A stretch of DNA of 64,000 nucleotides from Candidatus Undinarchaeota archaeon (lineage in GTDB: Archaea; SpSt-1190; JASMDC01): contig CAZFHY010000008.1 in NCBI GenBank assembly GCA_964519305.1, positions 32,001-96,000 on the forward strand. Direction: 5' to 3'. Each line of letters begins with the position of its first letter. The first letter of the stretch is position 1. The notes below the pieces were generated by a model. That model was not told where the DNA came from. It saw only the letters and a list, made by a program, of their open reading frames with translations, and made no database searches. Both the position numbers and the translations under genes were made by a program. Positions 1-64,000 of this stretch are shown in pieces.

Positions 1-451
1 GGGAGCCAACACCGAGGACGAGATGCTCGCGGACCTGGGGATAGTATCATCGACCTGCGAGGAGTGGGGTATGCCCTTAGTGGCCATGATGTACCCGCGA
101 GGACCTGGGATCGACGATCCGTTCGATCCGGAGCTCGTAGCCCATGCTGCCCGGCTCGGAGCCGAACTGGGTGCCGACGTGATCAAGACATCATACACAG
201 GGGATGCCGACTCGTTCGCGAAGGTGATCGATGGGTGTCCCGTCCCGATCATCATAGCGGGGGGTCCGCGTTGCGATACTCCTCGCGACACTCTGGAGAT
301 GGTCCGGGGGGCGCTCGATGCAGGTTCACAGGGTATAGCGTTCGGAAGGAACGTGTTCGGTTGTGACGATCCAGGCGCCATGGTCCGTGCATTGCGAGCC
401 ATTATCGTCGATGACGTGAGCGTCGATGAAGGTCTGGAGGTCATGGGATGA
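1..451 (+). CDS. aroA': 2-amino-3,7-dideoxy-D-threo-hept-6-ulosonate synthase (class I DhnA-type aldolase), 5'-truncated by window edge
   Basis: MMYPRGP, AELGADVIKTSYTG (Schiff-base Lys), IIAGG and GRNVF motifs; directly upstream of DHQ synthase II. Confidence 0.85.
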   Translation, partial: GANTEDEMLADLGIVSSTCEEWGMPLVAMMYPRGPGIDDPFDPELVAHAARLGAELGADVIKTSYTGDADSFAKVIDGCPVPIIIAGGPRCDTPRDTLEMVRGALDAGSQGIAFGRNVFGCDDPGAMVRALRAIIVDDVSVDEGLEVMG

Positions 452-1458
452 AGGAGCTATGGGCCCTTCTCCAGCCGGATGAGGCCTGGATCAGAGCGGT
501 CCGTGAACTAGGTGTGACCACTTTCCTCGCCCTTGGTGACGATGTGAAATGGGCGCTCGAGCACCGTGAAGCTCTCGGTATTACCGTTGCCGCACCGGAC
601 CCCGATGCTGACCTGCTCGTGACCACGGACCCTGCCAAGTCCGCAGGTGGCGTACTCTATGTCAAGCTCTCAAGTTCCGATGACCTGAAGATACTGGAGA
701 ACAGTGAGGCGTCCACGGTCATCGTCGAGGCGTCCGACTGGCGGGTCATCCCGCTCGAAAACCTGATCGCGTCCTCCCTCCGCGTGCTGGGCGTGGTCTC
801 AGGCGTCGAGGAGGCCCGGCTGTTCGCCACCATCCTTGAGAAGGGGGTCGACGGACTCGTGGCCCGTGACGAGATCGAGGCCATACGTGATATGCTGAGC
901 GACCAGGCCCGTCACATCGAGCTCGCGCCCGTTGAGATCTCCGAAGTGAGGGAGATCGGTGAGGGGGATCGTGTGTGCATCGACACATGCTCTATCCTTG
1001 AGCCGGGCGAGGGCGCTCTCGTGGGTAACCAGGGCGCCTGCCTTTTCCTCGTGCACGCCGAGAACGTCGAGAACCCATACATCGCAACGCGACCGTTCAG
1101 AGTGAACGCCGGACCGGTCCATGAGTACGTTCTCGTGGGCGACCGTACACGCTACCTCTCCGAGCTAGAGGCCGGTGAGCCGTTATTGGTCGTCAGGACC
1201 GACGGAGCTACCCGCATCGTCACCGTTGGCAGGTCAAAGATCGAGCGTCGCCCACTGGTGCTTGTCGTGGCGAAGATGGGTGATGTTCCTGCAAAGACGG
1301 TCCTCCAGAACGCCGAGACCGTAAGGCTCGTGCGGCCTGACGGGAGCCTTGTGCCCGTGACCGAGCTGAAGGCCGGTGACGAGGTGCTCACCTATCGCGA
1401 GGCACCTAAGGGGCGACATTTCGGTATGGCCGTTGAAGAGACCATCGTGGAGCGGTGA
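448..1458 (+). CDS. aroB': 3-dehydroquinate synthase II (archaeal type)
   Basis: DWRVIPLENLIA, GDRVCIDTCS, RPFRVNAGPVH, YLSEL, LQNAETVRL and GRHFGM motifs; ATGA overlap with upstream gene. Confidence 0.95.
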   Translation: MKELWALLQPDEAWIRAVRELGVTTFLALGDDVKWALEHREALGITVAAPDPDADLLVTTDPAKSAGGVLYVKLSSSDDLKILENSEASTVIVEASDWRVIPLENLIASSLRVLGVVSGVEEARLFATILEKGVDGLVARDEIEAIRDMLSDQARHIELAPVEISEVREIGEGDRVCIDTCSILEPGEGALVGNQGACLFLVHAENVENPYIATRPFRVNAGPVHEYVLVGDRTRYLSELEAGEPLLVVRTDGATRIVTVGRSKIERRPLVLVVAKMGDVPAKTVLQNAETVRLVRPDGSLVPVTELKAGDEVLTYREAPKGRHFGMAVEETIVER

Positions 1459-1459
1459 C

Positions 1460-2731
1460 ATGGACGCGGTCGTGCGACCGGGCGAGGTGACCGGGAGCAT
1501 CACGGCCCCTTCGTCGAAGAGCATCAGCCATCGTGCCCTCGTTCGTGCCCTCCTTGTCCGGGGTCAGTCGACCTTACGGAACCTGAGCCGGTGCGCGGAC
1601 GTCCTGGCCACACTGGAGGCCTGTCGTGCCTTTGGAGCGGAGATCGTGGACGACAATGATCTGATAACGCTGAGCGGGTGCGGGCGCGAACTGAACGTCC
1701 CTGAGGGGACGATCGACTGCGCGAACTCGGGGACGACCCTTCGCTTTTTCACTGTCGCCGGATGTCTGGCACCGGGAGCCGTACGGCTCACAGGGGACAG
1801 TTCTCTGGTACGGCGTCCGATGGAGCCGTTGCTCAAAGCGCTCAGGGAACTGGGTGCTGAAGCTAGCAGGGACGCGGACGGCACCGTCATAGTCCGGGGC
1901 CCATTAAGGCCGGGTTCGACCACATTGGACGCCACGGCGAGTTCCCAGTACCTCTCAGCACTGCTCCTCGTGCTCCCTGTGCTGGAAGGAGAATGGCGGA
2001 TAGACCTTGCAGGACCTTTAGCATCCCGCGGGTACGTCGACCTGACGCTCGAGGCCCTGGACGATCCTTCGTACGCAGGGCTTGATGATGGCGGGGCTTT
2101 TATCGAGGGCGGGGTCGACTATCGGCCCATCGAACGGACGATCGAGGGCGACTGGTCCGCTGCAGCTTTCCCTGTGGCGGCCGGTCTCCTGGGTGGCGAT
2201 GTCCGTGTCAAGGGCCTCGTGAAATCGTCCCGACAACCGGACAGGGCACTTCTGGAGCTCATCGACCTCTTGAACGGCGATGTCTCGTGGGATGGTGACA
2301 CCCTCATCGCCCGAAGGTCCGAGCTCAATGGTGCCGACCTGGACGTGTCCGACACACCTGACCTCTTCCCTGCGGTCCTCCTGCTCGCAGCACGCGCTCG
2401 GGGTACGACCACTATTACCGGCACTGCCCGTCTGCGGTACAAGGAGTCGGACCGCGTTTCCACATGCACTGACGTGCTCAGGGCCATGGGCGCCGATATC
2501 GCCGTCGGTGATGACCGTGTTGTCGTAAGAGGTGTGCCCTCCCTCCGGGGTGCCGACGTGACCTCGCATGGGGACCATCGCGTCGCCATGATGGCCGTCA
2601 TGGCGGGGCTCGGCGCTACCGGTACCACGACGGTCCAGAACATGGACTGTGTGGATGTGTCCTGGCCCGGGTTCCCCGAGGCCGTGAAGGAGCTTGGGGG
2701 ACAGGTGAGGATTACCGCTCCTCTTCCCTGA
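1460..2731 (+). CDS. aroA: 3-phosphoshikimate 1-carboxyvinyltransferase (EPSP synthase)
   Basis: PSSKSISHRA, NSGTTLRF, SSQYLSALL, KESDR and DHRVAM motifs; ATG at 1460 follows the aroB' stop. Confidence 0.95.
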   Translation: MDAVVRPGEVTGSITAPSSKSISHRALVRALLVRGQSTLRNLSRCADVLATLEACRAFGAEIVDDNDLITLSGCGRELNVPEGTIDCANSGTTLRFFTVAGCLAPGAVRLTGDSSLVRRPMEPLLKALRELGAEASRDADGTVIVRGPLRPGSTTLDATASSQYLSALLLVLPVLEGEWRIDLAGPLASRGYVDLTLEALDDPSYAGLDDGGAFIEGGVDYRPIERTIEGDWSAAAFPVAAGLLGGDVRVKGLVKSSRQPDRALLELIDLLNGDVSWDGDTLIARRSELNGADLDVSDTPDLFPAVLLLAARARGTTTITGTARLRYKESDRVSTCTDVLRAMGADIAVGDDRVVVRGVPSLRGADVTSHGDHRVAMMAVMAGLGATGTTTVQNMDCVDVSWPGFPEAVKELGGQVRITAPLP

Positions 2732-3152
2732 ACCGCTGTCGCCGTGGAAGCTCGAGCTCCCTGTCGAGCTCGTTCGCGATCTCCTGCATGTTCTCGAACA
2801 TCCGCTGTACATCATGCTGGAGCTCGATGAGGGTACGTTGGAGGTTGTTCCTCCTGAGAAGATAACGGTTCTTCTTCCGCTCGACGATGCCGCTCTGGAG
2901 AAGGTGGTTGAGGTGGTGGACAATGCTCGTCCTTGAGAGACCGAACTCTTCCACGAGCTCTGAACTGGTCACTCCGGAGCCGTCCTGAGTGGTGATGATG
3001 ACCCGCTTGAACACCCGCATGCAGGTCTTGTCCCTGTCCTTGGGTCCGCAGAGACCGAGCGCTTCGCACATCCACTCGAGGTCCTCATCGATGCTTGGCT
3101 CGACCGGCAACCGCTTGCGATAGATGACGATGCGTTCTTCCAACATGGACAC
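2712..3152 (-). CDS. Winged-helix (ArsR/TrmB-like) transcriptional regulator, divergent from hsp20
   Basis: HTH segment VTSSELVEEFGLSRTSIVHHLNHLLQSGIVER followed by a coiled coil. Confidence 0.8.
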   Translation of the reverse strand: MSMLEERIVIYRKRLPVEPSIDEDLEWMCEALGLCGPKDRDKTCMRVFKRVIITTQDGSGVTSSELVEEFGLSRTSIVHHLNHLLQSGIVERKKNRYLLRRNNLQRTLIELQHDVQRMFENMQEIANELDRELELPRRQRFREEER

Positions 3153-3338
3153 CTGCTTTCTTTCTCTTATGTTAAAATAGGTACAACTTATATAAAAGTT
3201 TTTTTATCAGCAATGATTATTAACATTTTTTAGTTAACCTATGTTTTGATAGGCAAAAACCCTTAGTAAAGTTTAAATATTGGAGTGAACTAAATATCCT
3301 ATGATATGTAAACAATGTTTGTTTACAAGGTGATAGAA
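3153..3338. promoter_or_regulatory. AT-rich divergent promoter region with TATA boxes and a 9-3-9 inverted repeat (TGTAAACAA-TGT-TTGTTTACA, 3307-3327)
   Basis: TTATATAAAA near 3188, TTTAAATA near 3272, RBS-like AGGTGA at 3328-3333. Confidence 0.7.
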
Positions 3339-3794
3339 TTGGTGTTGTATTGGAGACCATTCAAGGACATGCGAAGGATGCAAGCGGACATGGACCGTAT
3401 CTTCGGGGGCACCCTGCTCCTTACCGAGGAATCGGGTAAGGATGGTGGGCTAGTCTCTGCAGGTGAGCGGTTCCGGAACCCTCATGCAACCCTTCGCGAG
3501 ACCGACGAGGGCTTTGAGGTAACGGCCGAGGTGCCGGGCGCTTCGAAGGAGGACATCGACCTTCAGGTCAATCCAGACTCCCTCGTCATAAAGACCGATA
3601 AGAATGAGGTGAAAGAGGAAACGAGCGATGAGGGGACATCACGGTACAGCTCGTACCGAGGTTTCTACAAGGCTATCGGCTTCCCTGTTTCGATCGATCC
3701 GGAGAAGGCCAAGGCTTCGTACGAGAACGGTGTCCTCAAGGTCACTGTACCTCGACTCGCCGAGTCCAAGGGGCGCAAGCTTCTTATCGAGTGA
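3339..3794 (+). CDS. hsp20: Small heat shock protein Hsp20 (alpha-crystallin domain)
   Basis: EVPGASKEDIDL and AKASYENGVLKVTVP motifs; TTG start chosen from the AGGTGA RBS (alternative ATG at 3315). Confidence 0.92.
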   Translation: MVLYWRPFKDMRRMQADMDRIFGGTLLLTEESGKDGGLVSAGERFRNPHATLRETDEGFEVTAEVPGASKEDIDLQVNPDSLVIKTDKNEVKEETSDEGTSRYSSYRGFYKAIGFPVSIDPEKAKASYENGVLKVTVPRLAESKGRKLLIE

Positions 3795-3857
3795 GAGGCG
3801 CGCTCCTATCTCCATTATCATGATAGACCATGACCAAAAACACTGCCTTCCCAACCT

Positions 3858-3904
3858 GGAGCGGGGCCGCTACCACTGTCACTCCTTTTCATGTGCCCCG
3901 CTCC
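3858..3904 (+). terminator. 10-bp perfect inverted repeat followed by a pyrimidine/T-rich tract downstream of hsp20
   Basis: GGAGCGGGGC (3858-3867) pairs with GCCCCGCTCC (3895-3904), then TCCCCTTTTCTCCTGTTTTT. Confidence 0.4.
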
Positions 3905-4001
3905 TCCCCTTTTCTCCTGTTTTTACGTGGCAGGGGGGGCGCCGCGCCAGGCAAACGCTTAAGTATTTGCCACGCCTCCCGGCACGTTCTCGGTGAACCC
4001 G

Positions 4002-4166
4002 ATGCCAATCAAGAAGGAACTATTGGAAATCCTCGTCTGTCCGCTCTGTAAGAACAAGGTGAAGATCGTCGGATCGGACAAGCTTATCTGTACGAACGAT
4101 GAGTGTGGAACGATCTATCCGATAGAGGATGGCATCCCTAACATGCTACCGCCTGACCTTCGGTAG
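4002..4166 (+). CDS. trm112: Trm112 family methyltransferase activator (54 aa; below ORF-track cutoff)
   Basis: Manual translation MPIKKELLEILVCPLCKNKVKIVGSDKLICTNDECGTIYPIEDGIPNMLPPDLR fits the LLEILVCP...YPIxDGIP pattern. Confidence 0.9.
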   Translation: MPIKKELLEILVCPLCKNKVKIVGSDKLICTNDECGTIYPIEDGIPNMLPPDLR

Positions 4167-4178
4167 GAAGGGCATAGT

Positions 4179-4294
4179 GCCGGGGTGGCAGAGCGGCTAA
4201 ATGCGCGGGTCTTGAAAACCCGTGGACGCGAGTCCTCCTGGGTTCAAAGTGCAACGGGGAATCCCCCCGTCGTATGAAAGTCCCAGCCCCGGCG
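4179..4294 (+). tRNA. tRNA-Ser(TGA) with 32-nt intron at position 59/60 (4249-4280)
   Basis: Acceptor GCCGGGG/CCCCGGC, anticodon arm CGGGT-CTTGAAA-ACCCG, long variable arm, T-stem CTGGG/CCCAG; BHB TTCA/TGAA with AAG and AGT bulges. Confidence 0.92.
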
Positions 4295-4337
4295 CCTCAC
4301 CCTTCTTCGGGTCATCGGGTGATATGGAGGCACTGAC

Positions 4338-5864
4338 ATGGACATCCACGAAACTATCCTCAAGGCCCGACCGGTCGACCTGGACCTAGGTCCGAACTCG
4401 GTCCTGCTCAACGCACAGGACGCTAAAGCAATGGGCGTACGGGCCCGTGGTCGTGTTCGCATCAGCGGGGGCGGGATCATCACGACAGTGACCGCCTTCA
4501 TCACCGGTACACTGGTGAAACCTGGTGAGGTAGGCATACTCCCCGATATCGGCCAGATGCTGAACGTGAAGGATCGAACGGAGATCGCCCTTGAACCTGT
4601 CGGGCTCCCAGAGTCGACCCGCCTCATCAGGAGGAAGGTCCTTGGGGAAAAGCTCGAGAAGAGCGAGATCGCGAGCATCGTAAACGATGTGGTCGAGCGG
4701 AAGCTCACTGATATCGAGCTCTCCGCTTTCGTGGCGGGCCTCTCTTCTCATGGCATGGACATGGAAGAGACCGCGAACTTCACCATGTCGATGGTGAATA
4801 CAGGAAAGCGCATCGAGCTCAATGTAGGACGTGTTTTCGACAAGCACTCAATCGGTGGTGTCCCCGGCGACAAGACGACCCTCCTCGTGGTCCCCATCGT
4901 CGCGTCCGCAAACCTCGTCATTCCAAAGACGTCATCACGCGCCATCACCAGTGCTGCGGGCACAGCGGATGTTATGGAAGTGCTTGCCCCCATCGAGTTC
5001 GGGGCGGATAAGATCGAGGATATTATCAAGAAGGCCGGGGGCTGTCTCGTGTGGGGCGGCACCATGGACCTCCTTCCCGCTGATTCGATGCTCATCGAGA
5101 TCGAGCGACCCTTGTCCCTGGACCCTGAGTGTCTCGTGCTCGCATCGGTCCTGGGGAAGAAGAAGGCCGCAGGGAGCAATTACGTGGTCATAGATATCCC
5201 CGTGGGGAACGGCTGCAAGGTGACGAGCGATGACGAGGCACGTAATCTCGGCATCAAGTTCATCGAGCTGGGACAGCGTCTGGGCATGCAGGTGGAATGC
5301 GCGATCACGTTCGGCGGGCAGCCCGTAGGGCGGGCCGTAGGCCCTGCCCTCGAAGCGCGAGAGGCACTTGAAGCGCTCAATGGTAATTATCACGGGAGCT
5401 TTACTGAGAAGGCGACCTCGCTCGCGGGCATCCTCCTAGAGCTCGGGGGCGCTGCTGCTCACGGTAAGGGGAAAGCGCGTGCCGAGGAGATCCTCGAATC
5501 GGGCCAGGCCCTGAAGAAGTTCAAGCAGATACTCAAGCTGCAGGGCGGCAATCCCGATATCAAGCCCGAGGACATCGAGCTCGGAAAGTTCAAGCAGACC
5601 GTGAACACTCCACAAGAGGGCTATGTAACCTCGCTAAATAATGCGGTCATCAACCGGACCACGCGACTTGCTGGTGCTCCCAAGGACAAGAAGGCGGGGA
5701 TGTATCTCCATGCCAAGAAGGGACATCGGGTCGAGATGGGTGCACCTCTGTTCACCATCTACTCGTCGAGCGAGAGCAACCTGGACCGGGCCGTGAAGTA
5801 CGCCACAGGGGCCCATCCGCTCAAGGTCGAGGGCATGGTCCTCAGGCGCGTCAAGACGGGATAG
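4338..5864 (+). CDS. AMP phosphorylase (thymidine phosphorylase family, archaeal)
   Basis: DKHSIGGVPG, IPKTSSRAITSAAGTADVME and GPALEA motifs with N-terminal extension. Confidence 0.93.
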   Translation: MDIHETILKARPVDLDLGPNSVLLNAQDAKAMGVRARGRVRISGGGIITTVTAFITGTLVKPGEVGILPDIGQMLNVKDRTEIALEPVGLPESTRLIRRKVLGEKLEKSEIASIVNDVVERKLTDIELSAFVAGLSSHGMDMEETANFTMSMVNTGKRIELNVGRVFDKHSIGGVPGDKTTLLVVPIVASANLVIPKTSSRAITSAAGTADVMEVLAPIEFGADKIEDIIKKAGGCLVWGGTMDLLPADSMLIEIERPLSLDPECLVLASVLGKKKAAGSNYVVIDIPVGNGCKVTSDDEARNLGIKFIELGQRLGMQVECAITFGGQPVGRAVGPALEAREALEALNGNYHGSFTEKATSLAGILLELGGAAAHGKGKARAEEILESGQALKKFKQILKLQGGNPDIKPEDIELGKFKQTVNTPQEGYVTSLNNAVINRTTRLAGAPKDKKAGMYLHAKKGHRVEMGAPLFTIYSSSESNLDRAVKYATGAHPLKVEGMVLRRVKTG

Positions 5865-5964
5865 CTCACCAGATGTGACGATCGACCGGTAGGATACCGG
5901 TCCGGGAGCGGCCTCTCATCACTACGTAGGCGTCCAATTGATGGTCAGGGTGACCTTCGACGCC

Positions 5965-6183
5965 CTACAATCCGCCTTTGGTACCGAGGGTTAGCACGAA
6001 CGGATGGATGTTGGTTGGGACTGGGTCGGGGCCGGAATCCGTATGGTACGTGGGTGTCCCATCTTTATGGTCGGTATCACGGGTACGGGCCTCAACGGAG
6101 ATGATCTCCTTGGGCATATCGTCCGTGAGATTGGACCCGAGTATCTCTGTAAGGTCCAATCTTCGATGTCTCGTCAGTATCAT
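5965..6183 (-). CDS. Small hypothetical protein
   Basis: 72-aa ORF with a TTTAAAAA TATA-like element about 30 nt upstream; no recognisable motif. Confidence 0.35.
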   Translation of the reverse strand: MILTRHRRLDLTEILGSNLTDDMPKEIISVEARTRDTDHKDGTPTYHTDSGPDPVPTNIHPFVLTLGTKGGL

Positions 6184-6302
6184 GATGTTCGGATGCCCCG
6201 GGGAGTATGTTTTTAAATCTTACCATAAGAATATTGAACTTAATACACCTTAATTAGTGCTATGAGCCGTTATGTTGGCCCATCGCGGCATTCTTCGGGA
6301 AA

Positions 6303-7094
6303 TTAGATCTCAGCGTCATCCAGGGCCTTGGCGCAGTCACAACCACCGCCACGCTCAGCAGGTAGGCGGTCGATCACCCGGGAGAACACTTTCTTGAGGG
6401 CCTCGATGTTCTTGTTCATGAGCTCCACGACCTCTGTCGTGCCGAGGGGACTGTCAGCCATGCCTGCGGCCCAGTTCGTGACCAAGGCAAGAGAAGAGTA
6501 GCACATGGCCTTCTCCCTGGCAAGGACGACCTCGGGGACGTTCGTCATCCCGACCACATCGGCTCCCAGAACACGGATCGCGTTGATCTCTGCGGGGGTC
6601 TCGTACCGTGGGCCCTCCATGCAGGCATATGTCACCTCGGGGAACACTTCACGGTTGGTCACGTTCTTTGCCTCTTCATAGAGGAGCTTGCACATCTCCG
6701 GGCAGTAAGGCGTGGTCATGTCCACATGGAACACATGACCGTCGTCACCCTCGTAGAAGGTCGTGACGCGGTTCTTTGTGAAGTCCATGAACTGGTCGAG
6801 GACGGCCAGTGTGCCGGGGGGCATCTGATTGTGACATGATCCTACTGCGGTGGTCGACATGATGCGTTCTACACCGAGCTTGTAGAGCGCGAATGTATTG
6901 GCACGGAAGTTGATACGGTGCGGTGGGATCGAATGGCCGCTCCCATGACGCGGGAGGAACACGACATCGACGCCACCTATTGTCCCGGTACGGACCTCTT
7001 TTACGCGACCGTAGGGTGTGTCCACCTCAACGATCTTAGTGTCCTCCAATAGCGAGTATACTCCTGATCCACCTATGATACCTATGTGAGGCAT
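6303..7094 (-). CDS. mtnP: 5'-methylthioadenosine/methylthioinosine phosphorylase (MTAP family)
   Basis: IGIIGGSG, LPRHG..H.IPPH.IN.RAN, EGPRYETPAE, GMTNVPE and VTNWAAG motifs. Confidence 0.92.
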   Translation of the reverse strand: MPHIGIIGGSGVYSLLEDTKIVEVDTPYGRVKEVRTGTIGGVDVVFLPRHGSGHSIPPHRINFRANTFALYKLGVERIMSTTAVGSCHNQMPPGTLAVLDQFMDFTKNRVTTFYEGDDGHVFHVDMTTPYCPEMCKLLYEEAKNVTNREVFPEVTYACMEGPRYETPAEINAIRVLGADVVGMTNVPEVVLAREKAMCYSSLALVTNWAAGMADSPLGTTEVVELMNKNIEALKKVFSRVIDRLPAERGGGCDCAKALDDAEI

Positions 7095-7161
7095 GAACAT
7101 CACCTAATCCCCAAAAAGGGGTTCTTATCATTTAAATAAGCACGACAGGGGGGCCAGCCCT

Positions 7162-8001
7162 TTATCGAATAGCGCGTCGTGGTCCTTTCTCCAGTGCACC
7201 CTTCCCTGCGGGTATGAACCTTTGGATGTCGTCAACGGTCAATGCCTTGACCTTGTCACGGTCCTCATCCCCGATACTTGCATGGAACTTGGCGATGATA
7301 TCACGGGCCAACTGTGCGGACTTCTTGTGCCCGGGGACGATGACTACATGGCAGATGGTGTTCGCGATGACGGACTCTACGGGGCCGCCCATGATAGTAC
7401 CTTCATCCGTCATCCCGACAGCGAGCCTTAGGTCGGCGTTATGGAAGTAGTTCTTCTTCCCGTAGATCATGAAGCTTCCTTTAGTCAGGTATTCGCCCGC
7501 AGGTGCGCTCTTCGATACCTGGGAACCCAGGACCCAGAACACGTCCATCGTGGTGTATCCCATGCCCCATGCCTTCGAGTATGATGCGGTGGCCTCAGCT
7601 ACCTGATTGAGCACCTCGTCTGGCACCTCCTCGTCACCCTCCACTTTGACGGTCATGAATGGCGAACCCGCCAGGTCGGAGTGGAACACGATGTCCTTGT
7701 CGGAGGTGTGCTTCTTGATGATTATCTCGTTCGTGGTGGCGTCCCGACCGCCTATCACGAGCCTTCCGTCCATCGACTTGAACCATCTGAAGCTCTCGTA
7801 CCAGGCACGTTCTTTCTGGACCCTGAGGCGCACGGGTGCATCGACCTCGATCTCAGCAGTGCGTGCGTTCTCCAGCTTTGCACGGGTGTGGGAAATGGCG
7901 ACCTCGGCCCCCTTTATCTTCTCGCGCGACTTCTTGGCTCGTTTGTAATAATACTGTGCGTTCTCAACCGCGCTCTTGCTCAGGTCGACGGTCACGCGCA
8001 C
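7162..8001 (-). CDS. Short NFACT/RqcH-like protein (coiled coil + NFACT-R RNA-binding domain + C-terminal domain)
   Basis: ENAQYYYKRAKK, WYESFRWF, IGGRDATTNE and GEYLTKGSFMIYGKKNY motifs; GTG start inferred from TATA spacing. Confidence 0.85.
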   Translation of the reverse strand: MRVTVDLSKSAVENAQYYYKRAKKSREKIKGAEVAISHTRAKLENARTAEIEVDAPVRLRVQKERAWYESFRWFKSMDGRLVIGGRDATTNEIIIKKHTSDKDIVFHSDLAGSPFMTVKVEGDEEVPDEVLNQVAEATASYSKAWGMGYTTMDVFWVLGSQVSKSAPAGEYLTKGSFMIYGKKNYFHNADLRLAVGMTDEGTIMGGPVESVIANTICHVVIVPGHKKSAQLARDIIAKFHASIGDEDRDKVKALTVDDIQRFIPAGKGALEKGPRRAIR

Positions 8002-8053
8002 GACCGTGCCGTCCCGGTCAAACGTTATAAGGGTTGCCGACCGTCCCGGGAGC

Positions 8054-9082
8054 ATGCTCGTCCGGTTCGTTCGCGTCCATCAACAGGACACTGAACCGGT
8101 ACGCAAAGAGCTCGATGCCAAGGGCCAGGTCCTCCGCGGCATAAGGTTCCTCCACGAGGACGATTATGTGCTAATCCCCGTGAACTGTGACATCCCTGGA
8201 ATGGAGATGCTCGAACGCGACATCGAGGTCGAGCATAATCCGCGAAGCCTCTCTGAAGCGCTCAAGGGTGTTCTTTCTGATGAGCAGATGGCCATGCTCA
8301 GGACCTCGTTCGACGTCGTGGGCGACATAGCCGTCGTGGAGGTCCCCGAAGAGCTTGAGGACATGGAGGGTACCATTGGTGAGGCCCTTCTCTCGGTCAT
8401 CAAGGGCGTGCGAGTAGTGTGCCGGAAGGTGGGGCCGACTGCTGGCGAGTTCCGTGTGCGGCCTGTACGTGTCATCGCCGGTGAGCAGCGTACCACGACA
8501 GTGTACCGTGAGCATGGATGTAACTACGAGCTCGATCTGGCCAGTGTATACTTTTCTCCGAGGCTCGCGACCGAACGTGCACGTGTCGCATCACTAGTCC
8601 AACCTGGTGAGACCGTCATGGGCATGTTCGCAGGCGTCGGTCCCTTCACCATCCTCACGGCCCACGTCCAACCTGCGGTGAAAAGGGTATGGTCAGTTGA
8701 GCTGAACCCGGATGCGGTCACCTACATGAAGCGCAATATCGAACGGAACCGGGTGAAGGGGACCGTGCTCGCGGTCCAGGGGGACGTACGTGAGGTCGTC
8801 CCTGCATTGGGCCCGGCCGACAGGGTGTTCATGCCGCTGCCCAAGGGGGCCCATAAGTTCCTGGACGTCGCGATGGCGGCAGCCGCAGATGGTGCTGTCA
8901 TCCATTTCTATCACTTCACTCCCGAGGATGTGCGGTTCGAGGAAGGTGCCGCTCTCATAAAGGCCGCTGCAGAAGAGGCAGGCAAGTGTGGAGAGGTAGT
9001 GTTCCAGCGACAGGTCCGTTCCTTCTCTCCGGGCGTCTGCCAAGTAGTCGTGGACTTCCAGGTGGCCGGCCGAGCGCCGTAG
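8054..9082 (+). CDS. trm5: Trm5-family tRNA (guanine-37) methyltransferase
   Basis: FDVVGDIA, VYFSPRLATER, MFAGVGPF and ELNPDA motifs. Confidence 0.88.
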   Translation: MLVRFVRVHQQDTEPVRKELDAKGQVLRGIRFLHEDDYVLIPVNCDIPGMEMLERDIEVEHNPRSLSEALKGVLSDEQMAMLRTSFDVVGDIAVVEVPEELEDMEGTIGEALLSVIKGVRVVCRKVGPTAGEFRVRPVRVIAGEQRTTTVYREHGCNYELDLASVYFSPRLATERARVASLVQPGETVMGMFAGVGPFTILTAHVQPAVKRVWSVELNPDAVTYMKRNIERNRVKGTVLAVQGDVREVVPALGPADRVFMPLPKGAHKFLDVAMAAAADGAVIHFYHFTPEDVRFEEGAALIKAAAEEAGKCGEVVFQRQVRSFSPGVCQVVVDFQVAGRAP

Positions 9083-9127
9083 ATATTTTTTTAAATGCTA
9101 GCACTCCTCCAGAGATAATAATAACGT

Positions 9128-9248
9128 GCGGGGGTGACAGAGCTGGCCAAATGTGATGGATTCAGGGTCCATTGGTTTAGTACCTGCGCGGGTTCGAAAA
9201 CGATACCGGTCAACTCCGGTACGTTCGGAAGTCCCGTCTCCCGCACCA
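9128..9248 (+). tRNA. tRNA-Leu(CAG) with 33-nt intron at 59/60 (9199-9231); CCA encoded
   Basis: Acceptor GCGGGGG/CTCCCGC, anticodon arm ATGGA-TTCAGGG-TCCAT, long variable arm; TTCG/CGGA central helix with AAA and AGT bulges. Confidence 0.9.
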
Positions 9249-9252
9249 ATAA

Positions 9253-9326
9253 GGGCCTGTGGTCTAGCTGGTTATGACGCCGCCTTCACACGGCGGAGAT
9301 CAGGCGTTCAAATCGCCTTGGGCCCA
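9253..9326 (+). tRNA. tRNA-Val(CAC), intronless
   Basis: Acceptor GGGCCTG/TGGGCCC, anticodon arm CCGCC-TTCACAC-GGCGG, T arm AGGCG-TTCAAAT-CGCCT. Confidence 0.95.
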
Positions 9327-9329
9327 TGA

Positions 9330-9352
9330 GGGAGGGGGTTGTTCCCCCTCCC
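9330..9352 (+). terminator. GC-rich hairpin immediately after the tRNA pair
   Basis: GGGAGGGGG-TTGTT-CCCCCTCCC. Confidence 0.45.
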
Positions 9353-9437
9353 TGATACCTATCTATCAAGCCCGTGGTCCGTCCACCCACTGGGAAAGGG
9401 ATAAAAATAATGCGCTCCCGCCGCTCATGGAGGCCTC

Positions 9438-10385
9438 ATGATCGACCTCAAGCGTAAGGTACCAAAAGGTAAGGTCTTCGTGTTCAGGACCAAGGACGGC
9501 CGTGAGGTTGGAAGGGCGAGCACCCTCGCAGAGTTCCGTGACTTCCTCCGGGGTATAGACGAGGATTGCCTTCTGAACCATGTGACCCCTGAAAGGAACG
9601 ACTTCGCAGCCTGGCTCGAGGGAGCGTTCAACGAGACCGAACTCGCTAAACGGATGCGGAAAATACCCTTGGACAGGGCCCCGAAGGTAATACGGGCCCA
9701 GCTTCTACTCCTCTTTTCAAGAAGTCACAGGACGGGACGATCCATCCCGCCAATCAAGCAAGAGGATAGGGTGAAGGTGTCACCTCCTCTTGAACGTGGA
9801 ACACGAATGCCCAAAATTGAGAAACAGGGTGCCAAGCAAGTAACTATCGAAGAGAAGATCCCCGCATCCAGAAAACCGACGCCTCCCCGGAAGATCACGA
9901 ATGAGGGCCCGGCAAAGCAGACCAAGGACGTAAAGCGGAACCCTGTCCGTGGTAAACCAAAGACACATCCCGCTCGGGACTCCAAACCGCGGACCGGAGG
10001 GAAAAAACCCATCCTTGCCATGGTCCCCACCCTTGAGGCCGCTATACGCGCGGCATCGGTCAGTTCGGGTACGGGTCTCCTGAACCCACGCCCCCCACCT
10101 GGAGGGAAGCTCGATGGACTGCTCTGGGGGCTCGAGACCTATGTCCATCCAGCGGACGTGCTGGCGGACAGGGCTGGATTCGTCGGTTTCGTCCAAGCTT
10201 GCAGTGAGTACCTCTCAAATGCTGCGAGCAAGTTGACTCCCGAGGCTAGGGTCGCATTGCGTCATCTCGTGGATAACTTCCCTGATGATGCGGCCGTTGT
10301 GCACCGTGCACAGGATTACGTTGAGACCGTCCGGGCCGTCCGGAGTCTAGTCGAGCGGAGTCCAGTCATCGCCACACCTACCTGA
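9438..10385 (+). CDS. Hypothetical protein with N-terminal DUF5752-like domain and basic low-complexity linker
   Basis: ASTLAEFRDFLRGID...HV...NDFAAWL pattern; Lys/Pro-rich middle. Confidence 0.6.
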   Translation: MIDLKRKVPKGKVFVFRTKDGREVGRASTLAEFRDFLRGIDEDCLLNHVTPERNDFAAWLEGAFNETELAKRMRKIPLDRAPKVIRAQLLLLFSRSHRTGRSIPPIKQEDRVKVSPPLERGTRMPKIEKQGAKQVTIEEKIPASRKPTPPRKITNEGPAKQTKDVKRNPVRGKPKTHPARDSKPRTGGKKPILAMVPTLEAAIRAASVSSGTGLLNPRPPPGGKLDGLLWGLETYVHPADVLADRAGFVGFVQACSEYLSNAASKLTPEARVALRHLVDNFPDDAAVVHRAQDYVETVRAVRSLVERSPVIATPT

Positions 10386-10394
10386 TCATCTCGG

Positions 10395-12212
10395 TCAGGC
10401 GCGACTGAACGGGTAACCATGAACGTAGTGGTCCCGTTGATCGAGCCGCACCTTCAAGACGTCAACGGCGTTACATTCAAGACCCCCACCTGTCGACTCG
10501 GAACAGAGCGAGGCCTGACCTCCCCGGGCATGGAATATACCGGTCATCGGTTCGTTCCCGAAGGGAATGAATACCACCTCGCTCAGCATCCCTTCAGGCC
10601 CGTTGCCTGTATCGAGCAGCACCGTCGCGAAGCCGCGATCGTCCGTCCGGTAGTATCGTGGAGACGTCCCCAGTTTTCGGACCTGTATACGGGCACCAGG
10701 CAGAGGCTTCTCGTGTTCAGTTGAGAGGAGGATGACCTGGAGCGCGACGTGGCCGGGCATAGTGTTCTGGGCCAATCCTGCGAGATCAATCCGATAGAGG
10801 CTGCACTCAGTGCAGGAAATAAGGGGGACGCGCTCCGCGAGACCGCCATTCTGAAGGTACGGTAAAGGGTGATGGGAGATAACCCATTCAGCCCCGAACT
10901 CAAGGATCATCCGAAATGCCATTTCCGGTTTCTGCGGAAGGCATTCGGTCTCGATATCGGAGAATAATGCGATCTCGCGACACAAGGTTGGTGATAGGAC
11001 GACGTCCGAAGGATTCTCAAGACGCTCCAGTTCACGGACCACTGAAAGGTTCTTTTGCCAGACCTCGTTACCTTGCCCCACGTCGATCGGGAGAGACGCT
11101 ATCTGGGTGACCATAAGGAGGGCGAGCACTCCGAGACCGGCCTTCTGTCCGAATCCCATGTTGCGGGAAATATCCACTACAGCGATGACGGCGAGCGCGA
11201 CGAGCGGCATGAGAACGTTCACCACGAACTTCCACTCGAAGTAAATAGGTGAGAAGAGGAACACGAGTAATGGGACGAGCGCCCATGAGCCGAGTAGAAG
11301 TTTAGCGCTACGTCGTCCAGGGATGACGAGCAGTGCGGCCAAAGATGCCAATAGCACAGGGAATCCTATGAAGTCATGTGCCGTGAGGAACGGATTGACG
11401 GACGCCTCGGAGGGATCGCGCCATTTATCCTGGAAGTTTATGAGGTAGTGTGCGACCTCAATTGTCGTGTCCAGGCCGTTGTAGTAAAGGTATGCATTCC
11501 ATATGAGAAAGGAGAGCGCACCGCCCGCCATGATGATGCCGAGCAGCTTAAGACGGCGACGACCGTTCCCTGTCCTTGGTGCGTCAAGGACCAAGAACAC
11601 AAGGAGCACGAGGTAACATGGTGCGAAGTTGAGCTTTGTGAACATCCCCACAGCGGACAGTACGGTGCCGGCGACGAGATGTGACCTGGATCCCGCGCAC
11701 GCCCTCAGATAACAGTAGATCACTGAACTGTACAGGAAACAGAGGACCATCGGATGCAGGATCGCCAGTGAGTACGAATAATAGGAGCCATGCGTTCCAA
11801 GAAGGAGCATGGAGATGAGGCCTGCACGCTCCCCTGCAAGCTCTTTGACGAGAAGGCTGAATGCCAGGAGCGCACTTATTGACGCTATGATCACAGTTAG
11901 GTGCCCTGCCACGATCCAGTTCCCTATGATCGAGTGAACTGCGCCGATCAGCGCGAAGAACATTGGCGGATGGAGAATGAAGTTCTGGCCGAAGATGCGG
12001 GGACGACCGTCCTCCATGAGCGACCGGGCAACGAGCATGTCCCTGTACTCGTCATGGACTTTCGTCCCATCGAAGGATGTGATATCATTATCCACGATCG
12101 GAGCGAGCATGTCGAAGTCCCATGTCGAGTAGGAAAACAACCCGAAGAGAATGGCCAGGATCGTGGCAATGACCATCATAGAGGGCTTATCATCAGTGGC
12201 TCTGTTCGTCAT
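10395..12212 (-). CDS. ArnT/PMT-like GT-C membrane glycosyltransferase
   Basis: DE motif after TM1, HPPMFF, multiple TM helices, FTK motif, soluble C-terminal domain. Confidence 0.75.
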   Translation of the reverse strand: MTNRATDDKPSMMVIATILAILFGLFSYSTWDFDMLAPIVDNDITSFDGTKVHDEYRDMLVARSLMEDGRPRIFGQNFILHPPMFFALIGAVHSIIGNWIVAGHLTVIIASISALLAFSLLVKELAGERAGLISMLLLGTHGSYYSYSLAILHPMVLCFLYSSVIYCYLRACAGSRSHLVAGTVLSAVGMFTKLNFAPCYLVLLVFLVLDAPRTGNGRRRLKLLGIIMAGGALSFLIWNAYLYYNGLDTTIEVAHYLINFQDKWRDPSEASVNPFLTAHDFIGFPVLLASLAALLVIPGRRSAKLLLGSWALVPLLVFLFSPIYFEWKFVVNVLMPLVALAVIAVVDISRNMGFGQKAGLGVLALLMVTQIASLPIDVGQGNEVWQKNLSVVRELERLENPSDVVLSPTLCREIALFSDIETECLPQKPEMAFRMILEFGAEWVISHHPLPYLQNGGLAERVPLISCTECSLYRIDLAGLAQNTMPGHVALQVILLSTEHEKPLPGARIQVRKLGTSPRYYRTDDRGFATVLLDTGNGPEGMLSEVVFIPFGNEPMTGIFHARGGQASLCSESTGGGLECNAVDVLKVRLDQRDHYVHGYPFSRA

Positions 12213-12344
12213 GTACGCAACTCCTTGAGTTTATAATAATAATAGTGGTGTTTACGTTCCCGTACTGCGGTAGGATGGGTATATTTATTTAAAGCAACAT
12301 CGCCTTATTCTCACTGAATCATCAATACGTAGGAGGCTATAATT

Positions 12345-13520
12345 ATGGGTCTATTCGATAAATTACGTGGAAAGAGCGATGCACCACCGAAGCCTGGTGG
12401 TCCTCCGCCCGGTATGCCGCCTAAGCCCGGCATGGGTCCTCCAATGAAGCCCGGCATGGGCCCCCCTGGGAAGCCCGGTATGGGTCCCCCGATGAAGCCT
12501 GGCATGGGCCCCCCTGGGAAGCCCGGCATGGGTCCTCCGATGAAGCCTGGCATGGGCCCTCCTGGGAAGCCCGGCATGGGTCCTCCTGGAATGCCGCCCA
12601 AACCCGGCATGGGTCCCCCTGGAATGCCGCCCAAACCCGGCATGGGTCCCCCCGGAATGCCGCCCAAACCCGGCATGGGTCCCCCTGGAATGCCGCCCAA
12701 ACCCGGCATGGGTCCCCCCGGAATGCCGCCCAAACCCGGCATGGGTCCCCCTGGAGCTCCTCCTGGTGGGATGCCTCCGCCTCCTGGCGGGATGCCTCCG
12801 CCTCCTGGCGGGATGCCGCCTCCCGGCGGTCCTCCCCCTGGCGGGATGCCTCCTAAGCCCGGCATGATGCCCCCTGGCGGGGTCCCGGGTATGCCTCCGC
12901 CTCCCGGTGGTCCTCCCCCTGGTGGGATGCCGCCTCCTGGTGGTCCTCCCCCTGGTGGGATGCCGCCTCCCGGTGGTCCTCCCCCTGGCGGGATGCCGCC
13001 TCCCGGTATGGCTCCTCCGCCCGCGGCGCCTCCGCCGGCAGCACCTCCTCCGGCAGCACCTCCTCCGGCTGCACCACCTCCCGCGGCTCCTCCTCCTGCA
13101 GCGCCCGCTCCCAGAGCACCGGCTCCTGCGGCCAAACCCGCAGCAGCAGCAGGGCCAGCAGAGGGCGTACCGCTACCGAGCTCGGTCCCGCTGTTCATCC
13201 GCGTCGACCGATATGGTGAGGTGTCCAAGAGCATCTACTCGCTCATGGACCATGTGCAGAACCTGGATGATGTCCTTATGACCCTAAAGACGCTCAACCA
13301 GCTGGAGAACCAAGCGATCGCTATCTGGTACGGCAATGTCGAAGGGCTTCAGAAGGTCATCAAGGAGGTCCAGAAGAACTTCATGAGGCCCGAGAGCCTC
13401 GAGGAGAAGAGGACCGGAGCACGTGTCCCGAAACCATCGGAGCGGAAGAAGAGCGAAGCTATGAGCGAACTCGAGGGTTCGATCAAGAAGCTCCAAGAAG
13501 AACTCGGTAGGATGGGCTAG
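12345..13520 (+). CDS. Pro/Gly/Met-rich repeat protein with C-terminal coiled-coil domain
   Basis: About 260 aa of [14 protein letters not shown] and PPPAA repeats, then a PLFIRVDRY helical domain; TATA and GGAGG RBS upstream. Confidence 0.8.
12588..12752 (+). repeat. 33-bp coding tandem repeat, 5 copies ([11 protein letters not shown]), preceded by a 24-bp coding repeat array (about 12423-12587)
   Basis: GGAATGCCGCCCAAACCCGGCATGGGTCCCCCY starts at 12588, 12621, 12654, 12687 and 12720. Confidence 0.9.
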
Positions 13521-13551
13521 CCTTCGGGCTAGCTCTCCTTATACTCCCCTC

Positions 13552-13658
13552 GCGGGGGTGGCGGAGCGGCCAAACGCGACAGACTCAAGATCTGTTGGCT
13601 TAGCGCCTTCAAGGGTTCGAATGGGGTGAATTAGCCCCCGGATATCCCTTCCCCCGCA
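13552..13658 (+). tRNA. tRNA-Leu(CAA) with 23-nt intron at 59/60 (13622-13644)
   Basis: Acceptor GCGGGGG/CCCCCGC, anticodon arm ACAGA-CTCAAGA-TCTGT, T-stem AAGGG/CCCTT; BHB TTCG/CGGA with AAT and TAT bulges, intron helix GGGG/CCCC. Confidence 0.92.
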
Positions 13659-13695
13659 CTCAATAAGTACATTGAGCCCGACCGCTCTTAAAATC

Positions 13696-15039
13696 CTACT
13701 GTCCTTCAAGGGATAGTGCATGGTCGAGGTGCATCTTCGCCTGGTCGGTCCGACCCTGAGCCTCAGCGGCCTTGGCCGCGTTCCTCCAGAAGGTCGGGTT
13801 CTTTCCGTTCAGGACACATGCTTTATCAAAATGGTCAGAAGCCTTGTCGAACAGCCCTACGACCATGTAGACCTCACCGATGTTGTTCCATAGATCGGCA
13901 TCGCTCTCATCGAGAGCTAGAGCCTTAGAGAAGCATGAGAGCGCTTCATTGTGCCTGTTCTGTTGCAGGAACGTTATGCCGAGATCGTTCCAGGCGGACG
14001 GGTCCCGGTCATTGGTGAGCTTGAGGGCGTTCTGAAGGCAGGCCGTGGCCTGGTCGAGGTCGCCAATCTTGCCATAGACCGCACCAAGGCTCGTCCATGC
14101 CTCAGCAAGTGTCCGGTCCGCTTTGATCGCCCGTGTGAGGACCTCACGTGCTTGCTCGAGATGTCCATCCTCGAAGAACAAGGACCCGAGATTGTCAAGG
14201 GCCTCAGCGTACTGAGGGTTGATGTTAGTGGCGGCCACGAAGCAACCCCGCGCTTTCTCACGCATGTCCATGCGTTTATAGAGCAGGCCGAGGTTGTTCC
14301 ATGCGCACTCGTCCTTAGGGTCCATCCACACCGCCCAACGGAGGTAGTGTTCGGCCTCACTCAGCTCACCGAGCTTCTCGTACACCTCGCCGAGGTTGTT
14401 CCATGGTTCCTTGAGGGACGAATCGCAGGATATAGCCTTCTTGAAATGGGCGACCGCTTCGCTGACCGATGACTCGGTCCATGGTTCGGCATAGGAACGA
14501 GTGAGCTCTAGAGTGACCAGACCGAGGTTGTTCCATGCTTCCGCGTACCTCGTGTCCAGTTCGCATGCTTTTTGGAAGCACTCCTTTGCACGGGATAGCA
14601 CGTCCGAGTCGGTCGCCGTCACGAGACCGGCACGTTTCTTTACGAAGTCGAGCCTTCTAAGGGATACACCAAGGTCATTGAGCAGGAACTCGTCCTTGGG
14701 CTTCAGGTCGCATGATGACTCTAGCGCGCGGACCGCTTCCTCGAACGCAGTGACAGCTGCAGTAAGGTCTCCGGTCCTTTCGTGGGTGAGCCCGATGTTC
14801 AGCATTACCTCGCCATCCCCGGGAAGGATGTTCTTTGCAGCGGTGAGGCATCTGATTGCCTCGCTGAAGCGTCCCAGACGACGGTTGATAAGGCCCGCGA
14901 GCACCCATGCTTCACCGAGCTTCTCATCTGAACGGAGGGCCTGATTGACCGCATCGAGCGCCCCTTCGAGGTCGCGCTTGTCCAAGAGGTCCTCGGCCTT
15001 GCGCAAGGCTTCTATCCCCGGGGAGGACTCGGGACTCAT
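13696..15039 (-). CDS. Tetratricopeptide repeat protein
   Basis: Repeated AWNNLG...A...F..A units at about 34-aa spacing. Confidence 0.9.
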   Translation of the reverse strand: MSPESSPGIEALRKAEDLLDKRDLEGALDAVNQALRSDEKLGEAWVLAGLINRRLGRFSEAIRCLTAAKNILPGDGEVMLNIGLTHERTGDLTAAVTAFEEAVRALESSCDLKPKDEFLLNDLGVSLRRLDFVKKRAGLVTATDSDVLSRAKECFQKACELDTRYAEAWNNLGLVTLELTRSYAEPWTESSVSEAVAHFKKAISCDSSLKEPWNNLGEVYEKLGELSEAEHYLRWAVWMDPKDECAWNNLGLLYKRMDMREKARGCFVAATNINPQYAEALDNLGSLFFEDGHLEQAREVLTRAIKADRTLAEAWTSLGAVYGKIGDLDQATACLQNALKLTNDRDPSAWNDLGITFLQQNRHNEALSCFSKALALDESDADLWNNIGEVYMVVGLFDKASDHFDKACVLNGKNPTFWRNAAKAAEAQGRTDQAKMHLDHALSLEGQ

Positions 15040-15062
15040 TGGGATTCGGCCACCCGATGAAA

Positions 15063-16718
15063 CTATTTAAATCCCATCGCGCGGGCGATACGACGGCCGA
15101 ACCGTCGCAATCGCATCCTGCGACGCCATTCGTCCGTGACCCCAGAAAGGTCCTGTCCACCGACCTCATCTATCAGAGCGTGGAGCAAATGGTCACGGTC
15201 CTCCTCAGGTCCCTCTGAGATGCGGTCGAGCTCAACAAGGAGAAGGGCCTCGTCCGCGGTCCGCTGGAGACGTTCCTCTGCTTCCCATTCGCTGAAGATA
15301 CCGGTGTTGCGATAGGCCAACGTCAGTCTTCGGTCAGAGGTGAGAGCGAGCTCAACGAGTTCCTCGGGATCAAAATGATCGGTCCGGTAACCGAACCACG
15401 CCTTCCAGCTGGGATCGAGGAACAGCGTCCTGTGGTCCTCCAGTGTGCGGGCGGTCAGAGTATAGCCATACGATGAAGGATCGAGGAACGCGGGTGAGCC
15501 GGGATCCACGGTGAGCTGGACCCCGAAGTCCGGCTTGATGAACACACGGTCACCATGGTTGAGGTTGATGAGCTGTTCCCACAACGACCAAGTGGCGGCA
15601 AGAGACGTGCGTGTCTGATGCCCCAGTCCGATGGTATAGTACACGGCCGTGTAGATATGGAGGCTCTCGCACGTCCGAAGACAGGCCTCGAGCGCAGCAT
15701 TACTGTAACGTCGCCCGTGAGCACGTCGGACGTTCTCATCAGCCGATTCGGGGGAGATCGTGAAGCCTACCTTTCGTAGTCGGGACCAAGGGAGGAGGAA
15801 CTCGTGGGATGCCGGAGAGAAGAGCTCCATGGTGACGCGGTCTAGCTCGGGATTCTCCTTTCGGATGAGCTCTACGAGACGCTTCCAGTACTTCTTCCCC
15901 CCCATGCGGACGTCATGGAACAGGAACACGCCGTTGATCTCAGTATCAGCAAGACGACAGAGGTCGTCGACGATCCGCTCCGGGCTCCGGAGGAGCGGTC
16001 GCTGGACGGAGAACTGCCGGCAGAACGGCTCGTAGGAACCCCCACAGGTCGAGCACCGGTAGACGCAGCCACGCATGGTCGGGATGCACCAGTACCTGAG
16101 ATCTATCTCAGGATCGAACTCCAGGAATCCACGGCCCTCTACAAGGTCCAGTGTCGCGTAATCAAGGTCATTGATGTCCTTTGGAGGCTTGGCTGGATCG
16201 TTCCTTACGAGCCTGCCGTCCTTTCGATAAGCGATACCGGGGACCTTAGCGAGCGGTCGTCCGCGGGCCAGTGGTATCATGGCGGCCTCGGCAGGCCCTA
16301 CGACGACCGCATCGACATAGGGGTGCTCGTCGAGGACGTTCTCCCAGAACTCGGACGCGCTGATCCCTCCCATTACGATCCGTGCATCGGGGTGGTGCTC
16401 CTTGAGGAGTCGTGCGGTCTCGAGGGCCCCGTGCGCGTGAACGATCCAGTGGAGGGAGACTCCGTAAACGTCCGCTTCGAGCTCATGGATGTAGCGCTCG
16501 ACATCCATGGTCGGATCTTCGATCATAAGTGATCCTAGGTTCACGACGCGAGCGCCGATGCCCTCGTTGTGGAGGAGATTGGCCAGTGATACCAGACCGA
16601 CGGGTAGCATGGTGAACTGGTGTGTGTAGGGTTGTGTACGACCGGCCGGGCCCGGGAAGAACGGGCGCGTCCGAAAATCGAACGTGGCGGGAGGATGGAT
16701 AAGGATAGCGTCGGACAT
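15063..16718 (-). CDS. Cobalamin-binding radical SAM protein
   Basis: N-terminal B12-binding domain (SLHW..H, VMGGISAS), RGCVYRCSTC cluster motif, ISPES. Confidence 0.88.
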   Translation of the reverse strand: MSDAILIHPPATFDFRTRPFFPGPAGRTQPYTHQFTMLPVGLVSLANLLHNEGIGARVVNLGSLMIEDPTMDVERYIHELEADVYGVSLHWIVHAHGALETARLLKEHHPDARIVMGGISASEFWENVLDEHPYVDAVVVGPAEAAMIPLARGRPLAKVPGIAYRKDGRLVRNDPAKPPKDINDLDYATLDLVEGRGFLEFDPEIDLRYWCIPTMRGCVYRCSTCGGSYEPFCRQFSVQRPLLRSPERIVDDLCRLADTEINGVFLFHDVRMGGKKYWKRLVELIRKENPELDRVTMELFSPASHEFLLPWSRLRKVGFTISPESADENVRRAHGRRYSNAALEACLRTCESLHIYTAVYYTIGLGHQTRTSLAATWSLWEQLINLNHGDRVFIKPDFGVQLTVDPGSPAFLDPSSYGYTLTARTLEDHRTLFLDPSWKAWFGYRTDHFDPEELVELALTSDRRLTLAYRNTGIFSEWEAEERLQRTADEALLLVELDRISEGPEEDRDHLLHALIDEVGGQDLSGVTDEWRRRMRLRRFGRRIARAMGFK

Positions 16719-16748
16719 CGGGCCAGTACCTATCGGCCCATTAACGGC

Positions 16749-16997
16749 CTAGTCGCCAGCGATCTCTGTCCTGCTCAGTTCAGCGTCGATGGCACGCTCG
16801 ACGTAGCTCTTGGCCCAGAATAGCGAGAAGAGCACAAAGAACTTGGCCCATATCAATGCATAGCCGCTAGCGCCCCGAACCGCTCCCCGCATCGACCAGA
16901 ACAGTCCTTTCTGCCGGGATCGGCGCGCCTTCAAGTAACCGGGGGTCAGAGCATCTTCAAGATGACTGACCGCGTCCTGCGAACTATACTCCATCAT
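16749..16997 (-). CDS. Small hypothetical membrane protein
   Basis: 82-aa ORF with one hydrophobic stretch, filling the gap upstream of the radical SAM gene. Confidence 0.4.
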   Translation of the reverse strand: MMEYSSQDAVSHLEDALTPGYLKARRSRQKGLFWSMRGAVRGASGYALIWAKFFVLFSLFWAKSYVERAIDAELSRTEIAGD

Positions 16998-17066
16998 GGA
17001 CCACGCTGGGAATATAGTGTCACTCCGCAGTTATAAATCTTTCGCTCAGCTGTTTCTTTTTTAAGA

Positions 17067-18467
17067 ATGCCCGTCCGTTTGAGTGGTATGCCTCCGGCCT
17101 CGCGCTATGTGCTGCTCATAGCGCTCATGGTGATGATGGTCAGTGCCTGTGCTATGGTCGCCGGGGCAGACGAGGACGCATCTGCGATATCGGATGCTCC
17201 TAACGTGACCCACGCACCCACAACCGGGGAGCACGCTGGTGAGCAAGGTGGGATCGCGGAGAAGTTACGCCATGTGGCGAACGAGCCCCTTGTCGTGCTG
17301 GGGATCATCCTTCTCGCGGCCGAGATCGGTGGAGAGGTCTCACGCAAGTTCTTCGGAACACCGACGGTCATCGGCTACATGATGTCCGGGATCCTTATCG
17401 GCCCATCTTTCCTCGGGCTGGTCACACCTGTCGGAGAGGTCGCCACCTTCATCAAGTTCTTCCAGTTGCTGGCCGTGTTCCTACTACTTTTCGGGGTGGG
17501 GCTGCACGCTAACATCAATACGCTCCGCAGCCAGGGCAAGGCCGCCTTCCTCACTGCTTTTGTCAACGCAGCATTCTCGTTCCTCGTTGGATTCGCTCTC
17601 TACTGGTACGTCATGTCCCCCGATGGCCAGGATCCCCAGATAAAGCTACAGATCGCGCTCATCATGGGCGCAGCTTTCACTCCCACATCAGCTTCGATCC
17701 CGGCGAGCATCCTACAGGAGATGCGGAAGAGCACGACCTTGGAGGCAGCGACCATCCTGGGAGCGGCCGTCGTCGACGACGTTCTTGCGCTCGTGGTCCT
17801 AACGGTCGTTGCCAGTATCATCGTCTCCGGAGGGGCCGTATCGGCAGGGAGCATCGCTACCGCGTCCTTCTTGGCGATAGGGTTCGGAGTGGTGTACACC
17901 CTCGTTTGTCTGAAGCTCATACCCTACCTGACCAACCTCTCGATCCTAATAGGCGCCGAGGACCTGGGTGCCCGGTTCGCCCTCGGTCTAGGCTTCGTTG
18001 GTGCGATCGTGGGCGAAGTGATATTCGGGCTCTCTCCTGCCATAGTCGCCTTCCTCACCGGGCTTGCGACAACTGAGAGCAAGGGCATCACAAGGATCAA
18101 GGAATACCTCGAACCGTTGTTCAACATCCTTTCACCCATCTTCTTCGTCACGCTCGGTATGTCGGTCAATGTCAACGAGATGACATCCATTCCCCTTACG
18201 CTCTTCTTTGTCATCGTGCTGGCGGCGACCCTCAGTAAGGTGATAGGGACCTTGGTAGGTGCAGGTCTCGCCGGACTTCCGGTGCATGTATGCACCCGCA
18301 CGTCCATGGGGATGATCCCGCGCGGAGAGATCGCATCGATCGTCGCGACACTTGCAGTGGACTCCGGGCTCATTGGGCTCGACCTCTATGGTGCTATCAT
18401 CGGGATGGTCATTTTCACGAGCCTGGTGACCCCCAGCCTGATGATGAAATCATTCGAAGAGGACTGA
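17067..18467 (+). CDS. CPA2-family cation:proton antiporter (NapA/KefB-like)
   Basis: About 13 TM segments; TPTS, GAAVVDDV, PIFFVTLG and GMIPRGE motifs. Confidence 0.92.
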   Translation: MPVRLSGMPPASRYVLLIALMVMMVSACAMVAGADEDASAISDAPNVTHAPTTGEHAGEQGGIAEKLRHVANEPLVVLGIILLAAEIGGEVSRKFFGTPTVIGYMMSGILIGPSFLGLVTPVGEVATFIKFFQLLAVFLLLFGVGLHANINTLRSQGKAAFLTAFVNAAFSFLVGFALYWYVMSPDGQDPQIKLQIALIMGAAFTPTSASIPASILQEMRKSTTLEAATILGAAVVDDVLALVVLTVVASIIVSGGAVSAGSIATASFLAIGFGVVYTLVCLKLIPYLTNLSILIGAEDLGARFALGLGFVGAIVGEVIFGLSPAIVAFLTGLATTESKGITRIKEYLEPLFNILSPIFFVTLGMSVNVNEMTSIPLTLFFVIVLAATLSKVIGTLVGAGLAGLPVHVCTRTSMGMIPRGEIASIVATLAVDSGLIGLDLYGAIIGMVIFTSLVTPSLMMKSFEED

Positions 18468-18546
18468 CCTGAGCCGTTGTCCCCCCTCCGGAGTAACAAA
18501 GTATATAAGCAACCTTGCCTGCTAGTTTGGACCCTGGGACGGAGCT

Positions 18547-20121
18547 ATGGAACTACACCTCTCGCGTGACACGGTCGACGAGATCCAGTCCTATCTTCAG
18601 GACAACGATCTCGGTGGCTATTTTGTCTATACCGAGGAAGGCTCCGATCCCTATGCCGAGAAGGTCGCCGAAGTATCGAACTCGTGGCCTGCCGCGTTCT
18701 ATGTCCCTGCCCAGGGGGACGCGGTCGCGATCGTCAGCCACGCGGAAGCGGGCGCGGTTGAGCAGGCAGGTGTGTTCGACAAGGTCAAGGCCTGGAACTC
18801 CTACAGCGAGTTCAACGCCTACATCGGCAAGGCGCTCGATAGCGCCGCAGGACCCGTAGTCATTGATTCATCCTCCGGCGATGCACGCACCGATTACCTC
18901 TCACACGACTCTTACGAGGACATATCCCGTCTCACCAGCGCTGCTGATTTTCAGGGTGCAGACGGTCTGTGGGACTCAGTCGGGTACGTCAAGGCCAGGG
19001 AGAAGACAATAACGGCCAGCGATGCCACCCGGTCGACGCGACTTGACCAGCTGGCCGCCGGTGTGAAGAAGGCAGGAGCGGATGCTCTCGTCATGCTCTC
19101 CGGTATCGGCCAGGCGGCCGATGTCATCACGACATACACGCTAGGCCGCGCAGACGATGAGCGCTCCGCCGTCATCGTCAAACCCGATGGGGAAAAGGTA
19201 GCTCTCGTCTCGTCCACTGACGTGTCCAATATCGGGGCCGGAGCGTTCGACCGAGTGCTAACGTACGACAACTCGGCTCAGTTCGAGTCCGCTCTTGAGA
19301 GTGAGCTCGACGGGACCGGGAAGTTGCTCTACAATCCCGATATCACTCAGGGTAATTACGAACTGCTCGAGAAGGCCAGTTCAGGCGATCTCAGCTCCGC
19401 TAATAGGCTTTTCTTCGACGTCCGCAAGACCAAGACCTCCGAAGAGATCGCAGATATCCAGAAGGCGGTGGACATCACGAAGGACGTCGTAGAGAAGGTC
19501 ATCGATTCCATCGACGTGGGGACCACGGAGAAGGAGATCTACGATCGCATAATGGGTGAGTGGGACAAGCGCGGGCTAGATCCCTCGTTCACGCCTCTTG
19601 TGGCCATCGGAGAGAACGCCGCCAACATCCACCACCTCACGCCCACTGACAGGGACGCCCGGAAGGGCGACGTCATACTCATTGACCTCGGGGCACGACT
19701 CCAATCCGGTATGTGCTCCGACATCACCTACATGGTACACATGGGCGAGAACCCCTCGGACGAGGTCAAGGCCATGGACGAGGCCATGGACAAGGCCATC
19801 TACGCTGCCGTGGACCGCCTCCAGGTGGGGGCCAAGGGTTTCGAGGCTGACAGGGCCGCACGAGGCGTGCTCAGGAACGCCGGCTACCCCGAGTTCCGTC
19901 ACGGGACCGGTCACGCTCTCGGGTTCACCGTCCACGACCTCGGCAACGGTGTGAACGGTGGGGCATCGAAGCCCTACGAGGCCGGCGAGGTGGTCACCGT
20001 CGAACCCGGCATCTACATCGAGGGCTGGGGCGGGTTCCGCAAGGAGATAGACGTCGTCATCACCGAGGACGGACCTGTTATGCTCAACGAGCCCGCAAAG
20101 CTCGTGTGTAAGAAGGTGTAG
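18547..20121 (+). CDS. M24B Xaa-Pro aminopeptidase with duplicated N-terminal domain
   Basis: DLGAR, SDIT, HGTGHALGFTVHD, TVEPGIY and RKE metal-ligand motifs. Confidence 0.9.
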   Translation: MELHLSRDTVDEIQSYLQDNDLGGYFVYTEEGSDPYAEKVAEVSNSWPAAFYVPAQGDAVAIVSHAEAGAVEQAGVFDKVKAWNSYSEFNAYIGKALDSAAGPVVIDSSSGDARTDYLSHDSYEDISRLTSAADFQGADGLWDSVGYVKAREKTITASDATRSTRLDQLAAGVKKAGADALVMLSGIGQAADVITTYTLGRADDERSAVIVKPDGEKVALVSSTDVSNIGAGAFDRVLTYDNSAQFESALESELDGTGKLLYNPDITQGNYELLEKASSGDLSSANRLFFDVRKTKTSEEIADIQKAVDITKDVVEKVIDSIDVGTTEKEIYDRIMGEWDKRGLDPSFTPLVAIGENAANIHHLTPTDRDARKGDVILIDLGARLQSGMCSDITYMVHMGENPSDEVKAMDEAMDKAIYAAVDRLQVGAKGFEADRAARGVLRNAGYPEFRHGTGHALGFTVHDLGNGVNGGASKPYEAGEVVTVEPGIYIEGWGGFRKEIDVVITEDGPVMLNEPAKLVCKKV

Positions 20122-20130
20122 CGTACTCCG

Positions 20131-21315
20131 TTACTCTTCCTGCGCATCCCACATCTGCTGACGCATCTCCTCGCCTTCCTCGATCACGTCCGCTGATGGA
20201 CCGTACTTACCGCCGAGGCTATGGTCAGGGAAGATGAGCTCTTCAATCTCGTTCTGGAACTTATAGACCGCGCCGCCGATAGCGCCGACTATGAGGAGCA
20301 GGATGATGAAGAACGTCGTATATGAGACAGTTGTGCTACGGTTGAATATGGCCACCCGGTGGTTGCCCGTGTCCGCCACATAGACACGCGTTGCGGTAGC
20401 AGCGACGCCCGATGGCGCCTTGAGACGGGACTCCTCGGAAGCGGCTGAGCCTCCGATATGCTCGTCAAGGTCACCGCTCATGAAGAACACACCGATGCGG
20501 TTGTTTCGTGTGTCTGCCACGTATATGCGCTCGTCGTCAACGAACACGCCGCGCGGTGAGTGCAGAGCGATATCGCTCGTACCGGGTTCGTTCTTCCCTA
20601 TCTGGCCGACGTAATCCAGCCCTTCATCATAGTATGTGACACGATGGTTCTTCGTGTCGGCTATGTACAGGAAGTCGCCCGAGGCCATCCCTGAGGGCAT
20701 GTTGAGAGTGTTATCGCTGTCGGTAGCGGTGCCCGTGACCCCTATCTGCTTGATGTACTTGCCCTCCAGGTCGAATATGTTCAACCGATGGTTGTCGGTG
20801 TCCACTACGTAGATGGAGCTGGAGTCTGCGAAAACATCCGATGGTACGTTGAACTCGTTGGTCTCTATGCCCGCAGTCAGGTTCCCTATCTGGAACTTGA
20901 AGTTCTGGTCCAGGTCGTACACCATGACCCTGTTGTTACCCGTGTCCGCGACGTATATGGCCTCAGTAGTGGCGTACACTCCGCGCGGATTGGTGAAGTG
21001 TTCATTGTCCGTTCCTGAACCACTCTCGAACGCATCCTCTTCTCCGTTCCCGTTGATATCCTTGTAGCCACCCTTACCGCCGAGCTGTCCGACATATTTC
21101 CCGTCCAGGTCGTAGAGGACGATACGGTGGTTGCCGGAATCCGCTACATATAGGTCGGTACCGGAGACATGTACACCGATAGGGCTTTGGAGGAGGTCCC
21201 GGCCTTTCCCGGATCGTCCCGTTTCTCCTATCTGTGATCCGTATGAGGCAGCATGCACAAGTACCAACGCGAGCCATATCGTGACAGCGAGAGAAGCTCG
21301 CGTGATTCTGGGCAT
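20131..21315 (-). CDS. Secreted NHL-repeat beta-propeller protein with C-terminal TM anchor
   Basis: Signal peptide, six P.GV.....IYVADTGNHRI-type repeats, C-terminal TM. Confidence 0.9.
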   Translation of the reverse strand: MPRITRASLAVTIWLALVLVHAASYGSQIGETGRSGKGRDLLQSPIGVHVSGTDLYVADSGNHRIVLYDLDGKYVGQLGGKGGYKDINGNGEEDAFESGSGTDNEHFTNPRGVYATTEAIYVADTGNNRVMVYDLDQNFKFQIGNLTAGIETNEFNVPSDVFADSSSIYVVDTDNHRLNIFDLEGKYIKQIGVTGTATDSDNTLNMPSGMASGDFLYIADTKNHRVTYYDEGLDYVGQIGKNEPGTSDIALHSPRGVFVDDERIYVADTRNNRIGVFFMSGDLDEHIGGSAASEESRLKAPSGVAATATRVYVADTGNHRVAIFNRSTTVSYTTFFIILLLIVGAIGGAVYKFQNEIEELIFPDHSLGGKYGPSADVIEEGEEMRQQMWDAQEE

Positions 21316-21481
21316 GACTGCTCCTCTGCGCCAAACCTATATAAGCTTCACGGGGGCGGCGCACAGCTCGACTCGGACGGTCCTTTCTTCAGGGGACCGA
21401 AACAGGATTGTGATGCCTCAGATGCCCGCCACTCCGCTCTAAGGTAGGTTGTTATAAAGGAATAGGGAGCCTCTCGTCCCG

Positions 21482-22024
21482 ATGCCCCTGCCTCTCGATG
21501 ATCCTCTCCTCGAAATCGGGCTCTTCTTTGCTGCAGGACATCTGATGAAGGTCGCGGACCGCTATCCTGCGCGGAGCGAGGCTTCATGGGGGATGGTGGC
21601 CGGGGCCGGGAGCGGACTGATCCTTGCCGCGCTCATGTCCGTTAGTTCTTCCTTTTCCGCAGTAGTACTGGCAATCCTTGCAGGTAGCATGGTGACCGGG
21701 AAGGTCGACTGCCCGGCGCATTGGGCCGGTCTCGGAACGCTAGTTGCCGGTGCGCTCCTCTGGGGGATCGCGACACCTGAGCTCGTGATCCTGTTGGTGC
21801 TCGCTGTAGCGGCCGCGATGGATGAAGTTGGCGACGAGGCCGCTGAATCATCCGGACGCGGTATGAAGCGGGGCTGGGTGCTCATGCTCCGCCCTTTTCT
21901 GAAGCTCACCGCGATCGGAGCGGCGATATGGGCCCTGCTCCCATGGCAGGGGGCCTGGGCAGTGCTCGCTTTCGATTCGGGCTACACCGTGGCCGATGTT
22001 GAACCGGCAGGCCGGACCTTATAG
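21482..22024 (+). CDS. Hypothetical multi-pass membrane protein
   Basis: Hydrophobic 180-aa ORF with K.AD, GKVD..AH, DE and FD.GY motifs; TATA upstream. Confidence 0.65.
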   Translation: MPLPLDDPLLEIGLFFAAGHLMKVADRYPARSEASWGMVAGAGSGLILAALMSVSSSFSAVVLAILAGSMVTGKVDCPAHWAGLGTLVAGALLWGIATPELVILLVLAVAAAMDEVGDEAAESSGRGMKRGWVLMLRPFLKLTAIGAAIWALLPWQGAWAVLAFDSGYTVADVEPAGRTL

Positions 22025-24060
22025 AGCGTTATGCGGGCCCGGGACGTGGGCTCTTGGTACAAGCGGCTGTCAAGTACCGGCACGAGTCGGAAGTTATCAT
22101 GGTACCTGCGGCATGTAGCGGGGAGCGTCCTTCCGGTGGTAGGGAGATTCGACAGCTCCCGACAGAACACGTTCTCGTACAGGTACACGCAATCACCTCT
22201 TGTCACCATACCTTTAGCAGCATGCTCGTACTGGAGCGCCATCGCCCGCTTTCCCCATGCGTTGTTCACGAAGAAGGGCGAGGCGGTAAGGACGTAGCAG
22301 TTGTCCGGGACGGCTGCGGCGGCCACCTGTGCGAAGCTCGCCTCTTGTATCGGGCCATAAGGGCATCCGGGTGTCGAGAACACCTCGGGCAGTAATGGGA
22401 GAGAAAAGAACACGAGAACGACCAGTAGCAGTTGTGGTCGCGCCTTCGCGCGCTCGGAGGCCCACCATACGCCAGCGCCCGCGAGGATGAGCATCGGTGG
22501 ATAGGCGAGTAGCATATGACGGTCCTGATTACAGTCAGTTAGCGGGATCCGATGGAGAGTGAAGGCCGTGGCGGCCACCATGAACCAGGCCAGGAACGCG
22601 AGCGTTGTGGACCGGTCCCGTTTTGCGAGGGTTACGGCACCACAAATGGCAAGGAGGGTCACTAACGGTGAATGGTGGGCGGTCCCATACCAGAACCACA
22701 TGGCCTTGGGCACGTCCTCTCCCCCCGTTGAGAACATCTCTCCCAGAGATGAACCCGACCATGAGAGCTCGTGGGACAGGTAGGACGGGAGAATGGCGGT
22801 CCCAAGGACAAGCAAGGCGAGCATGAGGTCGCGGAGGCGTGGGCGGGCTGCGATGGCGATGGCCGGGAGCGCCATGGCGGCGGCAGGGGACACCGTCAGT
22901 GCGAGCGCCGAGGCGAAGCTGGCTGATACCAGTGCCATGGGACGTCGCCATCGGCCATGGACTAGCGCACCGCACATGGCGATGGTAAGGAGCAGTATCG
23001 ATATCGGCTCATATGAGGCCGTCGTGGCGTAGCGGACGTGTAGTGGTAGGATGGCCAGTAGCGTGGGCGGTACAAGCGCATGTACTGGTGGGAGGCCTGC
23101 CAGAAGTCCCGCGAGGAACAGGAACGGCAGGGATGCAAGGGCTGCCGCAAAGGACAGCGATGGACCTGATCCTGCTCCCATCAGGGAATCGGAGAGCGCG
23201 ATGAGCATGGGCCATCCGACAGGGAGCGGGGACGGGGCCGTTCTGTAGCACTCGCCCAGCCTGCCCATGGTGCACAGGTCGTGCTTACCTTCGACCAGGA
23301 TGAAACGGGCTCCCTCACTGTATCCCCACTCGTCCATGAACACTCGGGGCGTGAACGGTTCGACCCACGGTGCGACACGTAGCAAAAGAGCGAGAGCGCA
23401 CACAGCCCACAACGCCATGATGACCGGCCTCCCTGCGAGGGCGAACGTGTTTGCCATCGGACGTCGTAGCCGGACGAGAGAGAGCACGAGACCAGTGATC
23501 AGAAGTATCGTGAGCGACTCCTGTCTGAGACCTGCAAGTGTGCGGGCCGTCTCGTCCGGTGGTGGTGCAGGAGTGGGCGTGAACTGCCAGTCGTCCGAGA
23601 ACAGTGTGTCAGATGGTCCGGACGCGCCGGCGAACTCGTAGGCGACAGCCCCAACAGCGATGGTTGAGGGGTTGCCTATGGCCTCGAGGGATATGCTCAC
23701 CTCGAGAACATCAGGTCCATTAAGATGTGCTTCAGTCCCGATAGCGTCGAGCTCTTTGAGGATGGGCTCCTCGTCGAATAGACGGATGGTGCCATCGGGG
23801 GCGATATTCAGGGAGTACTCGCGTCCATCATCCCCGTCGGTATTTAGTACGAGCTCGATGACGTTCGCCTGATGGTACGGTCCGGTGGCCTCCACCCGGA
23901 CCATGAGGCGCCCACCTTCCATACGTGTAAGAAGTCTTGCGAGGTCCGGCCCCCCGGGGGAGGCATCGCCGGTCGGATCATCGGCGACAGTACCGGCGTC
24001 ATCCCACCCAGTCTGCCCGACCGCAAGAGCAATGATCAGAACGAGAACGGCCCACCTCAC
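21982..24060 (-). CDS. GT-C-type membrane glycosyltransferase-like protein with N-terminal acidic extracellular beta domain
   Basis: Signal peptide, DPTGDA...PDL domain, MDE motif, multiple TMs, Cys-containing C-terminal domain. Confidence 0.65.
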   Translation of the reverse strand: MRWAVLVLIIALAVGQTGWDDAGTVADDPTGDASPGGPDLARLLTRMEGGRLMVRVEATGPYHQANVIELVLNTDGDDGREYSLNIAPDGTIRLFDEEPILKELDAIGTEAHLNGPDVLEVSISLEAIGNPSTIAVGAVAYEFAGASGPSDTLFSDDWQFTPTPAPPPDETARTLAGLRQESLTILLITGLVLSLVRLRRPMANTFALAGRPVIMALWAVCALALLLRVAPWVEPFTPRVFMDEWGYSEGARFILVEGKHDLCTMGRLGECYRTAPSPLPVGWPMLIALSDSLMGAGSGPSLSFAAALASLPFLFLAGLLAGLPPVHALVPPTLLAILPLHVRYATTASYEPISILLLTIAMCGALVHGRWRRPMALVSASFASALALTVSPAAAMALPAIAIAARPRLRDLMLALLVLGTAILPSYLSHELSWSGSSLGEMFSTGGEDVPKAMWFWYGTAHHSPLVTLLAICGAVTLAKRDRSTTLAFLAWFMVAATAFTLHRIPLTDCNQDRHMLLAYPPMLILAGAGVWWASERAKARPQLLLVVLVFFSLPLLPEVFSTPGCPYGPIQEASFAQVAAAAVPDNCYVLTASPFFVNNAWGKRAMALQYEHAAKGMVTRGDCVYLYENVFCRELSNLPTTGRTLPATCRRYHDNFRLVPVLDSRLYQEPTSRARITLYKVRPAGSTSATV

Positions 24061-25754
24061 GGTGCGACCCCCTCGATGCGCGCCACATACATGGAGTAGT
24101 GCATGTTGGAAACGGCATCCTTGGGCATGTCCAGTGTATGCTTAGGTCCGAGCCGGAACCGCTCGGTGACCCATGGGACTCGGGACTTGGACATCTCGAC
24201 GTAGACTACACATGCACCCGAACCGACCAGTCCCTCCAGGAGCTCAGGATCCTCCACCGACACAACCGCACGGTCCATTCGTCTTCCCGCGTAGAATGGT
24301 ACGAAGGATGCCACTGTGCAATCCTCCCCGACCACGGTCCTCGCCATGATAAAGAAATCCTGCTCGAACGTGTACCGGTCGGGCGAGACGGAAGTGGTTG
24401 CTGCGGCATCGGCCGTGTACAGTACACCTCCAGTAACGAGGAGGACAAGAGACGAGATGACCAGGATACGACGCCACGGACCTGAGTGCCCGGCAGCGGA
24501 AAGTGCGATGATGACCGGGAGACCGACTGCGGCCCAGAGCCGACCTACGAGGACCTCCGCGGGTCGCAGTTGCGAGGCCAGGGCGACCGTTGGTAGGGAT
24601 CCGAGAGCGATAAGGAGGACCGCTGACACCATGGGCAGCGCCCCCTGGCTCGCGAGAGCGCCCCCGCCAGCACCGGCGAGCGTGCAGAGCGCCAGTGAGA
24701 ACGCCAGCACGGACCGGGGCTGGAAGAGCGGATCGCCGTGAACTATAAAGATGCCCAGTCGCAGGAAGAACCATCCCAGCAGTATGAACAAGAGGCGACG
24801 GTCCTGGCGTGCGAGGGCCGCGATACCGAGCAGGACGAGGAGCGCGGTCCCGGCTGGGATGTACACACCGGAGAAGAGCATGCGGATATAGGGGGTTCTT
24901 GACATGAGGAACGCGGGTGAAAGGTCGAGCGTGCCTGCCGGCTCCTCGCCCTCCTGTGACCACGTGTAGCGGGTGTAGTCCGAGAACTGTGACCAAGCCG
25001 GGATCGCGAGCAGTAATGGGAGAATGAGGGCAAGCCTCCGGAAACGTCCGCTCTTTGTCAGGAGTACCAGTACTGCGAGGAGAGGGAGGGCAAGGACGTT
25101 GTCCAGCCTGACCTGTAAGAAGAGCGCGATGGCCGCACCAGCGAACAGAGAGCTCGAGCGGGTACGGGCCTTCCATGCATGAACAAGAGCGAGGGCCGCT
25201 ATAGACTCGAACAATACCGATAATGCCTCGGAGTGGATTGCTGTCGAGTACACGATATGCATCGGAAGGAAGGCGAGCGCTAGTGCAGCGATGAGACCGG
25301 CCTCCGGACCTATGAGCATGGACACCAGCAGGAACAACACCGGGACCGTCAGGGTTCCTGCGGCCACGGATAACCATACCGGTAGCTGTTCGTCAACACC
25401 CAGAAGGCCATGTGAGACGGACACCACGAGCGGATAGACAGGGAGGTAATAGCGGCGGAGCACTTCGCAATCACCCAGACTCCCGAGTATACAATAGGCA
25501 TCGAGGCGCTCGAGGAGAACTCCGCGGCCCAGTTCCACGAACATGAGCTCACTATCGAAAGCCTCGACATGCTTGTACGGTACCGTTGCACGGAGCAGGA
25601 GGGCTACGATCGTGACGGCAATAAGGGCCGCACGTATCCCGGGCCTTCCACGATGCAGTGGGGCGAGCAGCTGCTTCCGATGGCGCACTGCTAACAGGAT
25701 AACTAGAGCCAGATTAAGTGCTGCGCACGCCAGTGGCAGCCCATCCAGCCCCAT
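24057..25754 (-). CDS. ArnT/PMT-like GT-C membrane glycosyltransferase
   Basis: Multiple TMs; PVYP, LTVPVLFLL, P.HIVYS...SE and R.DN motifs; paralogous to the adjacent gene. Confidence 0.72.
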   Translation of the reverse strand: MGLDGLPLACAALNLALVILLAVRHRKQLLAPLHRGRPGIRAALIAVTIVALLLRATVPYKHVEAFDSELMFVELGRGVLLERLDAYCILGSLGDCEVLRRYYLPVYPLVVSVSHGLLGVDEQLPVWLSVAAGTLTVPVLFLLVSMLIGPEAGLIAALALAFLPMHIVYSTAIHSEALSVLFESIAALALVHAWKARTRSSSLFAGAAIALFLQVRLDNVLALPLLAVLVLLTKSGRFRRLALILPLLLAIPAWSQFSDYTRYTWSQEGEEPAGTLDLSPAFLMSRTPYIRMLFSGVYIPAGTALLVLLGIAALARQDRRLLFILLGWFFLRLGIFIVHGDPLFQPRSVLAFSLALCTLAGAGGGALASQGALPMVSAVLLIALGSLPTVALASQLRPAEVLVGRLWAAVGLPVIIALSAAGHSGPWRRILVISSLVLLVTGGVLYTADAAATTSVSPDRYTFEQDFFIMARTVVGEDCTVASFVPFYAGRRMDRAVVSVEDPELLEGLVGSGACVVYVEMSKSRVPWVTERFRLGPKHTLDMPKDAVSNMHYSMYVARIEGVAP

Positions 25755-25806
25755 GCGACGGCATGGGCAAGTAGGTTTATATAAGTAAACGGCACAAGCT
25801 CCTACG

Positions 25807-26214
25807 ATGGTGCTCCGCTACGCCTATCTAGCGTTCGTGGCCGGATATGTGTTCTTTACGCCCGGGTACCTATTCTCCCGACGTATATATGGTCGAATGG
25901 ACCATGTGGAGGCGCTAGCGATGGGTCTGGGCATGAGCCTTGTAATGGTACCTGTGTTCTCATTCACCGTTGCGCTCCTGCTCGACACGTACGTGAGCGA
26001 TGGCATCGTCCTGGCCACCGCGACCGCGATCAGTCTGTTATGTGGAATCACGCGAGAGCACATGGTCCAGCTCGGAGTGGCGTCACCTGACGTGATCGAG
26101 ATCGAGGTCATCGAGGAAGACGAGGCCGAAGAGGAAGAGGCCGAGAAGGAAGAGGCTGAAGAGGAAGCGGAAGAGGCCGAAGACGAGGACGACGACGACG
26201 AGAAGGAAGAGTGA
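25807..26214 (+). CDS. Small membrane protein (DUF1616-like N-terminus) with long acidic tail
   Basis: FFTPGY and E.LAMGLGMSL motifs; C-terminus almost entirely E/D/A. Confidence 0.65.
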   Translation: MVLRYAYLAFVAGYVFFTPGYLFSRRIYGRMDHVEALAMGLGMSLVMVPVFSFTVALLLDTYVSDGIVLATATAISLLCGITREHMVQLGVASPDVIEIEVIEEDEAEEEEAEKEEAEEEAEEAEDEDDDDEKEE

Positions 26215-26217
26215 GGA

Positions 26218-27225
26218 TCAAGACCTCGCAGTGATCTCCCCGGCATAGTCCGTGTGCATCATTGACCTGACCTTTTCAGGATCGGTCGTATGGCCGAGTA
26301 CCCACATTAGCTTCACGAGCGCGGCCTCGGAGTTCATATCGTAGGCCGGGATGGCCCCCGACTTGAGCGCGAGAAGTCCAGTCCTATACACGTCCGACCA
26401 CGCAGCGCCGAACACGCACTGCGTGGTGAGCACAACGTGACATCCGGACCCTACCACTTTTTCGATGGTCGGGACCAGGCTCAGTTCATCGGTTGGGACG
26501 TTCCCCGCACCGAACCCTTCGATCACGATACCGTGGTGACTCTCAGCGATCGATGGGAGCAGGGACGGCTGGAATCCGGGGAAGAGCTTGACTAGGCATA
26601 CATCGGTCGCCAGGCGTGTGTCGAGCACAGGTGTGCCCGCGATACGCGGACGAGCATGCGAGGAAAGGACGATGTCGGCCTCGACTGTTCCCACCATTGG
26701 CATTCCCACGCTCTCGAAAGCATCGTAGGCCATGGCGCGTAACTTCTTCGACCGTGATCCCCGGATGATCTTGCTATTGAAGACCAGGACGACCTCTCCA
26801 AGGTCCGCACCGGTGGCCACGCGGAACGCATCAAGGAGGTTCCTCCGCCCGTCCGATCCGACCTCGGAGAACGGCGTCTGTGAACCCGTGAGAACGACAG
26901 GCCCGGGTAGGTGGCGCACCATGAGCGAGATGGCCGCTGCGGTATAGGCCATAGTATCGGTACCATGCGTGATCACTACACCGTCCACATCGTCCTCCGT
27001 GAAGGCTCGATGTACTGCCTCGGCGATCTGCACCCAGTGGTGTGGCTGGAGATTGGACGAATCATGGTTGAAGAGCACCTTGGGGATGATATCGGCGATG
27101 CTCGCCAGTTCGGGTACCTTGTCAACGAGGTCGGGACTGTCCTGTCCCGGTATCAGGCTCTCGGTCCCATCCTCTTTAACAGCTCCAAGGGTCCCTCCCG
27201 CAGAGAGAACGGCTATGCGCTTCAT
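26218..27225 (-). CDS. ansA: Type I L-asparaginase
   Basis: AGGTL, DSSN, THGTDTMAYTA, VLTGSQ, GFGAGN and EAALVKLMW motifs. Confidence 0.92.
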   Translation of the reverse strand: MKRIAVLSAGGTLGAVKEDGTESLIPGQDSPDLVDKVPELASIADIIPKVLFNHDSSNLQPHHWVQIAEAVHRAFTEDDVDGVVITHGTDTMAYTAAAISLMVRHLPGPVVLTGSQTPFSEVGSDGRRNLLDAFRVATGADLGEVVLVFNSKIIRGSRSKKLRAMAYDAFESVGMPMVGTVEADIVLSSHARPRIAGTPVLDTRLATDVCLVKLFPGFQPSLLPSIAESHHGIVIEGFGAGNVPTDELSLVPTIEKVVGSGCHVVLTTQCVFGAAWSDVYRTGLLALKSGAIPAYDMNSEAALVKLMWVLGHTTDPEKVRSMMHTDYAGEITARS

Positions 27226-27316
27226 GGCCTGCGGAGAGAGGTTCGCTATTTAAAAGGCTTGGCTCCGGGACGCCAGCAGCGAGCCTTTATATTTGTTATC
27301 GCGCCCTTGTCATGTC

Positions 27317-28732
27317 ATGGCCGATAGCAAACCGGTAGGCGACTTTCTTGTTCCTCTTCTTAGTTTCTTGGTGGTGCTCACGGCAAGCATTCTCCTTTTC
27401 GCCAAGCTCGGAACCATGGACCTCCCTAGCAAGGGAGACCTCATGACGCTAGTGCTCCCTACTAACCTCGGTGGTGGGGATGACGATGGCGAGGGCGGTG
27501 GCGGTTTCATAGGCCTTGTCAGGGGGAACCTGGCACTTGTCCTCATCCTGTGCGTGTATGCTGCACTGGTCATTTCTCTCATCGCGGTGTCCGCGGTGCT
27601 CAGTCCGATACCGCTTGCTGGCGGGATAATGGTGTCAATGGGCATTATAGGGGCGATGATGCTTAGGCTGGGCTCATCGTCCGGTACGCAGACTGTCTCT
27701 GTGGCCATTCTCCTTGCTTGCCTCTATTCCGCTTACGCCTCATGGAAGAAGTTCTCTGCGCTCATCCAGTTCTCTGGTGGTGAAGTATCGTCAGCAGGAA
27801 CGGCAGGGTTCATGTTCATCGTCGCTCTGGCCCTTGCTCTGGTAGCGTACAATGTCGTCGTGCGCGACCAGACGGACATGCGTGACCAGATCCTGGGGAA
27901 CTTGTTCTCCAATGTGGGTTTTGAGGGCGAGTTCAAATGCACGCACGATGACACTGAAAGGTGCATCAATGACATCCTTGAGGGCGCGACCCAGCAGATG
28001 GCCAAGAAGCAGGTGGCAGGGAGCGTAGAAGGCCAATTGGGGTGTAGCGGATCAGATCAGCTGCGTCCCTGCATTCGCCAGATGGTCAGTCGTCAGCTCC
28101 CCGCGGGTGTCACCGAAGATCAGGTGGAGGACCAGACCGACAACATGATGGGCCAGGTCCTGAACAGCTATGGTGTGGACACCACGCTGGGCTGGGACAC
28201 GCGTACCGTCGATGACCTCGTGGAAGAGGTAGTAAAGACCTCTCCCCAGGTGCGGGCACAGATGGAGGATGGTATGAAACAGCTCAAGAACACCATGGGC
28301 ATGGTAGTCAAATTGCTCGATTATCTCCCCTACATCACCGCGTTCATAGTCTTCACCACGACGATGTTCACCCAGAGCCTCGTCCGACCCCTGACGTCGT
28401 TCCTCTCTACCGCTATCTTCTCGGCACTCCTTGCATCGGGCATCGTGTCCAAGGTCCAGCATACCGTGACCGTGGAGCGGTACGTGGTCACCGTCGGCAA
28501 GAGCGCTCCGGTGCAGAAAAAGCCAAAGAAACGCGAGCGGAAGCATCACAGGCCCCCTCCCAAGGAGGAACCTGCCGAGGACAAGCCCGAGCCCCGACCT
28601 GAACCGAGGGAGGAACCTGAGCTCCATCAAGGCCCGCCGCCGCAACCAGAATCCGCCCCTACACCCACTGCAGAGCCAGAATCGTTCTCCGATATATCGG
28701 CCGGTGGCGGTGCAGGGTTCGACGACCTCTAG
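27317..28732 (+). CDS. Hypothetical multi-pass membrane protein with helical loop domain and Pro/Glu-rich tail
   Basis: Several hydrophobic segments; TTTATA about 28 nt upstream of the ATG. Confidence 0.7.
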   Translation: MADSKPVGDFLVPLLSFLVVLTASILLFAKLGTMDLPSKGDLMTLVLPTNLGGGDDDGEGGGGFIGLVRGNLALVLILCVYAALVISLIAVSAVLSPIPLAGGIMVSMGIIGAMMLRLGSSSGTQTVSVAILLACLYSAYASWKKFSALIQFSGGEVSSAGTAGFMFIVALALALVAYNVVVRDQTDMRDQILGNLFSNVGFEGEFKCTHDDTERCINDILEGATQQMAKKQVAGSVEGQLGCSGSDQLRPCIRQMVSRQLPAGVTEDQVEDQTDNMMGQVLNSYGVDTTLGWDTRTVDDLVEEVVKTSPQVRAQMEDGMKQLKNTMGMVVKLLDYLPYITAFIVFTTTMFTQSLVRPLTSFLSTAIFSALLASGIVSKVQHTVTVERYVVTVGKSAPVQKKPKKRERKHHRPPPKEEPAEDKPEPRPEPREEPELHQGPPPQPESAPTPTAEPESFSDISAGGGAGFDDL

Positions 28733-28854
28733 AGCTTGTGCAATACGCCACGGGACGACAATTGTCCTAATTAGCGGTCTCGATAATCGATGGACTTAGC
28801 GTTTGCGATTTCTCCGACTAAAGAAGAAAACGGTCAGGTATCGGTTCGATCAGT

Positions 28855-28971
28855 CTAGAAGAGTCTCTGAGCCTGCTCGCCAGCCTCTACACAGGAGTAG
28901 GCCACACAGACGTCGTCCTTCCAGAACTCGCACTCTGCGCACTTGCGCTTCTGTTGTTCGGGTATGCTCAC
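28855..28971 (-). CDS. 38-aa Cys-rich microprotein (putative Zn-binding)
   Basis: Manual translation MSIPEQQKRKCAECEFWKDDVCVAYSCVEAGEQAQRLF; AGGTGA RBS and AT-rich promoter upstream. Confidence 0.6.
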   Translation of the reverse strand: MSIPEQQKRKCAECEFWKDDVCVAYSCVEAGEQAQRLF

Positions 28972-29145
28972 ACGAATCACCTGTTAGGATTTATGGGGGC
29001 TCAGGTTCTTTATATGTGTATGCTTTATACATTCATATAACATATTATACCTTATTAGCTCCGTGACGCGTTCTTGACGCTCGAAAAACTATCTTTTTGA
29101 TAGATTTCTGACCTCTGCGAGCGTAAGTGCCCGCTATACAGGGCT

Positions 29146-29493
29146 CTATTTAATTCCCGAGTTGGGTATGAGGCAGAGGAACTCGAAGTCCTCAGGACCG
29201 GCGTTGAGGAACTGGTGCCACTTGCCGCCTGGCATGAAGAGCACGCTCCGCGGGCCCAGCTTGTTGTCACCCTCCTCGGTACGCACGATACCCTCGCCCT
29301 GGAGCACGAATACCTCATGCTCCCAGTCATGCTGGTGATAGGGAGTGCAGCCATCCTTCTCAACACGGAAGAGGCGCATGGCAAAGTTCTCGGCACCCAC
29401 CTTTTGATCGATGAGCCATCGGATGGAGATATCCCGGGCACCCTCCATCTTCACGGGACTTTCGTCAACATCCTCGGCCTTGGCGATGAACAT
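29146..29493 (-). CDS. Cupin domain protein
   Basis: TPYHQHDWEHEVFVLQG and PGGKWHQF cupin motifs. Confidence 0.9.
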   Translation of the reverse strand: MFIAKAEDVDESPVKMEGARDISIRWLIDQKVGAENFAMRLFRVEKDGCTPYHQHDWEHEVFVLQGEGIVRTEEGDNKLGPRSVLFMPGGKWHQFLNAGPEDFEFLCLIPNSGIK

Positions 29494-29587
29494 GAGAAGC
29501 ATGGGTATCTCCGTGCTTAAAAGTCTGTGTTTGGGTCGGGGACCGGTCACGGTGAACATAAAAAGGTTCACCGCGCCACCATCCCCT

Positions 29588-30049
29588 ATGTCGACTCCCG
29601 GCCGCCGTATCCTTGTGCTCTACCATTCGAGCTCCGGGAACACGCGACGGGCCGCCGAGCTGGTTGCCCAGGGTGCGTTCGGTGTTGAAGGAGTGAGCGT
29701 CGAGACCATCCCTGCCGATACGTACGATCCGGACATCCTTGAACGAATGGACGGGATCGCTGTGGGAAGCCCTGATTTCTTCTCGTACGTTGCTGGAGAA
29801 GTGAAGTGCTTCTTCGACCGGGCATATCGCGACACTCGCGTCGACGGCAAGCCTTTCGTGGCGTTCGGTACCCATGGCGGTGGTGGTAAGGTCGTAGAGG
29901 TTCTGGAGAAACTGAGCACGTCTGTCGGGCTCGTGAGGGTCTGTCCCGGAGTGATCGTCAAAGGACGGCCCGGGCCGGAGGATGAAGAACGGCTCCGGGA
30001 ACTTGGACGTGCTCTGGGAATGCGATTGTTGAAGGGTTCGGAGGAATGA
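29588..30049 (+). CDS. Flavodoxin/WrbA-like FMN-binding protein
   Basis: YHSSSGNT, GSPDFF and FGTHGGG motifs. Confidence 0.88.
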   Translation: MSTPGRRILVLYHSSSGNTRRAAELVAQGAFGVEGVSVETIPADTYDPDILERMDGIAVGSPDFFSYVAGEVKCFFDRAYRDTRVDGKPFVAFGTHGGGGKVVEVLEKLSTSVGLVRVCPGVIVKGRPGPEDEERLRELGRALGMRLLKGSEE

Positions 30050-30050
30050 G

Positions 30051-31661
30051 GTGGGCTCTATCGTGGTATGGACCGTCGCAAGCTTGTTCCGGATCCTCCT
30101 ATTGCTACCAGTGCTAGCGCTCCCCGGAGCATCGCTGCTCCGAGCTGCCCGCTGGCGTGGGACGGTCCTCGAATGGTGCGCTCTTTCACTCACCATGGGG
30201 ATATTGGTGGTGCCCCTCGTCACCTATCTCCTATTCCTTGTGGGGTACCTCCCGGTTAGCCTTATGCTCCTGATGGTGGTCGCTCTGACCATCACGGTGG
30301 CCTGTGCTATTCTCCCGGGTGGCAGTCTTCGGGTCTCGGATAGCGACCGTTTCGACGCGCTTGCAGTAGCGGCCGCCGGTGTCATCATCATATGGAACCT
30401 CCTAGCTGTACCTGTGGAGCTCGAGACCGCTGGGGATACCCTGCCACTCGTGACGGGGGCGGGAGCGTTCCGCTTCGGTATGCGCCCGCTCGGGGCTACG
30501 CTTTACAAGCATACAATGCTCACATTGCTTGGACCCGCGAACGAGCCCCTCGTTATGGGGACCGTGCTCGGGCTCATCCTCCTTCTCACGTACTCTGCTG
30601 GACGTGCACTGACAAGCAGTCCAGTTCCCTCCCTTGTGGCCGCACTGGTCCTCTCGCTCAACGGGACGGTGCTCAACTTCGCTTCGTTCATCACCGCCTT
30701 TCTCGCGCTGTTCGGAGGATGTGCTCTACTCCATCTCCTAGTGAAGGCTCGTTCGCCACGTCAATGGCTCCTTGTTGGACTGGCGCTCGGCAGCTGCTAC
30801 TTCTACCGGAAGGAAGCGGTCCTCCTGACCGTTCCCGTTCTTGTCCAACTGGTGAGGGGAGCAGGTCTACGAGGCCCCCGTCTCATCGCATTCTGCACGG
30901 GCGCGGCCCTTGTAGTGGCGCCTGTGTTGCTCGGCCACCAGCTCAACTTCGGCAGGATACTCGTACATGAAGCACACACCAGCCCTCTACCAACGGAAGA
31001 ATGCCCGCCCCACTACAACCATGTCCTCGGTCCTTTCTCGTTCTGCATGTACGGTATGCTGAACGCTCCCTTCTACGCAGTCGTGGTCCGGACACCGGGC
31101 TATGCTTTTCCATCGTTCCTTTACATGCCTCTACTGGTGGTCCGTACATTCGGACTTGTCCTAGCGGCCTTGGCGGCCGCTGGTCTCGTATTGCGTGGGA
31201 AGGACGGGGCAGGACCGGTCCTATTGACATGGACCCTGCTCATGCTCACGTTCCTCGGTCTTAACGAGAACTGGGGCCCGCCCAAGACATCGCTCATGTT
31301 CATCGCGCTCCCTCCACTTGGGCTCGCTGTCGGCCGCGGACTGGCTCTACTGCTCCGAATGGATCGACGCGAGGCGGTGCGTGCTTATCTTGCGGCCTTC
31401 GCCGCTGTAGTCGTGTTCGTGGCCGCAGCAGGCTACGTGGACGCACCTCCTGATGCGCGGTACGCTCTTCACATCCCCTTCATGTCGGAGGATGTGCTCG
31501 CGGTCCGACAGGCCCGCGTTGAACTTCTCTCGCCTTCACTGCTGCCGGTGGCCCCGCACTTGGATGCAGATTGGTCGGTCGAATACATGACGGACCAGTA
31601 CGTTCAGTGCACAGGGGACGCACGTATGTGCTATCCAGCGGTGGTCGCCCGGCCGTTCTAG
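30051..31661 (+). CDS. GT-C-like multi-pass membrane protein
   Basis: More than 12 TMs; N-terminus resembles the 25807 protein; R.EA and P.L......NFG features. Confidence 0.6.
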   Translation: MGSIVVWTVASLFRILLLLPVLALPGASLLRAARWRGTVLEWCALSLTMGILVVPLVTYLLFLVGYLPVSLMLLMVVALTITVACAILPGGSLRVSDSDRFDALAVAAAGVIIIWNLLAVPVELETAGDTLPLVTGAGAFRFGMRPLGATLYKHTMLTLLGPANEPLVMGTVLGLILLLTYSAGRALTSSPVPSLVAALVLSLNGTVLNFASFITAFLALFGGCALLHLLVKARSPRQWLLVGLALGSCYFYRKEAVLLTVPVLVQLVRGAGLRGPRLIAFCTGAALVVAPVLLGHQLNFGRILVHEAHTSPLPTEECPPHYNHVLGPFSFCMYGMLNAPFYAVVVRTPGYAFPSFLYMPLLVVRTFGLVLAALAAAGLVLRGKDGAGPVLLTWTLLMLTFLGLNENWGPPKTSLMFIALPPLGLAVGRGLALLLRMDRREAVRAYLAAFAAVVVFVAAAGYVDAPPDARYALHIPFMSEDVLAVRQARVELLSPSLLPVAPHLDADWSVEYMTDQYVQCTGDARMCYPAVVARPF

Positions 31662-32527
31662 CGGTCCGATGCCAGTGCGGGGACCCAGTTAGCACGTACA
31701 GAATCACATGTCGACCTGAGAGCAGCATCACTTATCAGGTCGCATCGCGCCACGTCGCTCAGGGACATAGGTCCGTTCGTATAGCAGATGTCGCGGTGGT
31801 ATATGTCATTGATACTGGCACAGGCCTCGTCCGGGATGCCATGCAACGCCAGACGCTCCACGCAGATATCCCGCCAGGATTCTGAGGGTACAGTCCTGCA
31901 AGCGGTCACTTCACCGGAACGTACGATGAGAGCGGTCTGACAGAACGTACCGAGCTGTGGTTCTTCTGTACCGCCACATGCCACGACGTCGCCTTGTATC
32001 AGAGCCTCGGACACGAGTGATACATCGTCAGTGTGTTGGACCGAGCGTGGATCCCCGGACGAAAAGACGCTGAAGAGACAATGTGCTCGCCAACCTGTGT
32101 CGACCACCTTGATGCAGAGGTCGACATCGGACGTCTGTGAGCCTACTTGTGCCCGACAAGCATCCAGGGTAAAACGATCACTGATGCTCTCGCAAAGCGA
32201 ACTGTCGCCCTGGCCGAGGGCTCGTGCCCAGAAACACCTATCCCGTCCCTGTTCGTCGACGATGTTCCTGCAGAACGCTTCCCCTCCCGGTAGTCCCGGT
32301 CCCGTATGGAGAAGGCAGGTCTCACGCAGCGGGTCGTTCACGATAGAGGCGCAATCGCCAGGATCGTCATCGGCTGCGGCCTGCTGGAAGATACAGAGCC
32401 CATGAGAAGGCCCCTCGGGTAGTGAACTGCAGTCCCAGGCATCCGCTCGGGCAGCGGAAGCGGCCAGGAGGATACATAGAAGCCATATACCGAGGAGGGC
32501 GATGGACGTGCGAGATGTACCCTCCAT
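31658..32527 (-). CDS. Secreted Cys-repeat protein (C..I.....RD.C repeats)
   Basis: Signal peptide; about 9 units such as CASIVNDPLRETC, CRNIVDEQGRDRC and CASINDIYHRDIC. Confidence 0.8.
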   Translation of the reverse strand: MEGTSRTSIALLGIWLLCILLAASAARADAWDCSSLPEGPSHGLCIFQQAAADDDPGDCASIVNDPLRETCLLHTGPGLPGGEAFCRNIVDEQGRDRCFWARALGQGDSSLCESISDRFTLDACRAQVGSQTSDVDLCIKVVDTGWRAHCLFSVFSSGDPRSVQHTDDVSLVSEALIQGDVVACGGTEEPQLGTFCQTALIVRSGEVTACRTVPSESWRDICVERLALHGIPDEACASINDIYHRDICYTNGPMSLSDVARCDLISDAALRSTCDSVRANWVPALASDR

Positions 32528-32674
32528 ATCTAGGGACTCCCATTACACCTTTTTATTTGTTCGTCCCTGACGGGCGGCCTGCCGTGAGTTTTTTAACCGT
32601 TGGTGTTGTGCCCGATGACGCGGGACGATGCCGATGGAATCGGTCCTATCGTGTCGTAAGGGGTGAGGTGGACC

Positions 32675-34165
32675 ATGACGGAGAACTACGTTATCGCGCT
32701 CGATGAAGGGACGACCAGCGCCAGGGCCGTGATCTGGAACGCAGAGGGACGTGAGGTCGCGTCCGGCCAGCTGGAGTTCGAACAGGTGTACCCGAAACCA
32801 GGGTGGGTGGAGCACCGACCTGAGGACATCTTCATCGCTCAGCGCGCCTCCCTGCGAGAAGCGCTGGACAGGGGAAAGATATCATTGAGCTCGATCGCAG
32901 GTATCGGGATCACAAATCAGCGGGAGACTACCATCGTGTGGGACCGGAAGACCGGAAAGCCCGTGCACAACGCCATCGTCTGGCAGTGCCGGCGGACATC
33001 TGGTATCGTGGACAAGCTGGTAGCCGACGGTCACGGGGACCTGTTCACACAAAGGACCGGGCTCATCCCCGACTCGTACTTCTCGGCCACAAAGCTCAAG
33101 TGGATCCTGGACAACGTCCCGGGTGCACGGGAACGGGCCGAACGTGGCGACCTCCTCTTCGGGACCGTGGACACCTACCTCCTGTGGCGTCTTAGCGGTG
33201 GGAAGGTCCACAAGACTGACTATACGAACGCCTCGAGGACCATGCTCTTCAACATCCACAAGCTCGCCTGGGACGAGGAGCTCTGCGGGATCCTCGATAT
33301 CCCGATGTCCATGCTCCCAGAAGCTCGACCGTCCAGCGAAGTGTACGGTCATACCGATCCCGCTATCGTGGGAGCGGAAGTACCGCTCTGCGGAGTGGTC
33401 GGCGATCAACAGGGAGCGTTGTTCGGGCAGTGCTGCTTCGATGAAGGCGAGATGAAGAACACATATGGCACTGGCTGCTTCCTCCTGCTCAACACCGGAC
33501 GCAAGGCGGTCCCCTCTAACAACCGTCTCCTTACGACGGTGGCCTACAGCCTCGAGGAGGGGAAGGCCCACTATGCGCTCGAGGGGGGCGTGTTCATCGC
33601 GGGAGCAGTTGTCCAGTGGCTACGCGATGGTGTGAACATCATCGACCATGCCAAGGAGACCTCTGGCATGGCGGAGAGCGTGGAGCACTCCGAGCTCTAC
33701 CTCGTACCGGCCTTTGTCGGACTTGGCGCACCCCACTGGGACCAGTACGCCCGCGGTCTGCTCATCGGGATCACTCGGGACACCGGACGTGCCAACATAG
33801 TACGAGCTGCGCTCGAGTCCGTCGCTTTCCAGGCCCGGGACCTTGTCGGAGCGATGGAGCGGGACACGGGAACACCCACCAAACACCTCACCGTGGACGG
33901 TGGGATGGCCCGCAACGACTTCCTGATGCAGTTCCAGTCGGACATACTCGGTGTCGATGTGGTGCGACCGCGCGTGCTCGAAACGACCGCTCTCGGGGCG
34001 GCGTTCCTTGCCGGACTTGCAGTGGACGTCTGGGACGGTCTTGACGAGATCCGTTCTCTGTGGCAGGCCGACGAGACATTCAGTCCCAAGGACATCGACC
34101 GGGACGCTCTGTACGACCGATGGCAGGACGCCGTGGGCCGTAGCGGGGGCTGGGCCAAGAAATAG
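32675..34165 (+). CDS. glpK: Glycerol kinase
   Basis: DEGTTSAR, ITNQRETT, WQCRRT, YFSATK, GDQQ, KNTYGTG and PAFVGLGAPHW motifs. Confidence 0.97.
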   Translation: MTENYVIALDEGTTSARAVIWNAEGREVASGQLEFEQVYPKPGWVEHRPEDIFIAQRASLREALDRGKISLSSIAGIGITNQRETTIVWDRKTGKPVHNAIVWQCRRTSGIVDKLVADGHGDLFTQRTGLIPDSYFSATKLKWILDNVPGARERAERGDLLFGTVDTYLLWRLSGGKVHKTDYTNASRTMLFNIHKLAWDEELCGILDIPMSMLPEARPSSEVYGHTDPAIVGAEVPLCGVVGDQQGALFGQCCFDEGEMKNTYGTGCFLLLNTGRKAVPSNNRLLTTVAYSLEEGKAHYALEGGVFIAGAVVQWLRDGVNIIDHAKETSGMAESVEHSELYLVPAFVGLGAPHWDQYARGLLIGITRDTGRANIVRAALESVAFQARDLVGAMERDTGTPTKHLTVDGGMARNDFLMQFQSDILGVDVVRPRVLETTALGAAFLAGLAVDVWDGLDEIRSLWQADETFSPKDIDRDALYDRWQDAVGRSGGWAKK

Positions 34166-34176
34166 GACCTTCGTGA

Positions 34177-35235
34177 CTACCGGTCCGCACCTGTCGGAGC
34201 ATCGCTGTCACTGCCCGAGAACAGGTTCCTGAGGTACACGCAGATGACCCGGGGATGGTATCGCGGATTGAAGAGCACGTTGGGAAGCATGTTGCATCCA
34301 TGCGTGCAGAAGCACCTCATGCTCGTTATCCTCTCCCTGACACTGATCGCCTCCTTTGACGACCACAACTTCCTAAAGTCGAGATCATGCTCACGGAGGT
34401 TACCCATCTTCAGGTCCAGTAGCTCACAGGGGAAAACATCCCCGTTGACATGGATGACGGCGTTGATGCTGCCAGCATAGCACGGTGTGATGAATTTATC
34501 CTCTCTCACTGTCTGGATGGTGAGCTGGGTCATCACCTCCTTCGCGCTCTCGACAAGGTTCCCCTTTGTCCTCCTGAACACTTCCTCCATCAGTCTCTCA
34601 TAGGTAGCGATGTCGATATCAGCGATCGCGGGGTCCTGGACATCACCGCGTACGAGCGGGAAGTTTGTGATGTCGGGTCGAAGGTTCTCTCTCAACCATT
34701 CGAGTATGGTGAAGATCCTGTCCTCGTTCAATCTCGAGTATGCGGTTATCGTTCCGAGCTCAAGTCGATCGTTCTCGATGGAGCGCAGCTCCTTGAACGT
34801 CCTTACGGCCTTGTCGAACACACCCTCATTCCCGCGTATCCGATCGTGACGCTCTCCGATATCGTCGATGCTCACGAACACCCTGATCCTGAGCTTGGGG
34901 CATGCCTCCAACGTACTCTCGACCAGCTCGCGTGCAGGTACCGTCCCGTTGGTCGGGATAACGAGGTACCGCATCCTGTTGTTCCTGTAGAACGTCGTGA
35001 CTATATCGAGGAGGTCCTTTCGCAGAAGGGGTTCCCCACCGGTGAGCGAGAGGACAGCGAAGCGCCCCATGCTCTTTGATATCTGCTCGATCTCGTCCAG
35101 ACCGAGCTCACCCTCAGTGTAATTGAGCTCCTTCCAGAAGAAGCAGTGGCTGCATTTGCAGTTGCATCGGTTCGTGACGAAGAACGTGACATACTCTGGT
35201 AGAGCATCTCTTTTAGACACGATCTTGCCTAACAT
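34177..35235 (-). CDS. Radical SAM protein with SPASM/twitch domain
   Basis: CNCKCSHC and TGGEP motifs; CYAG...GDVFPC and CFCTHGC. Confidence 0.9.
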   Translation of the reverse strand: MLGKIVSKRDALPEYVTFFVTNRCNCKCSHCFFWKELNYTEGELGLDEIEQISKSMGRFAVLSLTGGEPLLRKDLLDIVTTFYRNNRMRYLVIPTNGTVPARELVESTLEACPKLRIRVFVSIDDIGERHDRIRGNEGVFDKAVRTFKELRSIENDRLELGTITAYSRLNEDRIFTILEWLRENLRPDITNFPLVRGDVQDPAIADIDIATYERLMEEVFRRTKGNLVESAKEVMTQLTIQTVREDKFITPCYAGSINAVIHVNGDVFPCELLDLKMGNLREHDLDFRKLWSSKEAISVRERITSMRCFCTHGCNMLPNVLFNPRYHPRVICVYLRNLFSGSDSDAPTGADR

Positions 35236-36134
35236 ATCAATCCCCAGATGATACCGCATAGGAACATCAAGAAGTTCAGTTCGTGAAAGATGACGGTAGG
35301 GACAAGGAACCCGAGACCTTTCTCCCGATATATCAGACCGAAGAAACCCAGGTTGACGAGCCAGAAGAGGGGTGGCACGGGGGAGAGCACGATCCCGAGG
35401 AGCTTGCCCCAGTGATGATGAGAGGCACTCGGTGCCATCTGGACCTGCTCCCTGTAGTTCTTTACCGATTTGGCCTTGTACCTAGAGATCATGAGGCTCC
35501 GTCTGAGGATGCCCGACAACGTGAACTCCTTGAGATGGGTCACTTCTATACCTTTGTCCAGGAGAATCGTTCTGCCTTCCTTGAACAATCTGAAGCCCCA
35601 AACGTCGTCCTCTGCCGTCAACAGGTCATCATCGAAGGGGATGAAATGGTCCCTCCGCACAGCAAAACAGTGAGTGCTCGCGGCCTGGAGGTACTTCTCG
35701 GCGATCCTGTCGAAGATGTAGTGCTCGTAGAGGTTCTGGTACTGCGATGCGAAACTGTCCACGGGGCAATCCTTCGAGTACACCGTCTGGACAGCAGAGA
35801 TGTCATTGTTCTCAAGGTCGTCCCTTATCATCTGTAGCGTATCGGGAGTGACCCTCACGTCAGCATCGAGAAAGAGCAGGACCTCGCCTTGCGCATTCTT
35901 CGCCCCTATGTTCCTTGCATGGCCAGCCCCCAATCTTCCATCGCTCGAAAGAACGGTGATCGGGATGTCCTTGTGGTCAGCGAGAAGATGTGGTTCTAGC
36001 ACACCCTCGTGCACGATGATGATCTCGAAGTCCTTGAACGTCGAAGAGACTAGCGCTCCAAGTACCTTCTCAAGGGATCCGCTGTTGTCCATTGACGGAA
36101 TGATGATGGAGAACGACGGGGTCCCCATTCTCAT
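35229..36134 (-). CDS. Family 2 glycosyltransferase
   Basis: SIIIP, ARNIG, FLDAD and ED motifs; C-terminal TMs. Confidence 0.9.
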   Translation of the reverse strand: MRMGTPSFSIIIPSMDNSGSLEKVLGALVSSTFKDFEIIIVHEGVLEPHLLADHKDIPITVLSSDGRLGAGHARNIGAKNAQGEVLLFLDADVRVTPDTLQMIRDDLENNDISAVQTVYSKDCPVDSFASQYQNLYEHYIFDRIAEKYLQAASTHCFAVRRDHFIPFDDDLLTAEDDVWGFRLFKEGRTILLDKGIEVTHLKEFTLSGILRRSLMISRYKAKSVKNYREQVQMAPSASHHHWGKLLGIVLSPVPPLFWLVNLGFFGLIYREKGLGFLVPTVIFHELNFLMFLCGIIWGLIC

Positions 36135-36190
36135 CGGGCCTCGCAGGGAGTGATCGTATCGTCAATGACCACTCCCGGATGCCTCCCTCG

Positions 36191-37264
36191 TCACTTCTTC
36201 GGGACGAGCTCCGGGAACAGTCCGACGATAGTCTCCACGGCCTTGTCGACACCGTCCCAGATAGGATCGAACGTCGGGATGCCGAAGGCCTCCTCGTACT
36301 TCTTCTTAGTCGCTTCGACGTCCTCACGGCTCATGTTCTCATGGTTGATGGCGATGGCCACGATCTTGGTCCCGGAGAAGTGCTCGATGAGGGATATCGC
36401 TTCCTTCACGGGCGGGAGCTCGAACTGCGGGAACCCGGCCCGCGTCTTTCGGGCAGGGGGTACCTGTAGGATGATCGCATCGGGGTTCGAACCACGGATG
36501 ATATATGCAGTTGTGATATACGCTGGATGGTCCAGGGCACCCTGGCCTCCCACGATCACTAGGTCACCGTGCTCGCAAGCATCGACGACCCTACGCTCAA
36601 CAGCGCCCGAGATGAACTCGGCCGGGAGAGCGTCCACGGCAACGCGGTGCCGGGCACCTTGCATGGCGCCGGTCTGGCCTGTCGTTACCAGTCGGACGGA
36701 TATCCCGAGGTCCTCGAGCTTTTCGAACATGAACATCTGTGTAGTGCGCTTTCCGACACCTCCGTCGGTGCCGAGGAGGAGAACGACCGGCTTCTTCTTA
36801 TTGTAGATATCGCCGCTGAGCACTCTCATCTCGCGCTTCTTGGGCGGTTTACGGATGTCCCAGATATCTTTTCCCGTCCGTTCCATGGCCTGGATGAACT
36901 CCTCGTCCTCGGTAAGGAACTCGTGAAGACCGTTGACGACGTCCATCCCCATCTCCATTGCCTTGATGAAGATCGGTCGGAATTCTTCGGGGAACATCCC
37001 GTCATAGGTCGCCAGGCCCATGATGATGCACTGTGGCTTCTGTTCGGCCTTCTCATAGGCCTCCTCCATCGAACCGAAGATAGGGATCGGTTTGGCAGCT
37101 TCGAGGACCTGGTCTGCCGTCTTTCCGGTATGTCGGCTGTCAATGATACCCATGAGGGAGTACTTCCGCGAGAAGCGTGAGAGGCCATTGGCGCTCTTGC
37201 CCAGGCCGTCTCCGAAGCCTCCTTCAGCTATCACGATGGCAGGAATCTGGTCTTTGTATTCCAT
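36191..37264 (-). CDS. DUF1611 family P-loop protein (DgcN-like)
   Basis: GKSANG, VNGLH.FL, GTDGGVGKRTT, TGQTG, FISGAVE and GQGAL.HPAY motifs. Confidence 0.85.
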   Translation of the reverse strand: MEYKDQIPAIVIAEGGFGDGLGKSANGLSRFSRKYSLMGIIDSRHTGKTADQVLEAAKPIPIFGSMEEAYEKAEQKPQCIIMGLATYDGMFPEEFRPIFIKAMEMGMDVVNGLHEFLTEDEEFIQAMERTGKDIWDIRKPPKKREMRVLSGDIYNKKKPVVLLLGTDGGVGKRTTQMFMFEKLEDLGISVRLVTTGQTGAMQGARHRVAVDALPAEFISGAVERRVVDACEHGDLVIVGGQGALDHPAYITTAYIIRGSNPDAIILQVPPARKTRAGFPQFELPPVKEAISLIEHFSGTKIVAIAINHENMSREDVEATKKKYEEAFGIPTFDPIWDGVDKAVETIVGLFPELVPKK

Positions 37265-37378
37265 GATTATGTCCCCCTTTTGATAATGGAATTGACGGGG
37301 GAAAGCAATATAAAACGGAAGGACGCGCGGGCCATAACGTTGAATTAACGTTCGGGAACAAGTGAGTGGTTCTAGGGG

Positions 37379-37519
37379 CTACTCATCAAAGAGGCTCTTA
37401 TCGGTCCAGAACTTCTTCTCCTTCTTTTTCCGTTTGAGGAATACATCGTAATCCTCGTACTTCTGGCGGAATAGGAGTTTCATGACGTAGGACCCGTAGG
37501 TGTCTTTATGGTCTCCCAT
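37379..37519 (-). CDS. 46-aa basic microprotein downstream of the multi-Ubl gene
   Basis: Manual translation MGDHKDTYGSYVMKLLFRQKYEDYDVFLKRKKKEKKFWTDKSLFDE; TATTTAT about 30 nt upstream. Confidence 0.5.
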   Translation of the reverse strand: MGDHKDTYGSYVMKLLFRQKYEDYDVFLKRKKKEKKFWTDKSLFDE

Positions 37520-37562
37520 TACCCTACTATAATAGTGCCGCCCATCGCATAAATATCTACGG

Positions 37563-39425
37563 TTATCCCATGAGGAATAAGTTCGCGCCTTCCCCTACAC
37601 CGGATTCCAGGAGGGATGCGTCGTCCTTGAGCACCTTCTCCCCGAAAACGAGGTCCAGGCGTGAGCTATCAGGAAGGCCGAGCGTAGAGCGGAGCTGGAC
37701 CTTGAGCGTGGAGACCGTCTGGTCCTCGGGTATGGATACGTTAGTGTCCTTTCCCCCCTCGATCGGTGATACGATGAGGTTTACCATCTTGACCTGCCGT
37801 TCCACGGCCGCGAGGTTCTGGCCTTTCTTGAGACCGAGCTCACCTACTTGCGTGGTGCTGGGGACGACCGCACCCTTGAGCTGGGCAACGAGCACTCCGT
37901 TCACACCGACGCGCGTTTTGAGGTTGCTGAGCAGATCGCCTACCGTCGATTCGGCCGAGACGTTTATCGTGTGGACGTTCCCCGCGAGCTGTACACCAAC
38001 GGTGATGAGCTTGTTGAGACGCAATCCAGCGCCCTTGTCGAGCCTAGCAGGATCTACAATGAAATCAGGATTAAGGAACACAGGGCCCTGTGAGAGCACG
38101 TAGTCACCCGTCAGACTGCATCGGGTCTTGAGGAGATCGATGGTCTGGGCAGCAGTGATCCTCCCGGGTACCCCGAACCGTTTCGTCCCACCGATCTCAG
38201 GGATGAACACGGCCAACTGTGCCACGGCCTGTATGGTGACCTCGTCCCCGCTTACAAGACCTGCCTGGCTCACGGTACTCTCTCTGTCAAAAGATTGTCC
38301 TCCACGAACAAGGATGGTGTCCGCGAGCTTGAGACCCGCTTTATTGATAACAGCATCGGCAACGTCCCCGAGGCGTGTCTCCGGGCTTACTGAGTGGACC
38401 ATGGTCCCTCTGTTAGCGGGGAGCGTCACCCGTAGCTGGATGAAGTCCGCGCACACATCAGAGAATTTGAGCCCGGCGTAGATCTCGGGATCGTCGATAT
38501 CCGGGGCGCGATCAGAGGGCACGAGCGCTAACCTACGACCGTGAACGAGGAGATTCGTGCGCTCCCACGTCCCTTCCTGCGAGCGGTCAAGGTCCATTAG
38601 CACGTAGCCCTCACTTTCCCCTGCCATTTTGAAATGCTGGAGCACAAGCTCCTTGAGCGTTGTCTGCTCGAAAAGAGGTGATGTTGGATTGGGCAGGATC
38701 GATTTCAGAGGCTCGATCGGGAACACGAGGAACTCCTTTCCCGGTTCGCCGTCCTGCCAGCCGGTCACGTACACCTGGAACTTCACACCCTGGTGGGCTG
38801 AAAAACACTTCGGGCAGCGGTTACGCTGCAGGTCAAGGACGTTCCCGCATCGGACGCAGACCGTGTGCTGTGCGTCAGCCTGCTGGGTCGTCGCATAGAC
38901 CTTTCCGGACGCTAGGAGCTTGCCGATCACTAGGTTACGTAGGAGGGTCTGCTGTTCTCCACGAAGCTTGGCGATATAGGCCCTTGCTACGTTATCCGGG
39001 ACATCGACCAGCCCTTGTAGCTCAGATACCTGCATACGTTGTATGCTGGCGACCGCCTGATTGAGGAAGGGATTGATCCCCATCTCGGCCCGCTTTGTGA
39101 GCTTTATCCTGTTGCTGCGATACTTGCTGGCGGCCATCTCGGAGAGAAGCTCCACGGTACTTGGATAGGTCCATGTGGTGGGTACCTCTACGTTGAGCAC
39201 GAAGTCCCCCTCCTCCTCGGTGACCCAGGTCTTGGCCCTCTCTAGTACATAATGGACATATAGACCGATGGACTTGAGCCTGTAGATACGCGATAGGTGG
39301 TAGACGGATCCGACGATGCGTGTGAAGTTCTCTAGCAGGGCCTGTCCCGGGTCGTTGGGGTCGAAGGGGTGGACCTGAAAGACCTCATCAATGTTCGCAA
39401 GACGGAAATAATACATCCCTGTCAT
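37563..39425 (-). CDS. Zn-ribbon protein with 4-5 tandem ubiquitin-like (beta-grasp) domains
   Basis: CVRC-x10-CPKC; roughly 72-aa repeats with pattern V.V....TV.DL...L......L...G..L....TL...G...G..L.L; ends in LFLMG. Confidence 0.8.
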   Translation of the reverse strand: MTGMYYFRLANIDEVFQVHPFDPNDPGQALLENFTRIVGSVYHLSRIYRLKSIGLYVHYVLERAKTWVTEEEGDFVLNVEVPTTWTYPSTVELLSEMAASKYRSNRIKLTKRAEMGINPFLNQAVASIQRMQVSELQGLVDVPDNVARAYIAKLRGEQQTLLRNLVIGKLLASGKVYATTQQADAQHTVCVRCGNVLDLQRNRCPKCFSAHQGVKFQVYVTGWQDGEPGKEFLVFPIEPLKSILPNPTSPLFEQTTLKELVLQHFKMAGESEGYVLMDLDRSQEGTWERTNLLVHGRRLALVPSDRAPDIDDPEIYAGLKFSDVCADFIQLRVTLPANRGTMVHSVSPETRLGDVADAVINKAGLKLADTILVRGGQSFDRESTVSQAGLVSGDEVTIQAVAQLAVFIPEIGGTKRFGVPGRITAAQTIDLLKTRCSLTGDYVLSQGPVFLNPDFIVDPARLDKGAGLRLNKLITVGVQLAGNVHTINVSAESTVGDLLSNLKTRVGVNGVLVAQLKGAVVPSTTQVGELGLKKGQNLAAVERQVKMVNLIVSPIEGGKDTNVSIPEDQTVSTLKVQLRSTLGLPDSSRLDLVFGEKVLKDDASLLESGVGEGANLFLMG

Positions 39426-39470
39426 AGGTCACGGCTCCCGGGTCCGTCACGATGGGGCACGAATACCTAT

Positions 39471-39480
39471 TTAATATTAA
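39471..39480. promoter_or_regulatory. Palindromic TATA element TTAATATTAA between the multi-Ubl and tubulin-like genes
   Basis: Perfect palindrome centred 26.5 nt from the tubulin ATG, the same spacing as other apparently leaderless genes here. Confidence 0.65.
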
Positions 39481-39501
39481 TCCCCTCCCGATGTCTCAGA
39501 G

Positions 39502-40785
39502 ATGTACGGTGCAGTGGGACTTGGTCAGTGCGGTATGAAGATACTCGACCAGTTGTATATGAACCTGAAGAACGAGAAGACGTTCCTTGACTTCTTCAAA
39601 CAGGACCCGTCAGTGTTCATTACTCCCGTATGTATCACCTCGGGTTTCACCGACTACTACCGTGCATGCCCCAACCTTCGCAAGGCTTTCAAGCTCGATC
39701 CGGTCGTGGGAATCGGGATCGATGGCTCGTGCATCGCCCCTGCCCTGGGAAAGACTGACCAGACAGATTTCGAGGGTCGCGTTAAGGGGGGGATGGGCGC
39801 AACGCCTTGGAAGGGCCACATCCTTCTCGAGGAACACCAGAACGAGTTCCTGAGCGAGTTCCGCCGTCTCCTACACCTTAAGATGGGAGAGAACGGGCCT
39901 CCGGTCATCCTCATGGTGTTCGGTGCAGGGGGCGGTACGGGTTCCGGTACTGCACCTAAGATCGCAGAGTTCCTCAAGCTGGTCTATCCGAACACGCCCA
40001 TCATCGCTGTCGCAGTGCTCCCTGCCGAGGAGAGCGAAGGCTACATGCGTGCATGGAACGCGGTCTGGAACATCACCAAGATGCTCGACCTAGTCGACGG
40101 GCTCATCGTCGTCGATAACCAGGTGGTCCTCGAGCGCGGTCACGGAGCGTTCATCGAGAAGATACCGGTGTTCAACGAGATGGTGGTAGACTCCCTGAAG
40201 AACCTCGTGCTCGACCTCATCGTGTCCATACAGGACTCAACGGGCAAGCTAAACCTGCCCGCTTTCGACATTGCGGACTACATCAGAGCTCTTGCCTATA
40301 TGCCGGGTAAACCCGGTATCGCCTCGATCGGTCGTAGCCAGATGTTCCTTAGCTTCTCGGAGACGCTGCTCCCCTTCTTATCGAAGGACAAGACCCAGCA
40401 GGTCGCCGATGAGACAATGAAGTGCTGGTCGAAACAGCTCATGACCGGGCTGGAAGAGACGCTCCCCGTCTCTGCTGCCATGGTGTTCAAGGTGAACAAG
40501 AAGTACCTGAACAAGGTATACTTCGAGAACATCACCAAGGACCAAGAGTCCCGACTCACTCGCAAGGAGCTCCATCATGGAGTTGTCCCCACCGACAATC
40601 CCGAGATATCCGTAACAACGTCCTTCACCTACAGACCACAGGACGTGAGGCGATTGAAGGAGCTCGAGGTCAAGGGGAACGCGTGGGCCAGAAAGACACT
40701 CCGTGAAGCGAAAAACACCTCACCGGACGAGGCACAAGCGCTATTCGATAACGTTACTGAGATGGAGTTCTTCTCAGGGGGGTAG
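39502..40785 (+). CDS. Divergent tubulin/FtsZ superfamily GTPase (CetZ-like)
   Basis: GLGQCG, GGMGATPWKG, GAGGGTGSG signature, LP..SEG..R..NA, IVVDNQ, FN, and T7-like FDIADY. Confidence 0.9.
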   Translation: MYGAVGLGQCGMKILDQLYMNLKNEKTFLDFFKQDPSVFITPVCITSGFTDYYRACPNLRKAFKLDPVVGIGIDGSCIAPALGKTDQTDFEGRVKGGMGATPWKGHILLEEHQNEFLSEFRRLLHLKMGENGPPVILMVFGAGGGTGSGTAPKIAEFLKLVYPNTPIIAVAVLPAEESEGYMRAWNAVWNITKMLDLVDGLIVVDNQVVLERGHGAFIEKIPVFNEMVVDSLKNLVLDLIVSIQDSTGKLNLPAFDIADYIRALAYMPGKPGIASIGRSQMFLSFSETLLPFLSKDKTQQVADETMKCWSKQLMTGLEETLPVSAAMVFKVNKKYLNKVYFENITKDQESRLTRKELHHGVVPTDNPEISVTTSFTYRPQDVRRLKELEVKGNAWARKTLREAKNTSPDEAQALFDNVTEMEFFSGG

Positions 40786-40806
40786 GCGATAGCTTCTCCT
40801 CGCTCC

Positions 40807-42759
40807 ATGCATCTCTTCGCATTGGTGCTTGTATGTACAGTGATGATCTCGCCAGCGCTCGCACTGAAGACATGCGATTCGCTGGGCCCTCTTCGAGAGG
40901 GCGCGTCCGAGAACTGCACCTTCCCGCACGTCTCGGCGACCGAGGGCATTGTCGTGGACGTGGACCCTGCATCCGTCGCATCCTACACGACCGTGTCATT
41001 CCCGCCTACGGGCTCCAATTTCGAGGTGATCGTCAATGTGACGGCACCACCTTACCGCCTTGTCGTCGAGAATCCACAGCTCAACCTCACCCTGGTAAAC
41101 CGTACATCCGGTACTGTACGGACATGGGCCACGGTCGAAGTGAAGCCCCGGGAACCGGTCGGACTGCTCTGTCCCGAAGCTCCCATCTCCCTGGACCTCG
41201 GCGATAACCTTGACGTGAGCGCATGGGCCTTCGCCACAGATGCGAACGTATCCGCGACCTTCGATGACTCGGTGCTCAATCTCGAGTACGCCCAGAACGT
41301 CACCAGCATGATCCAGGGCATCGTGAAGCTCGCTTCCTTCCGTGCGATCGGCAGCGGTTCCTCGACCATCACCCTTACGGCAACGGGAGAGGGTGATGTG
41401 GTCCTGGACACATGCGAGATCGAAGCCACGGTAAAGGGGAAGGTAACGGGCCCTGAGGTCGACATACCTGTCGTTCTGCCGACAGCCGAGCTCACGACCA
41501 CTGCTACGGTCCTACAGGGGAACGAGACCTTCAACGCCACTGTGACCTTCACGAATGAACAGCGCACCGACCGCATCCTCACAATCTCTGTGAACACAGA
41601 GGCGTTCGATGTGCTCGGCAGCTGGAAGGACGGGGAGCGGACCGAGCTCCTCGTGATGAAGCCCGTTGCGGGGACTGTCATCGTTCTCACGCTCCGCCCG
41701 CGGTTCAACGGGACGGATACACTGCGCGTCACCTACTCGTTCGAGCGGAACGATACGGTTGAGACACTGGTCCGTGCCCCTATCACAAAGCTGGCCTCGG
41801 GAGCTTTCCAGATTATATTCTCGCGCGACCGCCTCGAGGTGTTCCCCGGCGACACGGTCGATACGACCGTCTCTGTCACCGGAGTTCCTGATATTGTCCT
41901 CCCTCTGAACATAACCGTTACTAGCAGTGAGACGTTTGCATCATCCTCTAAGGTGATTCAGGTCGCATCCGGGAAATCCTATGCGCTAAAAGACCTGGGT
42001 CTCGTACCGACTACTTCAGGTCTCCATGCTATATGTGGCGTTATCAAGGATCTATCGGGCGAAGGATGCACCGAGCTGCTCGTTCGAACACCACTTGTCC
42101 AGAGCCTGGCTGTCGGAACCACGTCACAGCGCACCTTCACCGGGATGGCATCACGGTTCCCGATCTCGATCATACTAACAGGGACGGTACCGGCCGACCT
42201 TGTTCGCATCCTCAAGCTGACCGATACCGGAGGTTGTGCCACAGGTCTGAAGGTGGAAGGCCTGACGGTGGCCAACGAAGGATGGTCCGTGCCCGCACGC
42301 GCAGAGGTCAACGGGACCGTTGTCTACTCTTCAACCGGAGGCGCCTGTGAAGTCTCCGTTAATATCACCTGCACTGACGGCAGGTGCGATGATAGTTCGT
42401 CTTCATTGAGCATCGAGACGGTAGCGCTTGATAGCCTCGCTACGGCCGCGATCTCCGTGGAATCGCTCCATGAACGAGAGGACCTCCTTGGACAGCGTGC
42501 TATTGTTGAGAACGAGCGGGCGAAAAAGGCCAAGACGAACGCCGCGGTAGGTGGCGTTCCGGGCATCCTGTTCGGTTTCGGGCTTGGTGGCCTGCTTGCA
42601 GCTCTGATCGGGTTCGCCATTGTAAGGGGAGCTCCCGTACCAAAGAAAAGCAAGGGGCCGGAGATGAGCGCGAAAGAGGACGTTCCGGCTCATGCCGAGG
42701 TCGACGATGATGAGGCCGAGGATGAAGGCTACTGGGAGGGTGAGGACGATGAGGAATAA
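40807..42759 (+). CDS. Exported beta-rich (Ig-like repeat) protein with coiled stalk, C-terminal TM and acidic tail
   Basis: Signal peptide ending ALA; Thr/Val-rich beta-strand pattern; TM GILFGFGLGGLLAALIGFAIV. Confidence 0.75.
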   Translation: MHLFALVLVCTVMISPALALKTCDSLGPLREGASENCTFPHVSATEGIVVDVDPASVASYTTVSFPPTGSNFEVIVNVTAPPYRLVVENPQLNLTLVNRTSGTVRTWATVEVKPREPVGLLCPEAPISLDLGDNLDVSAWAFATDANVSATFDDSVLNLEYAQNVTSMIQGIVKLASFRAIGSGSSTITLTATGEGDVVLDTCEIEATVKGKVTGPEVDIPVVLPTAELTTTATVLQGNETFNATVTFTNEQRTDRILTISVNTEAFDVLGSWKDGERTELLVMKPVAGTVIVLTLRPRFNGTDTLRVTYSFERNDTVETLVRAPITKLASGAFQIIFSRDRLEVFPGDTVDTTVSVTGVPDIVLPLNITVTSSETFASSSKVIQVASGKSYALKDLGLVPTTSGLHAICGVIKDLSGEGCTELLVRTPLVQSLAVGTTSQRTFTGMASRFPISIILTGTVPADLVRILKLTDTGGCATGLKVEGLTVANEGWSVPARAEVNGTVVYSSTGGACEVSVNITCTDGRCDDSSSSLSIETVALDSLATAAISVESLHEREDLLGQRAIVENERAKKAKTNAAVGGVPGILFGFGLGGLLAALIGFAIVRGAPVPKKSKGPEMSAKEDVPAHAEVDDDEAEDEGYWEGEDDEE

Positions 42760-43675
42760 GTACACAGTCCTCCTGCTCTCATTGATACTCATCAGCGGAT
42801 GCACACAGTTCGTGTTCGAGGGCGAACCACCGGCCTGCGAGCCCGATAAGGGTGTTCCCAAGGACTGTATGGATCTTATCAATCCTGTCCGCGGGAGAAT
42901 TGACGCTAAGTTCGTCGAAGGATATGTTGATGATCCTGTCCTGGCCAACGTCTCCATTTGCGAGACGGGAGAACAGGCGCTCAGTGGAGTGACCGGGTGT
43001 ACTCCGGAATCCTTCAAGCATGTCATGTCGGGCTTCATATCAGAGGTCACGCGTGCTGTATCCGGATCGGGACCCCGCGTCGATAAGCTCATCACCGATC
43101 GGATGGAGATATCCTGGGCCACGATATGTGACCGGCCCTCATGTGTACATGATTCGTTGATGACCGCCAGCCGTGCACTAAGGCTATCCCGGTACACAGC
43201 GGACCTGCGCAATGGTACGGTCCCGACGTCGGAAGAGCTCGCGGTATTGACTGTACCCGAGCGCAAGCTCCTTCTCGACTATCCCTCGTTGTACGAGTCG
43301 CGTGTCGTCGAGGCCGGAGAGGAATCACAGAAGAACATCAAGGAATTTGGAGTATCGGGGCTCGGGCCCGAGGCACCTCTTGAGACCTTCAAGGAGGAAC
43401 TCGAGAAGTCCAAGACGTTGTTGGCGGATGAAGGCGAACGTATCCCCGGTCTCGTGACAATGCGGATTCTCCCGGCCGCGCTGGTCGGATGCTTCCTTGT
43501 GCTTATCATCATCATCGCTTACGACCGCAAGTATCGTGCACAGATCGAGTTCTGGAAGACGTTCACAAGCTCCACCAACATCGTCCATCCCCGGTCGGTG
43601 GCCCTAGGTGCCCTGGGGGTGTCTGTTGTACTGGCCATCGCTGGTGCGGTGCTCCTGCTCCTGGGGCGTGGTTGA
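42749..43675 (+). CDS. Putative lipoprotein, helical, with two C-terminal TMs
   Basis: MRNKYTVLLLSLILISGC lipobox; start overlaps the upstream stop. Confidence 0.75.
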   Translation: MRNKYTVLLLSLILISGCTQFVFEGEPPACEPDKGVPKDCMDLINPVRGRIDAKFVEGYVDDPVLANVSICETGEQALSGVTGCTPESFKHVMSGFISEVTRAVSGSGPRVDKLITDRMEISWATICDRPSCVHDSLMTASRALRLSRYTADLRNGTVPTSEELAVLTVPERKLLLDYPSLYESRVVEAGEESQKNIKEFGVSGLGPEAPLETFKEELEKSKTLLADEGERIPGLVTMRILPAALVGCFLVLIIIIAYDRKYRAQIEFWKTFTSSTNIVHPRSVALGALGVSVVLAIAGAVLLLLGRG

Positions 43676-46549
43676 ATGGCTCGTCTCAATAGCACGTTAG
43701 TCGTCCTATTGATTCTCCTTTGCTTGTCCGCCGTGGCAGAAGAGTTCAGCATCACGGGCACCGCCCAGGTCATCGCCTCAAAGGAACCATATGATTACGC
43801 GACCGATGCGGACCTTCTCACGGTAAGGATCACCACCAATCAGAACTCACAGGCGCAGGTCAAGGACGACCGTGGCCGTGTCCTCGGTACCGACGCCACC
43901 TGGTCCAAGAACCACGATATCATGATAGGGAAGCTGAGCTCTGGCGGCTACCAGCTCAAGATAGAGGCCTACAATCTGACCGGTAGCCAGGACTATGCAT
44001 TCGTCTCCTTCAACGTGGCAAAAGCTCGTGCCAACCTACGCACGGTCCCGGTAGAGTATACAAAGGACATCGAGATCCCATGTCGCTCTTCTGGAGCCGT
44101 GAAGATAACCGACAGCCTTTCCCTGACGAATCAGGGTAAGCTCGACGCGTACAACGTCGTGGCACAACTGGACTCATCGTACATGTGTAATGAGGATGGG
44201 GATTGTCCCCTGGAGATCAGCCTTGGTGACCGTTACGAGAATAAAATGAGCTTCAGTGAGGTCCGTTCGGCACAGATTCAGTACATCACGCTCAACATGA
44301 AGACCGTGCAGGTCCTCACACCATGGACGACCTACTCGACACCCCTTCGTATCGAGGGTTCGAACGCACTTGAGATAGTCGTGGACCTGAACATTAGGTT
44401 CGTACCGGCGCTGGACGTGAGAGTGAGCCCTGATACGTTCTCATTCGAGAACGCTTGCGGTAACGAGGAACGGACCATTACCATCGAGGACCGCTGCTGC
44501 GTTTTCGACCTGCCATTGGCCGTTGATGTGAACGTGGACGACCATCCGTTCATATTCGATACGACCAGCTATACGGTCCCCAAGTGCGGGAAGGCGACCG
44601 TCGACTTCAGTCTGGCCAACCTCACACTCCTGGAGGGTGAGGAGGAGAAGCAGGATGAATACAAGATCAACCTACGCTTCGGGGATGAAATGCTCCAGAT
44701 CCCCGCCGATGTGTTGGTCCGACCTCCAGAGCTACGTCTGAGCCCCCGGTCGATCGGGCTGGACGCACCCTGCAAGGGAGAGCTCAAACAGCCTATCGAG
44801 CTGTACGTACCTTCCACGTCCGGTTGCGTTCGTGACCTTGAGCTGAACATAACGGGCAATGTCAAGGATTTCACGTTCGAGTTCGAAGCTGAAAAGACAA
44901 ACAACCTGTCTCCTGGTGACCGGATAAGCGGGACCATGAATATTAATGTCCCGAAGTACATCAAGGCAGGCGAGTATGCAGGCCGTCTAGTGGCGAAATA
45001 TCCGCGCACGAAGACCGAAACGGCAAAGAAAGAGATGGTAATGTTCCTACGTGTACCGCGCTTCGACTACCTCCTCAAGTCCGAGAGGGTGGACATGCGT
45101 GAACTCCCTTGTGGTGATTTCCGGGCCCAGAACATTACGATCGTAGAGGTCGATGGGGGTTGTGCCGAGGGGATCACGGGCGAGATAGTGAACTGCGACT
45201 TCAATAATACCTTCATCACCGTCGCCGAGGACACTATCGGTGTGTCGGCAAAGGAGAGCGGTGACTTCGATCTCGAGGTCAACGTGCCCCATTACCTACC
45301 GCCGGATACGTATTCATGCGGGCTGCTCATCACTGTGCCTGAGCGTGGTGACCGTACGATCCCATTCTCCTTCACGATCCCCCATCCACAGCTCATGATA
45401 GAGATGCCGGACAAGCTCACGCTCTACAAGGAACGCCCCCCGTCGATCACGGGTAACACGAGCCTCACTCTGGCAGAGGTGGGCGGGTTCACCCCTCTCC
45501 GGAACATAACGTTCGATGTCGTTGCCAAGGTTTGCCCCGTTGGGGCCGCGGAGGCGTGCGTGCGCTATGCCAAGGCAGTAGAGACGCCCCTGCCCGTGTT
45601 CGAGATCGACAAGGGGAGCCGGCTCACTGTGCCGATAGGCCTTGGGTTCGACTTCTCCGATCCAAGGGGGGATTACACGATGGGTCTTGTAGTCGATGCT
45701 CTGAACGATGACAGGGCCGCAGAGGAGAGACCCATGGAGTTCGAGATCATCCCACCGAGCTGTCGGAAGGCCAGGGACGATATCAAGCTCATCGATAAAC
45801 GGTTCCCAGAAGTGAAAAAGGCTCTGCGCGACTTCCTCGTCCACTGTGATGACTGGTCCAAGCGGGATCCTGTCATGTCTGCGAAAGCCGCATCCCTCGT
45901 ATCATCCTTCTCGGTGTTCTCGACGAACGTGCTCACTCTCAACGAGATGACACGGAGCCATAACCTAACGTCCGTACGCGCTCTCTCAATCCTGCGTTCG
46001 ACCGAGCGTAACCTCGAAGCGTTGTGTATCGATATCGATGAGGCGCGGCCGATCTGCGAGATGGCCAACGCCACGCTCCTGACGACGCTCGAGGAAGTAG
46101 GAAGGTACTACTGCATGAACTCCACGACGCGTTCCGAGCGTCTGCGTCACAACGGTGCCATGTCCAACGTGTTCCTCGAACGTGTGAACCTGCGCTGTAC
46201 GATCATCGACAATCTGGACGTCGTGTCGACGAGGTACGACAACGTCCAAGCGCTCAGGCAGGAGGCATTGGGGGACCGTATCCTTCCGCCTCGTGCGTTG
46301 GAGAAGTACGCTCGACTGATCGCAGAGTACAGGGATATCGAGAAAGGCTATGCTGACCTTGGGCTCACAGATGATGTCGAAAAAGTGAAGGGTGAACGCA
46401 TCATCATCGAGAGCGAACGCGAGGACCTGGCACTGCTCTGGTCGACATTGATCAACGTGGTCGTCGCCTTCGCGTTCATGGTCACGGTCATCATCACTGG
46501 TATGTACGTGCGTTATCGTATCAAGACGCAGAAGGTGCTTGAGCTGTGA
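43676..46549 (+). CDS. Large exported protein: Ig-like repeats, helical stalk, C-terminal TM
   Basis: Signal peptide; repeated units with G.Y.G.L and PC motifs; helical C-terminal third; TM followed by YVRY. Confidence 0.78.
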   Translation: MARLNSTLVVLLILLCLSAVAEEFSITGTAQVIASKEPYDYATDADLLTVRITTNQNSQAQVKDDRGRVLGTDATWSKNHDIMIGKLSSGGYQLKIEAYNLTGSQDYAFVSFNVAKARANLRTVPVEYTKDIEIPCRSSGAVKITDSLSLTNQGKLDAYNVVAQLDSSYMCNEDGDCPLEISLGDRYENKMSFSEVRSAQIQYITLNMKTVQVLTPWTTYSTPLRIEGSNALEIVVDLNIRFVPALDVRVSPDTFSFENACGNEERTITIEDRCCVFDLPLAVDVNVDDHPFIFDTTSYTVPKCGKATVDFSLANLTLLEGEEEKQDEYKINLRFGDEMLQIPADVLVRPPELRLSPRSIGLDAPCKGELKQPIELYVPSTSGCVRDLELNITGNVKDFTFEFEAEKTNNLSPGDRISGTMNINVPKYIKAGEYAGRLVAKYPRTKTETAKKEMVMFLRVPRFDYLLKSERVDMRELPCGDFRAQNITIVEVDGGCAEGITGEIVNCDFNNTFITVAEDTIGVSAKESGDFDLEVNVPHYLPPDTYSCGLLITVPERGDRTIPFSFTIPHPQLMIEMPDKLTLYKERPPSITGNTSLTLAEVGGFTPLRNITFDVVAKVCPVGAAEACVRYAKAVETPLPVFEIDKGSRLTVPIGLGFDFSDPRGDYTMGLVVDALNDDRAAEERPMEFEIIPPSCRKARDDIKLIDKRFPEVKKALRDFLVHCDDWSKRDPVMSAKAASLVSSFSVFSTNVLTLNEMTRSHNLTSVRALSILRSTERNLEALCIDIDEARPICEMANATLLTTLEEVGRYYCMNSTTRSERLRHNGAMSNVFLERVNLRCTIIDNLDVVSTRYDNVQALRQEALGDRILPPRALEKYARLIAEYRDIEKGYADLGLTDDVEKVKGERIIIESEREDLALLWSTLINVVVAFAFMVTVIITGMYVRYRIKTQKVLEL

Positions 46550-47544
46550 GATCGAACGGAACGGCCCGTGTTCTGGCCATTGCGACAGTGGTACTGTTAG
46601 TGATGCTGACGCCGGCATTGGCGGAACCACGACAGTGTCGACAGCTCATCGATCTGTACTCGGAGATAATCGCGCGTGGCCACAGGGACACGTTCATAAC
46701 AGACATCCCGACGGCCTCTTCGGTGTGCCATTTCGCCCGGGACCTCTCCTATCTTTGTGATTCACAGACACTGCCTTCCGGCGAGGACGGTACCTTCGGA
46801 GCCACTTTCCTCTCGTCCACATTTGACTTCATCAATCACACACGGGATACATACTGGGCGATCACTGCGTCATCCCAGACGTATGATCTGAACCCGTCGA
46901 TCGAGAGCTTCGGTATGATCACCGACAACATCGAGGCACTCGCCGAGGACCGGCAGAACCTCACAGTAGCCTCTTTCGAGCATGAGGAGGTCACAGAGGT
47001 CCTCACGAACGTGGACGATACATATGAGGACATCTGCTTCGTCGCTCTCTCCGTGTTCGATGCTATCGTGGAAGGCGAGCCTAACGTTTGCCGTCAGGCC
47101 GAAGTGCTCGGTCTGGTCTCTTCATGGGCGCGCACGTGCACATCGGCCAAGGCAGAGGAGTATGCCTCGCGTCACAAAGAGGCCGTGGAAAGTTGCACGG
47201 CCCATACGAACAATGCCAAGGAGAAGAGCGCTGAGGGTAAACGGCTCATTCAGGACTATGCGGGTTCAGTGTCCTATATCAAGATGATCCGCTACGCTCA
47301 GGGAAAGAGCGCTCTTGAGAGCGCTCGGCGTTCCTATTCGGTCATCGGCCAGCACGACTCCGCCCAAGAGATGATCTACATCTACTGGGACGCCCATGTG
47401 GAGTACAACATAGCGAAGCTCGACTTCGAGAACCTCGTTCAGGTCCTCCTTATCTCGATAATCCTCATCACGGGCGTCGTGGTATTGCTCTATATGCGCT
47501 ACATAATCATCCGTCGTCGCCAAGAGGAGTACTCTGACCTGTAG
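46546..47544 (+). CDS. Exported helical protein with C-terminal TM
   Basis: Signal peptide ending ALA; GTGA overlap with upstream gene; TM followed by YMRY. Confidence 0.75.
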   Translation: MRSNGTARVLAIATVVLLVMLTPALAEPRQCRQLIDLYSEIIARGHRDTFITDIPTASSVCHFARDLSYLCDSQTLPSGEDGTFGATFLSSTFDFINHTRDTYWAITASSQTYDLNPSIESFGMITDNIEALAEDRQNLTVASFEHEEVTEVLTNVDDTYEDICFVALSVFDAIVEGEPNVCRQAEVLGLVSSWARTCTSAKAEEYASRHKEAVESCTAHTNNAKEKSAEGKRLIQDYAGSVSYIKMIRYAQGKSALESARRSYSVIGQHDSAQEMIYIYWDAHVEYNIAKLDFENLVQVLLISIILITGVVVLLYMRYIIIRRRQEEYSDL

Positions 47545-47563
47545 GTCATGAACGCTTACTTAC

Positions 47564-48895
47564 CTAGCCTGTAGGACGTGCGGCCACCCTGACCATCGTA
47601 CCGTTCGGTGGCGCCGAGGCCTTGATCCCGAGGCGGTCCTCCACCGCGCTGGCGAGTTCTGCGCATTTCCATGCCTCTCCATGATTGCAGATCACGGTCC
47701 CGGGAGATAGTTCCCTGGCCAGGGACAGGGACTGTTCGTGGTAGGTGTGTGACGAGAAGCTCACGAAGCCGACCTCTGCCTTGATCTCCACTTGCTGTCC
47801 GTTTATCATTATACGACGTGAGCCGTCCAACAGCTCTCGGCCGGGTGTCCCTTCTGCCTGGTACCCGACGATGAGGATGAGGTTCCTGCTATCACCTGCA
47901 AGATGTCGCAGGTATCTTGGTGAACTGCCACCGGTCAGCATCCCGGCAGTAGCGACGACGATCGTCGGGAACTCGCCGGATGCGACCTTATCGATCCTGC
48001 GGTTCTTGGGGATATGGATGGGTGTCAGCGGTCCTTCATGAGCGTCCAATCGTATAGGCCTCTTCGCCCCATTGTCGTACACCTTGGTCGCCGCAAAGAG
48101 CATACCACCGCACGGTACGACCCTGACATTCCCGCGGTTCTGGAGCTCTTCTTGGTGTTCATGCAGGGTGAGCAGGACCTCCTGCGACCGTCCTACCGCG
48201 AAGGCCGGCACAAGGATAGTGCCGCGTCGCTCGAGAGCTGTCCTGATCAGATCCATGAACGCTCGGTCACGCTCTTCGATCGTCGGAAGGGCATCGCTGA
48301 GCCCGCCGTACGTTGACTCTAGAATAAGGCAATCCACAGGTCCTTGAGGTAGTACCGCTGACGGGATGGTATGGAGCTCACGCTGACAGATGTCACCCGT
48401 GTAGAAGATGGACCGGCCACCGCCCCGTACAAGGAGACCTGCCGCACCGGGGATATGCCCGGCACGGTGAGCGGAGAACGTTGTGCCTCCTGGAAGGCGG
48501 ACCTCTTCTTCCAGGCGTACGTGCTGTATGAGGTCCAGCGCAGGCCCCGGGTCCGGTGAGTGTCGTCCCAGGATCGCCCGGACCTTGGCCGAGTCCTCGA
48601 GCAACAGTCGTGTCAGCCGTGCCGTCTGAGCGGTCATGTAGATGGGATTGCGATACCCTGATGCCACGAGGTCGGGCAGATAGCCGACATGGTCGAGGTG
48701 TGCATGCGAGACTAGCACAGCGTCCAGCTGTCCCGTGAGCTCATCGAGCGCGATAGGGTGCTCCTCACCGTCCGGAACGAGCTTGAGCCCGCAGTCAAGG
48801 AGCAGACGAGCACCGGGTACACTGACGCTGATGGCGCTGCGACCCACCTCGAGGCCTGAGCCATGGAACCTCAGCGACATGCCGGCAGCCGTCAT
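47564..48895 (-). CDS. Beta-CASP metallo-beta-lactamase ribonuclease
   Basis: EVGRS, SHAHLDH, AGHIPG, ESTYG, FAVGRSQE, GYQAEGTPG, FSSH and NHGE motifs. Confidence 0.92.
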   Translation of the reverse strand: MTAAGMSLRFHGSGLEVGRSAISVSVPGARLLLDCGLKLVPDGEEHPIALDELTGQLDAVLVSHAHLDHVGYLPDLVASGYRNPIYMTAQTARLTRLLLEDSAKVRAILGRHSPDPGPALDLIQHVRLEEEVRLPGGTTFSAHRAGHIPGAAGLLVRGGGRSIFYTGDICQRELHTIPSAVLPQGPVDCLILESTYGGLSDALPTIEERDRAFMDLIRTALERRGTILVPAFAVGRSQEVLLTLHEHQEELQNRGNVRVVPCGGMLFAATKVYDNGAKRPIRLDAHEGPLTPIHIPKNRRIDKVASGEFPTIVVATAGMLTGGSSPRYLRHLAGDSRNLILIVGYQAEGTPGRELLDGSRRIMINGQQVEIKAEVGFVSFSSHTYHEQSLSLARELSPGTVICNHGEAWKCAELASAVEDRLGIKASAPPNGTMVRVAARPTG

Positions 48896-49240
48896 GGTGG
48901 GCCACTAATGACCGTCTATTTATAAGCCGATTGGGGAGGCAGGCTGATCATCATTGTTCTTGGGGCACTGCGGCCATGCTCGTAGATAGTGGCTGCGATA
49001 TCCGTAGCAGAAATATCCCCAATTCTTCTTATCGGATATCGAAATGGAATAATGGATACTGATTGAGCGTTAGCAATTTATACTCCGAATGTACTATTCT
49101 CTTGTATAGTGTGGTTGGGGGGAAGGAAGTGAATTCTACGACCACCCACCACGGGCCGTCTTGGTCCGTGACCTGCCACTAGGGGAAGGTCGGCTTGCTG
49201 GGCGGCCTTCCCCAAATAATTACATGGGCAGAAGTCACTT

Positions 49241-50506
49241 CTAGATAAGGGGCTTGTCCGTCTTCATGCATTCAACGAAGCGGTCGATTGCCTTCGTGAT
49301 ACCCCGTTTCTGCGCGGTCTCCATGAACACCTGCGCTGGCGTTATCACCTGTTTGATACGTCGCTCGAAGGGCTTCAGGAAGACCTCCTCACCGAATCCG
49401 CGCTCTTCCAGGTTCACGGCGGCTATCTCGAGCAGGTCACCCCATACTTCATGTATGGATCGGGCCCCTGAAGGAGTGAAGAACTTGCCGTCAAGTCCGC
49501 TCTTCGCGGCCGAGGTCAAGCTCTTCTCGAGCATCTCAGGCGTGGACTTCATCAGATCATCGATGACCGGATTGTCGCGACCTTCCTCGATGAGACCGAA
49601 CTGGGCCGCCTGGGGTGCCATGTCCTCAATGATGGACGGTTGACTGTCGATCTCCCGTGGCTCTACGATGACCGATGTAGGTACGTTGAGCCGAACCCAT
49701 CGATAGTCCAAAGAGAGCTTTGTCCGAGCGTCCTTTGCGTCGAATGTGAGCGGCAGACCGTCCAGGGTGGCCAGATAGTCGTCGAAGTCCTCAGGGATGT
49801 ATGTAGGTATCCCGATATGTTGATGGCCGTGGGAGAAGTTACGGCGGTAGAGCGTGATTCGACCGTCGAGCACGAGCTCGGGGTAGTTGAGGGTGGGTGA
49901 GTTGCAGCTTATGGCCACCATGAGAGGGACAAGGTTCCGTCTCAGGTGGTAAAGATGGGCCAGTTCCTCTTTCAGGAGGGAGAACTCCGCCTGGTAAGAC
50001 ACGACAAGTCCCATGGATAGGAACTCGCGGAGGGCCTTGTCACCCAGTTGCTTATAGTAGTCGATGAACGAGTAGTAGCGGGACGAAGGGAAGACGTACT
50101 TGCGCGCGTATTCGGCATCGTCGACAGCGGTATCGAGCGCGGGATCGGCCTTGATCTGGTTGAGGGCGAGGCCCACAAGTTCGGCGTTTGGACTCACCTT
50201 CTTGACCTTGAGCACGGCCTCCCAGTACATGGTCTTGAGGCGTGCATAGTGTTCGTGGAGCGAGATACAGGGGTCCGGATTGAACTCGATCATGTCCCTG
50301 TGGAACTCGCGGGCGAGAGTACCCACGTTCTCGATGTCGATCAAGGGACCTTCGGTGAATACCTTGTCCGTCACAGGGGCCGGTACGTACACACCGTCCT
50401 TCTTCTCGATGATGAACGATTCAAGTTCGCCACCGACTCGACGGATGTTATCGTAAGTGTGCACCTCGGGGGAATGCTTCTCTGAGTCGTACTTCTTAGT
50501 GCTCAT
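49241..50506 (-). CDS. Glutamate-cysteine ligase (GCS2)/carboxylate-amine ligase family protein
   Basis: VGGELE, EF..DMIE.N, A.S.NSP, YRWVR and VEPREIDSQP motifs. Confidence 0.7.
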   Translation of the reverse strand: MSTKKYDSEKHSPEVHTYDNIRRVGGELESFIIEKKDGVYVPAPVTDKVFTEGPLIDIENVGTLAREFHRDMIEFNPDPCISLHEHYARLKTMYWEAVLKVKKVSPNAELVGLALNQIKADPALDTAVDDAEYARKYVFPSSRYYSFIDYYKQLGDKALREFLSMGLVVSYQAEFSLLKEELAHLYHLRRNLVPLMVAISCNSPTLNYPELVLDGRITLYRRNFSHGHQHIGIPTYIPEDFDDYLATLDGLPLTFDAKDARTKLSLDYRWVRLNVPTSVIVEPREIDSQPSIIEDMAPQAAQFGLIEEGRDNPVIDDLMKSTPEMLEKSLTSAAKSGLDGKFFTPSGARSIHEVWGDLLEIAAVNLEERGFGEEVFLKPFERRIKQVITPAQVFMETAQKRGITKAIDRFVECMKTDKPLI

Positions 50507-50682
50507 TTAGTGGCCCCCTTGACCTTTTTACCAAAACACTCCTGGGAACAGAAGTACGACCGTTTTAACTCGAAGTTCTTGCCGTTCGGATGAAAGTACT
50601 CCAGACGAACAGAAGAATGCTGTTCCTTCTTCTTCGAAAGGTCGATGGACTTGCCACACGTTAAGCACTTTTTTGTGGGCAT
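50503..50682 (-). CDS. Small TRASH/YHS-like metal-binding protein
   Basis: CLTCGKSI ... YFCSQEC; ATGA overlap with the downstream ligase gene. Confidence 0.65.
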   Translation of the reverse strand: MPTKKCLTCGKSIDLSKKKEQHSSVRLEYFHPNGKNFELKRSYFCSQECFGKKVKGATK

Positions 50683-50772
50683 CTGAACAGGGCCATCCCC
50701 CAAAAACATATAAAAGCATGGTGAAGGCGTTCGGGGCTCCGTTTTAGAAAAAGATGAGCAGGAAGGACCGGT

Positions 50773-51417
50773 TCAGAAATCGTCAAGTGATCGCTGGTTG
50801 CGTGTGGAAAGAAGGTCCTTGACGGTCGCCCACGTGTGCCTGACGACGGGGGGGAAACTGCCGTGTTCGCTGTACCATTCACGTAGCCAACGTTTGGTCG
50901 TCGGATCGGACGGATACCCTGAACCAATGTCGCCGAATTCCTTACGCAGACGTTCGACCGCAGAATCTCGCTCGACCTTTGCCAGGATCGATGCCGCAGA
51001 TACCACCGGGAACTTCACGTCCGCTTTGTTCTCAGCGATGATATTGACCTTGTGCTTGAGACGGGACATGAGCTTGTCCCGGAACGCAGCACAGTCGCTC
51101 TGGATAGCATCGATGTACACAGTGTCCGGGGCCAGTTCATCGATGAGAAGCGCCATATGGTTGATCTCAAGGTCATTGAGGGAACAGTCCCTGTGGTCGA
51201 TGTCCTTGGCAGGGATGACCGATAGACGATGGTCGGTCGCAGCTTCCCGGAGGGCTCCTGCCAATTTCTCACGTCGTGCGGGTGTCAGTTGTTTGGAATC
51301 TTTTGCTCCCAGTGATCTAAGGTCGACGGTCTCATCGTACACATAACCGCATATGACGAGCGGACCGATAACGGGTCCACGTCCTGCCTCGTCGACACCC
51401 ATTATCCGGGGGCTCAA
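50773..51417 (-). CDS. rnhB: Ribonuclease HII
   Basis: GVDEAGRGPVIGP, DSK.L, SAASILAKV and GSGYPSDP motifs; C-terminal PIP-box-like QRSLDDF. Confidence 0.97.
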   Translation of the reverse strand: MSPRIMGVDEAGRGPVIGPLVICGYVYDETVDLRSLGAKDSKQLTPARREKLAGALREAATDHRLSVIPAKDIDHRDCSLNDLEINHMALLIDELAPDTVYIDAIQSDCAAFRDKLMSRLKHKVNIIAENKADVKFPVVSAASILAKVERDSAVERLRKEFGDIGSGYPSDPTTKRWLREWYSEHGSFPPVVRHTWATVKDLLSTRNQRSLDDF

Positions 51418-52280
51418 CGGTTATCCTCCAGGAACTTGTTAAGGTCCTCAAGGATGGGCATCCCGCCCCGGGCTCCAAGGCCACGCGTGTTCATCGCGGC
51501 GGTCGCACATCCCAGTCGTAGACGCTCAGCGGTAGGGAGTTCCTGTATGAGGCCGTATATGAAACCACCACAGAATGCGTCACCCGCCCCTGTTGTATCA
51601 ACAGGGTCCACCTTGAACGCGGGGACCTGCACCTCCTCTCCGTCGATGATGGCGAGTGCGCCCTCGGCCCCTTTGGTGATGACCACATCGCCGGTGAAAC
51701 CCGGGGAGACCTTCTGCACGAGATCCCATTCGTACTCGTTAAGGATCAGGAGGTCGGATAACTCGAGGAGAGGCTCTATCCCTTCTTTGATCATGTATCC
51801 TGATGGTGCGAAGATGGAATAGCGTGCACGCTGGAACGCGTCCTTTGCAAAAGCGATACCGCGCTCGTCGATCCCGGCAACGAACACGACATGGACATCC
51901 GCTGCGACTGGTGGTACGTCCCTGGGATCTAGGAGTGCGTTCGTCCCCTTGAAATCGTAGATGACACGCATGCCTTCTGGCTCGAGACCGATGAACGTGT
52001 AACCGCTCTTTCCTTTCATACGGACGACATGGTCAGTGATCACACCCTCGGCCTCGAGCCGGGAGATGATGAGGTCACCGTTATGATCGTTCCCCACGCG
52101 TGCTACCATTGCCGTGCGGACACCAAGCCGCGCCAGGCAAGTGGCCGTGTTCGCGGCGCTCCCACCGTAGTACTGGGAGATGTCCTGGATCTTCACCTTC
52201 TCATCAGTGCGAGGATTCCGTGTGACCGAGGCCACCATATCGATATTCGCGGACCCGAGGCAAAGGCACTGGATCTCCAT
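51414..52280 (-). CDS. PfkB/ribokinase family carbohydrate kinase
   Basis: GGSAAN.A and DTTGAGDAF motifs. Confidence 0.92.
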   Translation of the reverse strand: MEIQCLCLGSANIDMVASVTRNPRTDEKVKIQDISQYYGGSAANTATCLARLGVRTAMVARVGNDHNGDLIISRLEAEGVITDHVVRMKGKSGYTFIGLEPEGMRVIYDFKGTNALLDPRDVPPVAADVHVVFVAGIDERGIAFAKDAFQRARYSIFAPSGYMIKEGIEPLLELSDLLILNEYEWDLVQKVSPGFTGDVVITKGAEGALAIIDGEEVQVPAFKVDPVDTTGAGDAFCGGFIYGLIQELPTAERLRLGCATAAMNTRGLGARGGMPILEDLNKFLEDNR

Positions 52281-52317
52281 GTGCTCCCATCCAACCTAAG
52301 AAAACTATATAAGGAGC

Positions 52318-53988
52318 GTGCCCAGCCCCCACTTAACAGTGACAGTTGGGGAGTATATAGATAGGATCGCTATTGCAGGTCAGAACGCCTATGACCTTGC
52401 CGAGCGAACGGCTTGGCATATGGGCGACAGTACACATGACCAGTTCGCAAAATGTCACGATTACGTATCCGACGGCATCACTAACGCCTCGAACGCCAAC
52501 GGGAACACCGTGGACGAGCTGAAGAGCGCTTTCAAATCGGAGTTCTATGGTGTAAAGGCCGAGCCGGCCAAGTACGTGGAGTCGGCGTTCAAGAACGGAG
52601 CCCTGTGGTTCATGCTGGGTGGCGGTCCACTATCACCGGCACCATGGGCTTTGGCAACATGTACAGTCACTGCTGGTCTCTCTTACCCCTTCGTTATGGG
52701 GAGTATCCAGCGCCTGTTCAATATCCATTATGGTGAGTATCGGGACGTCCATGCTCTCATAGCAAAGCAAGTGGTCAAGGAGTTCGATAACAAGTACCAA
52801 GCGGACTACACCACGGATGCGACGACCACCGCGCGTGCAGAGGCCGAGGTCCACCGTCAGGAGCTCACCGACCAGTTCCGTCACGAGCTCCGCCGGGCCA
52901 AAGGGATCCCTGAGGAGCAGTTGGACAGCTACGCGGACGACATGGCAGGATACGTCATCGACACCGCCGTGCAGACCGTAAGTGACCAGGTATCCAGTGC
53001 AACGTCAAGGTTCATCGGCCAGGAGACCTCACAGTTCATATCAAAGGCCTGGGCCGGCAATCACGAGATATTCGATTCCAACCTCCTAGAGACCGCCGTC
53101 CCGTACACGGAGATCGCCGAGAAGGCGCTCAATTATGCATCGCTTGACTCGGACAACATTGTCGACAAGGATATCTTCATGCATGCGAAGGGTGTCGAGG
53201 CCGAGCGTGGAAAGGACATCCTCGGCAGCTCCCGTATCAAGTATGTCGCAGCAAAGGCCGGAAGGAACCTTGCCAATGATATCCTCGGATCGGAGGCCAT
53301 GAACGGATTGGTCCATGGCCTGTTGCAGAACCCGGAGTTCCGCAAGGACATGCACTCGACGATCTCTTCAACTCTCGATGAATACTCTCTCCTCATCAGC
53401 GTGCTCAGGGCCAATCCCGCCAAGGGTGACGACCGGGAGCGGCTCAAGGAGTACATCCATACCTCGGAACGTGAGCATTGCGAGGACCTTGTTACTGCGG
53501 CGGACGCGTTCGCTGACACTGTCATCAGGAACGAGTACGCGAGCATCAACGAGAAGGCGGCCAACAAGTACAGCAACCTCTTGGAGATGAAGCTCGGTAC
53601 TTCCGGACAGTTCGATCTCTCACGCCGTATCAATGGCGCCCTGGGGGACTACAGCAAGGTTGTCGAGGAGATAACTGCTGACAGTACCATCAAGGAAGGT
53701 GACTGGGCCAAGTTCGACTTCTGTCTCACTTCCGAGAAGAGCACCGATGCGGACTACCATAAGCTGACCTCTGATATCGCGGGATATGCAATAGCTGCGC
53801 TCGCGGACCAGAGCGACTCCAATTCGATCGAGCGTGGTCGCAAGGCCGAGCAGCTCCTGCGGGACACCCTGGAGTTCGTTTACCTCACCTCCATGCTAAA
53901 GGAGGAGGGCACGGTCACCGATACCGAGAAGGTGTCAGCGTGGCAGGCCAAGTTCGAGGATATCACCAAGAACTCCCTTATCGTGTAG
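52318..53988 (+). CDS. Hypothetical, largely helical protein with one hydrophobic segment (start uncertain: 52318, 52339 or 52420)
   Basis: Long ORF with typical codon bias; no recognised motif. Confidence 0.65.
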   Translation: MPSPHLTVTVGEYIDRIAIAGQNAYDLAERTAWHMGDSTHDQFAKCHDYVSDGITNASNANGNTVDELKSAFKSEFYGVKAEPAKYVESAFKNGALWFMLGGGPLSPAPWALATCTVTAGLSYPFVMGSIQRLFNIHYGEYRDVHALIAKQVVKEFDNKYQADYTTDATTTARAEAEVHRQELTDQFRHELRRAKGIPEEQLDSYADDMAGYVIDTAVQTVSDQVSSATSRFIGQETSQFISKAWAGNHEIFDSNLLETAVPYTEIAEKALNYASLDSDNIVDKDIFMHAKGVEAERGKDILGSSRIKYVAAKAGRNLANDILGSEAMNGLVHGLLQNPEFRKDMHSTISSTLDEYSLLISVLRANPAKGDDRERLKEYIHTSEREHCEDLVTAADAFADTVIRNEYASINEKAANKYSNLLEMKLGTSGQFDLSRRINGALGDYSKVVEEITADSTIKEGDWAKFDFCLTSEKSTDADYHKLTSDIAGYAIAALADQSDSNSIERGRKAEQLLRDTLEFVYLTSMLKEEGTVTDTEKVSAWQAKFEDITKNSLIV

Positions 53989-54049
53989 AAGGGACGCCGT
54001 CAACGATACCTATTTAAACACTATCGGCCCTCTTCAGCTAATCCCACGT

Positions 54050-54124
54050 AGCGGGGTAGGGTAGCCTGGAGTGCCCGTCGGGCTCATAACCCGAAGATCG
54101 ATGGTTCAAATCCATCCCCCGCTA
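54050..54124 (+). tRNA. Initiator tRNA-Met(CAT), intronless
   Basis: A1-U72 acceptor AGCGGGG/CCCCGCT; anticodon arm TCGGG-CTCATAA-CCCGA with three G-C pairs; TATTTAAA upstream. Confidence 0.95.
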
Positions 54125-54158
54125 CCTAACCTACTTGATCAGTTGGAGGAATGATCGT

Positions 54159-55883
54159 CTAGACGTCGTACGCGTCCTCGGGACCTTCCTTCACGGGCGT
54201 GCCTTCAAGGTGTTCGATGTACGCTTTCGTACCGAAGGCATAGGTGTGATCGTCGACCTTGACCATGTCGTAGGCATCGGTGCTGAAGCGACCGATCCGG
54301 AGGTCACCCTCCCCGATGTCCCAGCTCTCCTTCTCCTTGAAGAATGCCATTTTCTGTACGAACCCGGGCATCTTGTTGATGAATGAGCGATCCTCTGTGT
54401 AATCAGGGAAAACCCCGTCTCCGCCATACTTGAGCTTGACGCCCCATTCCATGTCGCCCATGTCCATCGGGATGTTCAGCTTCCCGTCCTTCCCGTGGTA
54501 GACCTTAGGGTTCTCGAGATTGTAGGATACGGTCTCTTCACCCTCAAGACGCTCGAACCTCATTTCCCAACCTGAGTCAAGGACGTACCCGTCCTGGAGG
54601 ACTAGGTGCTCGTCGGCATCCACTTCCATCATCACGTCGGGTTTCGAACGGTAAGCGTACCAGACCATGTTGCCCCCGGCCCACATAGGGATGCCGATCG
54701 ATGCTAGCGTGAAGGCGAGAGGGGAGACCGCACCGCCGGCCGCGAAGAGGGCACCCGTGGCGATGGCTGAACCGAGGAATGGGACGATGCGTGCGTACTT
54801 GGTGACCATGTCCTCGGTCCCTTTGAGCTGGTAGAAGTGCTTGTCATGGCCCTTGGCCTTCATCTTCTCGGAGTTCTTGATCAGCTCCTCACGTACAGCG
54901 AAGCCGATCTTATCGTTCAAAGAGTCCTCGAGCGCATCGGTCGCCTGCTGGGCGAGGAACAATCCTGCGAGCGGGACCGCGGGGTTGGCCATTTCCGCAA
55001 GGAACTGTGGTTGCATGAGATAGGTGGCGACACCGCTGGCAGCGCAGAAGAGGCTCTTTACCAGGTAGGGTGACTTGAGCGATTCGCGAGGGTTCTCAGA
55101 ATTGACAGCATCGTCTACGTATTTACCCACTAGACCGTCAGCGACGGCCTCCATCTGGTCCCGCCCGAGCTGTTGGGTCGCTGCCAGGAAACCCACTACG
55201 CCGTAGACGGCACCCATGCTCATTGCGACACCGACGAGCGAACCTTGCACGAGCCCCTGGCCCATGCGACGCATGACCTTACCGGCCTGGAGCGCGGCAT
55301 ACTCCGGCTCTTCACCGATCACTTCCAGGTACTCCTTGAACTGTGACAGCTTGCTCGTCTCTGCAGGCTCGAAACCGAACGCCTCGGCATCAGCGGACAC
55401 ACCGAAGAAGTCGTACATGTCCGCAAGGAATCCAGAGTCCTCGCCGACCAGCACTTCCCCGAGACGGTGGGCCTCCTTCCGCTCGTACTGGAACGCGCCT
55501 AGCTCCTGCTCGAGGTCGATATCCGAGTAGATGAGCAGACTTCGTCCGTCCATGTCGACCGCTGCGAGCGGTGTGACCGTCCTCTCCTCGTGAGAAGCGA
55601 TTAGCCGGTCACCGTCCTCCTCGACGACGGTACCTTCAGTACTGGCTGCGCTCACTGGTCTGAACAGGTTCACCGATGTGTCCTCGGTATCGAGGGATAG
55701 ACCGTAGCCCTGGACCTCGAGGGTCGTCGAATCGTAGGCGACCGTGAAGCGTGCTGAACTCTCTTTACCAGGTCTGTATTGGGAGAGCATCTCTGTGAAA
55801 GCAGGATCGAGGTCAAGACGTTCCTCCCAGAAGTCCAGCTTCTCGGGATTTATCTCAACGAAACGGTATCCTGCCTGCGACAT
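54159..55883 (-). CDS. Hypothetical acidic membrane-associated protein
   Basis: 574-aa ORF with Gly/Ala-rich hydrophobic segments; TATATAAA about 28 nt upstream. Confidence 0.65.
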   Translation of the reverse strand: MSQAGYRFVEINPEKLDFWEERLDLDPAFTEMLSQYRPGKESSARFTVAYDSTTLEVQGYGLSLDTEDTSVNLFRPVSAASTEGTVVEEDGDRLIASHEERTVTPLAAVDMDGRSLLIYSDIDLEQELGAFQYERKEAHRLGEVLVGEDSGFLADMYDFFGVSADAEAFGFEPAETSKLSQFKEYLEVIGEEPEYAALQAGKVMRRMGQGLVQGSLVGVAMSMGAVYGVVGFLAATQQLGRDQMEAVADGLVGKYVDDAVNSENPRESLKSPYLVKSLFCAASGVATYLMQPQFLAEMANPAVPLAGLFLAQQATDALEDSLNDKIGFAVREELIKNSEKMKAKGHDKHFYQLKGTEDMVTKYARIVPFLGSAIATGALFAAGGAVSPLAFTLASIGIPMWAGGNMVWYAYRSKPDVMMEVDADEHLVLQDGYVLDSGWEMRFERLEGEETVSYNLENPKVYHGKDGKLNIPMDMGDMEWGVKLKYGGDGVFPDYTEDRSFINKMPGFVQKMAFFKEKESWDIGEGDLRIGRFSTDAYDMVKVDDHTYAFGTKAYIEHLEGTPVKEGPEDAYDV

Positions 55884-55946
55884 GCCGGCGATCGCTCGGT
55901 CCCCGATTTATATACCTAGACTTGAGCCTTCGTACATCCCGCGTTA

Positions 55947-57749
55947 CTACTTTTGCTTGCGCTCAGTGATGTCCTCTACCACCGCCACGATGAACTGAGG
56001 CTTGCCGGTAGGATCGTGCAACATGGACGCGTTGAGGTTCCCCCAGATCTCTGAGCCGTTCTTCTTGAAGAACCGCTTCTCTATCTGGTAGTGTTCGCGT
56101 TTCCCATCGACCATCTCTTTGACAAGGGCGTAGTCCTTTAGCATATCCTCCGGATGCGACAGGTCGAACACGAGCTTACCACGCAGTTCGTCACCAGAAT
56201 ATCCGAAGAAGCGCTGTAGTGCGCGATTGGTCTCGAAGATCCGACCATCAAGGTGCATGCGCGCGATACCCACAGCAGAGCGATCGAAGATGGCCCGGAA
56301 GAGCTCCTCGCTGGTCCGGAGCGCGTCCTGTGCTTCCTTCAGCGCGGTGAAATCCTCGACGACGGCGAGCACACGGTTGACGGAACCTTCCTCGTCCTTG
56401 ATGGGCGAGAGGTGGTACCGCAGGTGGATCTTCTTCCCCCATGCGGTCGTGTACGGGTGCTCTGAGACCGTGATCTCGCCAGTGTCTATGCATTGGCGGA
56501 AATCGGCTGACACACCGACGTCGACCAGGGGCGGGAAGGTCAGGATGTTGATCGCTTTCGTGGCCTCCGCTGAGGGCGAACCGAGTATCTTGAGGATAGC
56601 CGGGTTTACAGCAAGGATGGCGCCGCCCATATCAGAGTTGAGGATCCCCACCGGTGCGTTGTCGAACAGGAGCCGGATGCGCTGTTCGCTCATCCTCAGG
56701 GCCGCCTCAGCCTTCTGACGCTCCATTGCGTTACCGATTATCTCTGCCACCACCTTTAGGAGAGTGACGTTCTCTTCGCTCCATTCCCCGATCTGCTCAA
56801 TGTTATCGAAACCAAGGAATCCGGAAGTCTCGCCCCCGACCATCAACGGGAGCACCAGAAGTGACTTGATGTCCTGTTCCTCGAGGAGTTTCCGCTCGGC
56901 AGTGGCCTCCTTGGGGAGCTTCGAGACATCAGTGATATGTATAAGCTCGTTCTTGAGGATCCGGGACATCCACCAGGGCAACATGTCCGAGGGGAGACCT
57001 TGAAGATTCTCCTTCTGAGGTTCCACCCCCTCGCTACACCACTCATGGGTGTTGTCCATCATGCGCTGCTCGTCGCGAAGAGCGAACAGATAAGCGCGAC
57101 TGGCACCGGATAGTGTCCCCATGTCCTTCAGCGTGGCCGATAGGGCCGAGTCCATGTCCGTCACGTTCACGAACCGTTCCGAGACGCCCGTGATCGTCTC
57201 CTCCACTTTCAGCCTCCTGTTGAGCGCCGCCTCGACTTTCTTACGCGCGGTTATGTCGAGAATGGAAACGAAGACCTTGGAGAGACTCTCCTCATGTCCG
57301 GGTGCCACGGCAAGGCTCAGCTGGATGTCGATCCGGTCCCCCTTCAGGGTATTGTTGATAGCCTCGGTCTCAAAGGTGGTCTTCCCCTCAGCGAGCGCGA
57401 TGATCTCTTCCCTGAAAACAGGGAAGGACTCCTCCCCGAATACTATCGGAAGTCCCTTGAGCAGTTCATTCTTGTTCTTGGCCTTATAGAGATCGAGTGT
57501 ACGCTGGTTGATATCGATGATCTTGACGAGACCAGCGCACTTTGCTACGTCCTCAGGATGTTCCTCGAAGTACTTACGGATGTCCTTGATACCCTTCTTC
57601 CGAAGTTCATCGAAGAAGGCCTTACCTGCCGTGAAGTCCTCTTCCCATAGGGATATGGGCGAGTACTCGAACAATCCGCGATAGCGTGACTCCTCTTCAG
57701 AAATATCATTCTTTACTCGTTGTTTCTCTTTCGTTGAACCCTTTGCCAT
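55947..57749 (-). CDS. PAS-GAF-PAS-PAS sensor protein without output domain
   Basis: YRGLFEYSPISLWEED, GAF segment NTHEWC...GFLGFD, two further PAS/PAC units; ends EDITERKQK. Confidence 0.85.
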   Translation of the reverse strand: MAKGSTKEKQRVKNDISEEESRYRGLFEYSPISLWEEDFTAGKAFFDELRKKGIKDIRKYFEEHPEDVAKCAGLVKIIDINQRTLDLYKAKNKNELLKGLPIVFGEESFPVFREEIIALAEGKTTFETEAINNTLKGDRIDIQLSLAVAPGHEESLSKVFVSILDITARKKVEAALNRRLKVEETITGVSERFVNVTDMDSALSATLKDMGTLSGASRAYLFALRDEQRMMDNTHEWCSEGVEPQKENLQGLPSDMLPWWMSRILKNELIHITDVSKLPKEATAERKLLEEQDIKSLLVLPLMVGGETSGFLGFDNIEQIGEWSEENVTLLKVVAEIIGNAMERQKAEAALRMSEQRIRLLFDNAPVGILNSDMGGAILAVNPAILKILGSPSAEATKAINILTFPPLVDVGVSADFRQCIDTGEITVSEHPYTTAWGKKIHLRYHLSPIKDEEGSVNRVLAVVEDFTALKEAQDALRTSEELFRAIFDRSAVGIARMHLDGRIFETNRALQRFFGYSGDELRGKLVFDLSHPEDMLKDYALVKEMVDGKREHYQIEKRFFKKNGSEIWGNLNASMLHDPTGKPQFIVAVVEDITERKQK

Positions 57750-57923
57750 CGTGACCCCCCATTTTCCTGGATTGTGTCTCACGGAGCCCGCAGGTTCACT
57801 CTGTGCGCCGCGGTTTACTTGAATAGCACACATTGAGGCACGCCGCGCCAGGTCACGGCGCCACCAGTCATTTGTATCTCGCCGAAGTCTTAAAGGTTTT
57901 ACGCTAACGTCGCGTCATCGGTG

Positions 57924-58697
57924 CTAAAGGGAGTCGAGGAGCCTCGGTAGGTCCGCGATGCTCTCAAGGACGTGATCGGGGCGTATATCCGTCGTTTCGA
58001 GATCGGCCTTTTCCGTAGCACCGGTGAGCACCAGGCATGTCCTGGTACCGGCTCGGATACCTGCTAGAATGTCGGTGTCCAACCTGTCGCCGACCGTGAG
58101 GATGTGTTCGGGAGATGTTTCCAGCTCATCGAGGGCGATGTCCATGATGATGCGTTCGGGCTTTCCAACGACGAGCGGGTCTGTACCGGACGCGCGCTGG
58201 AGAGCAGCGACCTGGGCCCCGTTCCCGGGGAGGAAGCCTTTCTCATCAGGTATGGTCGGGTCGGGATTCGTTGCCACGAACAGGGCACCTTCCAGGACCT
58301 CTCTTAGCCCAGATGCCATCTTCTCATAGGAGAACGACCGGTCGAGGCCGACGACAACGGCCTCGGCCCCGTGATCGACGACCTTGATGTCCTCGAGAGC
58401 GAGCTCGTCCACAAGACCTCGCTCCCCGATGACGAGGGCACTGTGTATCCCGGTCCGGGAAAGGTGCAGTGCCGTCGCTCGTGACGAGTTGAGCACTGAA
58501 CAGCGCTCCATGTCTATACCCATGGATGAGAGCCTCTTACGATACTGGGCCCGTGAACGTGTCGAGTTGTTGGTGAGAAAAAGGACTTTCAGCCGTTCCG
58601 AGAGAGTATTGATCGCATCGATTGCCCCCGGCAGTGGAGTGTTCCCGCGGTAGACCACACCGTCGATGTCCACGATGAGGCCGGTGATGGATGCCAT
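57924..58697 (-). CDS. HAD-IIA (NagD-like) phosphatase
   Basis: DIDGV, LTNNS, ATNPD, VGKP and GDRLDTDI motifs. Confidence 0.93.
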   Translation of the reverse strand: MASITGLIVDIDGVVYRGNTPLPGAIDAINTLSERLKVLFLTNNSTRSRAQYRKRLSSMGIDMERCSVLNSSRATALHLSRTGIHSALVIGERGLVDELALEDIKVVDHGAEAVVVGLDRSFSYEKMASGLREVLEGALFVATNPDPTIPDEKGFLPGNGAQVAALQRASGTDPLVVGKPERIIMDIALDELETSPEHILTVGDRLDTDILAGIRAGTRTCLVLTGATEKADLETTDIRPDHVLESIADLPRLLDSL

Positions 58698-58702
58698 GTC
58701 CG

Positions 58703-60139
58703 CTATCCCTTAGCGACTGCCAGCGGGACCATCCGGGCGACCTTCCGGGCAAGACCTGCCGCGTTGACTGAGTCGACCACGGCAGATACGTCCTTGTATG
58801 CACCAGGGGCCTCCTCGGCAATGACCTTCGGGTTCGTGGCCATTACGGCGATACCCTTGTTGGACAGTTCTTGTTTCAGTGTGTTCCCGCTGAACTCGCG
58901 AAGTGCCTGATGTCGGCTCATTACCCTGCCCGCACCGTGACAGGTCGAACCGAAACATTCGCTCATTGCTTTTTCAGTGCCAGCAAGAAGATAGGACGCA
59001 GTGCCCATATCTCCGGGGATGATCACCGGCTGGCCAACGTCACGATAGTCGGCAGGGACCTCGCTACGTCCTGGACCGAATGCCCGGGTCGCACCCTTCC
59101 TGTGAACGCACACCTTTGACCGTGTGCCGTCCACGTCATGCTCTTCCATCTTGGCGATATTGTGGCATACGTCGTACACAAGGCGCATCTCGGGATCGCC
59201 CCCGAACACCTGCTTGAAGCTCTCCCTCACCCAGTGAGTCATGACCTGTCTGTTGCAGAACGCATAGTTGACAGCGCAGAACATCGCTGCCAGATAGTTA
59301 TCGGCCTCGCGGCTCCCAAGTGGAGCACATGCGAGCTCTTTGTCCGGGAGCGTGATCCCATATGCTCGCGATGCTGCTAGCATGATCTTCACATAATCGC
59401 TGCACACCTGATGTCCGAACCCTCGTGAACCGCAGTGGAGCATGACCATCGCCTGCCCCTCCTCCACACCGAACGCCTTGGCGGCACGCTCGTCGTACAC
59501 CTCAGCGACCTCCTGCACCTCCAGGAAGTGATTGCCTGCGCCCAGCGTCCCCAGTTGGGGAACACCGCGCTTCCGGGCCCGTACATCTACCCTGCTCGGA
59601 TCAGCTCCATCGATGCACCCGCTCTCTTCCATATGCTCAAGGTCGGCAGTGGTCCCATAGCCGTTCTCCACGGCCCACCCCGCACCTTGGACCATGACAT
59701 CCTCGAGGTGGCGTCCGCCAACGCGTAACCTGCCCTTGCTGCCTACTCCGGACGGGATGTTCTTGAAAAGCGTCGGAAGGAGGTCCTTAAGCCCGGGCCT
59801 GATCTCCTCACCGGTGAACGGCGTTGTCAGGAGACGGACACCGCAGTTGATGTCGTATCCCACGCCACCGGGCGAGACCACGCCGTCCTCGAGCGAGAAT
59901 GCAGCGACACCACCGATGGGGAACCCGTAACCCTGATGGCCGTCGGGCATGACGAATGATCTGGAGATGATCCCGGGAAGCTTGGCCACGTTCGTTGCCT
60001 GCTCCAGGGTCTTGTCCCGTCGCATGGTCGTTGCGATACTCTTGCTCCCGTACACGCGAACTGGCACTCTCATGCCATGGTCGGCGGGGATCTCCCATGT
60101 AACGTCAGAGACCTGCTCAAGTGCTCCATCCCAGGCCAT
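58703..60139 (-). CDS. rtcB: tRNA-splicing ligase RtcB
   Basis: MPDGHQGYGFPIGG, GYDINCG, GNHFLE, HCGSRG, HRKGAT, HGAGR, EEAP.AYK and terminal KG motifs. Confidence 0.97.
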   Translation of the reverse strand: MAWDGALEQVSDVTWEIPADHGMRVPVRVYGSKSIATTMRRDKTLEQATNVAKLPGIISRSFVMPDGHQGYGFPIGGVAAFSLEDGVVSPGGVGYDINCGVRLLTTPFTGEEIRPGLKDLLPTLFKNIPSGVGSKGRLRVGGRHLEDVMVQGAGWAVENGYGTTADLEHMEESGCIDGADPSRVDVRARKRGVPQLGTLGAGNHFLEVQEVAEVYDERAAKAFGVEEGQAMVMLHCGSRGFGHQVCSDYVKIMLAASRAYGITLPDKELACAPLGSREADNYLAAMFCAVNYAFCNRQVMTHWVRESFKQVFGGDPEMRLVYDVCHNIAKMEEHDVDGTRSKVCVHRKGATRAFGPGRSEVPADYRDVGQPVIIPGDMGTASYLLAGTEKAMSECFGSTCHGAGRVMSRHQALREFSGNTLKQELSNKGIAVMATNPKVIAEEAPGAYKDVSAVVDSVNAAGLARKVARMVPLAVAKG

Positions 60140-60230
60140 GATGCGGCACCTGCCCCCCAAACCTATAAAGGTTATCGAGCGCGGCCCCGCGCCATCACGC
60201 TTTTATGTATTCCCCGCAAAGCTGTCGACG

Positions 60231-60884
60231 ATGGAGAACCCGCTTGTGGGGCCGTTCGAACGTCTCGGCGGCAGACCGGCGACGGATACTGACAGACGGC
60301 TTCTCCTTGTGCTCTTGTTCATGCTAAGGTTCATCGCATTATCGCTCCCTTTCTACCTTCTTCTGGACACGGGTGTTGGCCTGCTACCGCTCCAGCGAGT
60401 GGTCGCTTCCCACACGGCGTTAGCCGCCCGTATCGTCGGTGGCGAGGCCACGCTCGTTCAGGGATGCACTGACTTTTGCACGGCAGGGGGGAACATCACC
60501 ATGTGCGGTCCATGCAGCTCGGGCATACTCCTGCACGTCCCAGCTGAACCCCTGGTGACATATATCGAGATAGTGGAGGCTTGCACAGGATGGCGGTCCA
60601 TCATGGCGTTCACCGCACTGGTCTTCGCCCTTCCCGGGACCAGCTTGCACCGCAGGCTCCTCGGGATTGCGATCGGATACCCGGTTATCTATCTTGTGAA
60701 CATCGTCCGACTCTCCTCTCTTGCATTCATCGTGCACCGGTGGGGGACCGAGTGGTTCGACCTGTGGCATACATTCCTCTGGCGGGAGGGGCTCGTCCTC
60801 GTCCTGTTCTTGATGTGGGTCACGTGGGTGGAACGTGTGGCATGGGCGGGGCCTGAACCACGCGATATCAGCGGCAATATCTGA
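60231..60884 (+). CDS. Archaeosortase/exosortase family membrane transpeptidase
   Basis: Catalytic Cys-Arg-His pattern: IVEACTG, VNIVRL, WH..LW; multiple TMs. Confidence 0.85.
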   Translation: MENPLVGPFERLGGRPATDTDRRLLLVLLFMLRFIALSLPFYLLLDTGVGLLPLQRVVASHTALAARIVGGEATLVQGCTDFCTAGGNITMCGPCSSGILLHVPAEPLVTYIEIVEACTGWRSIMAFTALVFALPGTSLHRRLLGIAIGYPVIYLVNIVRLSSLAFIVHRWGTEWFDLWHTFLWREGLVLVLFLMWVTWVERVAWAGPEPRDISGNI

Positions 60885-60996
60885 CCACTTGCATGGTGTA
60901 CGGGAGGGGGCGGCGCCGTCCCCGGCTCAGTTTTATAAAACAGGAAGCATTCTGAACGGTAAGAGCGCAGCTATAGCACAAGCGGTGAGTGAACGG

Positions 60997-62040
60997 ATGG
61001 CATTGAGATACAGGTTCGGAGTGCGGCTCGTGGTTGCAGTTCTACTCCTTTCGATCGCTCTGGGTGCCGCAGACTTCGTCGTGGCCAAGGGAGTCAACAA
61101 TCTGAAGGGAACCCTAATGCGCTGTCCTTCTCAGCCAGGACAGGAACCCAAATGTGATGCCCATTCAAAGGAAGCATCAGCGTTCATCCCTGCTGACGGT
61201 TCGGTACCGATCGTTCTTTCCATGAACGTTCCCGAGACAGTGAATGTGGACGGGGTCAAGGTCTGGGCCACTGTCGAAGCGGACAGGACCAAGGGTGTGC
61301 TCGATAGCACCTCGATCAAGGTCTCGTTCTGTACCGATTATGAGGATCCCGTTACCTGCTGTGACATGGGTATCCTCAAGATACATTGCGACCAACTCAT
61401 CTACGATGATTGTGTCGTCCTGGATCAGGACTGGCACACGTACAACGTTACGGGCGGTGATTGTTCCCTCCAGCCTGGAGAGAACCAGATCGTGCTCGCA
61501 GTCGAAGAGAGCGTTCTCGCGATTCTTATTACTCGTGTGGAGGCCCACTACGGGCTCTCGGACGAGATGATCTCAGCGATGACACCCACGTGGTATCCAT
61601 CGCAGACCCAGTTCGCCCTCGTCATTGTCGTTATCGTGCTGGGTCTAGTCGTCGGTCTCGTCAAGATGGGTATAATCAAGGGTAAGAAGGTCGATGCTTG
61701 TGCTGTATGCAGCGAAGAGAAGGAAGTACTCTTCGAGTGTCCGCAGTGCAAGCTGAAGGTGTGCTCGGAGTGCTTCATCAACGACGGTACCAACTACTGC
61801 TGCAAGAACTGCATCGCGTACAGCGGCGAATACAAGTACACCTCCGGGCTCGATGAAGGAGCGGAGATGAAGGCCGCAACGAAGTCCGAGGACAGCTTCA
61901 AGAACCTCATCGCTGATGTTGAGGCCGGAGATGTCGGTGATAAAGGGGAAGGCGTAGGTCCGTCGGAACAAGACCGGAAACAGGTGCGCGAGCAAAGTTA
62001 TGCTCCTCAACAGCAACAAGAGCAGGCCCCGCAGGGCTAG
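60997..62040 (+). CDS. Type I membrane protein with cytoplasmic double Zn-finger
   Basis: Signal peptide, beta-rich ectodomain, TM, then CxxC-x9-CxxC-x4-CxxC-x9-CxxC. Confidence 0.72.
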   Translation: MALRYRFGVRLVVAVLLLSIALGAADFVVAKGVNNLKGTLMRCPSQPGQEPKCDAHSKEASAFIPADGSVPIVLSMNVPETVNVDGVKVWATVEADRTKGVLDSTSIKVSFCTDYEDPVTCCDMGILKIHCDQLIYDDCVVLDQDWHTYNVTGGDCSLQPGENQIVLAVEESVLAILITRVEAHYGLSDEMISAMTPTWYPSQTQFALVIVVIVLGLVVGLVKMGIIKGKKVDACAVCSEEKEVLFECPQCKLKVCSECFINDGTNYCCKNCIAYSGEYKYTSGLDEGAEMKAATKSEDSFKNLIADVEAGDVGDKGEGVGPSEQDRKQVREQSYAPQQQQEQAPQG

Positions 62041-62070
62041 AGCCTCACTGACCCTCGAACTGGACCTTCT

Positions 62071-62901
62071 TTACATCCCTCGTTTCTGGTACTTAACCTC
62101 GCCGGATAGGAATACCTTCTTGGTCCTTCCTACCGGTTCGCGACGGATAATGCTACGTCCCTCGAGCCCTGCGAGGATGCGGGTCAACTTGGGTGCGGAG
62201 AAGCCGGTCTCGCGCCTCAGCTCACGCTGGGTCATACCTTCGCTCCCGAGCAGTGTATCCAGCACCGTCTCCTCGTCCTTGGTGAGCATCGCAAGAAGAT
62301 ACGAGAAGTCCTCGCGTGTCGTACGCGGGGCCGTCTCCTTCTCACGCTGCTTCTCGATGGACCTGGAGAACACCAGGATGATGATGATGATCGCTGCGGC
62401 ATATAGCGCGAGAAAGATATCGAACAGGGATGATAGCACCCGGCCCTGACGTCGCCGTAGCGGGATCACGATAGTGAGCGCGCCGTCATGGATAGCCCGT
62501 TTGAGCTCGACATTGCCTTCGAGAACAATAAGGTCCTGCGGAAGTGGTAGCGACGGTACCGAGCTGTTGTCGATGACCATCTCGTACGGCCCGAGGTCAT
62601 AAGTGATCGAAAGGTCATGCAGTGTGCACGTCGGTTCGAACGTATCGACCAGGAGCGCATGCCCCTCCAGGGGGAAGATGTTGTCGACTGTGAATCGAAG
62701 GTCATCGCCCTCGAAGGAATGCTCCTGTGCACGTTGCAGGATACCGAGGTGGGGCTCGAGCGTCCGTCCTCCTTTTAGCATACAACGGGAGGTCTCACCC
62801 TCTATCGAACAGGCGAGCTTGACGTCAGTGACCTCGCATGCTCCAGAGGCAAGAAGGAGGATCACGGTGGCCACAACCAACAGGATGCGCCCGTACCCCA
62901 T
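62071..62901 (-). CDS. Membrane-anchored winged-helix transcriptional regulator (COG2512-like)
   Basis: Signal peptide, ectodomain, TM, then LTKDE..VL...MTQRELRRETGFSAPKLTRIL..LE.R.II.R...GRT. Confidence 0.85.
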   Translation of the reverse strand: MGYGRILLVVATVILLLASGACEVTDVKLACSIEGETSRCMLKGGRTLEPHLGILQRAQEHSFEGDDLRFTVDNIFPLEGHALLVDTFEPTCTLHDLSITYDLGPYEMVIDNSSVPSLPLPQDLIVLEGNVELKRAIHDGALTIVIPLRRRQGRVLSSLFDIFLALYAAAIIIIILVFSRSIEKQREKETAPRTTREDFSYLLAMLTKDEETVLDTLLGSEGMTQRELRRETGFSAPKLTRILAGLEGRSIIRREPVGRTKKVFLSGEVKYQKRGM

Positions 62902-62953
62902 GGTCGAGGGCATGCCGCGAATCAATATAAAGGTTGTTGGACCTGCCAAGGCC

Positions 62954-63451
62954 ATGCATGGGAAGTCGTCGGACGAGCGTGAGGACAAGATCCTCGAGAT
63001 GCTGGTCGCTTTAGAGGACCGGCTCCGTTCGATCGAACGGCTCACGTTCTCGGTTTGCCTCGTCGTCGGGTTCTTCATGGTCACGATCTTGTTCCGCGTC
63101 AATATGGTCTCCTATAAGGCAGAGTACATCGTGCTCTCCGACGGTGCCGACAAGGCACGCGAGACCCTGGGCGAACTGGTCAGCTCCTATTACTGGTCAT
63201 CACAGTTCTTCTTCCTCGCGGCAGTATGCTATCTCTTTGCGACCTATTACAGAGGGATGCGTGAACAGGAGAAGCTCGCCCGAATGCTCGAAGTTGTCTC
63301 GGGATCATGTTTCGCGATCGGCGGACTGACCTTTGTGTACGCGGGTTTCAGGCTCCAGTTCGTTCAGGAGTCGGTGACGGTGTTCATAGGTGTGCTGCTC
63401 CTTGCGTTCATCGGCTTCCAGGTCGCCTTGGTCAAGGCCAGGCACAGTTGA
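62954..63451 (+). CDS. Hypothetical 4-TM membrane protein
   Basis: Four hydrophobic segments; shares a centred TATA with the divergent regulator. Confidence 0.65.
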   Translation: MHGKSSDEREDKILEMLVALEDRLRSIERLTFSVCLVVGFFMVTILFRVNMVSYKAEYIVLSDGADKARETLGELVSSYYWSSQFFFLAAVCYLFATYYRGMREQEKLARMLEVVSGSCFAIGGLTFVYAGFRLQFVQESVTVFIGVLLLAFIGFQVALVKARHS

Positions 63452-63452
63452 A

Positions 63453-64000
63453 TCACTGGGCCAGCGTGAGCGTCAGGAACTCCGTGCGCCGTGAACCGCT
63501 CCCGGGCTCGAGCACTACGACTACCCGGGTGATGCTCACCTTCTCAAGACGGGGATTGGTGGTACGGTTCGTGTCCCCGATCTCGATAGTGAGGCCGCCG
63601 GCACCGCGGTTCGGTGCAAGTCGTATATGAACGTACGGTGCGAAGTCCTTGATCAGCTCCTCTGAGTCGGTGACATGCTCCGTGAAGAACGCATTGACCT
63701 TGCGCTGGTCTAGCACTGAAGGTCTGACGAGGTTGCGGGCCGGGTCGATATAGGCAAGACCTGGCCGTCGGAGTGTCGAGACAGCACACGCCGGAGGCAC
63801 GCACTCCCATACAGCACCGCTCAGGAGCTGACCTGGTTCCCGCACCAGGGCGTCGATGAGGTCGTTGGTGCTCTTCTCCAGATGGAACCGTGACGCCCAC
63901 TCTGAGCGTTCGTTGGCAAGACGGGTGCGGGCCGAGCGTATGAGCGATACGAGGAGCAGGATGATAATGATCGCCAGAAGACCGTCCATGGCGAACACCT
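63453..64000 (-). CDS. Pilin-like protein (class III signal-peptide-type N-terminus), 5'-truncated by window edge
   Basis: (Q)VFAMDGLLAIIIILLLV...D.L...PG....W pattern resembling archaeal pilin-like families. Confidence 0.55.
   Translation of the reverse strand, partial: VFAMDGLLAIIIILLLVSLIRSARTRLANERSEWASRFHLEKSTNDLIDALVREPGQLLSGAVWECVPPACAVSTLRRPGLAYIDPARNLVRPSVLDQRKVNAFFTEHVTDSEELIKDFAPYVHIRLAPNRGAGGLTIEIGDTNRTTNPRLEKVSITRVVVVLEPGSGSRRTEFLTLTLAQ

Follow-up and report, generated by a model that had tools for sequence, protein, structure and literature searches.

The window, by which we mean the whole stretch of 64,000 nucleotides analyzed here, carries three tRNA genes that are split in the T loop, all on the forward strand. 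tRNA-Ser(TGA) lies at 4179..4296 (exon 1 4179-4248, a 32-nt intron at 4249-4280, exon 2 4281-4296), tRNA-Leu(CAG), with CCA encoded, at 9128..9248 (exon 1 9128-9198, a 33-nt intron at 9199-9231, exon 2 9232-9248), and tRNA-Leu(CAA) at 13552..13659 (exon 1 13552-13621, a 23-nt intron at 13622-13644, exon 2 13645-13659). Each insertion falls between positions 59 and 60, exactly where and as long as the original prediction had placed it. Two further genes on the same strand, tRNA-Val(CAC) at 9253..9326, 4 nt past Leu(CAG), and the initiator tRNA-Met(CAT) at 54050..54126, had been read as intronless; ARAGORN and Rfam (59 and 62.5 bits, respectively) agree.

All three split genes form one bulge-helix-bulge (BHB) motif each, in which the 5-bp T stem is the outer helix and T54-57 pairs with intron bases -6 to -3 as the central 4-bp helix (TTCA/TGAA in Ser(TGA), TTCG/CGGA in both Leu genes). 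In each, the two bulges measure 3 nt and are cut after their second base. Ser(TGA) and Leu(CAA), whose intron bodies fold end to end, show the strict motif, and Leu(CAG), with one unpaired T opposite the 5' bulge, the relaxed one; these segments match the earlier description of T54-57 as the central helix and of Leu(CAG) as the relaxed case. After in silico splicing, ARAGORN reads all three as canonical cloverleaves with a 7-nt T loop. In the unspliced window it calls Val(CAC) and initiator Met only, and the split genes reach 19-24.6 bits with Rfam against a gathering cut-off of 29 bits, so that both tools miss all three, as had been anticipated for standard scanners. The intron bodies were described as unrelated; an all-versus-all comparison and a genome search found only 7-nt words in common and no further copies.

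The sequence of the three genes is identical, with no alternative letters, in independent assemblies from four DNA runs of two studies. No intron-free alleles of the three genes were found in the contigs of those four runs, and we found no runs recorded as RNA that carry window positions 4100-13700. Judged by sequence and fold, the 59/60 inserts are archaeal protein-spliced BHB introns, and their splicing in vivo is predicted.

tRNA introns across the genome and the phylum

The whole genome was scanned by a BHB motif search followed by in silico splicing and an ARAGORN call. Strict-motif candidates were as frequent in the genome (149,040) as in the reversed genome (149,506), but a tRNA was called across the spliced junction at 11 real sites versus none in the reversed-genome control. 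Spliced "tRNAs" at window 58264-58331 (Asp), C10:19658 (Pyl) and C1:400792 (Ala) were judged spurious by their structure, and two unspliced "Tyr" calls (C6:104608 and C15:8251) were rejected as poor. The resulting tally, which we compiled ourselves, holds 48 tRNA genes with 46 anticodons; it leaves out the two Tyr calls and, set aside as a group, the ARAGORN -i calls with introns longer than about 100 nt. Introns at 59/60 are present in five of the 48 genes, namely Ser(TGA), Leu(CAG), Leu(CAA), Leu(TAA) and Gln(TTG), and each of these genes holds a single intron and is the only gene for its anticodon in the tally. The remaining introns are one at 30/31 in Ile(GAT), a gene that is miscalled as Thr, and nine at the canonical position 37/38.

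The window had suggested that class II tRNAs carry such introns and class I tRNAs have none. The second half of this rule fails genome-wide: Gln(TTG), a class I tRNA, has a 31-nt intron at 59/60 with a strict motif, and Ile(GAT) has its intron at 30/31. As for the first half, an excess is seen in class II (4/9 versus 1/39 in class I, p=0.003), and equal frequency in the two classes, named beforehand as the outcome that would speak against the idea, was not found in this genome. This p-value is nominal, most of its weight coming from the three genes in which the pattern was first noticed; outside the window the counts are 1/6 class II versus 1/37 class I (p=0.26). Furthermore, five of the nine class II genes, Leu(TAG), Leu(GAG), Ser(CGA), Ser(GCT) and Ser(GGA), lack a 59/60 intron and have normal T arms. 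An exclusive rule does not hold, and 59/60 introns are not in themselves a mark of class II.

Comparison with a sister species of the same genus (G001) showed that all five 59/60 introns are kept there. Ser(TGA), Leu(CAG) and Leu(TAA) show no exon differences between the two genomes and 4, 3 and 5 intron differences, respectively. Leu(CAA) differs at 2 exon and 7 intron positions, including a change from G-C to A-T on both sides of a stem pair, and Gln(TTG) and Ile(GAT) are fully identical. In this single species pair, the exons appear to be constrained, whereas the introns vary with their helices kept. Among 15 further genomes of the phylum, in which Ser(TGA), Gln(TTG), Leu(CAA) and Leu(CAG) were each found in 6-10, none of these genes had a T-loop intron wherever it was found. 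The introns are thus common to the two sister species and absent where the four genes were found in the 15 others, in keeping with the lineage-specific pattern originally proposed.

The position itself is a known one. Introns at 59/60 and 30/31, for which Crenarchaeota/Thermoproteales provided the first catalogue, are listed as such in the portion of PMC4090602 available to us, with Sugahara 2008 and Marck & Grosjean 2003 as the sources cited. The view that non-canonical positions of this kind are best known from Thermoproteales is dated, because a scan of 401 sampled archaeal genomes found matches to this intron signature in 128, class I tRNAs being the main carriers. Our literature searches found no paper on tRNA introns in this lineage.

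Splicing enzymes and the status of the split genes

The enzymes expected to act on such introns are encoded. The RNA ligase RtcB is present in the window as had been noted; its 485-aa frame extends over 58703..60160 on the minus strand, rather than 58703-60139, and matches Pfam PF01139 over the full profile length (E 7e-177). The genome also has an archease gene. The splicing endonuclease EndA (C6:63800-64378, 193 aa) shows the Pfam N- and C-terminal domains, and examination of its architecture, which had been recommended as a check, revealed a single one-unit gene with a Nanoarchaeum-type loop. Alignment with 1a79 shows a basic insert of 6 residues immediately in front of the catalytic His. 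This insert aligns with the loop of 3iey_A, where the N. equitans alpha subunit has its residues 90-98, and is also present in six of nine relatives aligned.

We found no second endonuclease subunit in the assembly (42 contigs, 99.83% completeness) with Pfam PF01974 and PF02778, the NCBIfam beta models NF007085 and NF007086, tblastn or our own endonuclease profile run with --max. With that profile the next-best match had E=0.16, and nothing else fell below 0.1. A weak tblastn pair at C10:109822-110180, considered as a second subunit, reads as an unrelated protein. EndA is a one-unit protein of 193 aa and therefore most likely a homotetramer, as predicted from the one gene found in the 42 contigs. 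The Nanoarchaeum-type loop and its basic residues have been described (PMC3488258, in the text accessible to us), and the available part of a survey of 46 species (PMC5829648) reports that one-unit enzymes with the L3 loop occur in DPANN lineages having more disrupted tRNA genes. The same part of that survey presents the link between the L3 loop and relaxed-motif cutting in one-unit enzymes as a correlation, and in the literature as far as it was accessible we found no demonstration of a one-unit L3-loop enzyme cutting relaxed motifs.

We conclude that the split genes are very probably working tRNA genes with ordinary protein-spliced introns at the known position 59/60, cutting and joining in vivo and the tetrameric state of the enzyme being parts of this reading that are predicted. 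In the precursor, the T stem would remain paired and T54-57 would pair with four bases near the 3' end of the intron, placing both splice sites in the 3-nt bulges that flank the central helix. The single endonuclease would cut both bulges, and RtcB with archease would join the halves and restore a normal T loop. It is very unlikely that the split genes are instead decaying pseudogenes or assembly artefacts that are never spliced: they are the sole carriers of their anticodons, their exons are conserved across two species while the introns diverge, four independently assembled runs agree in sequence, and endonuclease, RtcB and archease are all encoded.

Integrases, attachment repeats and the Leu(TAA) intron

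The T arm and 3' end of tRNA genes had been named as a common target of integration, and this holds in the present genome. Three integrases adjoin tRNA genes, Leu(GAG), Glu and Cys, and the accompanying direct repeats begin within the T loop. The element at Leu(GAG) has a 23-nt repeat starting at T-loop position 56, and the corresponding site is empty in the sister species; tRNA-Glu(TTC) is followed 48 nt downstream by a silent repeat of the tRNA end. An orphan Leu fragment was also seen on contig C30, with a DDE transposase 3 kb away; a Pfam search of 12 frames found no integrase beside it, and the integrase is on C29 instead.

Among the 59/60 introns, that of Leu(TAA) stands out. Its BHB is relaxed, with the 5' site in an internal loop, and the intron contains a worn, in-register copy of the gene's own 3' exon, with a score that 24 of 5000 shuffles reach. 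Such copies are not significant in the other four 59/60 introns (1623-1997 of 5000 shuffles reach the score), and among 33 matches from other genomes none was found, bar one in an intron that is not real. Leu(TAA) could also be read as an intronless gene, in which the first, slightly odd 3' end works and the perfect copy, 39 nt further downstream, would be an attachment-site repeat left behind. ARAGORN does call an 87-nt unspliced Leu(TAA), Rfam gives it 40.2 bits, over the cut-off, and tRNA-Glu(TTC) has just such a silent repeat. We nevertheless regard this as improbable: the unspliced form folds only with an acceptor stem of 8 bp, a single linker base and a T stem of 4 bp, and among the 42 Rfam matches over the cut-off it scores lowest, whereas splicing yields a perfect cloverleaf. 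Furthermore, the two species agree in all exons and in the downstream copy, the intervening 39 nt show 5 differences, of which one falls in the first copy, and the central helix consists of four Watson-Crick pairs next to a proper 3' bulge. Leu(TAA) is counted here as an intron-bearing gene.

These observations suggest, tentatively, that at least some 59/60 introns could be scars of site-specific integration, an origin that we consider possible rather than probable. An element attaching to the segment from the T loop to the 3' end would leave a second copy of that segment, and once the element had mostly been lost the tRNA might switch to the downstream copy. The T stem, together with the self-complementary TTCGAA of the T loop, already provides two of the three BHB helices, which would make such a switch possible. 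The stretch including the decaying first copy would then become the intron, and three loci may represent the stages of this process: Leu(GAG) with its element in place, Glu(TTC) with its silent repeat, and Leu(TAA) with an intron starting with the worn 3' exon.

A related question is whether the class II excess is real and reflects a genus-specific family of elements that targets the T-loop-to-3'-end segment of Leu (and Ser) genes, the introns being scars or being kept because they split the attachment site. Apart from the nominal excess itself, it is consistent with this idea that three of the five Leu genes have the intron, that a fourth, Leu(GAG), carries the inserted element here with an empty site in the sister species, and that from position 60 onward the Leu(GAG) element repeat reads the same as the second exon of Leu(TAA). 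We consider it unlikely all the same: three of the four class II cases gave rise to the hypothesis and the genes outside the window show no significant excess, class I Gln(TTG) carries a 59/60 intron, and the other two integrase-flanked tRNAs, Glu and Cys, belong to class I. In addition, 33 matches at 30 loci of other archaea gave 20 tRNAs by ARAGORN after splicing, just 3 of them named Ser or Leu; by hand reading about 8 of 29 of these other-archaea cases are long-armed, in line with an expectation of 9 of about 31 from T stems ending in GGG in this genome.

Relation to known systems

The introns resemble the 59/60 introns of Crenarchaeota/Thermoproteales in their position, in the motif built from T stem and T loop and in their short length, and the latter are presumably likewise removed by endonuclease and ligase. 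Unlike the Thermoproteales cases, they occur in an uncultured marine host filed with Undinarchaeota, not in a thermophilic crenarchaeon, and with one intron per gene. The intron transposition reported for Thermoproteales has left no sign here, because the introns have no sequence in common. The enzyme differs as well, being a one-unit EndA in place of the crenarchaeal alpha2-beta2 enzyme with its crenarchaeal loop.

Parallels are also found among DPANN archaea. Candidatus Micrarchaeum (ARMAN-2) is likewise DPANN-affiliated and has a T-loop intron and, close to the active site of its enzyme, an extra basic loop (PMC3239211, PMC3488258, in the available text of both); the latter text reports that the T-loop intron of the ARMAN-2 pre-tRNA-Cys was cut in vitro. 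As these accessible texts present it, the ARMAN-2 epsilon2 enzyme is three-unit and its own ASL loop matters, while the present enzyme has one unit and the Nanoarchaeum-type loop only. The one-unit (alpha4-type) L3 endonucleases of DPANN and Hadesarchaea share the gene layout, the basic insert and the association with more disrupted tRNAs, according to the part of PMC5829648 that we could consult. N. equitans, the source of the alpha subunit 3iey_A, has an alpha-beta enzyme of its own, in contrast to the one unit found here. With respect to integration, the model for Caldiarchaeum tRNA-Thr (PMC3293823) also involves an integrase by a rebuilt tRNA gene and direct repeats of a tRNA end. There, the repeat of a 5' fragment leads to a split gene, whereas here a worn 3'-exon copy lies within one T-loop intron and an element is present in this species and absent from its sister. 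An idea of Randau & Soll, as cited in the available text of PMC3293823, is that introns shield attachment sites, and the introns described here likewise fall within the segment at which elements attach.

These results bear on the tRNA biology of the lineage in three ways. First, the split tRNAs are essential yet invisible to ARAGORN and to the Rfam gathering score (five genes genome-wide, though Leu(TAA) is called in unspliced form), and as tRNAs are missed or miscalled by gene finders, the tRNA counts used for judging such assemblies are too low. Second, the introns occur in two sister species and are absent elsewhere where the gene is found, which makes them a clean, recent set of gains; the 59/60 introns would have been gained in this large-genome genus after its split from the small-genome members of the phylum. 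Third, a preprint from 2026 on tRNA introns in Asgard archaea (10.64898/2026.10.13.758758) concludes, in the portion accessible to us, that the route of intron arrival is still open, and the worn exon copy of Leu(TAA), with the same segment also serving as an active attachment site, offers one concrete and testable route by which such introns may arrive.

T-loop inserts in three tRNA genes of the window

Two tRNAs in the window, Val(CAC) (9253-9326) and Met(CAT) (54050-54126), were called by ARAGORN. Of these, only Met was reported by Rfam at the gathering score, and permissive filters added Val(CAC) at 59 bits. Three partial Rfam matches fell below the cut-off of 29 bits: Ser(TGA) (4179-4244, 24.6 bits), Leu(CAG) (9128-9190, 19.0 bits) and Leu(CAA) (13552-13611, 21.6 bits), each extending over the first two thirds of a tRNA from its 5' end and no further. 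On inspection of the sequence, the acceptor stem, D arm, anticodon arm and 5' T-stem strand of all three genes are normal, as is the long variable arm; after the 5' T-stem strand come TTCRAA, an insert and T, and the 3' strands of the T stem and the acceptor stem complete the gene. The inserts measure 32 bases in Ser(TGA), 33 in Leu(CAG) and 23 in Leu(CAA). The original prediction had described exactly these inserts between T-loop positions 59 and 60, and this observation is correct.

In all three genes the outer helix of the bulge-helix-bulge (BHB) motif is the 5-bp T stem, and in the central helix intron bases -6 to -3 pair with T54-57 (as TTCA/TGAA in Ser(TGA); as TTCG/CGGA, including one G-T pair, in both Leu genes). 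The first intron base joins positions 58 and 59 in the 5' bulge, and the last two intron bases join T60 in the 3' bulge. Ser(TGA) and Leu(CAA) carry the strict motif, with intron bodies that fold end to end; Leu(CAG) has one unpaired T opposite the 5' bulge. The helix segments thus bear out the earlier grading of the motifs as near-perfect, near-perfect and relaxed, respectively. The predicted splicing mechanism is the ordinary archaeal one, and intron position 59/60 is already known (PMC4090602).

Two further features of these neighbourhoods were recorded. A long frame just upstream of Leu(CAA) (12346-13520, plus strand) encodes a very proline-rich protein with tandem PGMGPP-like and PPGG-like repeats. 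Directly 3' of tRNA-Val(CAC) lies a G+C-rich hairpin (9332-9361), probably a terminator-like stem, which matched Rfam Ocean-VII weakly (21.2 bits, below the cut-off of 53.5).

Non-canonical introns across the genome

The window belongs to contig 8 of a 3.63 Mb assembly (42 contigs, 99.83% completeness), which we scanned for strict BHB motifs, splicing each candidate in silico and asking whether ARAGORN then called a tRNA. Strict candidates were about as frequent in the genome (149,040) as in the reversed, uncomplemented genome (149,506), so that the informative test is whether a tRNA appears after cutting: 11 candidates did so in the genome and 0 in the reversed control. T-loop introns account for three of the 11 (in Ser TGA, Leu CAA and Gln TTG) and canonical introns for four (in Asp, Cys, Ala TGC and Ile TAT); of the remaining four, two are mis-spliced forms of the Tyr locus and two arise as artefacts at the margins of intact tRNAs. 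A relaxed-motif scan gave 371 spliced calls from 5,355,306 candidates; after removal of the calls overlapping the 38 unspliced ARAGORN calls, it added Leu(CAG).

Altogether we counted 48 tRNA genes, representing 46 anticodons plus two extra Cys(GCA), in a tally that leaves out two poorly folded 'Tyr' calls and the ARAGORN -i calls with introns longer than ~100 nt, which were not individually checked. Canonical 37/38 introns occur in nine genes and 59/60 introns in five, namely the three window genes, Gln(TTG) and Leu(TAA). The class I tRNA-Gln(TTG) carries a 31-nt intron (contig C1, 59011-59041) with a strict motif and a 7-bp inner helix. The tRNA-Leu(TAA) intron is 39 nt long (contig C18, 30152-30190). 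Unspliced, this gene is called by ARAGORN only if the acceptor stem is given 8 bp and the T stem 4 bp, with a single linker base, and its Rfam score of 40.2 bits is the lowest of the 42 matches above cut-off; when it is spliced, a perfect cloverleaf results, and all four pairs of the central helix are Watson-Crick. A sixth non-canonical intron, of 32 nt, follows position 30 in the anticodon stem of tRNA-Ile(GAT) (C1, 443066-443172, plus strand); a Thr(CGT) call by ARAGORN -i proved to be a miscall of this gene. Separately, contig C27 (3547-3648, minus strand) holds a tRNA-Ile(TAT) gene interrupted by a canonical intron of 28 nt. Since the initiator and one elongator were the only CAT tRNAs found, AUA may be decoded by this UAU tRNA instead of a modified CAU tRNA. 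Three small-genome relatives (loci L076, L081 and L083) likewise gave spliced Ile(TAT) calls.

The original prediction further held that all long-variable-arm (class II) tRNAs carry the 59/60 intron and that class I tRNAs have none. This held for the five window genes; genome-wide, however, class I Gln(TTG) is split and five of the nine class II genes (Leu TAG, Leu GAG, Ser CGA, Ser GCT, Ser GGA) have ordinary T arms. The class II rule as stated fails. Counted over the genome, 59/60 introns were found in 4 of 9 class II and 1 of 39 class I genes (one-sided P-value = 0.003; 0.017 with Leu(TAA) not counted). As the idea was formed on three of the four class II cases, we repeated the comparison outside the window, where the figures were 1 of 6 versus 1 of 37 (P-value = 0.26).

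We then turned to other archaea with a T-loop intron signature (T stem ending GGG, TTCRAA, 12-42 bases, YGRR, two bases, TCCC), which matched in 128 of 401 genomes, compared with about 26 for the reversed control pattern by our own count of the table. We examined 33 matches at 30 loci, drawn from 30 genomes; splicing yielded an ARAGORN tRNA call in 20 of them, of which three were Ser or Leu by name and the others Lys, Gly, Ala, Arg, Thr, Asp and so on. When the remainder were read by eye, four matches were judged not to be real, and about 8 of the other 29 were long-armed. Since class II makes up 9 of the ~31 tRNAs with a T stem ending GGG in the genome under study, this is the expected share. 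Thus no general class II preference of T-loop introns was seen in the matches from other archaeal genomes; a local preference within this genus may nonetheless exist. At one of these loci (L107, contig C1 of genome G263) two 85-nt tRNAs ~1.25 kb apart, with anticodons GAT and GTC, have both long variable arms and T-loop introns.

Intron gain and the splicing endonuclease

The phylum is represented in our collection by 17 genomes, of which one, a sister species of 3.8 Mb, shares the genus and the other 15 measure 0.6-1.2 Mb. Unless misfiled, the two genomes of 3.6-3.8 Mb form a large-genome branch within a tiny-genome group. All six non-canonical introns are present in the sister species. Ser(TGA), Leu(CAG) and Leu(TAA) differ between the two species by 4, 3 and 5 intron bases, respectively, and by no exon base; Leu(CAA) differs at 2 exon and 7 intron positions, including one stem pair in which both partners changed, from G-C to A-T; Gln(TTG) and Ile(GAT) are identical in exon and intron. 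Unspliced genes were called in the small-genome relatives for Ser(TGA) (six genomes), Gln(TTG) (10), Leu(CAA) (7) and Leu(CAG) (7), and the T-loop intron is therefore absent there; within the phylum, real cases of the signature pattern were confined to the two large genomes. On this comparison, the 59/60 introns are gains of this genus, being present in both its members and absent from these genes of the small-genome relatives, and they are constrained as working introns would be. In one small-genome genus (locus L069 in G005 and L073 in G007), Leu(CAA) was not called unspliced and has instead a D-arm insert of 45 or 33 nt.

A single gene encodes the splicing endonuclease (contig C6, 63800-64378), a protein of 193 aa with N- and C-terminal domains that is 95% identical to the endonuclease of a marine MAG labelled Candidatus Undinarchaeales, the closest named record. 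No second subunit was found in the genome with two NCBIfam beta-subunit models, tblastn or a profile of nine relatives run with all filters off (next best match E = 0.16). RtcB is encoded on the minus strand of the window and archease on contig 1. In sequence, the endonuclease is closest to two solved structures: 1a79, the M. jannaschii homotetramer (E = 4e-29), and 3iey_A, the N. equitans alpha subunit (E = 4e-26). Compared with 1a79, the enzyme has six extra Arg/Lys-rich residues directly before the His aligned with the presumed catalytic His. This insert aligns with an N. equitans loop. According to PMC3488258, that loop comprises residues 90-98, with K93, K94, K96 and R97, and is expected to broaden the substrate range; the same paper reports that a relaxed T-loop intron of ARMAN-2 pre-tRNA-Cys was cut in vitro. 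PMC5829648 names the loop L3, places it in one-unit enzymes of several DPANN lineages and Hadesarchaea, and reports that more disrupted tRNA genes accompany such enzymes. The pairing of host and enzyme seen here matches the published pattern. The loop is present in six of the nine relatives aligned, including another Undinarchaeota record, and is therefore older than the intron gains.

Attachment sites and the origin of T-loop introns

The original prediction also raised protection of attachment sites. Three of the four tyrosine-recombinase genes in the genome lie just 3' of tRNA genes that have no T-loop intron (Leu(GAG), Glu(TTC) and one copy of the three Cys(GCA)), and in each case the segment from the T loop to the 3' end of the tRNA is found again as a direct repeat. 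For the Leu(GAG) region (C29, 16442-18133) the 23-nt repeat, starting at T-loop position 56, lies on contig C30 (17330-17352). In the Glu(TTC) region (C6, 5699-7202, minus strand) a 21-nt repeat with one mismatch is found 48 nt downstream of the tRNA gene, followed by the integrase frame. The Cys(GCA) gene and integrase frame (C17, 10284-11691) have a 19-nt 3'-end repeat at the start of contig 1 (120-138), which is probably the other end of an element. In the sister species (locus L090), Leu(GAG) is directly followed by the sequence that in the genome under study comes after the orphan contig-30 repeat, so the genome under study carries an inserted element with a tyrosine recombinase where the sister species has an empty site. 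None of the 5 genes with a 59/60 intron adjoins an integrase, against 3 of the other 43, a comparison without statistical power.

The first bases of the Leu(TAA) intron form a degraded, in-register copy of the gene's 3' exon, matching 13 of its 15 bases with one gap; only 24 of 5000 shuffles of the intron body score as high. From position 60 on, the true 3' exon is identical to the Leu(GAG) attachment repeat. In this single case, the intron fits an origin from a duplicated attachment segment, in the manner of the integration model of PMC3293823. No such copy was found in the four other 59/60 introns of the genome or among the signature matches from other genomes, and we consider unlikely the model in which at least some 59/60 introns are scars of duplicated attachment segments. 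These findings carry practical weight for the annotation of tRNA genes, and they offer one testable lead on how T-loop introns arise, a question that a 2026 preprint (10.64898/2026.10.13.758758) still regards as open.

What the first reader, a model, noticed from the sequence alone, without database searches (positions are those of the whole stretch)
37563..47544. Candidate undescribed system: tubulin-family GTPase + multi-ubiquitin-like protein + four membrane-anchored surface proteins
Seen in sequence: a divergent tubulin/FtsZ-superfamily gene leads a tight operon (a 21-nt gap, then overlapping or abutting genes) of four exported proteins, two beta/Ig-rich and two helical, each with a C-terminal TM. 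Head-to-head, across a 76-nt spacer with a single palindromic TTAATATTAA, is a Zn-ribbon protein with tandem ubiquitin-like (Ubl) domains. No canonical division genes, E1/E2/JAB enzymes or ATPase are in the locus. Established knowledge: CetZ proteins control archaeal cell shape; non-conjugated Ubl domains (YukD/EsaB, EccD N-terminus) serve membrane secretion machines; FtsZ-like families have been linked to membrane-remodelling loci. Inference: a cytoskeleton-coupled trans-envelope assembly (adhesion, host contact, protrusion or secretion), in which the filament organises surface stalks through a Ubl adaptor. I do not recognise this gene combination as a described system.
Basis: partly seen in the sequence, partly recalled or inferred. 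Interest (0 to 1): 0.9.

Follow-up and report, generated by a model that had tools for sequence, protein, structure and literature searches.

The report
Archaeal tubulin-like gene with surface-protein operon
An archaeal gene for a divergent tubulin-like filament protein sits in one operon with four exported, membrane-anchored surface proteins, a partnership that recurs in distant archaea, while the neighbouring ubiquitin-like protein is found only in this genus.

Summary
They are intact and under purifying selection (dN/dS 0.05-0.18 against a sister species).

- **The GTPase.** It is a two-domain tubulin-superfamily protein. Its closest solved relatives are CetZ, by fold and by family profile. 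It belongs to a sparse separate clade, with 24 representatives at E<=1e-10 among 1.84 billion.
- **The link to surface proteins.** This is conserved. The 957-aa P0005 is a remote homologue (hhalign 97.5%) of a signal-peptide, C-terminally anchored family I call f2.
  - In one other archaeal phylum, 38 genomes were searched. f2 and this tubulin family were each found in 23, both in 22, neither in 14. In 17 of the 22 they lie about 1 kb apart.
  - An f2 profile built without P0005 finds only P0005 among 20,208 frames of the window's genome.
- **The canonical cluster elsewhere.** It also holds a second tubulin, a membrane-tethered coiled-coil protein and a beta-propeller surface protein. The window lacks all three.
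- **The ubiquitin-like protein.** The Zn-ribbon, multi-ubiquitin-like protein and three of the four membrane proteins were found only in this genus, so their membership cannot be tested by co-occurrence.
- **Prior description.** I found no paper describing the cluster in five full-text searches.

The parts
37563..39425 (-). P0001, 620 aa, cytoplasmic (no TM). It has an N-terminal domain of unknown family (1-180), a Zn-ribbon (CxxC...CxxC, residues 190-207), a possible first beta-grasp unit (214-305, unsupported) and four ~72-aa ubiquitin-like repeats (329-620). It ends ...LFLMG, not GG.
   Evidence: PF00240 scores 34.9 bits on residues 546-620 and is the only such match in the genome. dN/dS is 0.117. 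Found only in this genus.
37566..37790 (-). C-terminal ubiquitin-family domain of P0001 (residues 546-620).
   Evidence: PF00240 34.9 bits (cut-off 25.4) and Rad60-SLD 25.5 bits (cut-off 23.8)..
39426..39501 (.). 76-nt divergent promoter region. TTTAATATTAA (39470-39480) is centred about 27 nt upstream of the tubulin ATG. I read it as an archaeal TATA box for a leaderless tubulin operon, possibly bidirectional.
   Evidence: A 37-nt block around the element is invariant between the two species, while neighbouring genes have dS 0.37-0.52. The promoter function is inferred.
39502..40785 (+). P0002, 427 aa, a CetZ-like tubulin-superfamily GTPase ('TubA-type'). It has T1 GLGQCG, T4 GGGTGSG and T7 aspartates D256/D259, plus a C-terminal tail ending ...ALFDNVTEMEFFSGG.
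   Evidence: (pLDDT 87, pTM 0.89). dN/dS is 0.054.
40807..42759 (+). P0003, 650 aa. It has a signal peptide, an ectodomain with 13 sequons, a TM at 587-605, and a 45-aa cytoplasmic tail ending in an acidic ...DYWEGEDDEE conserved between the two species.
   Evidence: No homologue outside the genus.
42692..43675 (+). P0004, 327 aa. The start is uncertain because the first ATG overlaps P0003 by 68 nt. It has a lipobox-like signal (LILISGC), an ectodomain, and two C-terminal TMs joined by a conserved cytoplasmic loop. Relatives' clusters have a gene of the same topology just downstream of the tubulin.
   Evidence: The topological analogue is seen; hhalign gives only 56.9% over the last TM, so homology is not shown.
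43676..46549 (+). P0005, 957 aa. It has a signal peptide, beta-sandwich domains, a helix-rich stalk, a TM at 925-943 and a conserved 14-aa tail. It is a remote homologue of the f2 family that accompanies this tubulin family in other archaea.
   Evidence: 97.5%, E 7.7e-12, 235 columns; the only significant f2 hit in the genome, 2e-14.
46546..47544 (+). P0006, 332 aa. It has a signal peptide, an ectodomain, a TM at 297-315 and a conserved tail. The TM and juxtamembrane Y-x-R-Y-x-I motif are shared with P0005. In architecture it resembles f3, the stalk-plus-TM paralogue of f2.
   Evidence: TM+tail z 4.7, 0 of 300 shuffles. f2 and f3 are related. No sequence similarity to f3 was detected.

Best explanation
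The locus is a lineage-specific variant of a conserved archaeal cluster that I found described in no paper. In that cluster a CetZ-like tubulin works with exported, membrane-anchored surface proteins.

**Shown.**
- P0002 has the full two-domain tubulin fold, with intact nucleotide-binding loops (T1, T4) and the T7 aspartates.
- It is in one tight gene string with four proteins that have signal peptides and C-terminal TM anchors.
- One of these, P0005, belongs to the family (f2) that co-occurs with and abuts this tubulin family in other phyla.

**Inferred.**
- The GTPase polymerises on the cytoplasmic face of the membrane.
- It engages the short cytoplasmic tails of the anchored proteins, which are conserved between the two species. 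These are the Y-x-R-Y-x-I tails of P0005 and P0006, the loop of P0004 and the acidic tail of P0003.
- Through them it positions or organises a stalked, glycosylated surface complex involved in envelope architecture, shape or contact.
- In the canonical cluster a second tubulin (TubB) and a two-TM coiled-coil protein (f1) probably provide the filament partner and membrane tether. This genus lacks both. Instead it has, across a shared promoter region, a cytoplasmic Zn-ribbon protein with a ubiquitin-like repeat array. I take that protein to be a lineage-specific adaptor or bundler of the filament; this is the weakest step, about 0.35.
For: **The tubulin.**
- Pfam and motifs support the fold.
- The AlphaFold model has pLDDT 87. 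The top Foldseek matches are CetZ entries 3zid, 4b46 and 4b45, with E about 1e-19.
- The family profile matches CetZ1 over its full length at 5e-48. The best FtsZ match is 4e-21 and partial.
- In the tree, P0002 sits in a 39-row clade (SH-aLRT 98) with the relatives' TubA. That clade is apart from TubB, from the genome's three FtsZs and from its two other divergent tubulins.

**The link to f2.**
- P0005 against f2 by hhalign: 97.5%, E 7.7e-12.
- An f2 HMM built without P0005 hits only P0005 significantly among 20,208 frames of the genome. The score is 2e-14 and the next best is 0.007.
- In 38 genomes of one other phylum, f2 was found in 23, TubA in 23, both in 22 and neither in 14. The two single-gene genomes are 62% and 70% complete.
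- In 17 of the 22 with both, the two genes lie about 1 kb apart on one contig.
- Among 41 sampled archaeal genomes, strong f2 matches occur only in the four that have TubA-family matches.
- Cluster partners also turn up in the 74 metagenome loci of a second subclade: f1 in 29 ORFs, f3 in 17, f4 in 23 and f2 in 9.

**Tails and regulation.**
- f2 and f3 carry conserved cytoplasmic tail motifs.
- The TM and tails of P0005 and P0006 are about 100% identical between the two species, while the ectodomains are 86-91% identical.
- The promoter block is conserved.
- All six genes are under purifying selection.
Against: - No expression or interaction data exist.
- The homology of P0005 to f2 covers only the beta-sandwich part (235 columns). 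Similar domains give weak hits in unrelated large proteins.
- P0003, P0004, P0006 and P0001 have no detectable relatives in the canonical clusters.
- f1, f3 and TubB are not found in this genome, so the window may work differently from the canonical cluster.
- The Ubl link rests on adjacency in two species of one genus.
- Only one Ubl domain passes a curated threshold.
- The genomes counted within one phylum are relatives, not independent observations.
- The query alignments A2 and A4 contain members from those lineages.
Confidence: 0.6

Rival explanations
1. The tubulin is an ordinary CetZ-type cell-shape protein. The downstream genes are unrelated envelope or adhesin genes that merely share its transcript, and the Ubl gene is an unrelated neighbour.
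For: - CetZ is the closest solved relative.
- CetZ genes are reported next to varied surface and pilus genes (PMC9856176, passages read).
- Three of the four membrane proteins and the Ubl protein have no conserved linkage.
Against: - TubA and f2 co-occur and co-vanish: both in 22, neither in 14, one alone in 2 of 38 genomes. They lie about 1 kb apart in 17 of the 22.
- The only f2-like protein in this genome lies three genes from the only TubA-type gene.
- The family forms a separate clade from the other tubulin-like sequences in the tree.
Confidence: 0.2
2. The Ubl protein is the substrate or modifier of a ubiquitin/SAMP-like conjugation pathway, or of a bacterial-type polyUbl conflict system, and the tubulin operon is incidental.
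For: - A genuine PF00240 domain sits at the extreme C-terminus and ends in Gly.
- PolyUbl proteins are known in prokaryotic E1/E2/JAB operons (PMC1779556, passages read).
Against: - The C-terminus is ...LMG, not GG.
- There is no E1, E2 or JAB among the six flanking ORFs scanned.
- The only ThiF match in the genome is on contig C9.
- No PADLOC defence model matches any of the six proteins.
Confidence: 0.07
3. It is a TubZ-like DNA-partition module of a mobile element. The Zn-ribbon protein would be the centromere-binding adaptor and the palindrome its site.
For: - TubZ entries are among the structural matches (2xka, rank 14; RepX and TubZ).
- A divergent neighbour with a Zn-ribbon sits across a conserved palindrome.
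Against: - CetZ matches rank above TubZ.
- There are no iterated repeats in or near the spacer.
- The flanks are housekeeping genes and base composition is even.
- There is no PHROG match beyond one weak tubulin hit.
- The operon encodes exported proteins.
- The same locus is chromosomal and syntenic in the sister species.
Confidence: 0.04
4. It is a Ubl-assisted secretion machine of the ESX/YukD kind.
For: There is a sub-threshold YukD match: PF08817 at 16.6-18.7 bits against a cut-off of 27.
Against: - There is no FtsK/EccC-type ATPase, no polytopic channel protein and no WXG-like substrate in the locus.
- The same domain fits ubiquitin and Rad60-SLD better.
Confidence: 0.03

Closest known systems
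CetZ (archaeal tubulin-like cell-shape proteins; structures 4b46, 4b45, 3zid)
   Same: - Both have the two-domain tubulin/FtsZ fold.
- CetZ gives the best structural matches and the best profile matches, full length at 5e-48 to 1e-36.
- The T4 and T7 motifs are present.
- The literature suggests surface-linked roles for some CetZ genes (PMC9856176, passages read).
   Different: - Identity to the solved CetZ chains is only about 20% in the structural alignments.
- P0002 on its own scores CetZ, BtubB and FtsZ about equally, at 1e-10 to 1e-8.
- The family forms its own clade (which contains no labelled CetZ reference).
- The neighbourhood is unlike the cofactor or type IV pilus neighbourhoods reported for cetZ.
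'CetZ-like', 'Halo.Tub' and 'non-canonical tubulin-superfamily' groups of Santana-Molina et al. 2023 (PMC9871819) and Brown & Duggin 2023 (PMC9856176)
   Same: - These are sparse archaeal tubulin groups near CetZ.
- Their neighbours are unknown, coiled-coil-rich genes, with several tubulin copies in quasi-tandem.
- That description fits the TubA - f1 (coiled coil) - TubB arrangement seen here in relatives.
   Different: - I could not confirm that the sequences are the same, because the supplements are closed.
- The passages I read do not mention signal-peptide/TM-anchored partners, a beta-propeller protein or any Ubl protein.
FtsZl1 membrane-remodelling clusters (Makarova & Koonin 2010, PMC2875224)
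   Same: A divergent tubulin-superfamily gene sits in an operon with membrane-associated proteins.
   Different: - PF13809 is below threshold, at 17 bits against 27.
- The paper reports that FtsZl1 lacks identifiable T6-H7 elements, whereas P0002 has the full fold.
- No vWA, OmpA or extra GTPase genes are present.
Paired tubulins (BtubA/B, Asgard AtubA/B, alpha/beta-tubulin)
   Same: The canonical cluster in relatives encodes two distinct tubulin paralogues, both with GGGTG(S/N)G and T7 aspartates.
   Different: - The window encodes only the A-type.
- The two paralogues are not adjacent; a membrane coiled-coil gene separates them.
- Heterodimer formation is untested.
Beta-grasp microtubule binders of eukaryotes (doublecortin tandem domains, tubulin cofactors B and E, Atg8/LC3). 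These names are recalled, not taken from any call.
   Same: Ubiquitin-like folds, sometimes in tandem, act as non-covalent tubulin or filament binders. That is what I propose for P0001.
   Different: No sequence relationship was tested or claimed. This is an analogy only.

Membership tests
Tubulin/FtsZ superfamily | GTPase-domain profile above the curated cut-off | tested here: met
   PF00091 scores 77.7 bits against a cut-off of 33.
Tubulin/FtsZ superfamily | T1 GxGxxG, T4 GGGTG(S/T)G and T7 acidic residues | tested here: met
   GLGQCG at residues 6-11, GGGTGSG at 143-149, D259 invariant and D256 nearly invariant across 31 family members.
Tubulin/FtsZ superfamily | Two-domain fold (GTPase domain plus C-terminal activation domain) | tested here: met
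   The AF2 model has pLDDT 87 and pTM 0.89. 1108 PDB chains match at E<=0.001, and all those listed are tubulin, FtsZ, CetZ or TubZ.
Tubulin/FtsZ superfamily | GTP-dependent polymerisation | not testable with these tools
   Needs purified protein.
FtsZ (cell division) | Equivalog model TIGR00065 above cut-off | tested here: not met
   P0002 scores 42.2 bits against a cut-off of 295.2. The genome has three other genes that score 403-448 bits.
CetZ | Closest to solved CetZ proteins by sequence profile and by fold | tested here: met
CetZ | Placement inside the CetZ clade, bounded by the Thermococcales CetZ (criterion of PMC9856176) | tested here: inconclusive
   The tree has no labelled CetZ reference. 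The family forms a separate clade with SH-aLRT 98.
CetZ | CetZ-specific signature residues (PMC9856176, Figure 2) | not tested
   Figures are not held, so the residues could not be mapped.
FtsZl1 | Tubulin_2 (PF13809) profile; vWA, OmpA and GTPase neighbours | tested here: not met
   PF13809 scores 17 bits against a cut-off of 27. No such neighbours are present.
TubZ/TubR partition system | Small DNA-binding adaptor, iterated centromere repeats and a mobile-element context | tested here: not met
   No repeats, housekeeping flanks and no PHROG support.
Ubiquitin family (PF00240) | Profile above cut-off | tested here: met
   Residues 546-620 score 34.9 bits against a cut-off of 25.4. Residues 329-545 are sub-threshold only.
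Conjugatable Ubl (ubiquitin, SAMP, Urm1 type) | C-terminal Gly-Gly with linked E1, E2 or JAB enzymes | tested here: not met
   The protein ends ...LMG. There is no E1, E2 or JAB in the six flanking ORFs scanned. ThiF is found only on contig C9.
YukD/ESX Ubl | PF08817 above cut-off with FtsK/EccC-type ATPase neighbours | tested here: not met
   PF08817 scores 16.6-18.7 bits against a cut-off of 27. No ATPase is present.
TubA-f2 cluster (defined here) | TubA-clade tubulin within a few genes of an f2-family protein (signal peptide, beta-sandwich, stalk, C-terminal TM) | tested here: met
TubA-f2 cluster (defined here) | f1 coiled-coil tether, second tubulin TubB, f3 and f4 partners | tested here: not met
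   The f1 and f3 HMMs have no hit in the genome. f4 hits lie only on other contigs and are beta-propeller proteins. There is no TubB-type gene in the locus.

The most novel reading that the evidence does not exclude
The Zn-ribbon protein with four or five ubiquitin-like domains is a non-covalent, MAP-like filament binder. Its repeats dock along a CetZ-like polymer, and its N-terminal part and Zn-ribbon bridge to the conserved cytoplasmic tails of stalked surface glycoproteins. That would make a prokaryotic trans-envelope link between cytoskeleton and surface. In it, a ubiquitin-family array replaces the second tubulin and coiled-coil tether used by other archaea.
Probability: 0.15. Interest if true: 0.85.

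Novelty: new variant of a known kind. Interest (0 to 1): 0.62.

Why it matters
Archaea encode many 'non-canonical' tubulin-like proteins whose functions are unknown.

- **A defined partner set.** This tubulin clade has a conserved partner set. It comprises exported, membrane-anchored stalk proteins with conserved cytoplasmic tails, a beta-propeller surface protein, a membrane-tethered coiled-coil protein and a second tubulin. Together these give a concrete, testable hypothesis for a cytoskeleton that acts on the cell surface.
- **Material for experiments.** The partner set names proteins for co-purification, localisation and reconstitution.
- **A natural comparison.** The window's variant keeps only the tubulin and one conserved surface partner. 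It adds a ubiquitin-family repeat protein, a domain family otherwise absent from this genome. Comparing the two versions could show which parts of the system are interchangeable.

Tried and rejected
**Steps that led nowhere or gave no usable answer**
- AlphaFold of P0001 with its single homologue gave pLDDT 30 and was unusable. No fold search was run on it.
- Complex prediction of P0002 with P0001 residues 181-620 returned 'no answer'. I do not use it for or against binding.
- ESM Atlas look-ups of P0001, whole and residues 1-213, gave no usable hit.
- The look-up of sequencing runs listed no RNA holder, so read laying was not used and co-transcription is untested.
- PDB sequence searches found nothing significant for the f2 family (best E 0.23) and nothing for P0003.
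- hhalign of P0001, P0003, P0004 and P0006 against f1-f4 and the metagenome families found no convincing match. The best were P0004 against the 'signal peptide plus two C-terminal TM' family at 56.9% over one TM, and P0003 against f4 at 25.5%.
- The P0005 stalk against the P0006 ectodomain showed no similarity, z 0.8.
- Pairwise tests of the Ubl repeats were weak: z 0-2.9 and hhalign p 0.02-0.07.
- The genome's second divergent tubulin locus (L056) has large exported proteins, but they are not f2-related.
- PADLOC found no match. PHROGs gave only one weak tubulin hit, E 0.0035.
- I did not build a tree with named CetZ, TubZ or tubulin references, because none were available as stored sequences.
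- Supplements of PMC9871819, PMC9856176 and PMC2875224, which I could not see, may list these sequences or neighbourhoods.

Full report
**Observation**

The six ORFs lie exactly as reported.
- P0001 runs 37563-39425 on the minus strand. It faces P0002 (39502-40785) across a 76-nt spacer that holds TTAATATTAA at 39471-39480.
- P0002 is followed after 21 nt by P0003. P0004 comes next; its first ATG overlaps P0003 by 68 nt, so its true start is uncertain. P0005 abuts P0004, and P0006 overlaps P0005 by 4 nt.
- A sister species has the same six genes in the same order. Its tubulin is 97% identical and its record title, as printed by the tool, reads 'Candidatus Undinarchaeales archaeon'.
- All six genes give dN/dS 0.05-0.18 at dS 0.37-0.52, the same range as two flanking housekeeping genes. 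They are real genes under constraint.

**The tubulin-like protein**

- P0002 matches Pfam Tubulin at 77.7 bits. It matches the FtsZ equivalog at only 42 bits against a 295 cut-off, and Tubulin_2 (FtsZl1) only below threshold.
- The genome has six PF00091 genes. Three are true FtsZs at 403-448 bits, two are other divergent copies, and the sixth is this one.
- A full HMMER scan of 1.84 billion representatives found 224 proteins at E<=0.001, but only 24 at E<=1e-10 and one at E<=1e-30. The family is sparse and distinct, with members about 30% identical over their full length.
- In an alignment of 31 members, the T1 glycines, the T4 GGGTG motif and the T7 aspartates D256 and D259 are invariant or nearly so.
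- The AlphaFold model built on that alignment is confident, with pLDDT 87 and pTM 0.89. Its best PDB matches are the three CetZ entries, ahead of tubulins, OdinTubulin, TubZ and FtsZ.
- The family profile matches CetZ1 over its full length at 5e-48, CetZ2 at 9e-39 and the Methanosaeta CetZ at 1e-36. FtsZ reaches at best 4e-21 and only over the N-terminal domain.
- P0002 alone is nearly equidistant from CetZ, BtubB and FtsZ.
- I built a quick maximum-likelihood tree of 72 rows.
  - Rows were 28 of the 31 A1 family proteins, a sample of more distant hits, the genome's five other paralogues and tubulins from fetched loci. No named reference sequences were available.
  - It puts P0002 in a 39-row clade (SH-aLRT 98) with the 'TubA' genes described below. 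That clade is apart from 'TubB', from the FtsZs and from the genome's two other divergent copies.
  - P0002's nearest neighbour beyond its own genus is the G040 tubulin. Support is 89, the branches are long, and the placement is unsure.

**The neighbours elsewhere**

- A scan of species-representative genomes with nine family members returned 31 loci. By their titles they come from Hydrothermarchaeota, Altiarchaeales, Bathyarchaeia, Micrarchaeota and unclassified archaea, plus some weaker bacterial hits.
- I clustered the ORFs of these loci together with three loci fetched earlier. Two of the three duplicate contigs already in the set. A recurrent cluster appeared in about 19 loci:
  - f4: about 850-900 aa, with a signal peptide, a PQQ/WD40-like beta-propeller and a CarboxypepD_reg domain.
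  - f2 and f3, divergent from TubA. f2 is about 670 aa, with a signal peptide, NEW3/fn3-like beta-sandwiches and a C-terminal TM. f3 is about 330 aa, with a signal peptide and a C-terminal TM.
  - TubA, then f1: about 460 aa, with two N-terminal TMs and a long charged helical region.
  - TubB: a second, more divergent tubulin that keeps GGGTGNG and the IDIADY T7 loop.
  - Pfam assignments are and the TubB motifs.
- f3 is homologous to the C-terminal stalk-plus-TM half of f2 (hhalign 96.5%).
- Both f2 and f3 carry conserved cytoplasmic tail motifs directly after the TM.
- A metagenome scan with a second subclade of the same tubulin family returned 74 loci.
  - Among their ORFs, f1 was hit in 29, f3 in 17, f4 in 23 and f2 in 9.
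  - A small two-TM protein and a 'signal peptide plus two C-terminal TM' protein sit directly after TubA.
  - A membrane protein with double Zn-ribbons sits directly before TubA.
  - Often a third tubulin copy is present.

**How the window fits**

- Of the window's five non-tubulin proteins, only P0005 has relatives in these clusters.
  - phmmer hits f2 members in three loci, at 2e-8 to 1.5e-4.
  - hhalign against an f2 alignment that excludes P0005 gives 97.5%, E 7.7e-12 over 235 columns.
- The reverse test is the strongest. The f2 HMM, run over all 20,208 frames of at least 80 codons in the genome, has one significant hit, P0005 at 2e-14. The next best is 0.007. So the single f2-like gene lies three genes from the single TubA-clade gene.
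- In the 38 genomes of G017's phylum, f2 was found in 23 and TubA in 23.
  - Both were found in 22 and neither in 14.
  - The two exceptions are 62% and 70% complete.
  - Reading the coordinates, 15 pairs lie 965-1093 nt apart on one contig. Two more have an f2 fragment at that distance. Five are on different contigs of assemblies with 180-280 contigs.
- In the 41-genome sample around the window, strong f2 matches occur only in G000, G001, G017 and G040. These are the same four that have TubA-family matches at E<=1e-24.
- Two cautions apply. These genomes are relatives, and alignments A2 and A4 contain sequences from those lineages.
- P0004 has the topology of the gene that follows TubA in the second subclade, but homology is not shown (56.9% over one TM).
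- P0006 has the architecture of f3. It shares with P0005 its TM and a juxtamembrane Y-x-R-Y-x-I motif (z 4.7; 0 of 300 shuffles reach the score). This parallels the f2/f3 relation, but P0006 shows no sequence similarity to f3.
- f1, f3 and TubB were not found in this genome.

**The ubiquitin-like protein**

- P0001 has no TM. It has one relative cluster among 5.8 billion and no paralogue in the genome.
- It has no match in the fetched loci apart from the sister species.
- Its last 75 residues pass the Pfam ubiquitin threshold. This is the only PF00240 match in the genome, and none of 14 control genomes has one above threshold.
- Residues 329-401 and 473-542 give only sub-threshold, full-length matches to other beta-grasp families.
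- The four ~72-aa segments 329-620 align in register with a shared G..L....T(L/V)...G(L/V)..G..L pattern, but the statistics are weak. The structure model failed. I rate a four-unit Ubl array as likely, not shown. A fifth unit (214-305) is unsupported.
- The protein ends ...LMG, not GG. No E1, E2 or JAB gene is nearby, and no defence model matches. A non-conjugated, scaffolding role is the better reading.
- The Zn-ribbon is 100% conserved between the two species. A Zn-ribbon protein also precedes TubA in the second subclade. That is a lead, not evidence, since Zn-ribbons are promiscuous.

**Regulation**

- A 37-nt block around TTTAATATTAA is invariant between the two species.
- Its centre lies about 27 nt upstream of the tubulin ATG. 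From established knowledge of archaeal promoters, this fits a TATA box driving a leaderless operon. Because it is palindromic, it could also serve the divergent P0001 gene. This is inference.
- No centromere-like repeats and no RNA families are present in the locus.

**Mechanism**

- *Shown:* an intact tubulin fold with catalytic motifs, operon-like packing with four exported, anchored proteins, and conserved partnership with the f2 family.
- *Inferred:* membrane-proximal polymerisation, coupling through the conserved cytoplasmic tails, and organisation of a stalked glycoprotein surface complex.
- In this genus the Ubl protein would substitute for the f1 tether and TubB. That is the weakest step.

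**Comparison with the literature**

- FtsZl1/FtsZl2 (PMC2875224; outline and passages read) differ in profile, fold elements and neighbours.
- Santana-Molina et al. (PMC9871819; one section and passages read) report CetZ in Hydrothermarchaeota. They also report 'CetZ-like' and 'Halo.Tub' groups whose contexts hold unknown coiled-coil genes and quasi-tandem tubulin copies. This probably includes the family studied here.
- Brown & Duggin (PMC9856176; passages read) describe patchy 'non-canonical' tubulin-superfamily proteins, and cetZ next to pilus and envelope genes.
- None of the passages I read describes the f1-f4 partner set or a Ubl partner.
- Five full-text searches found nothing closer.
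One is labelled a TPR repeat protein.
- Supplements were closed and may hold relevant neighbourhood tables.

**Verdict**

There is a real, conserved and apparently undescribed tubulin-plus-surface-protein cluster, and the window holds a stripped-down variant of it.
- The Ubl protein's membership is unproven.

Noticed in passing
whole genome G000 (window = C8:32001-96000): The genome is 3.63 Mb and its sister is 3.8 Mb. The 15 same-class genomes sampled are 0.6-1.2 Mb. The sister's public title calls it Undinarchaeales. This looks like a large-genome lineage inside a class of reduced genomes, and it carries six tubulin-superfamily genes.
   Followed up: no
L056 (G000:C1:30000-49999), tubulin at locus 9061-10329 (-): A second divergent tubulin-like gene of the same genome is also flanked by large proteins with N-terminal and/or C-terminal hydrophobic segments (937, 625 and 670 aa). 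They are not f2-related.
   Followed up: partly
L039 4243-14012, and similar loci L029-L045: The canonical cluster in Hydrothermarchaeota-type genomes is f4 > <f2 <f3 > TubA > f1 > TubB. There are two GTPase-competent tubulin paralogues, separated by a two-TM coiled-coil protein.
   Followed up: yes
L058 and other metagenome loci L058-L131: In a second subclade from metagenomes, a ~690-aa membrane protein with two Zn-ribbons and a long helical tail sits just upstream of TubA. A third tubulin copy is often present.
   Followed up: partly
L026 9995-12148: The Altiarchaeales member of the tubulin family is 717 aa, with a C-terminal extension of repeated units that gives a weak Rho_N-like match. 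A 1179-aa Kelch-repeat protein with a late TM lies upstream.
   Followed up: no
L022 7556-13105 (G034:C17): Five tubulin-like genes of 324-342 aa lie in tandem on one strand. In the tree they branch near the FtsZ outgroup.
   Followed up: no
L054/L055 9665-12052: In Archaeoglobaceae records, a tubulin-like gene from another clade is directly followed by a 397-aa protein with a signal peptide and a C-terminal TM. This may be another pairing of a tubulin with an anchored protein.
   Followed up: no
window 34177-37264 (-): Upstream of P0001 lie a DUF1611 P-loop protein, a family-2 glycosyltransferase and a radical-SAM/SPASM protein. The glycosyltransferase could act on the sequon-rich surface proteins, but no conservation of this link was seen.
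   Followed up: no
window 54050-54124 (+): A tRNA gene, the only Rfam match in 30000-55000.
   Followed up: no
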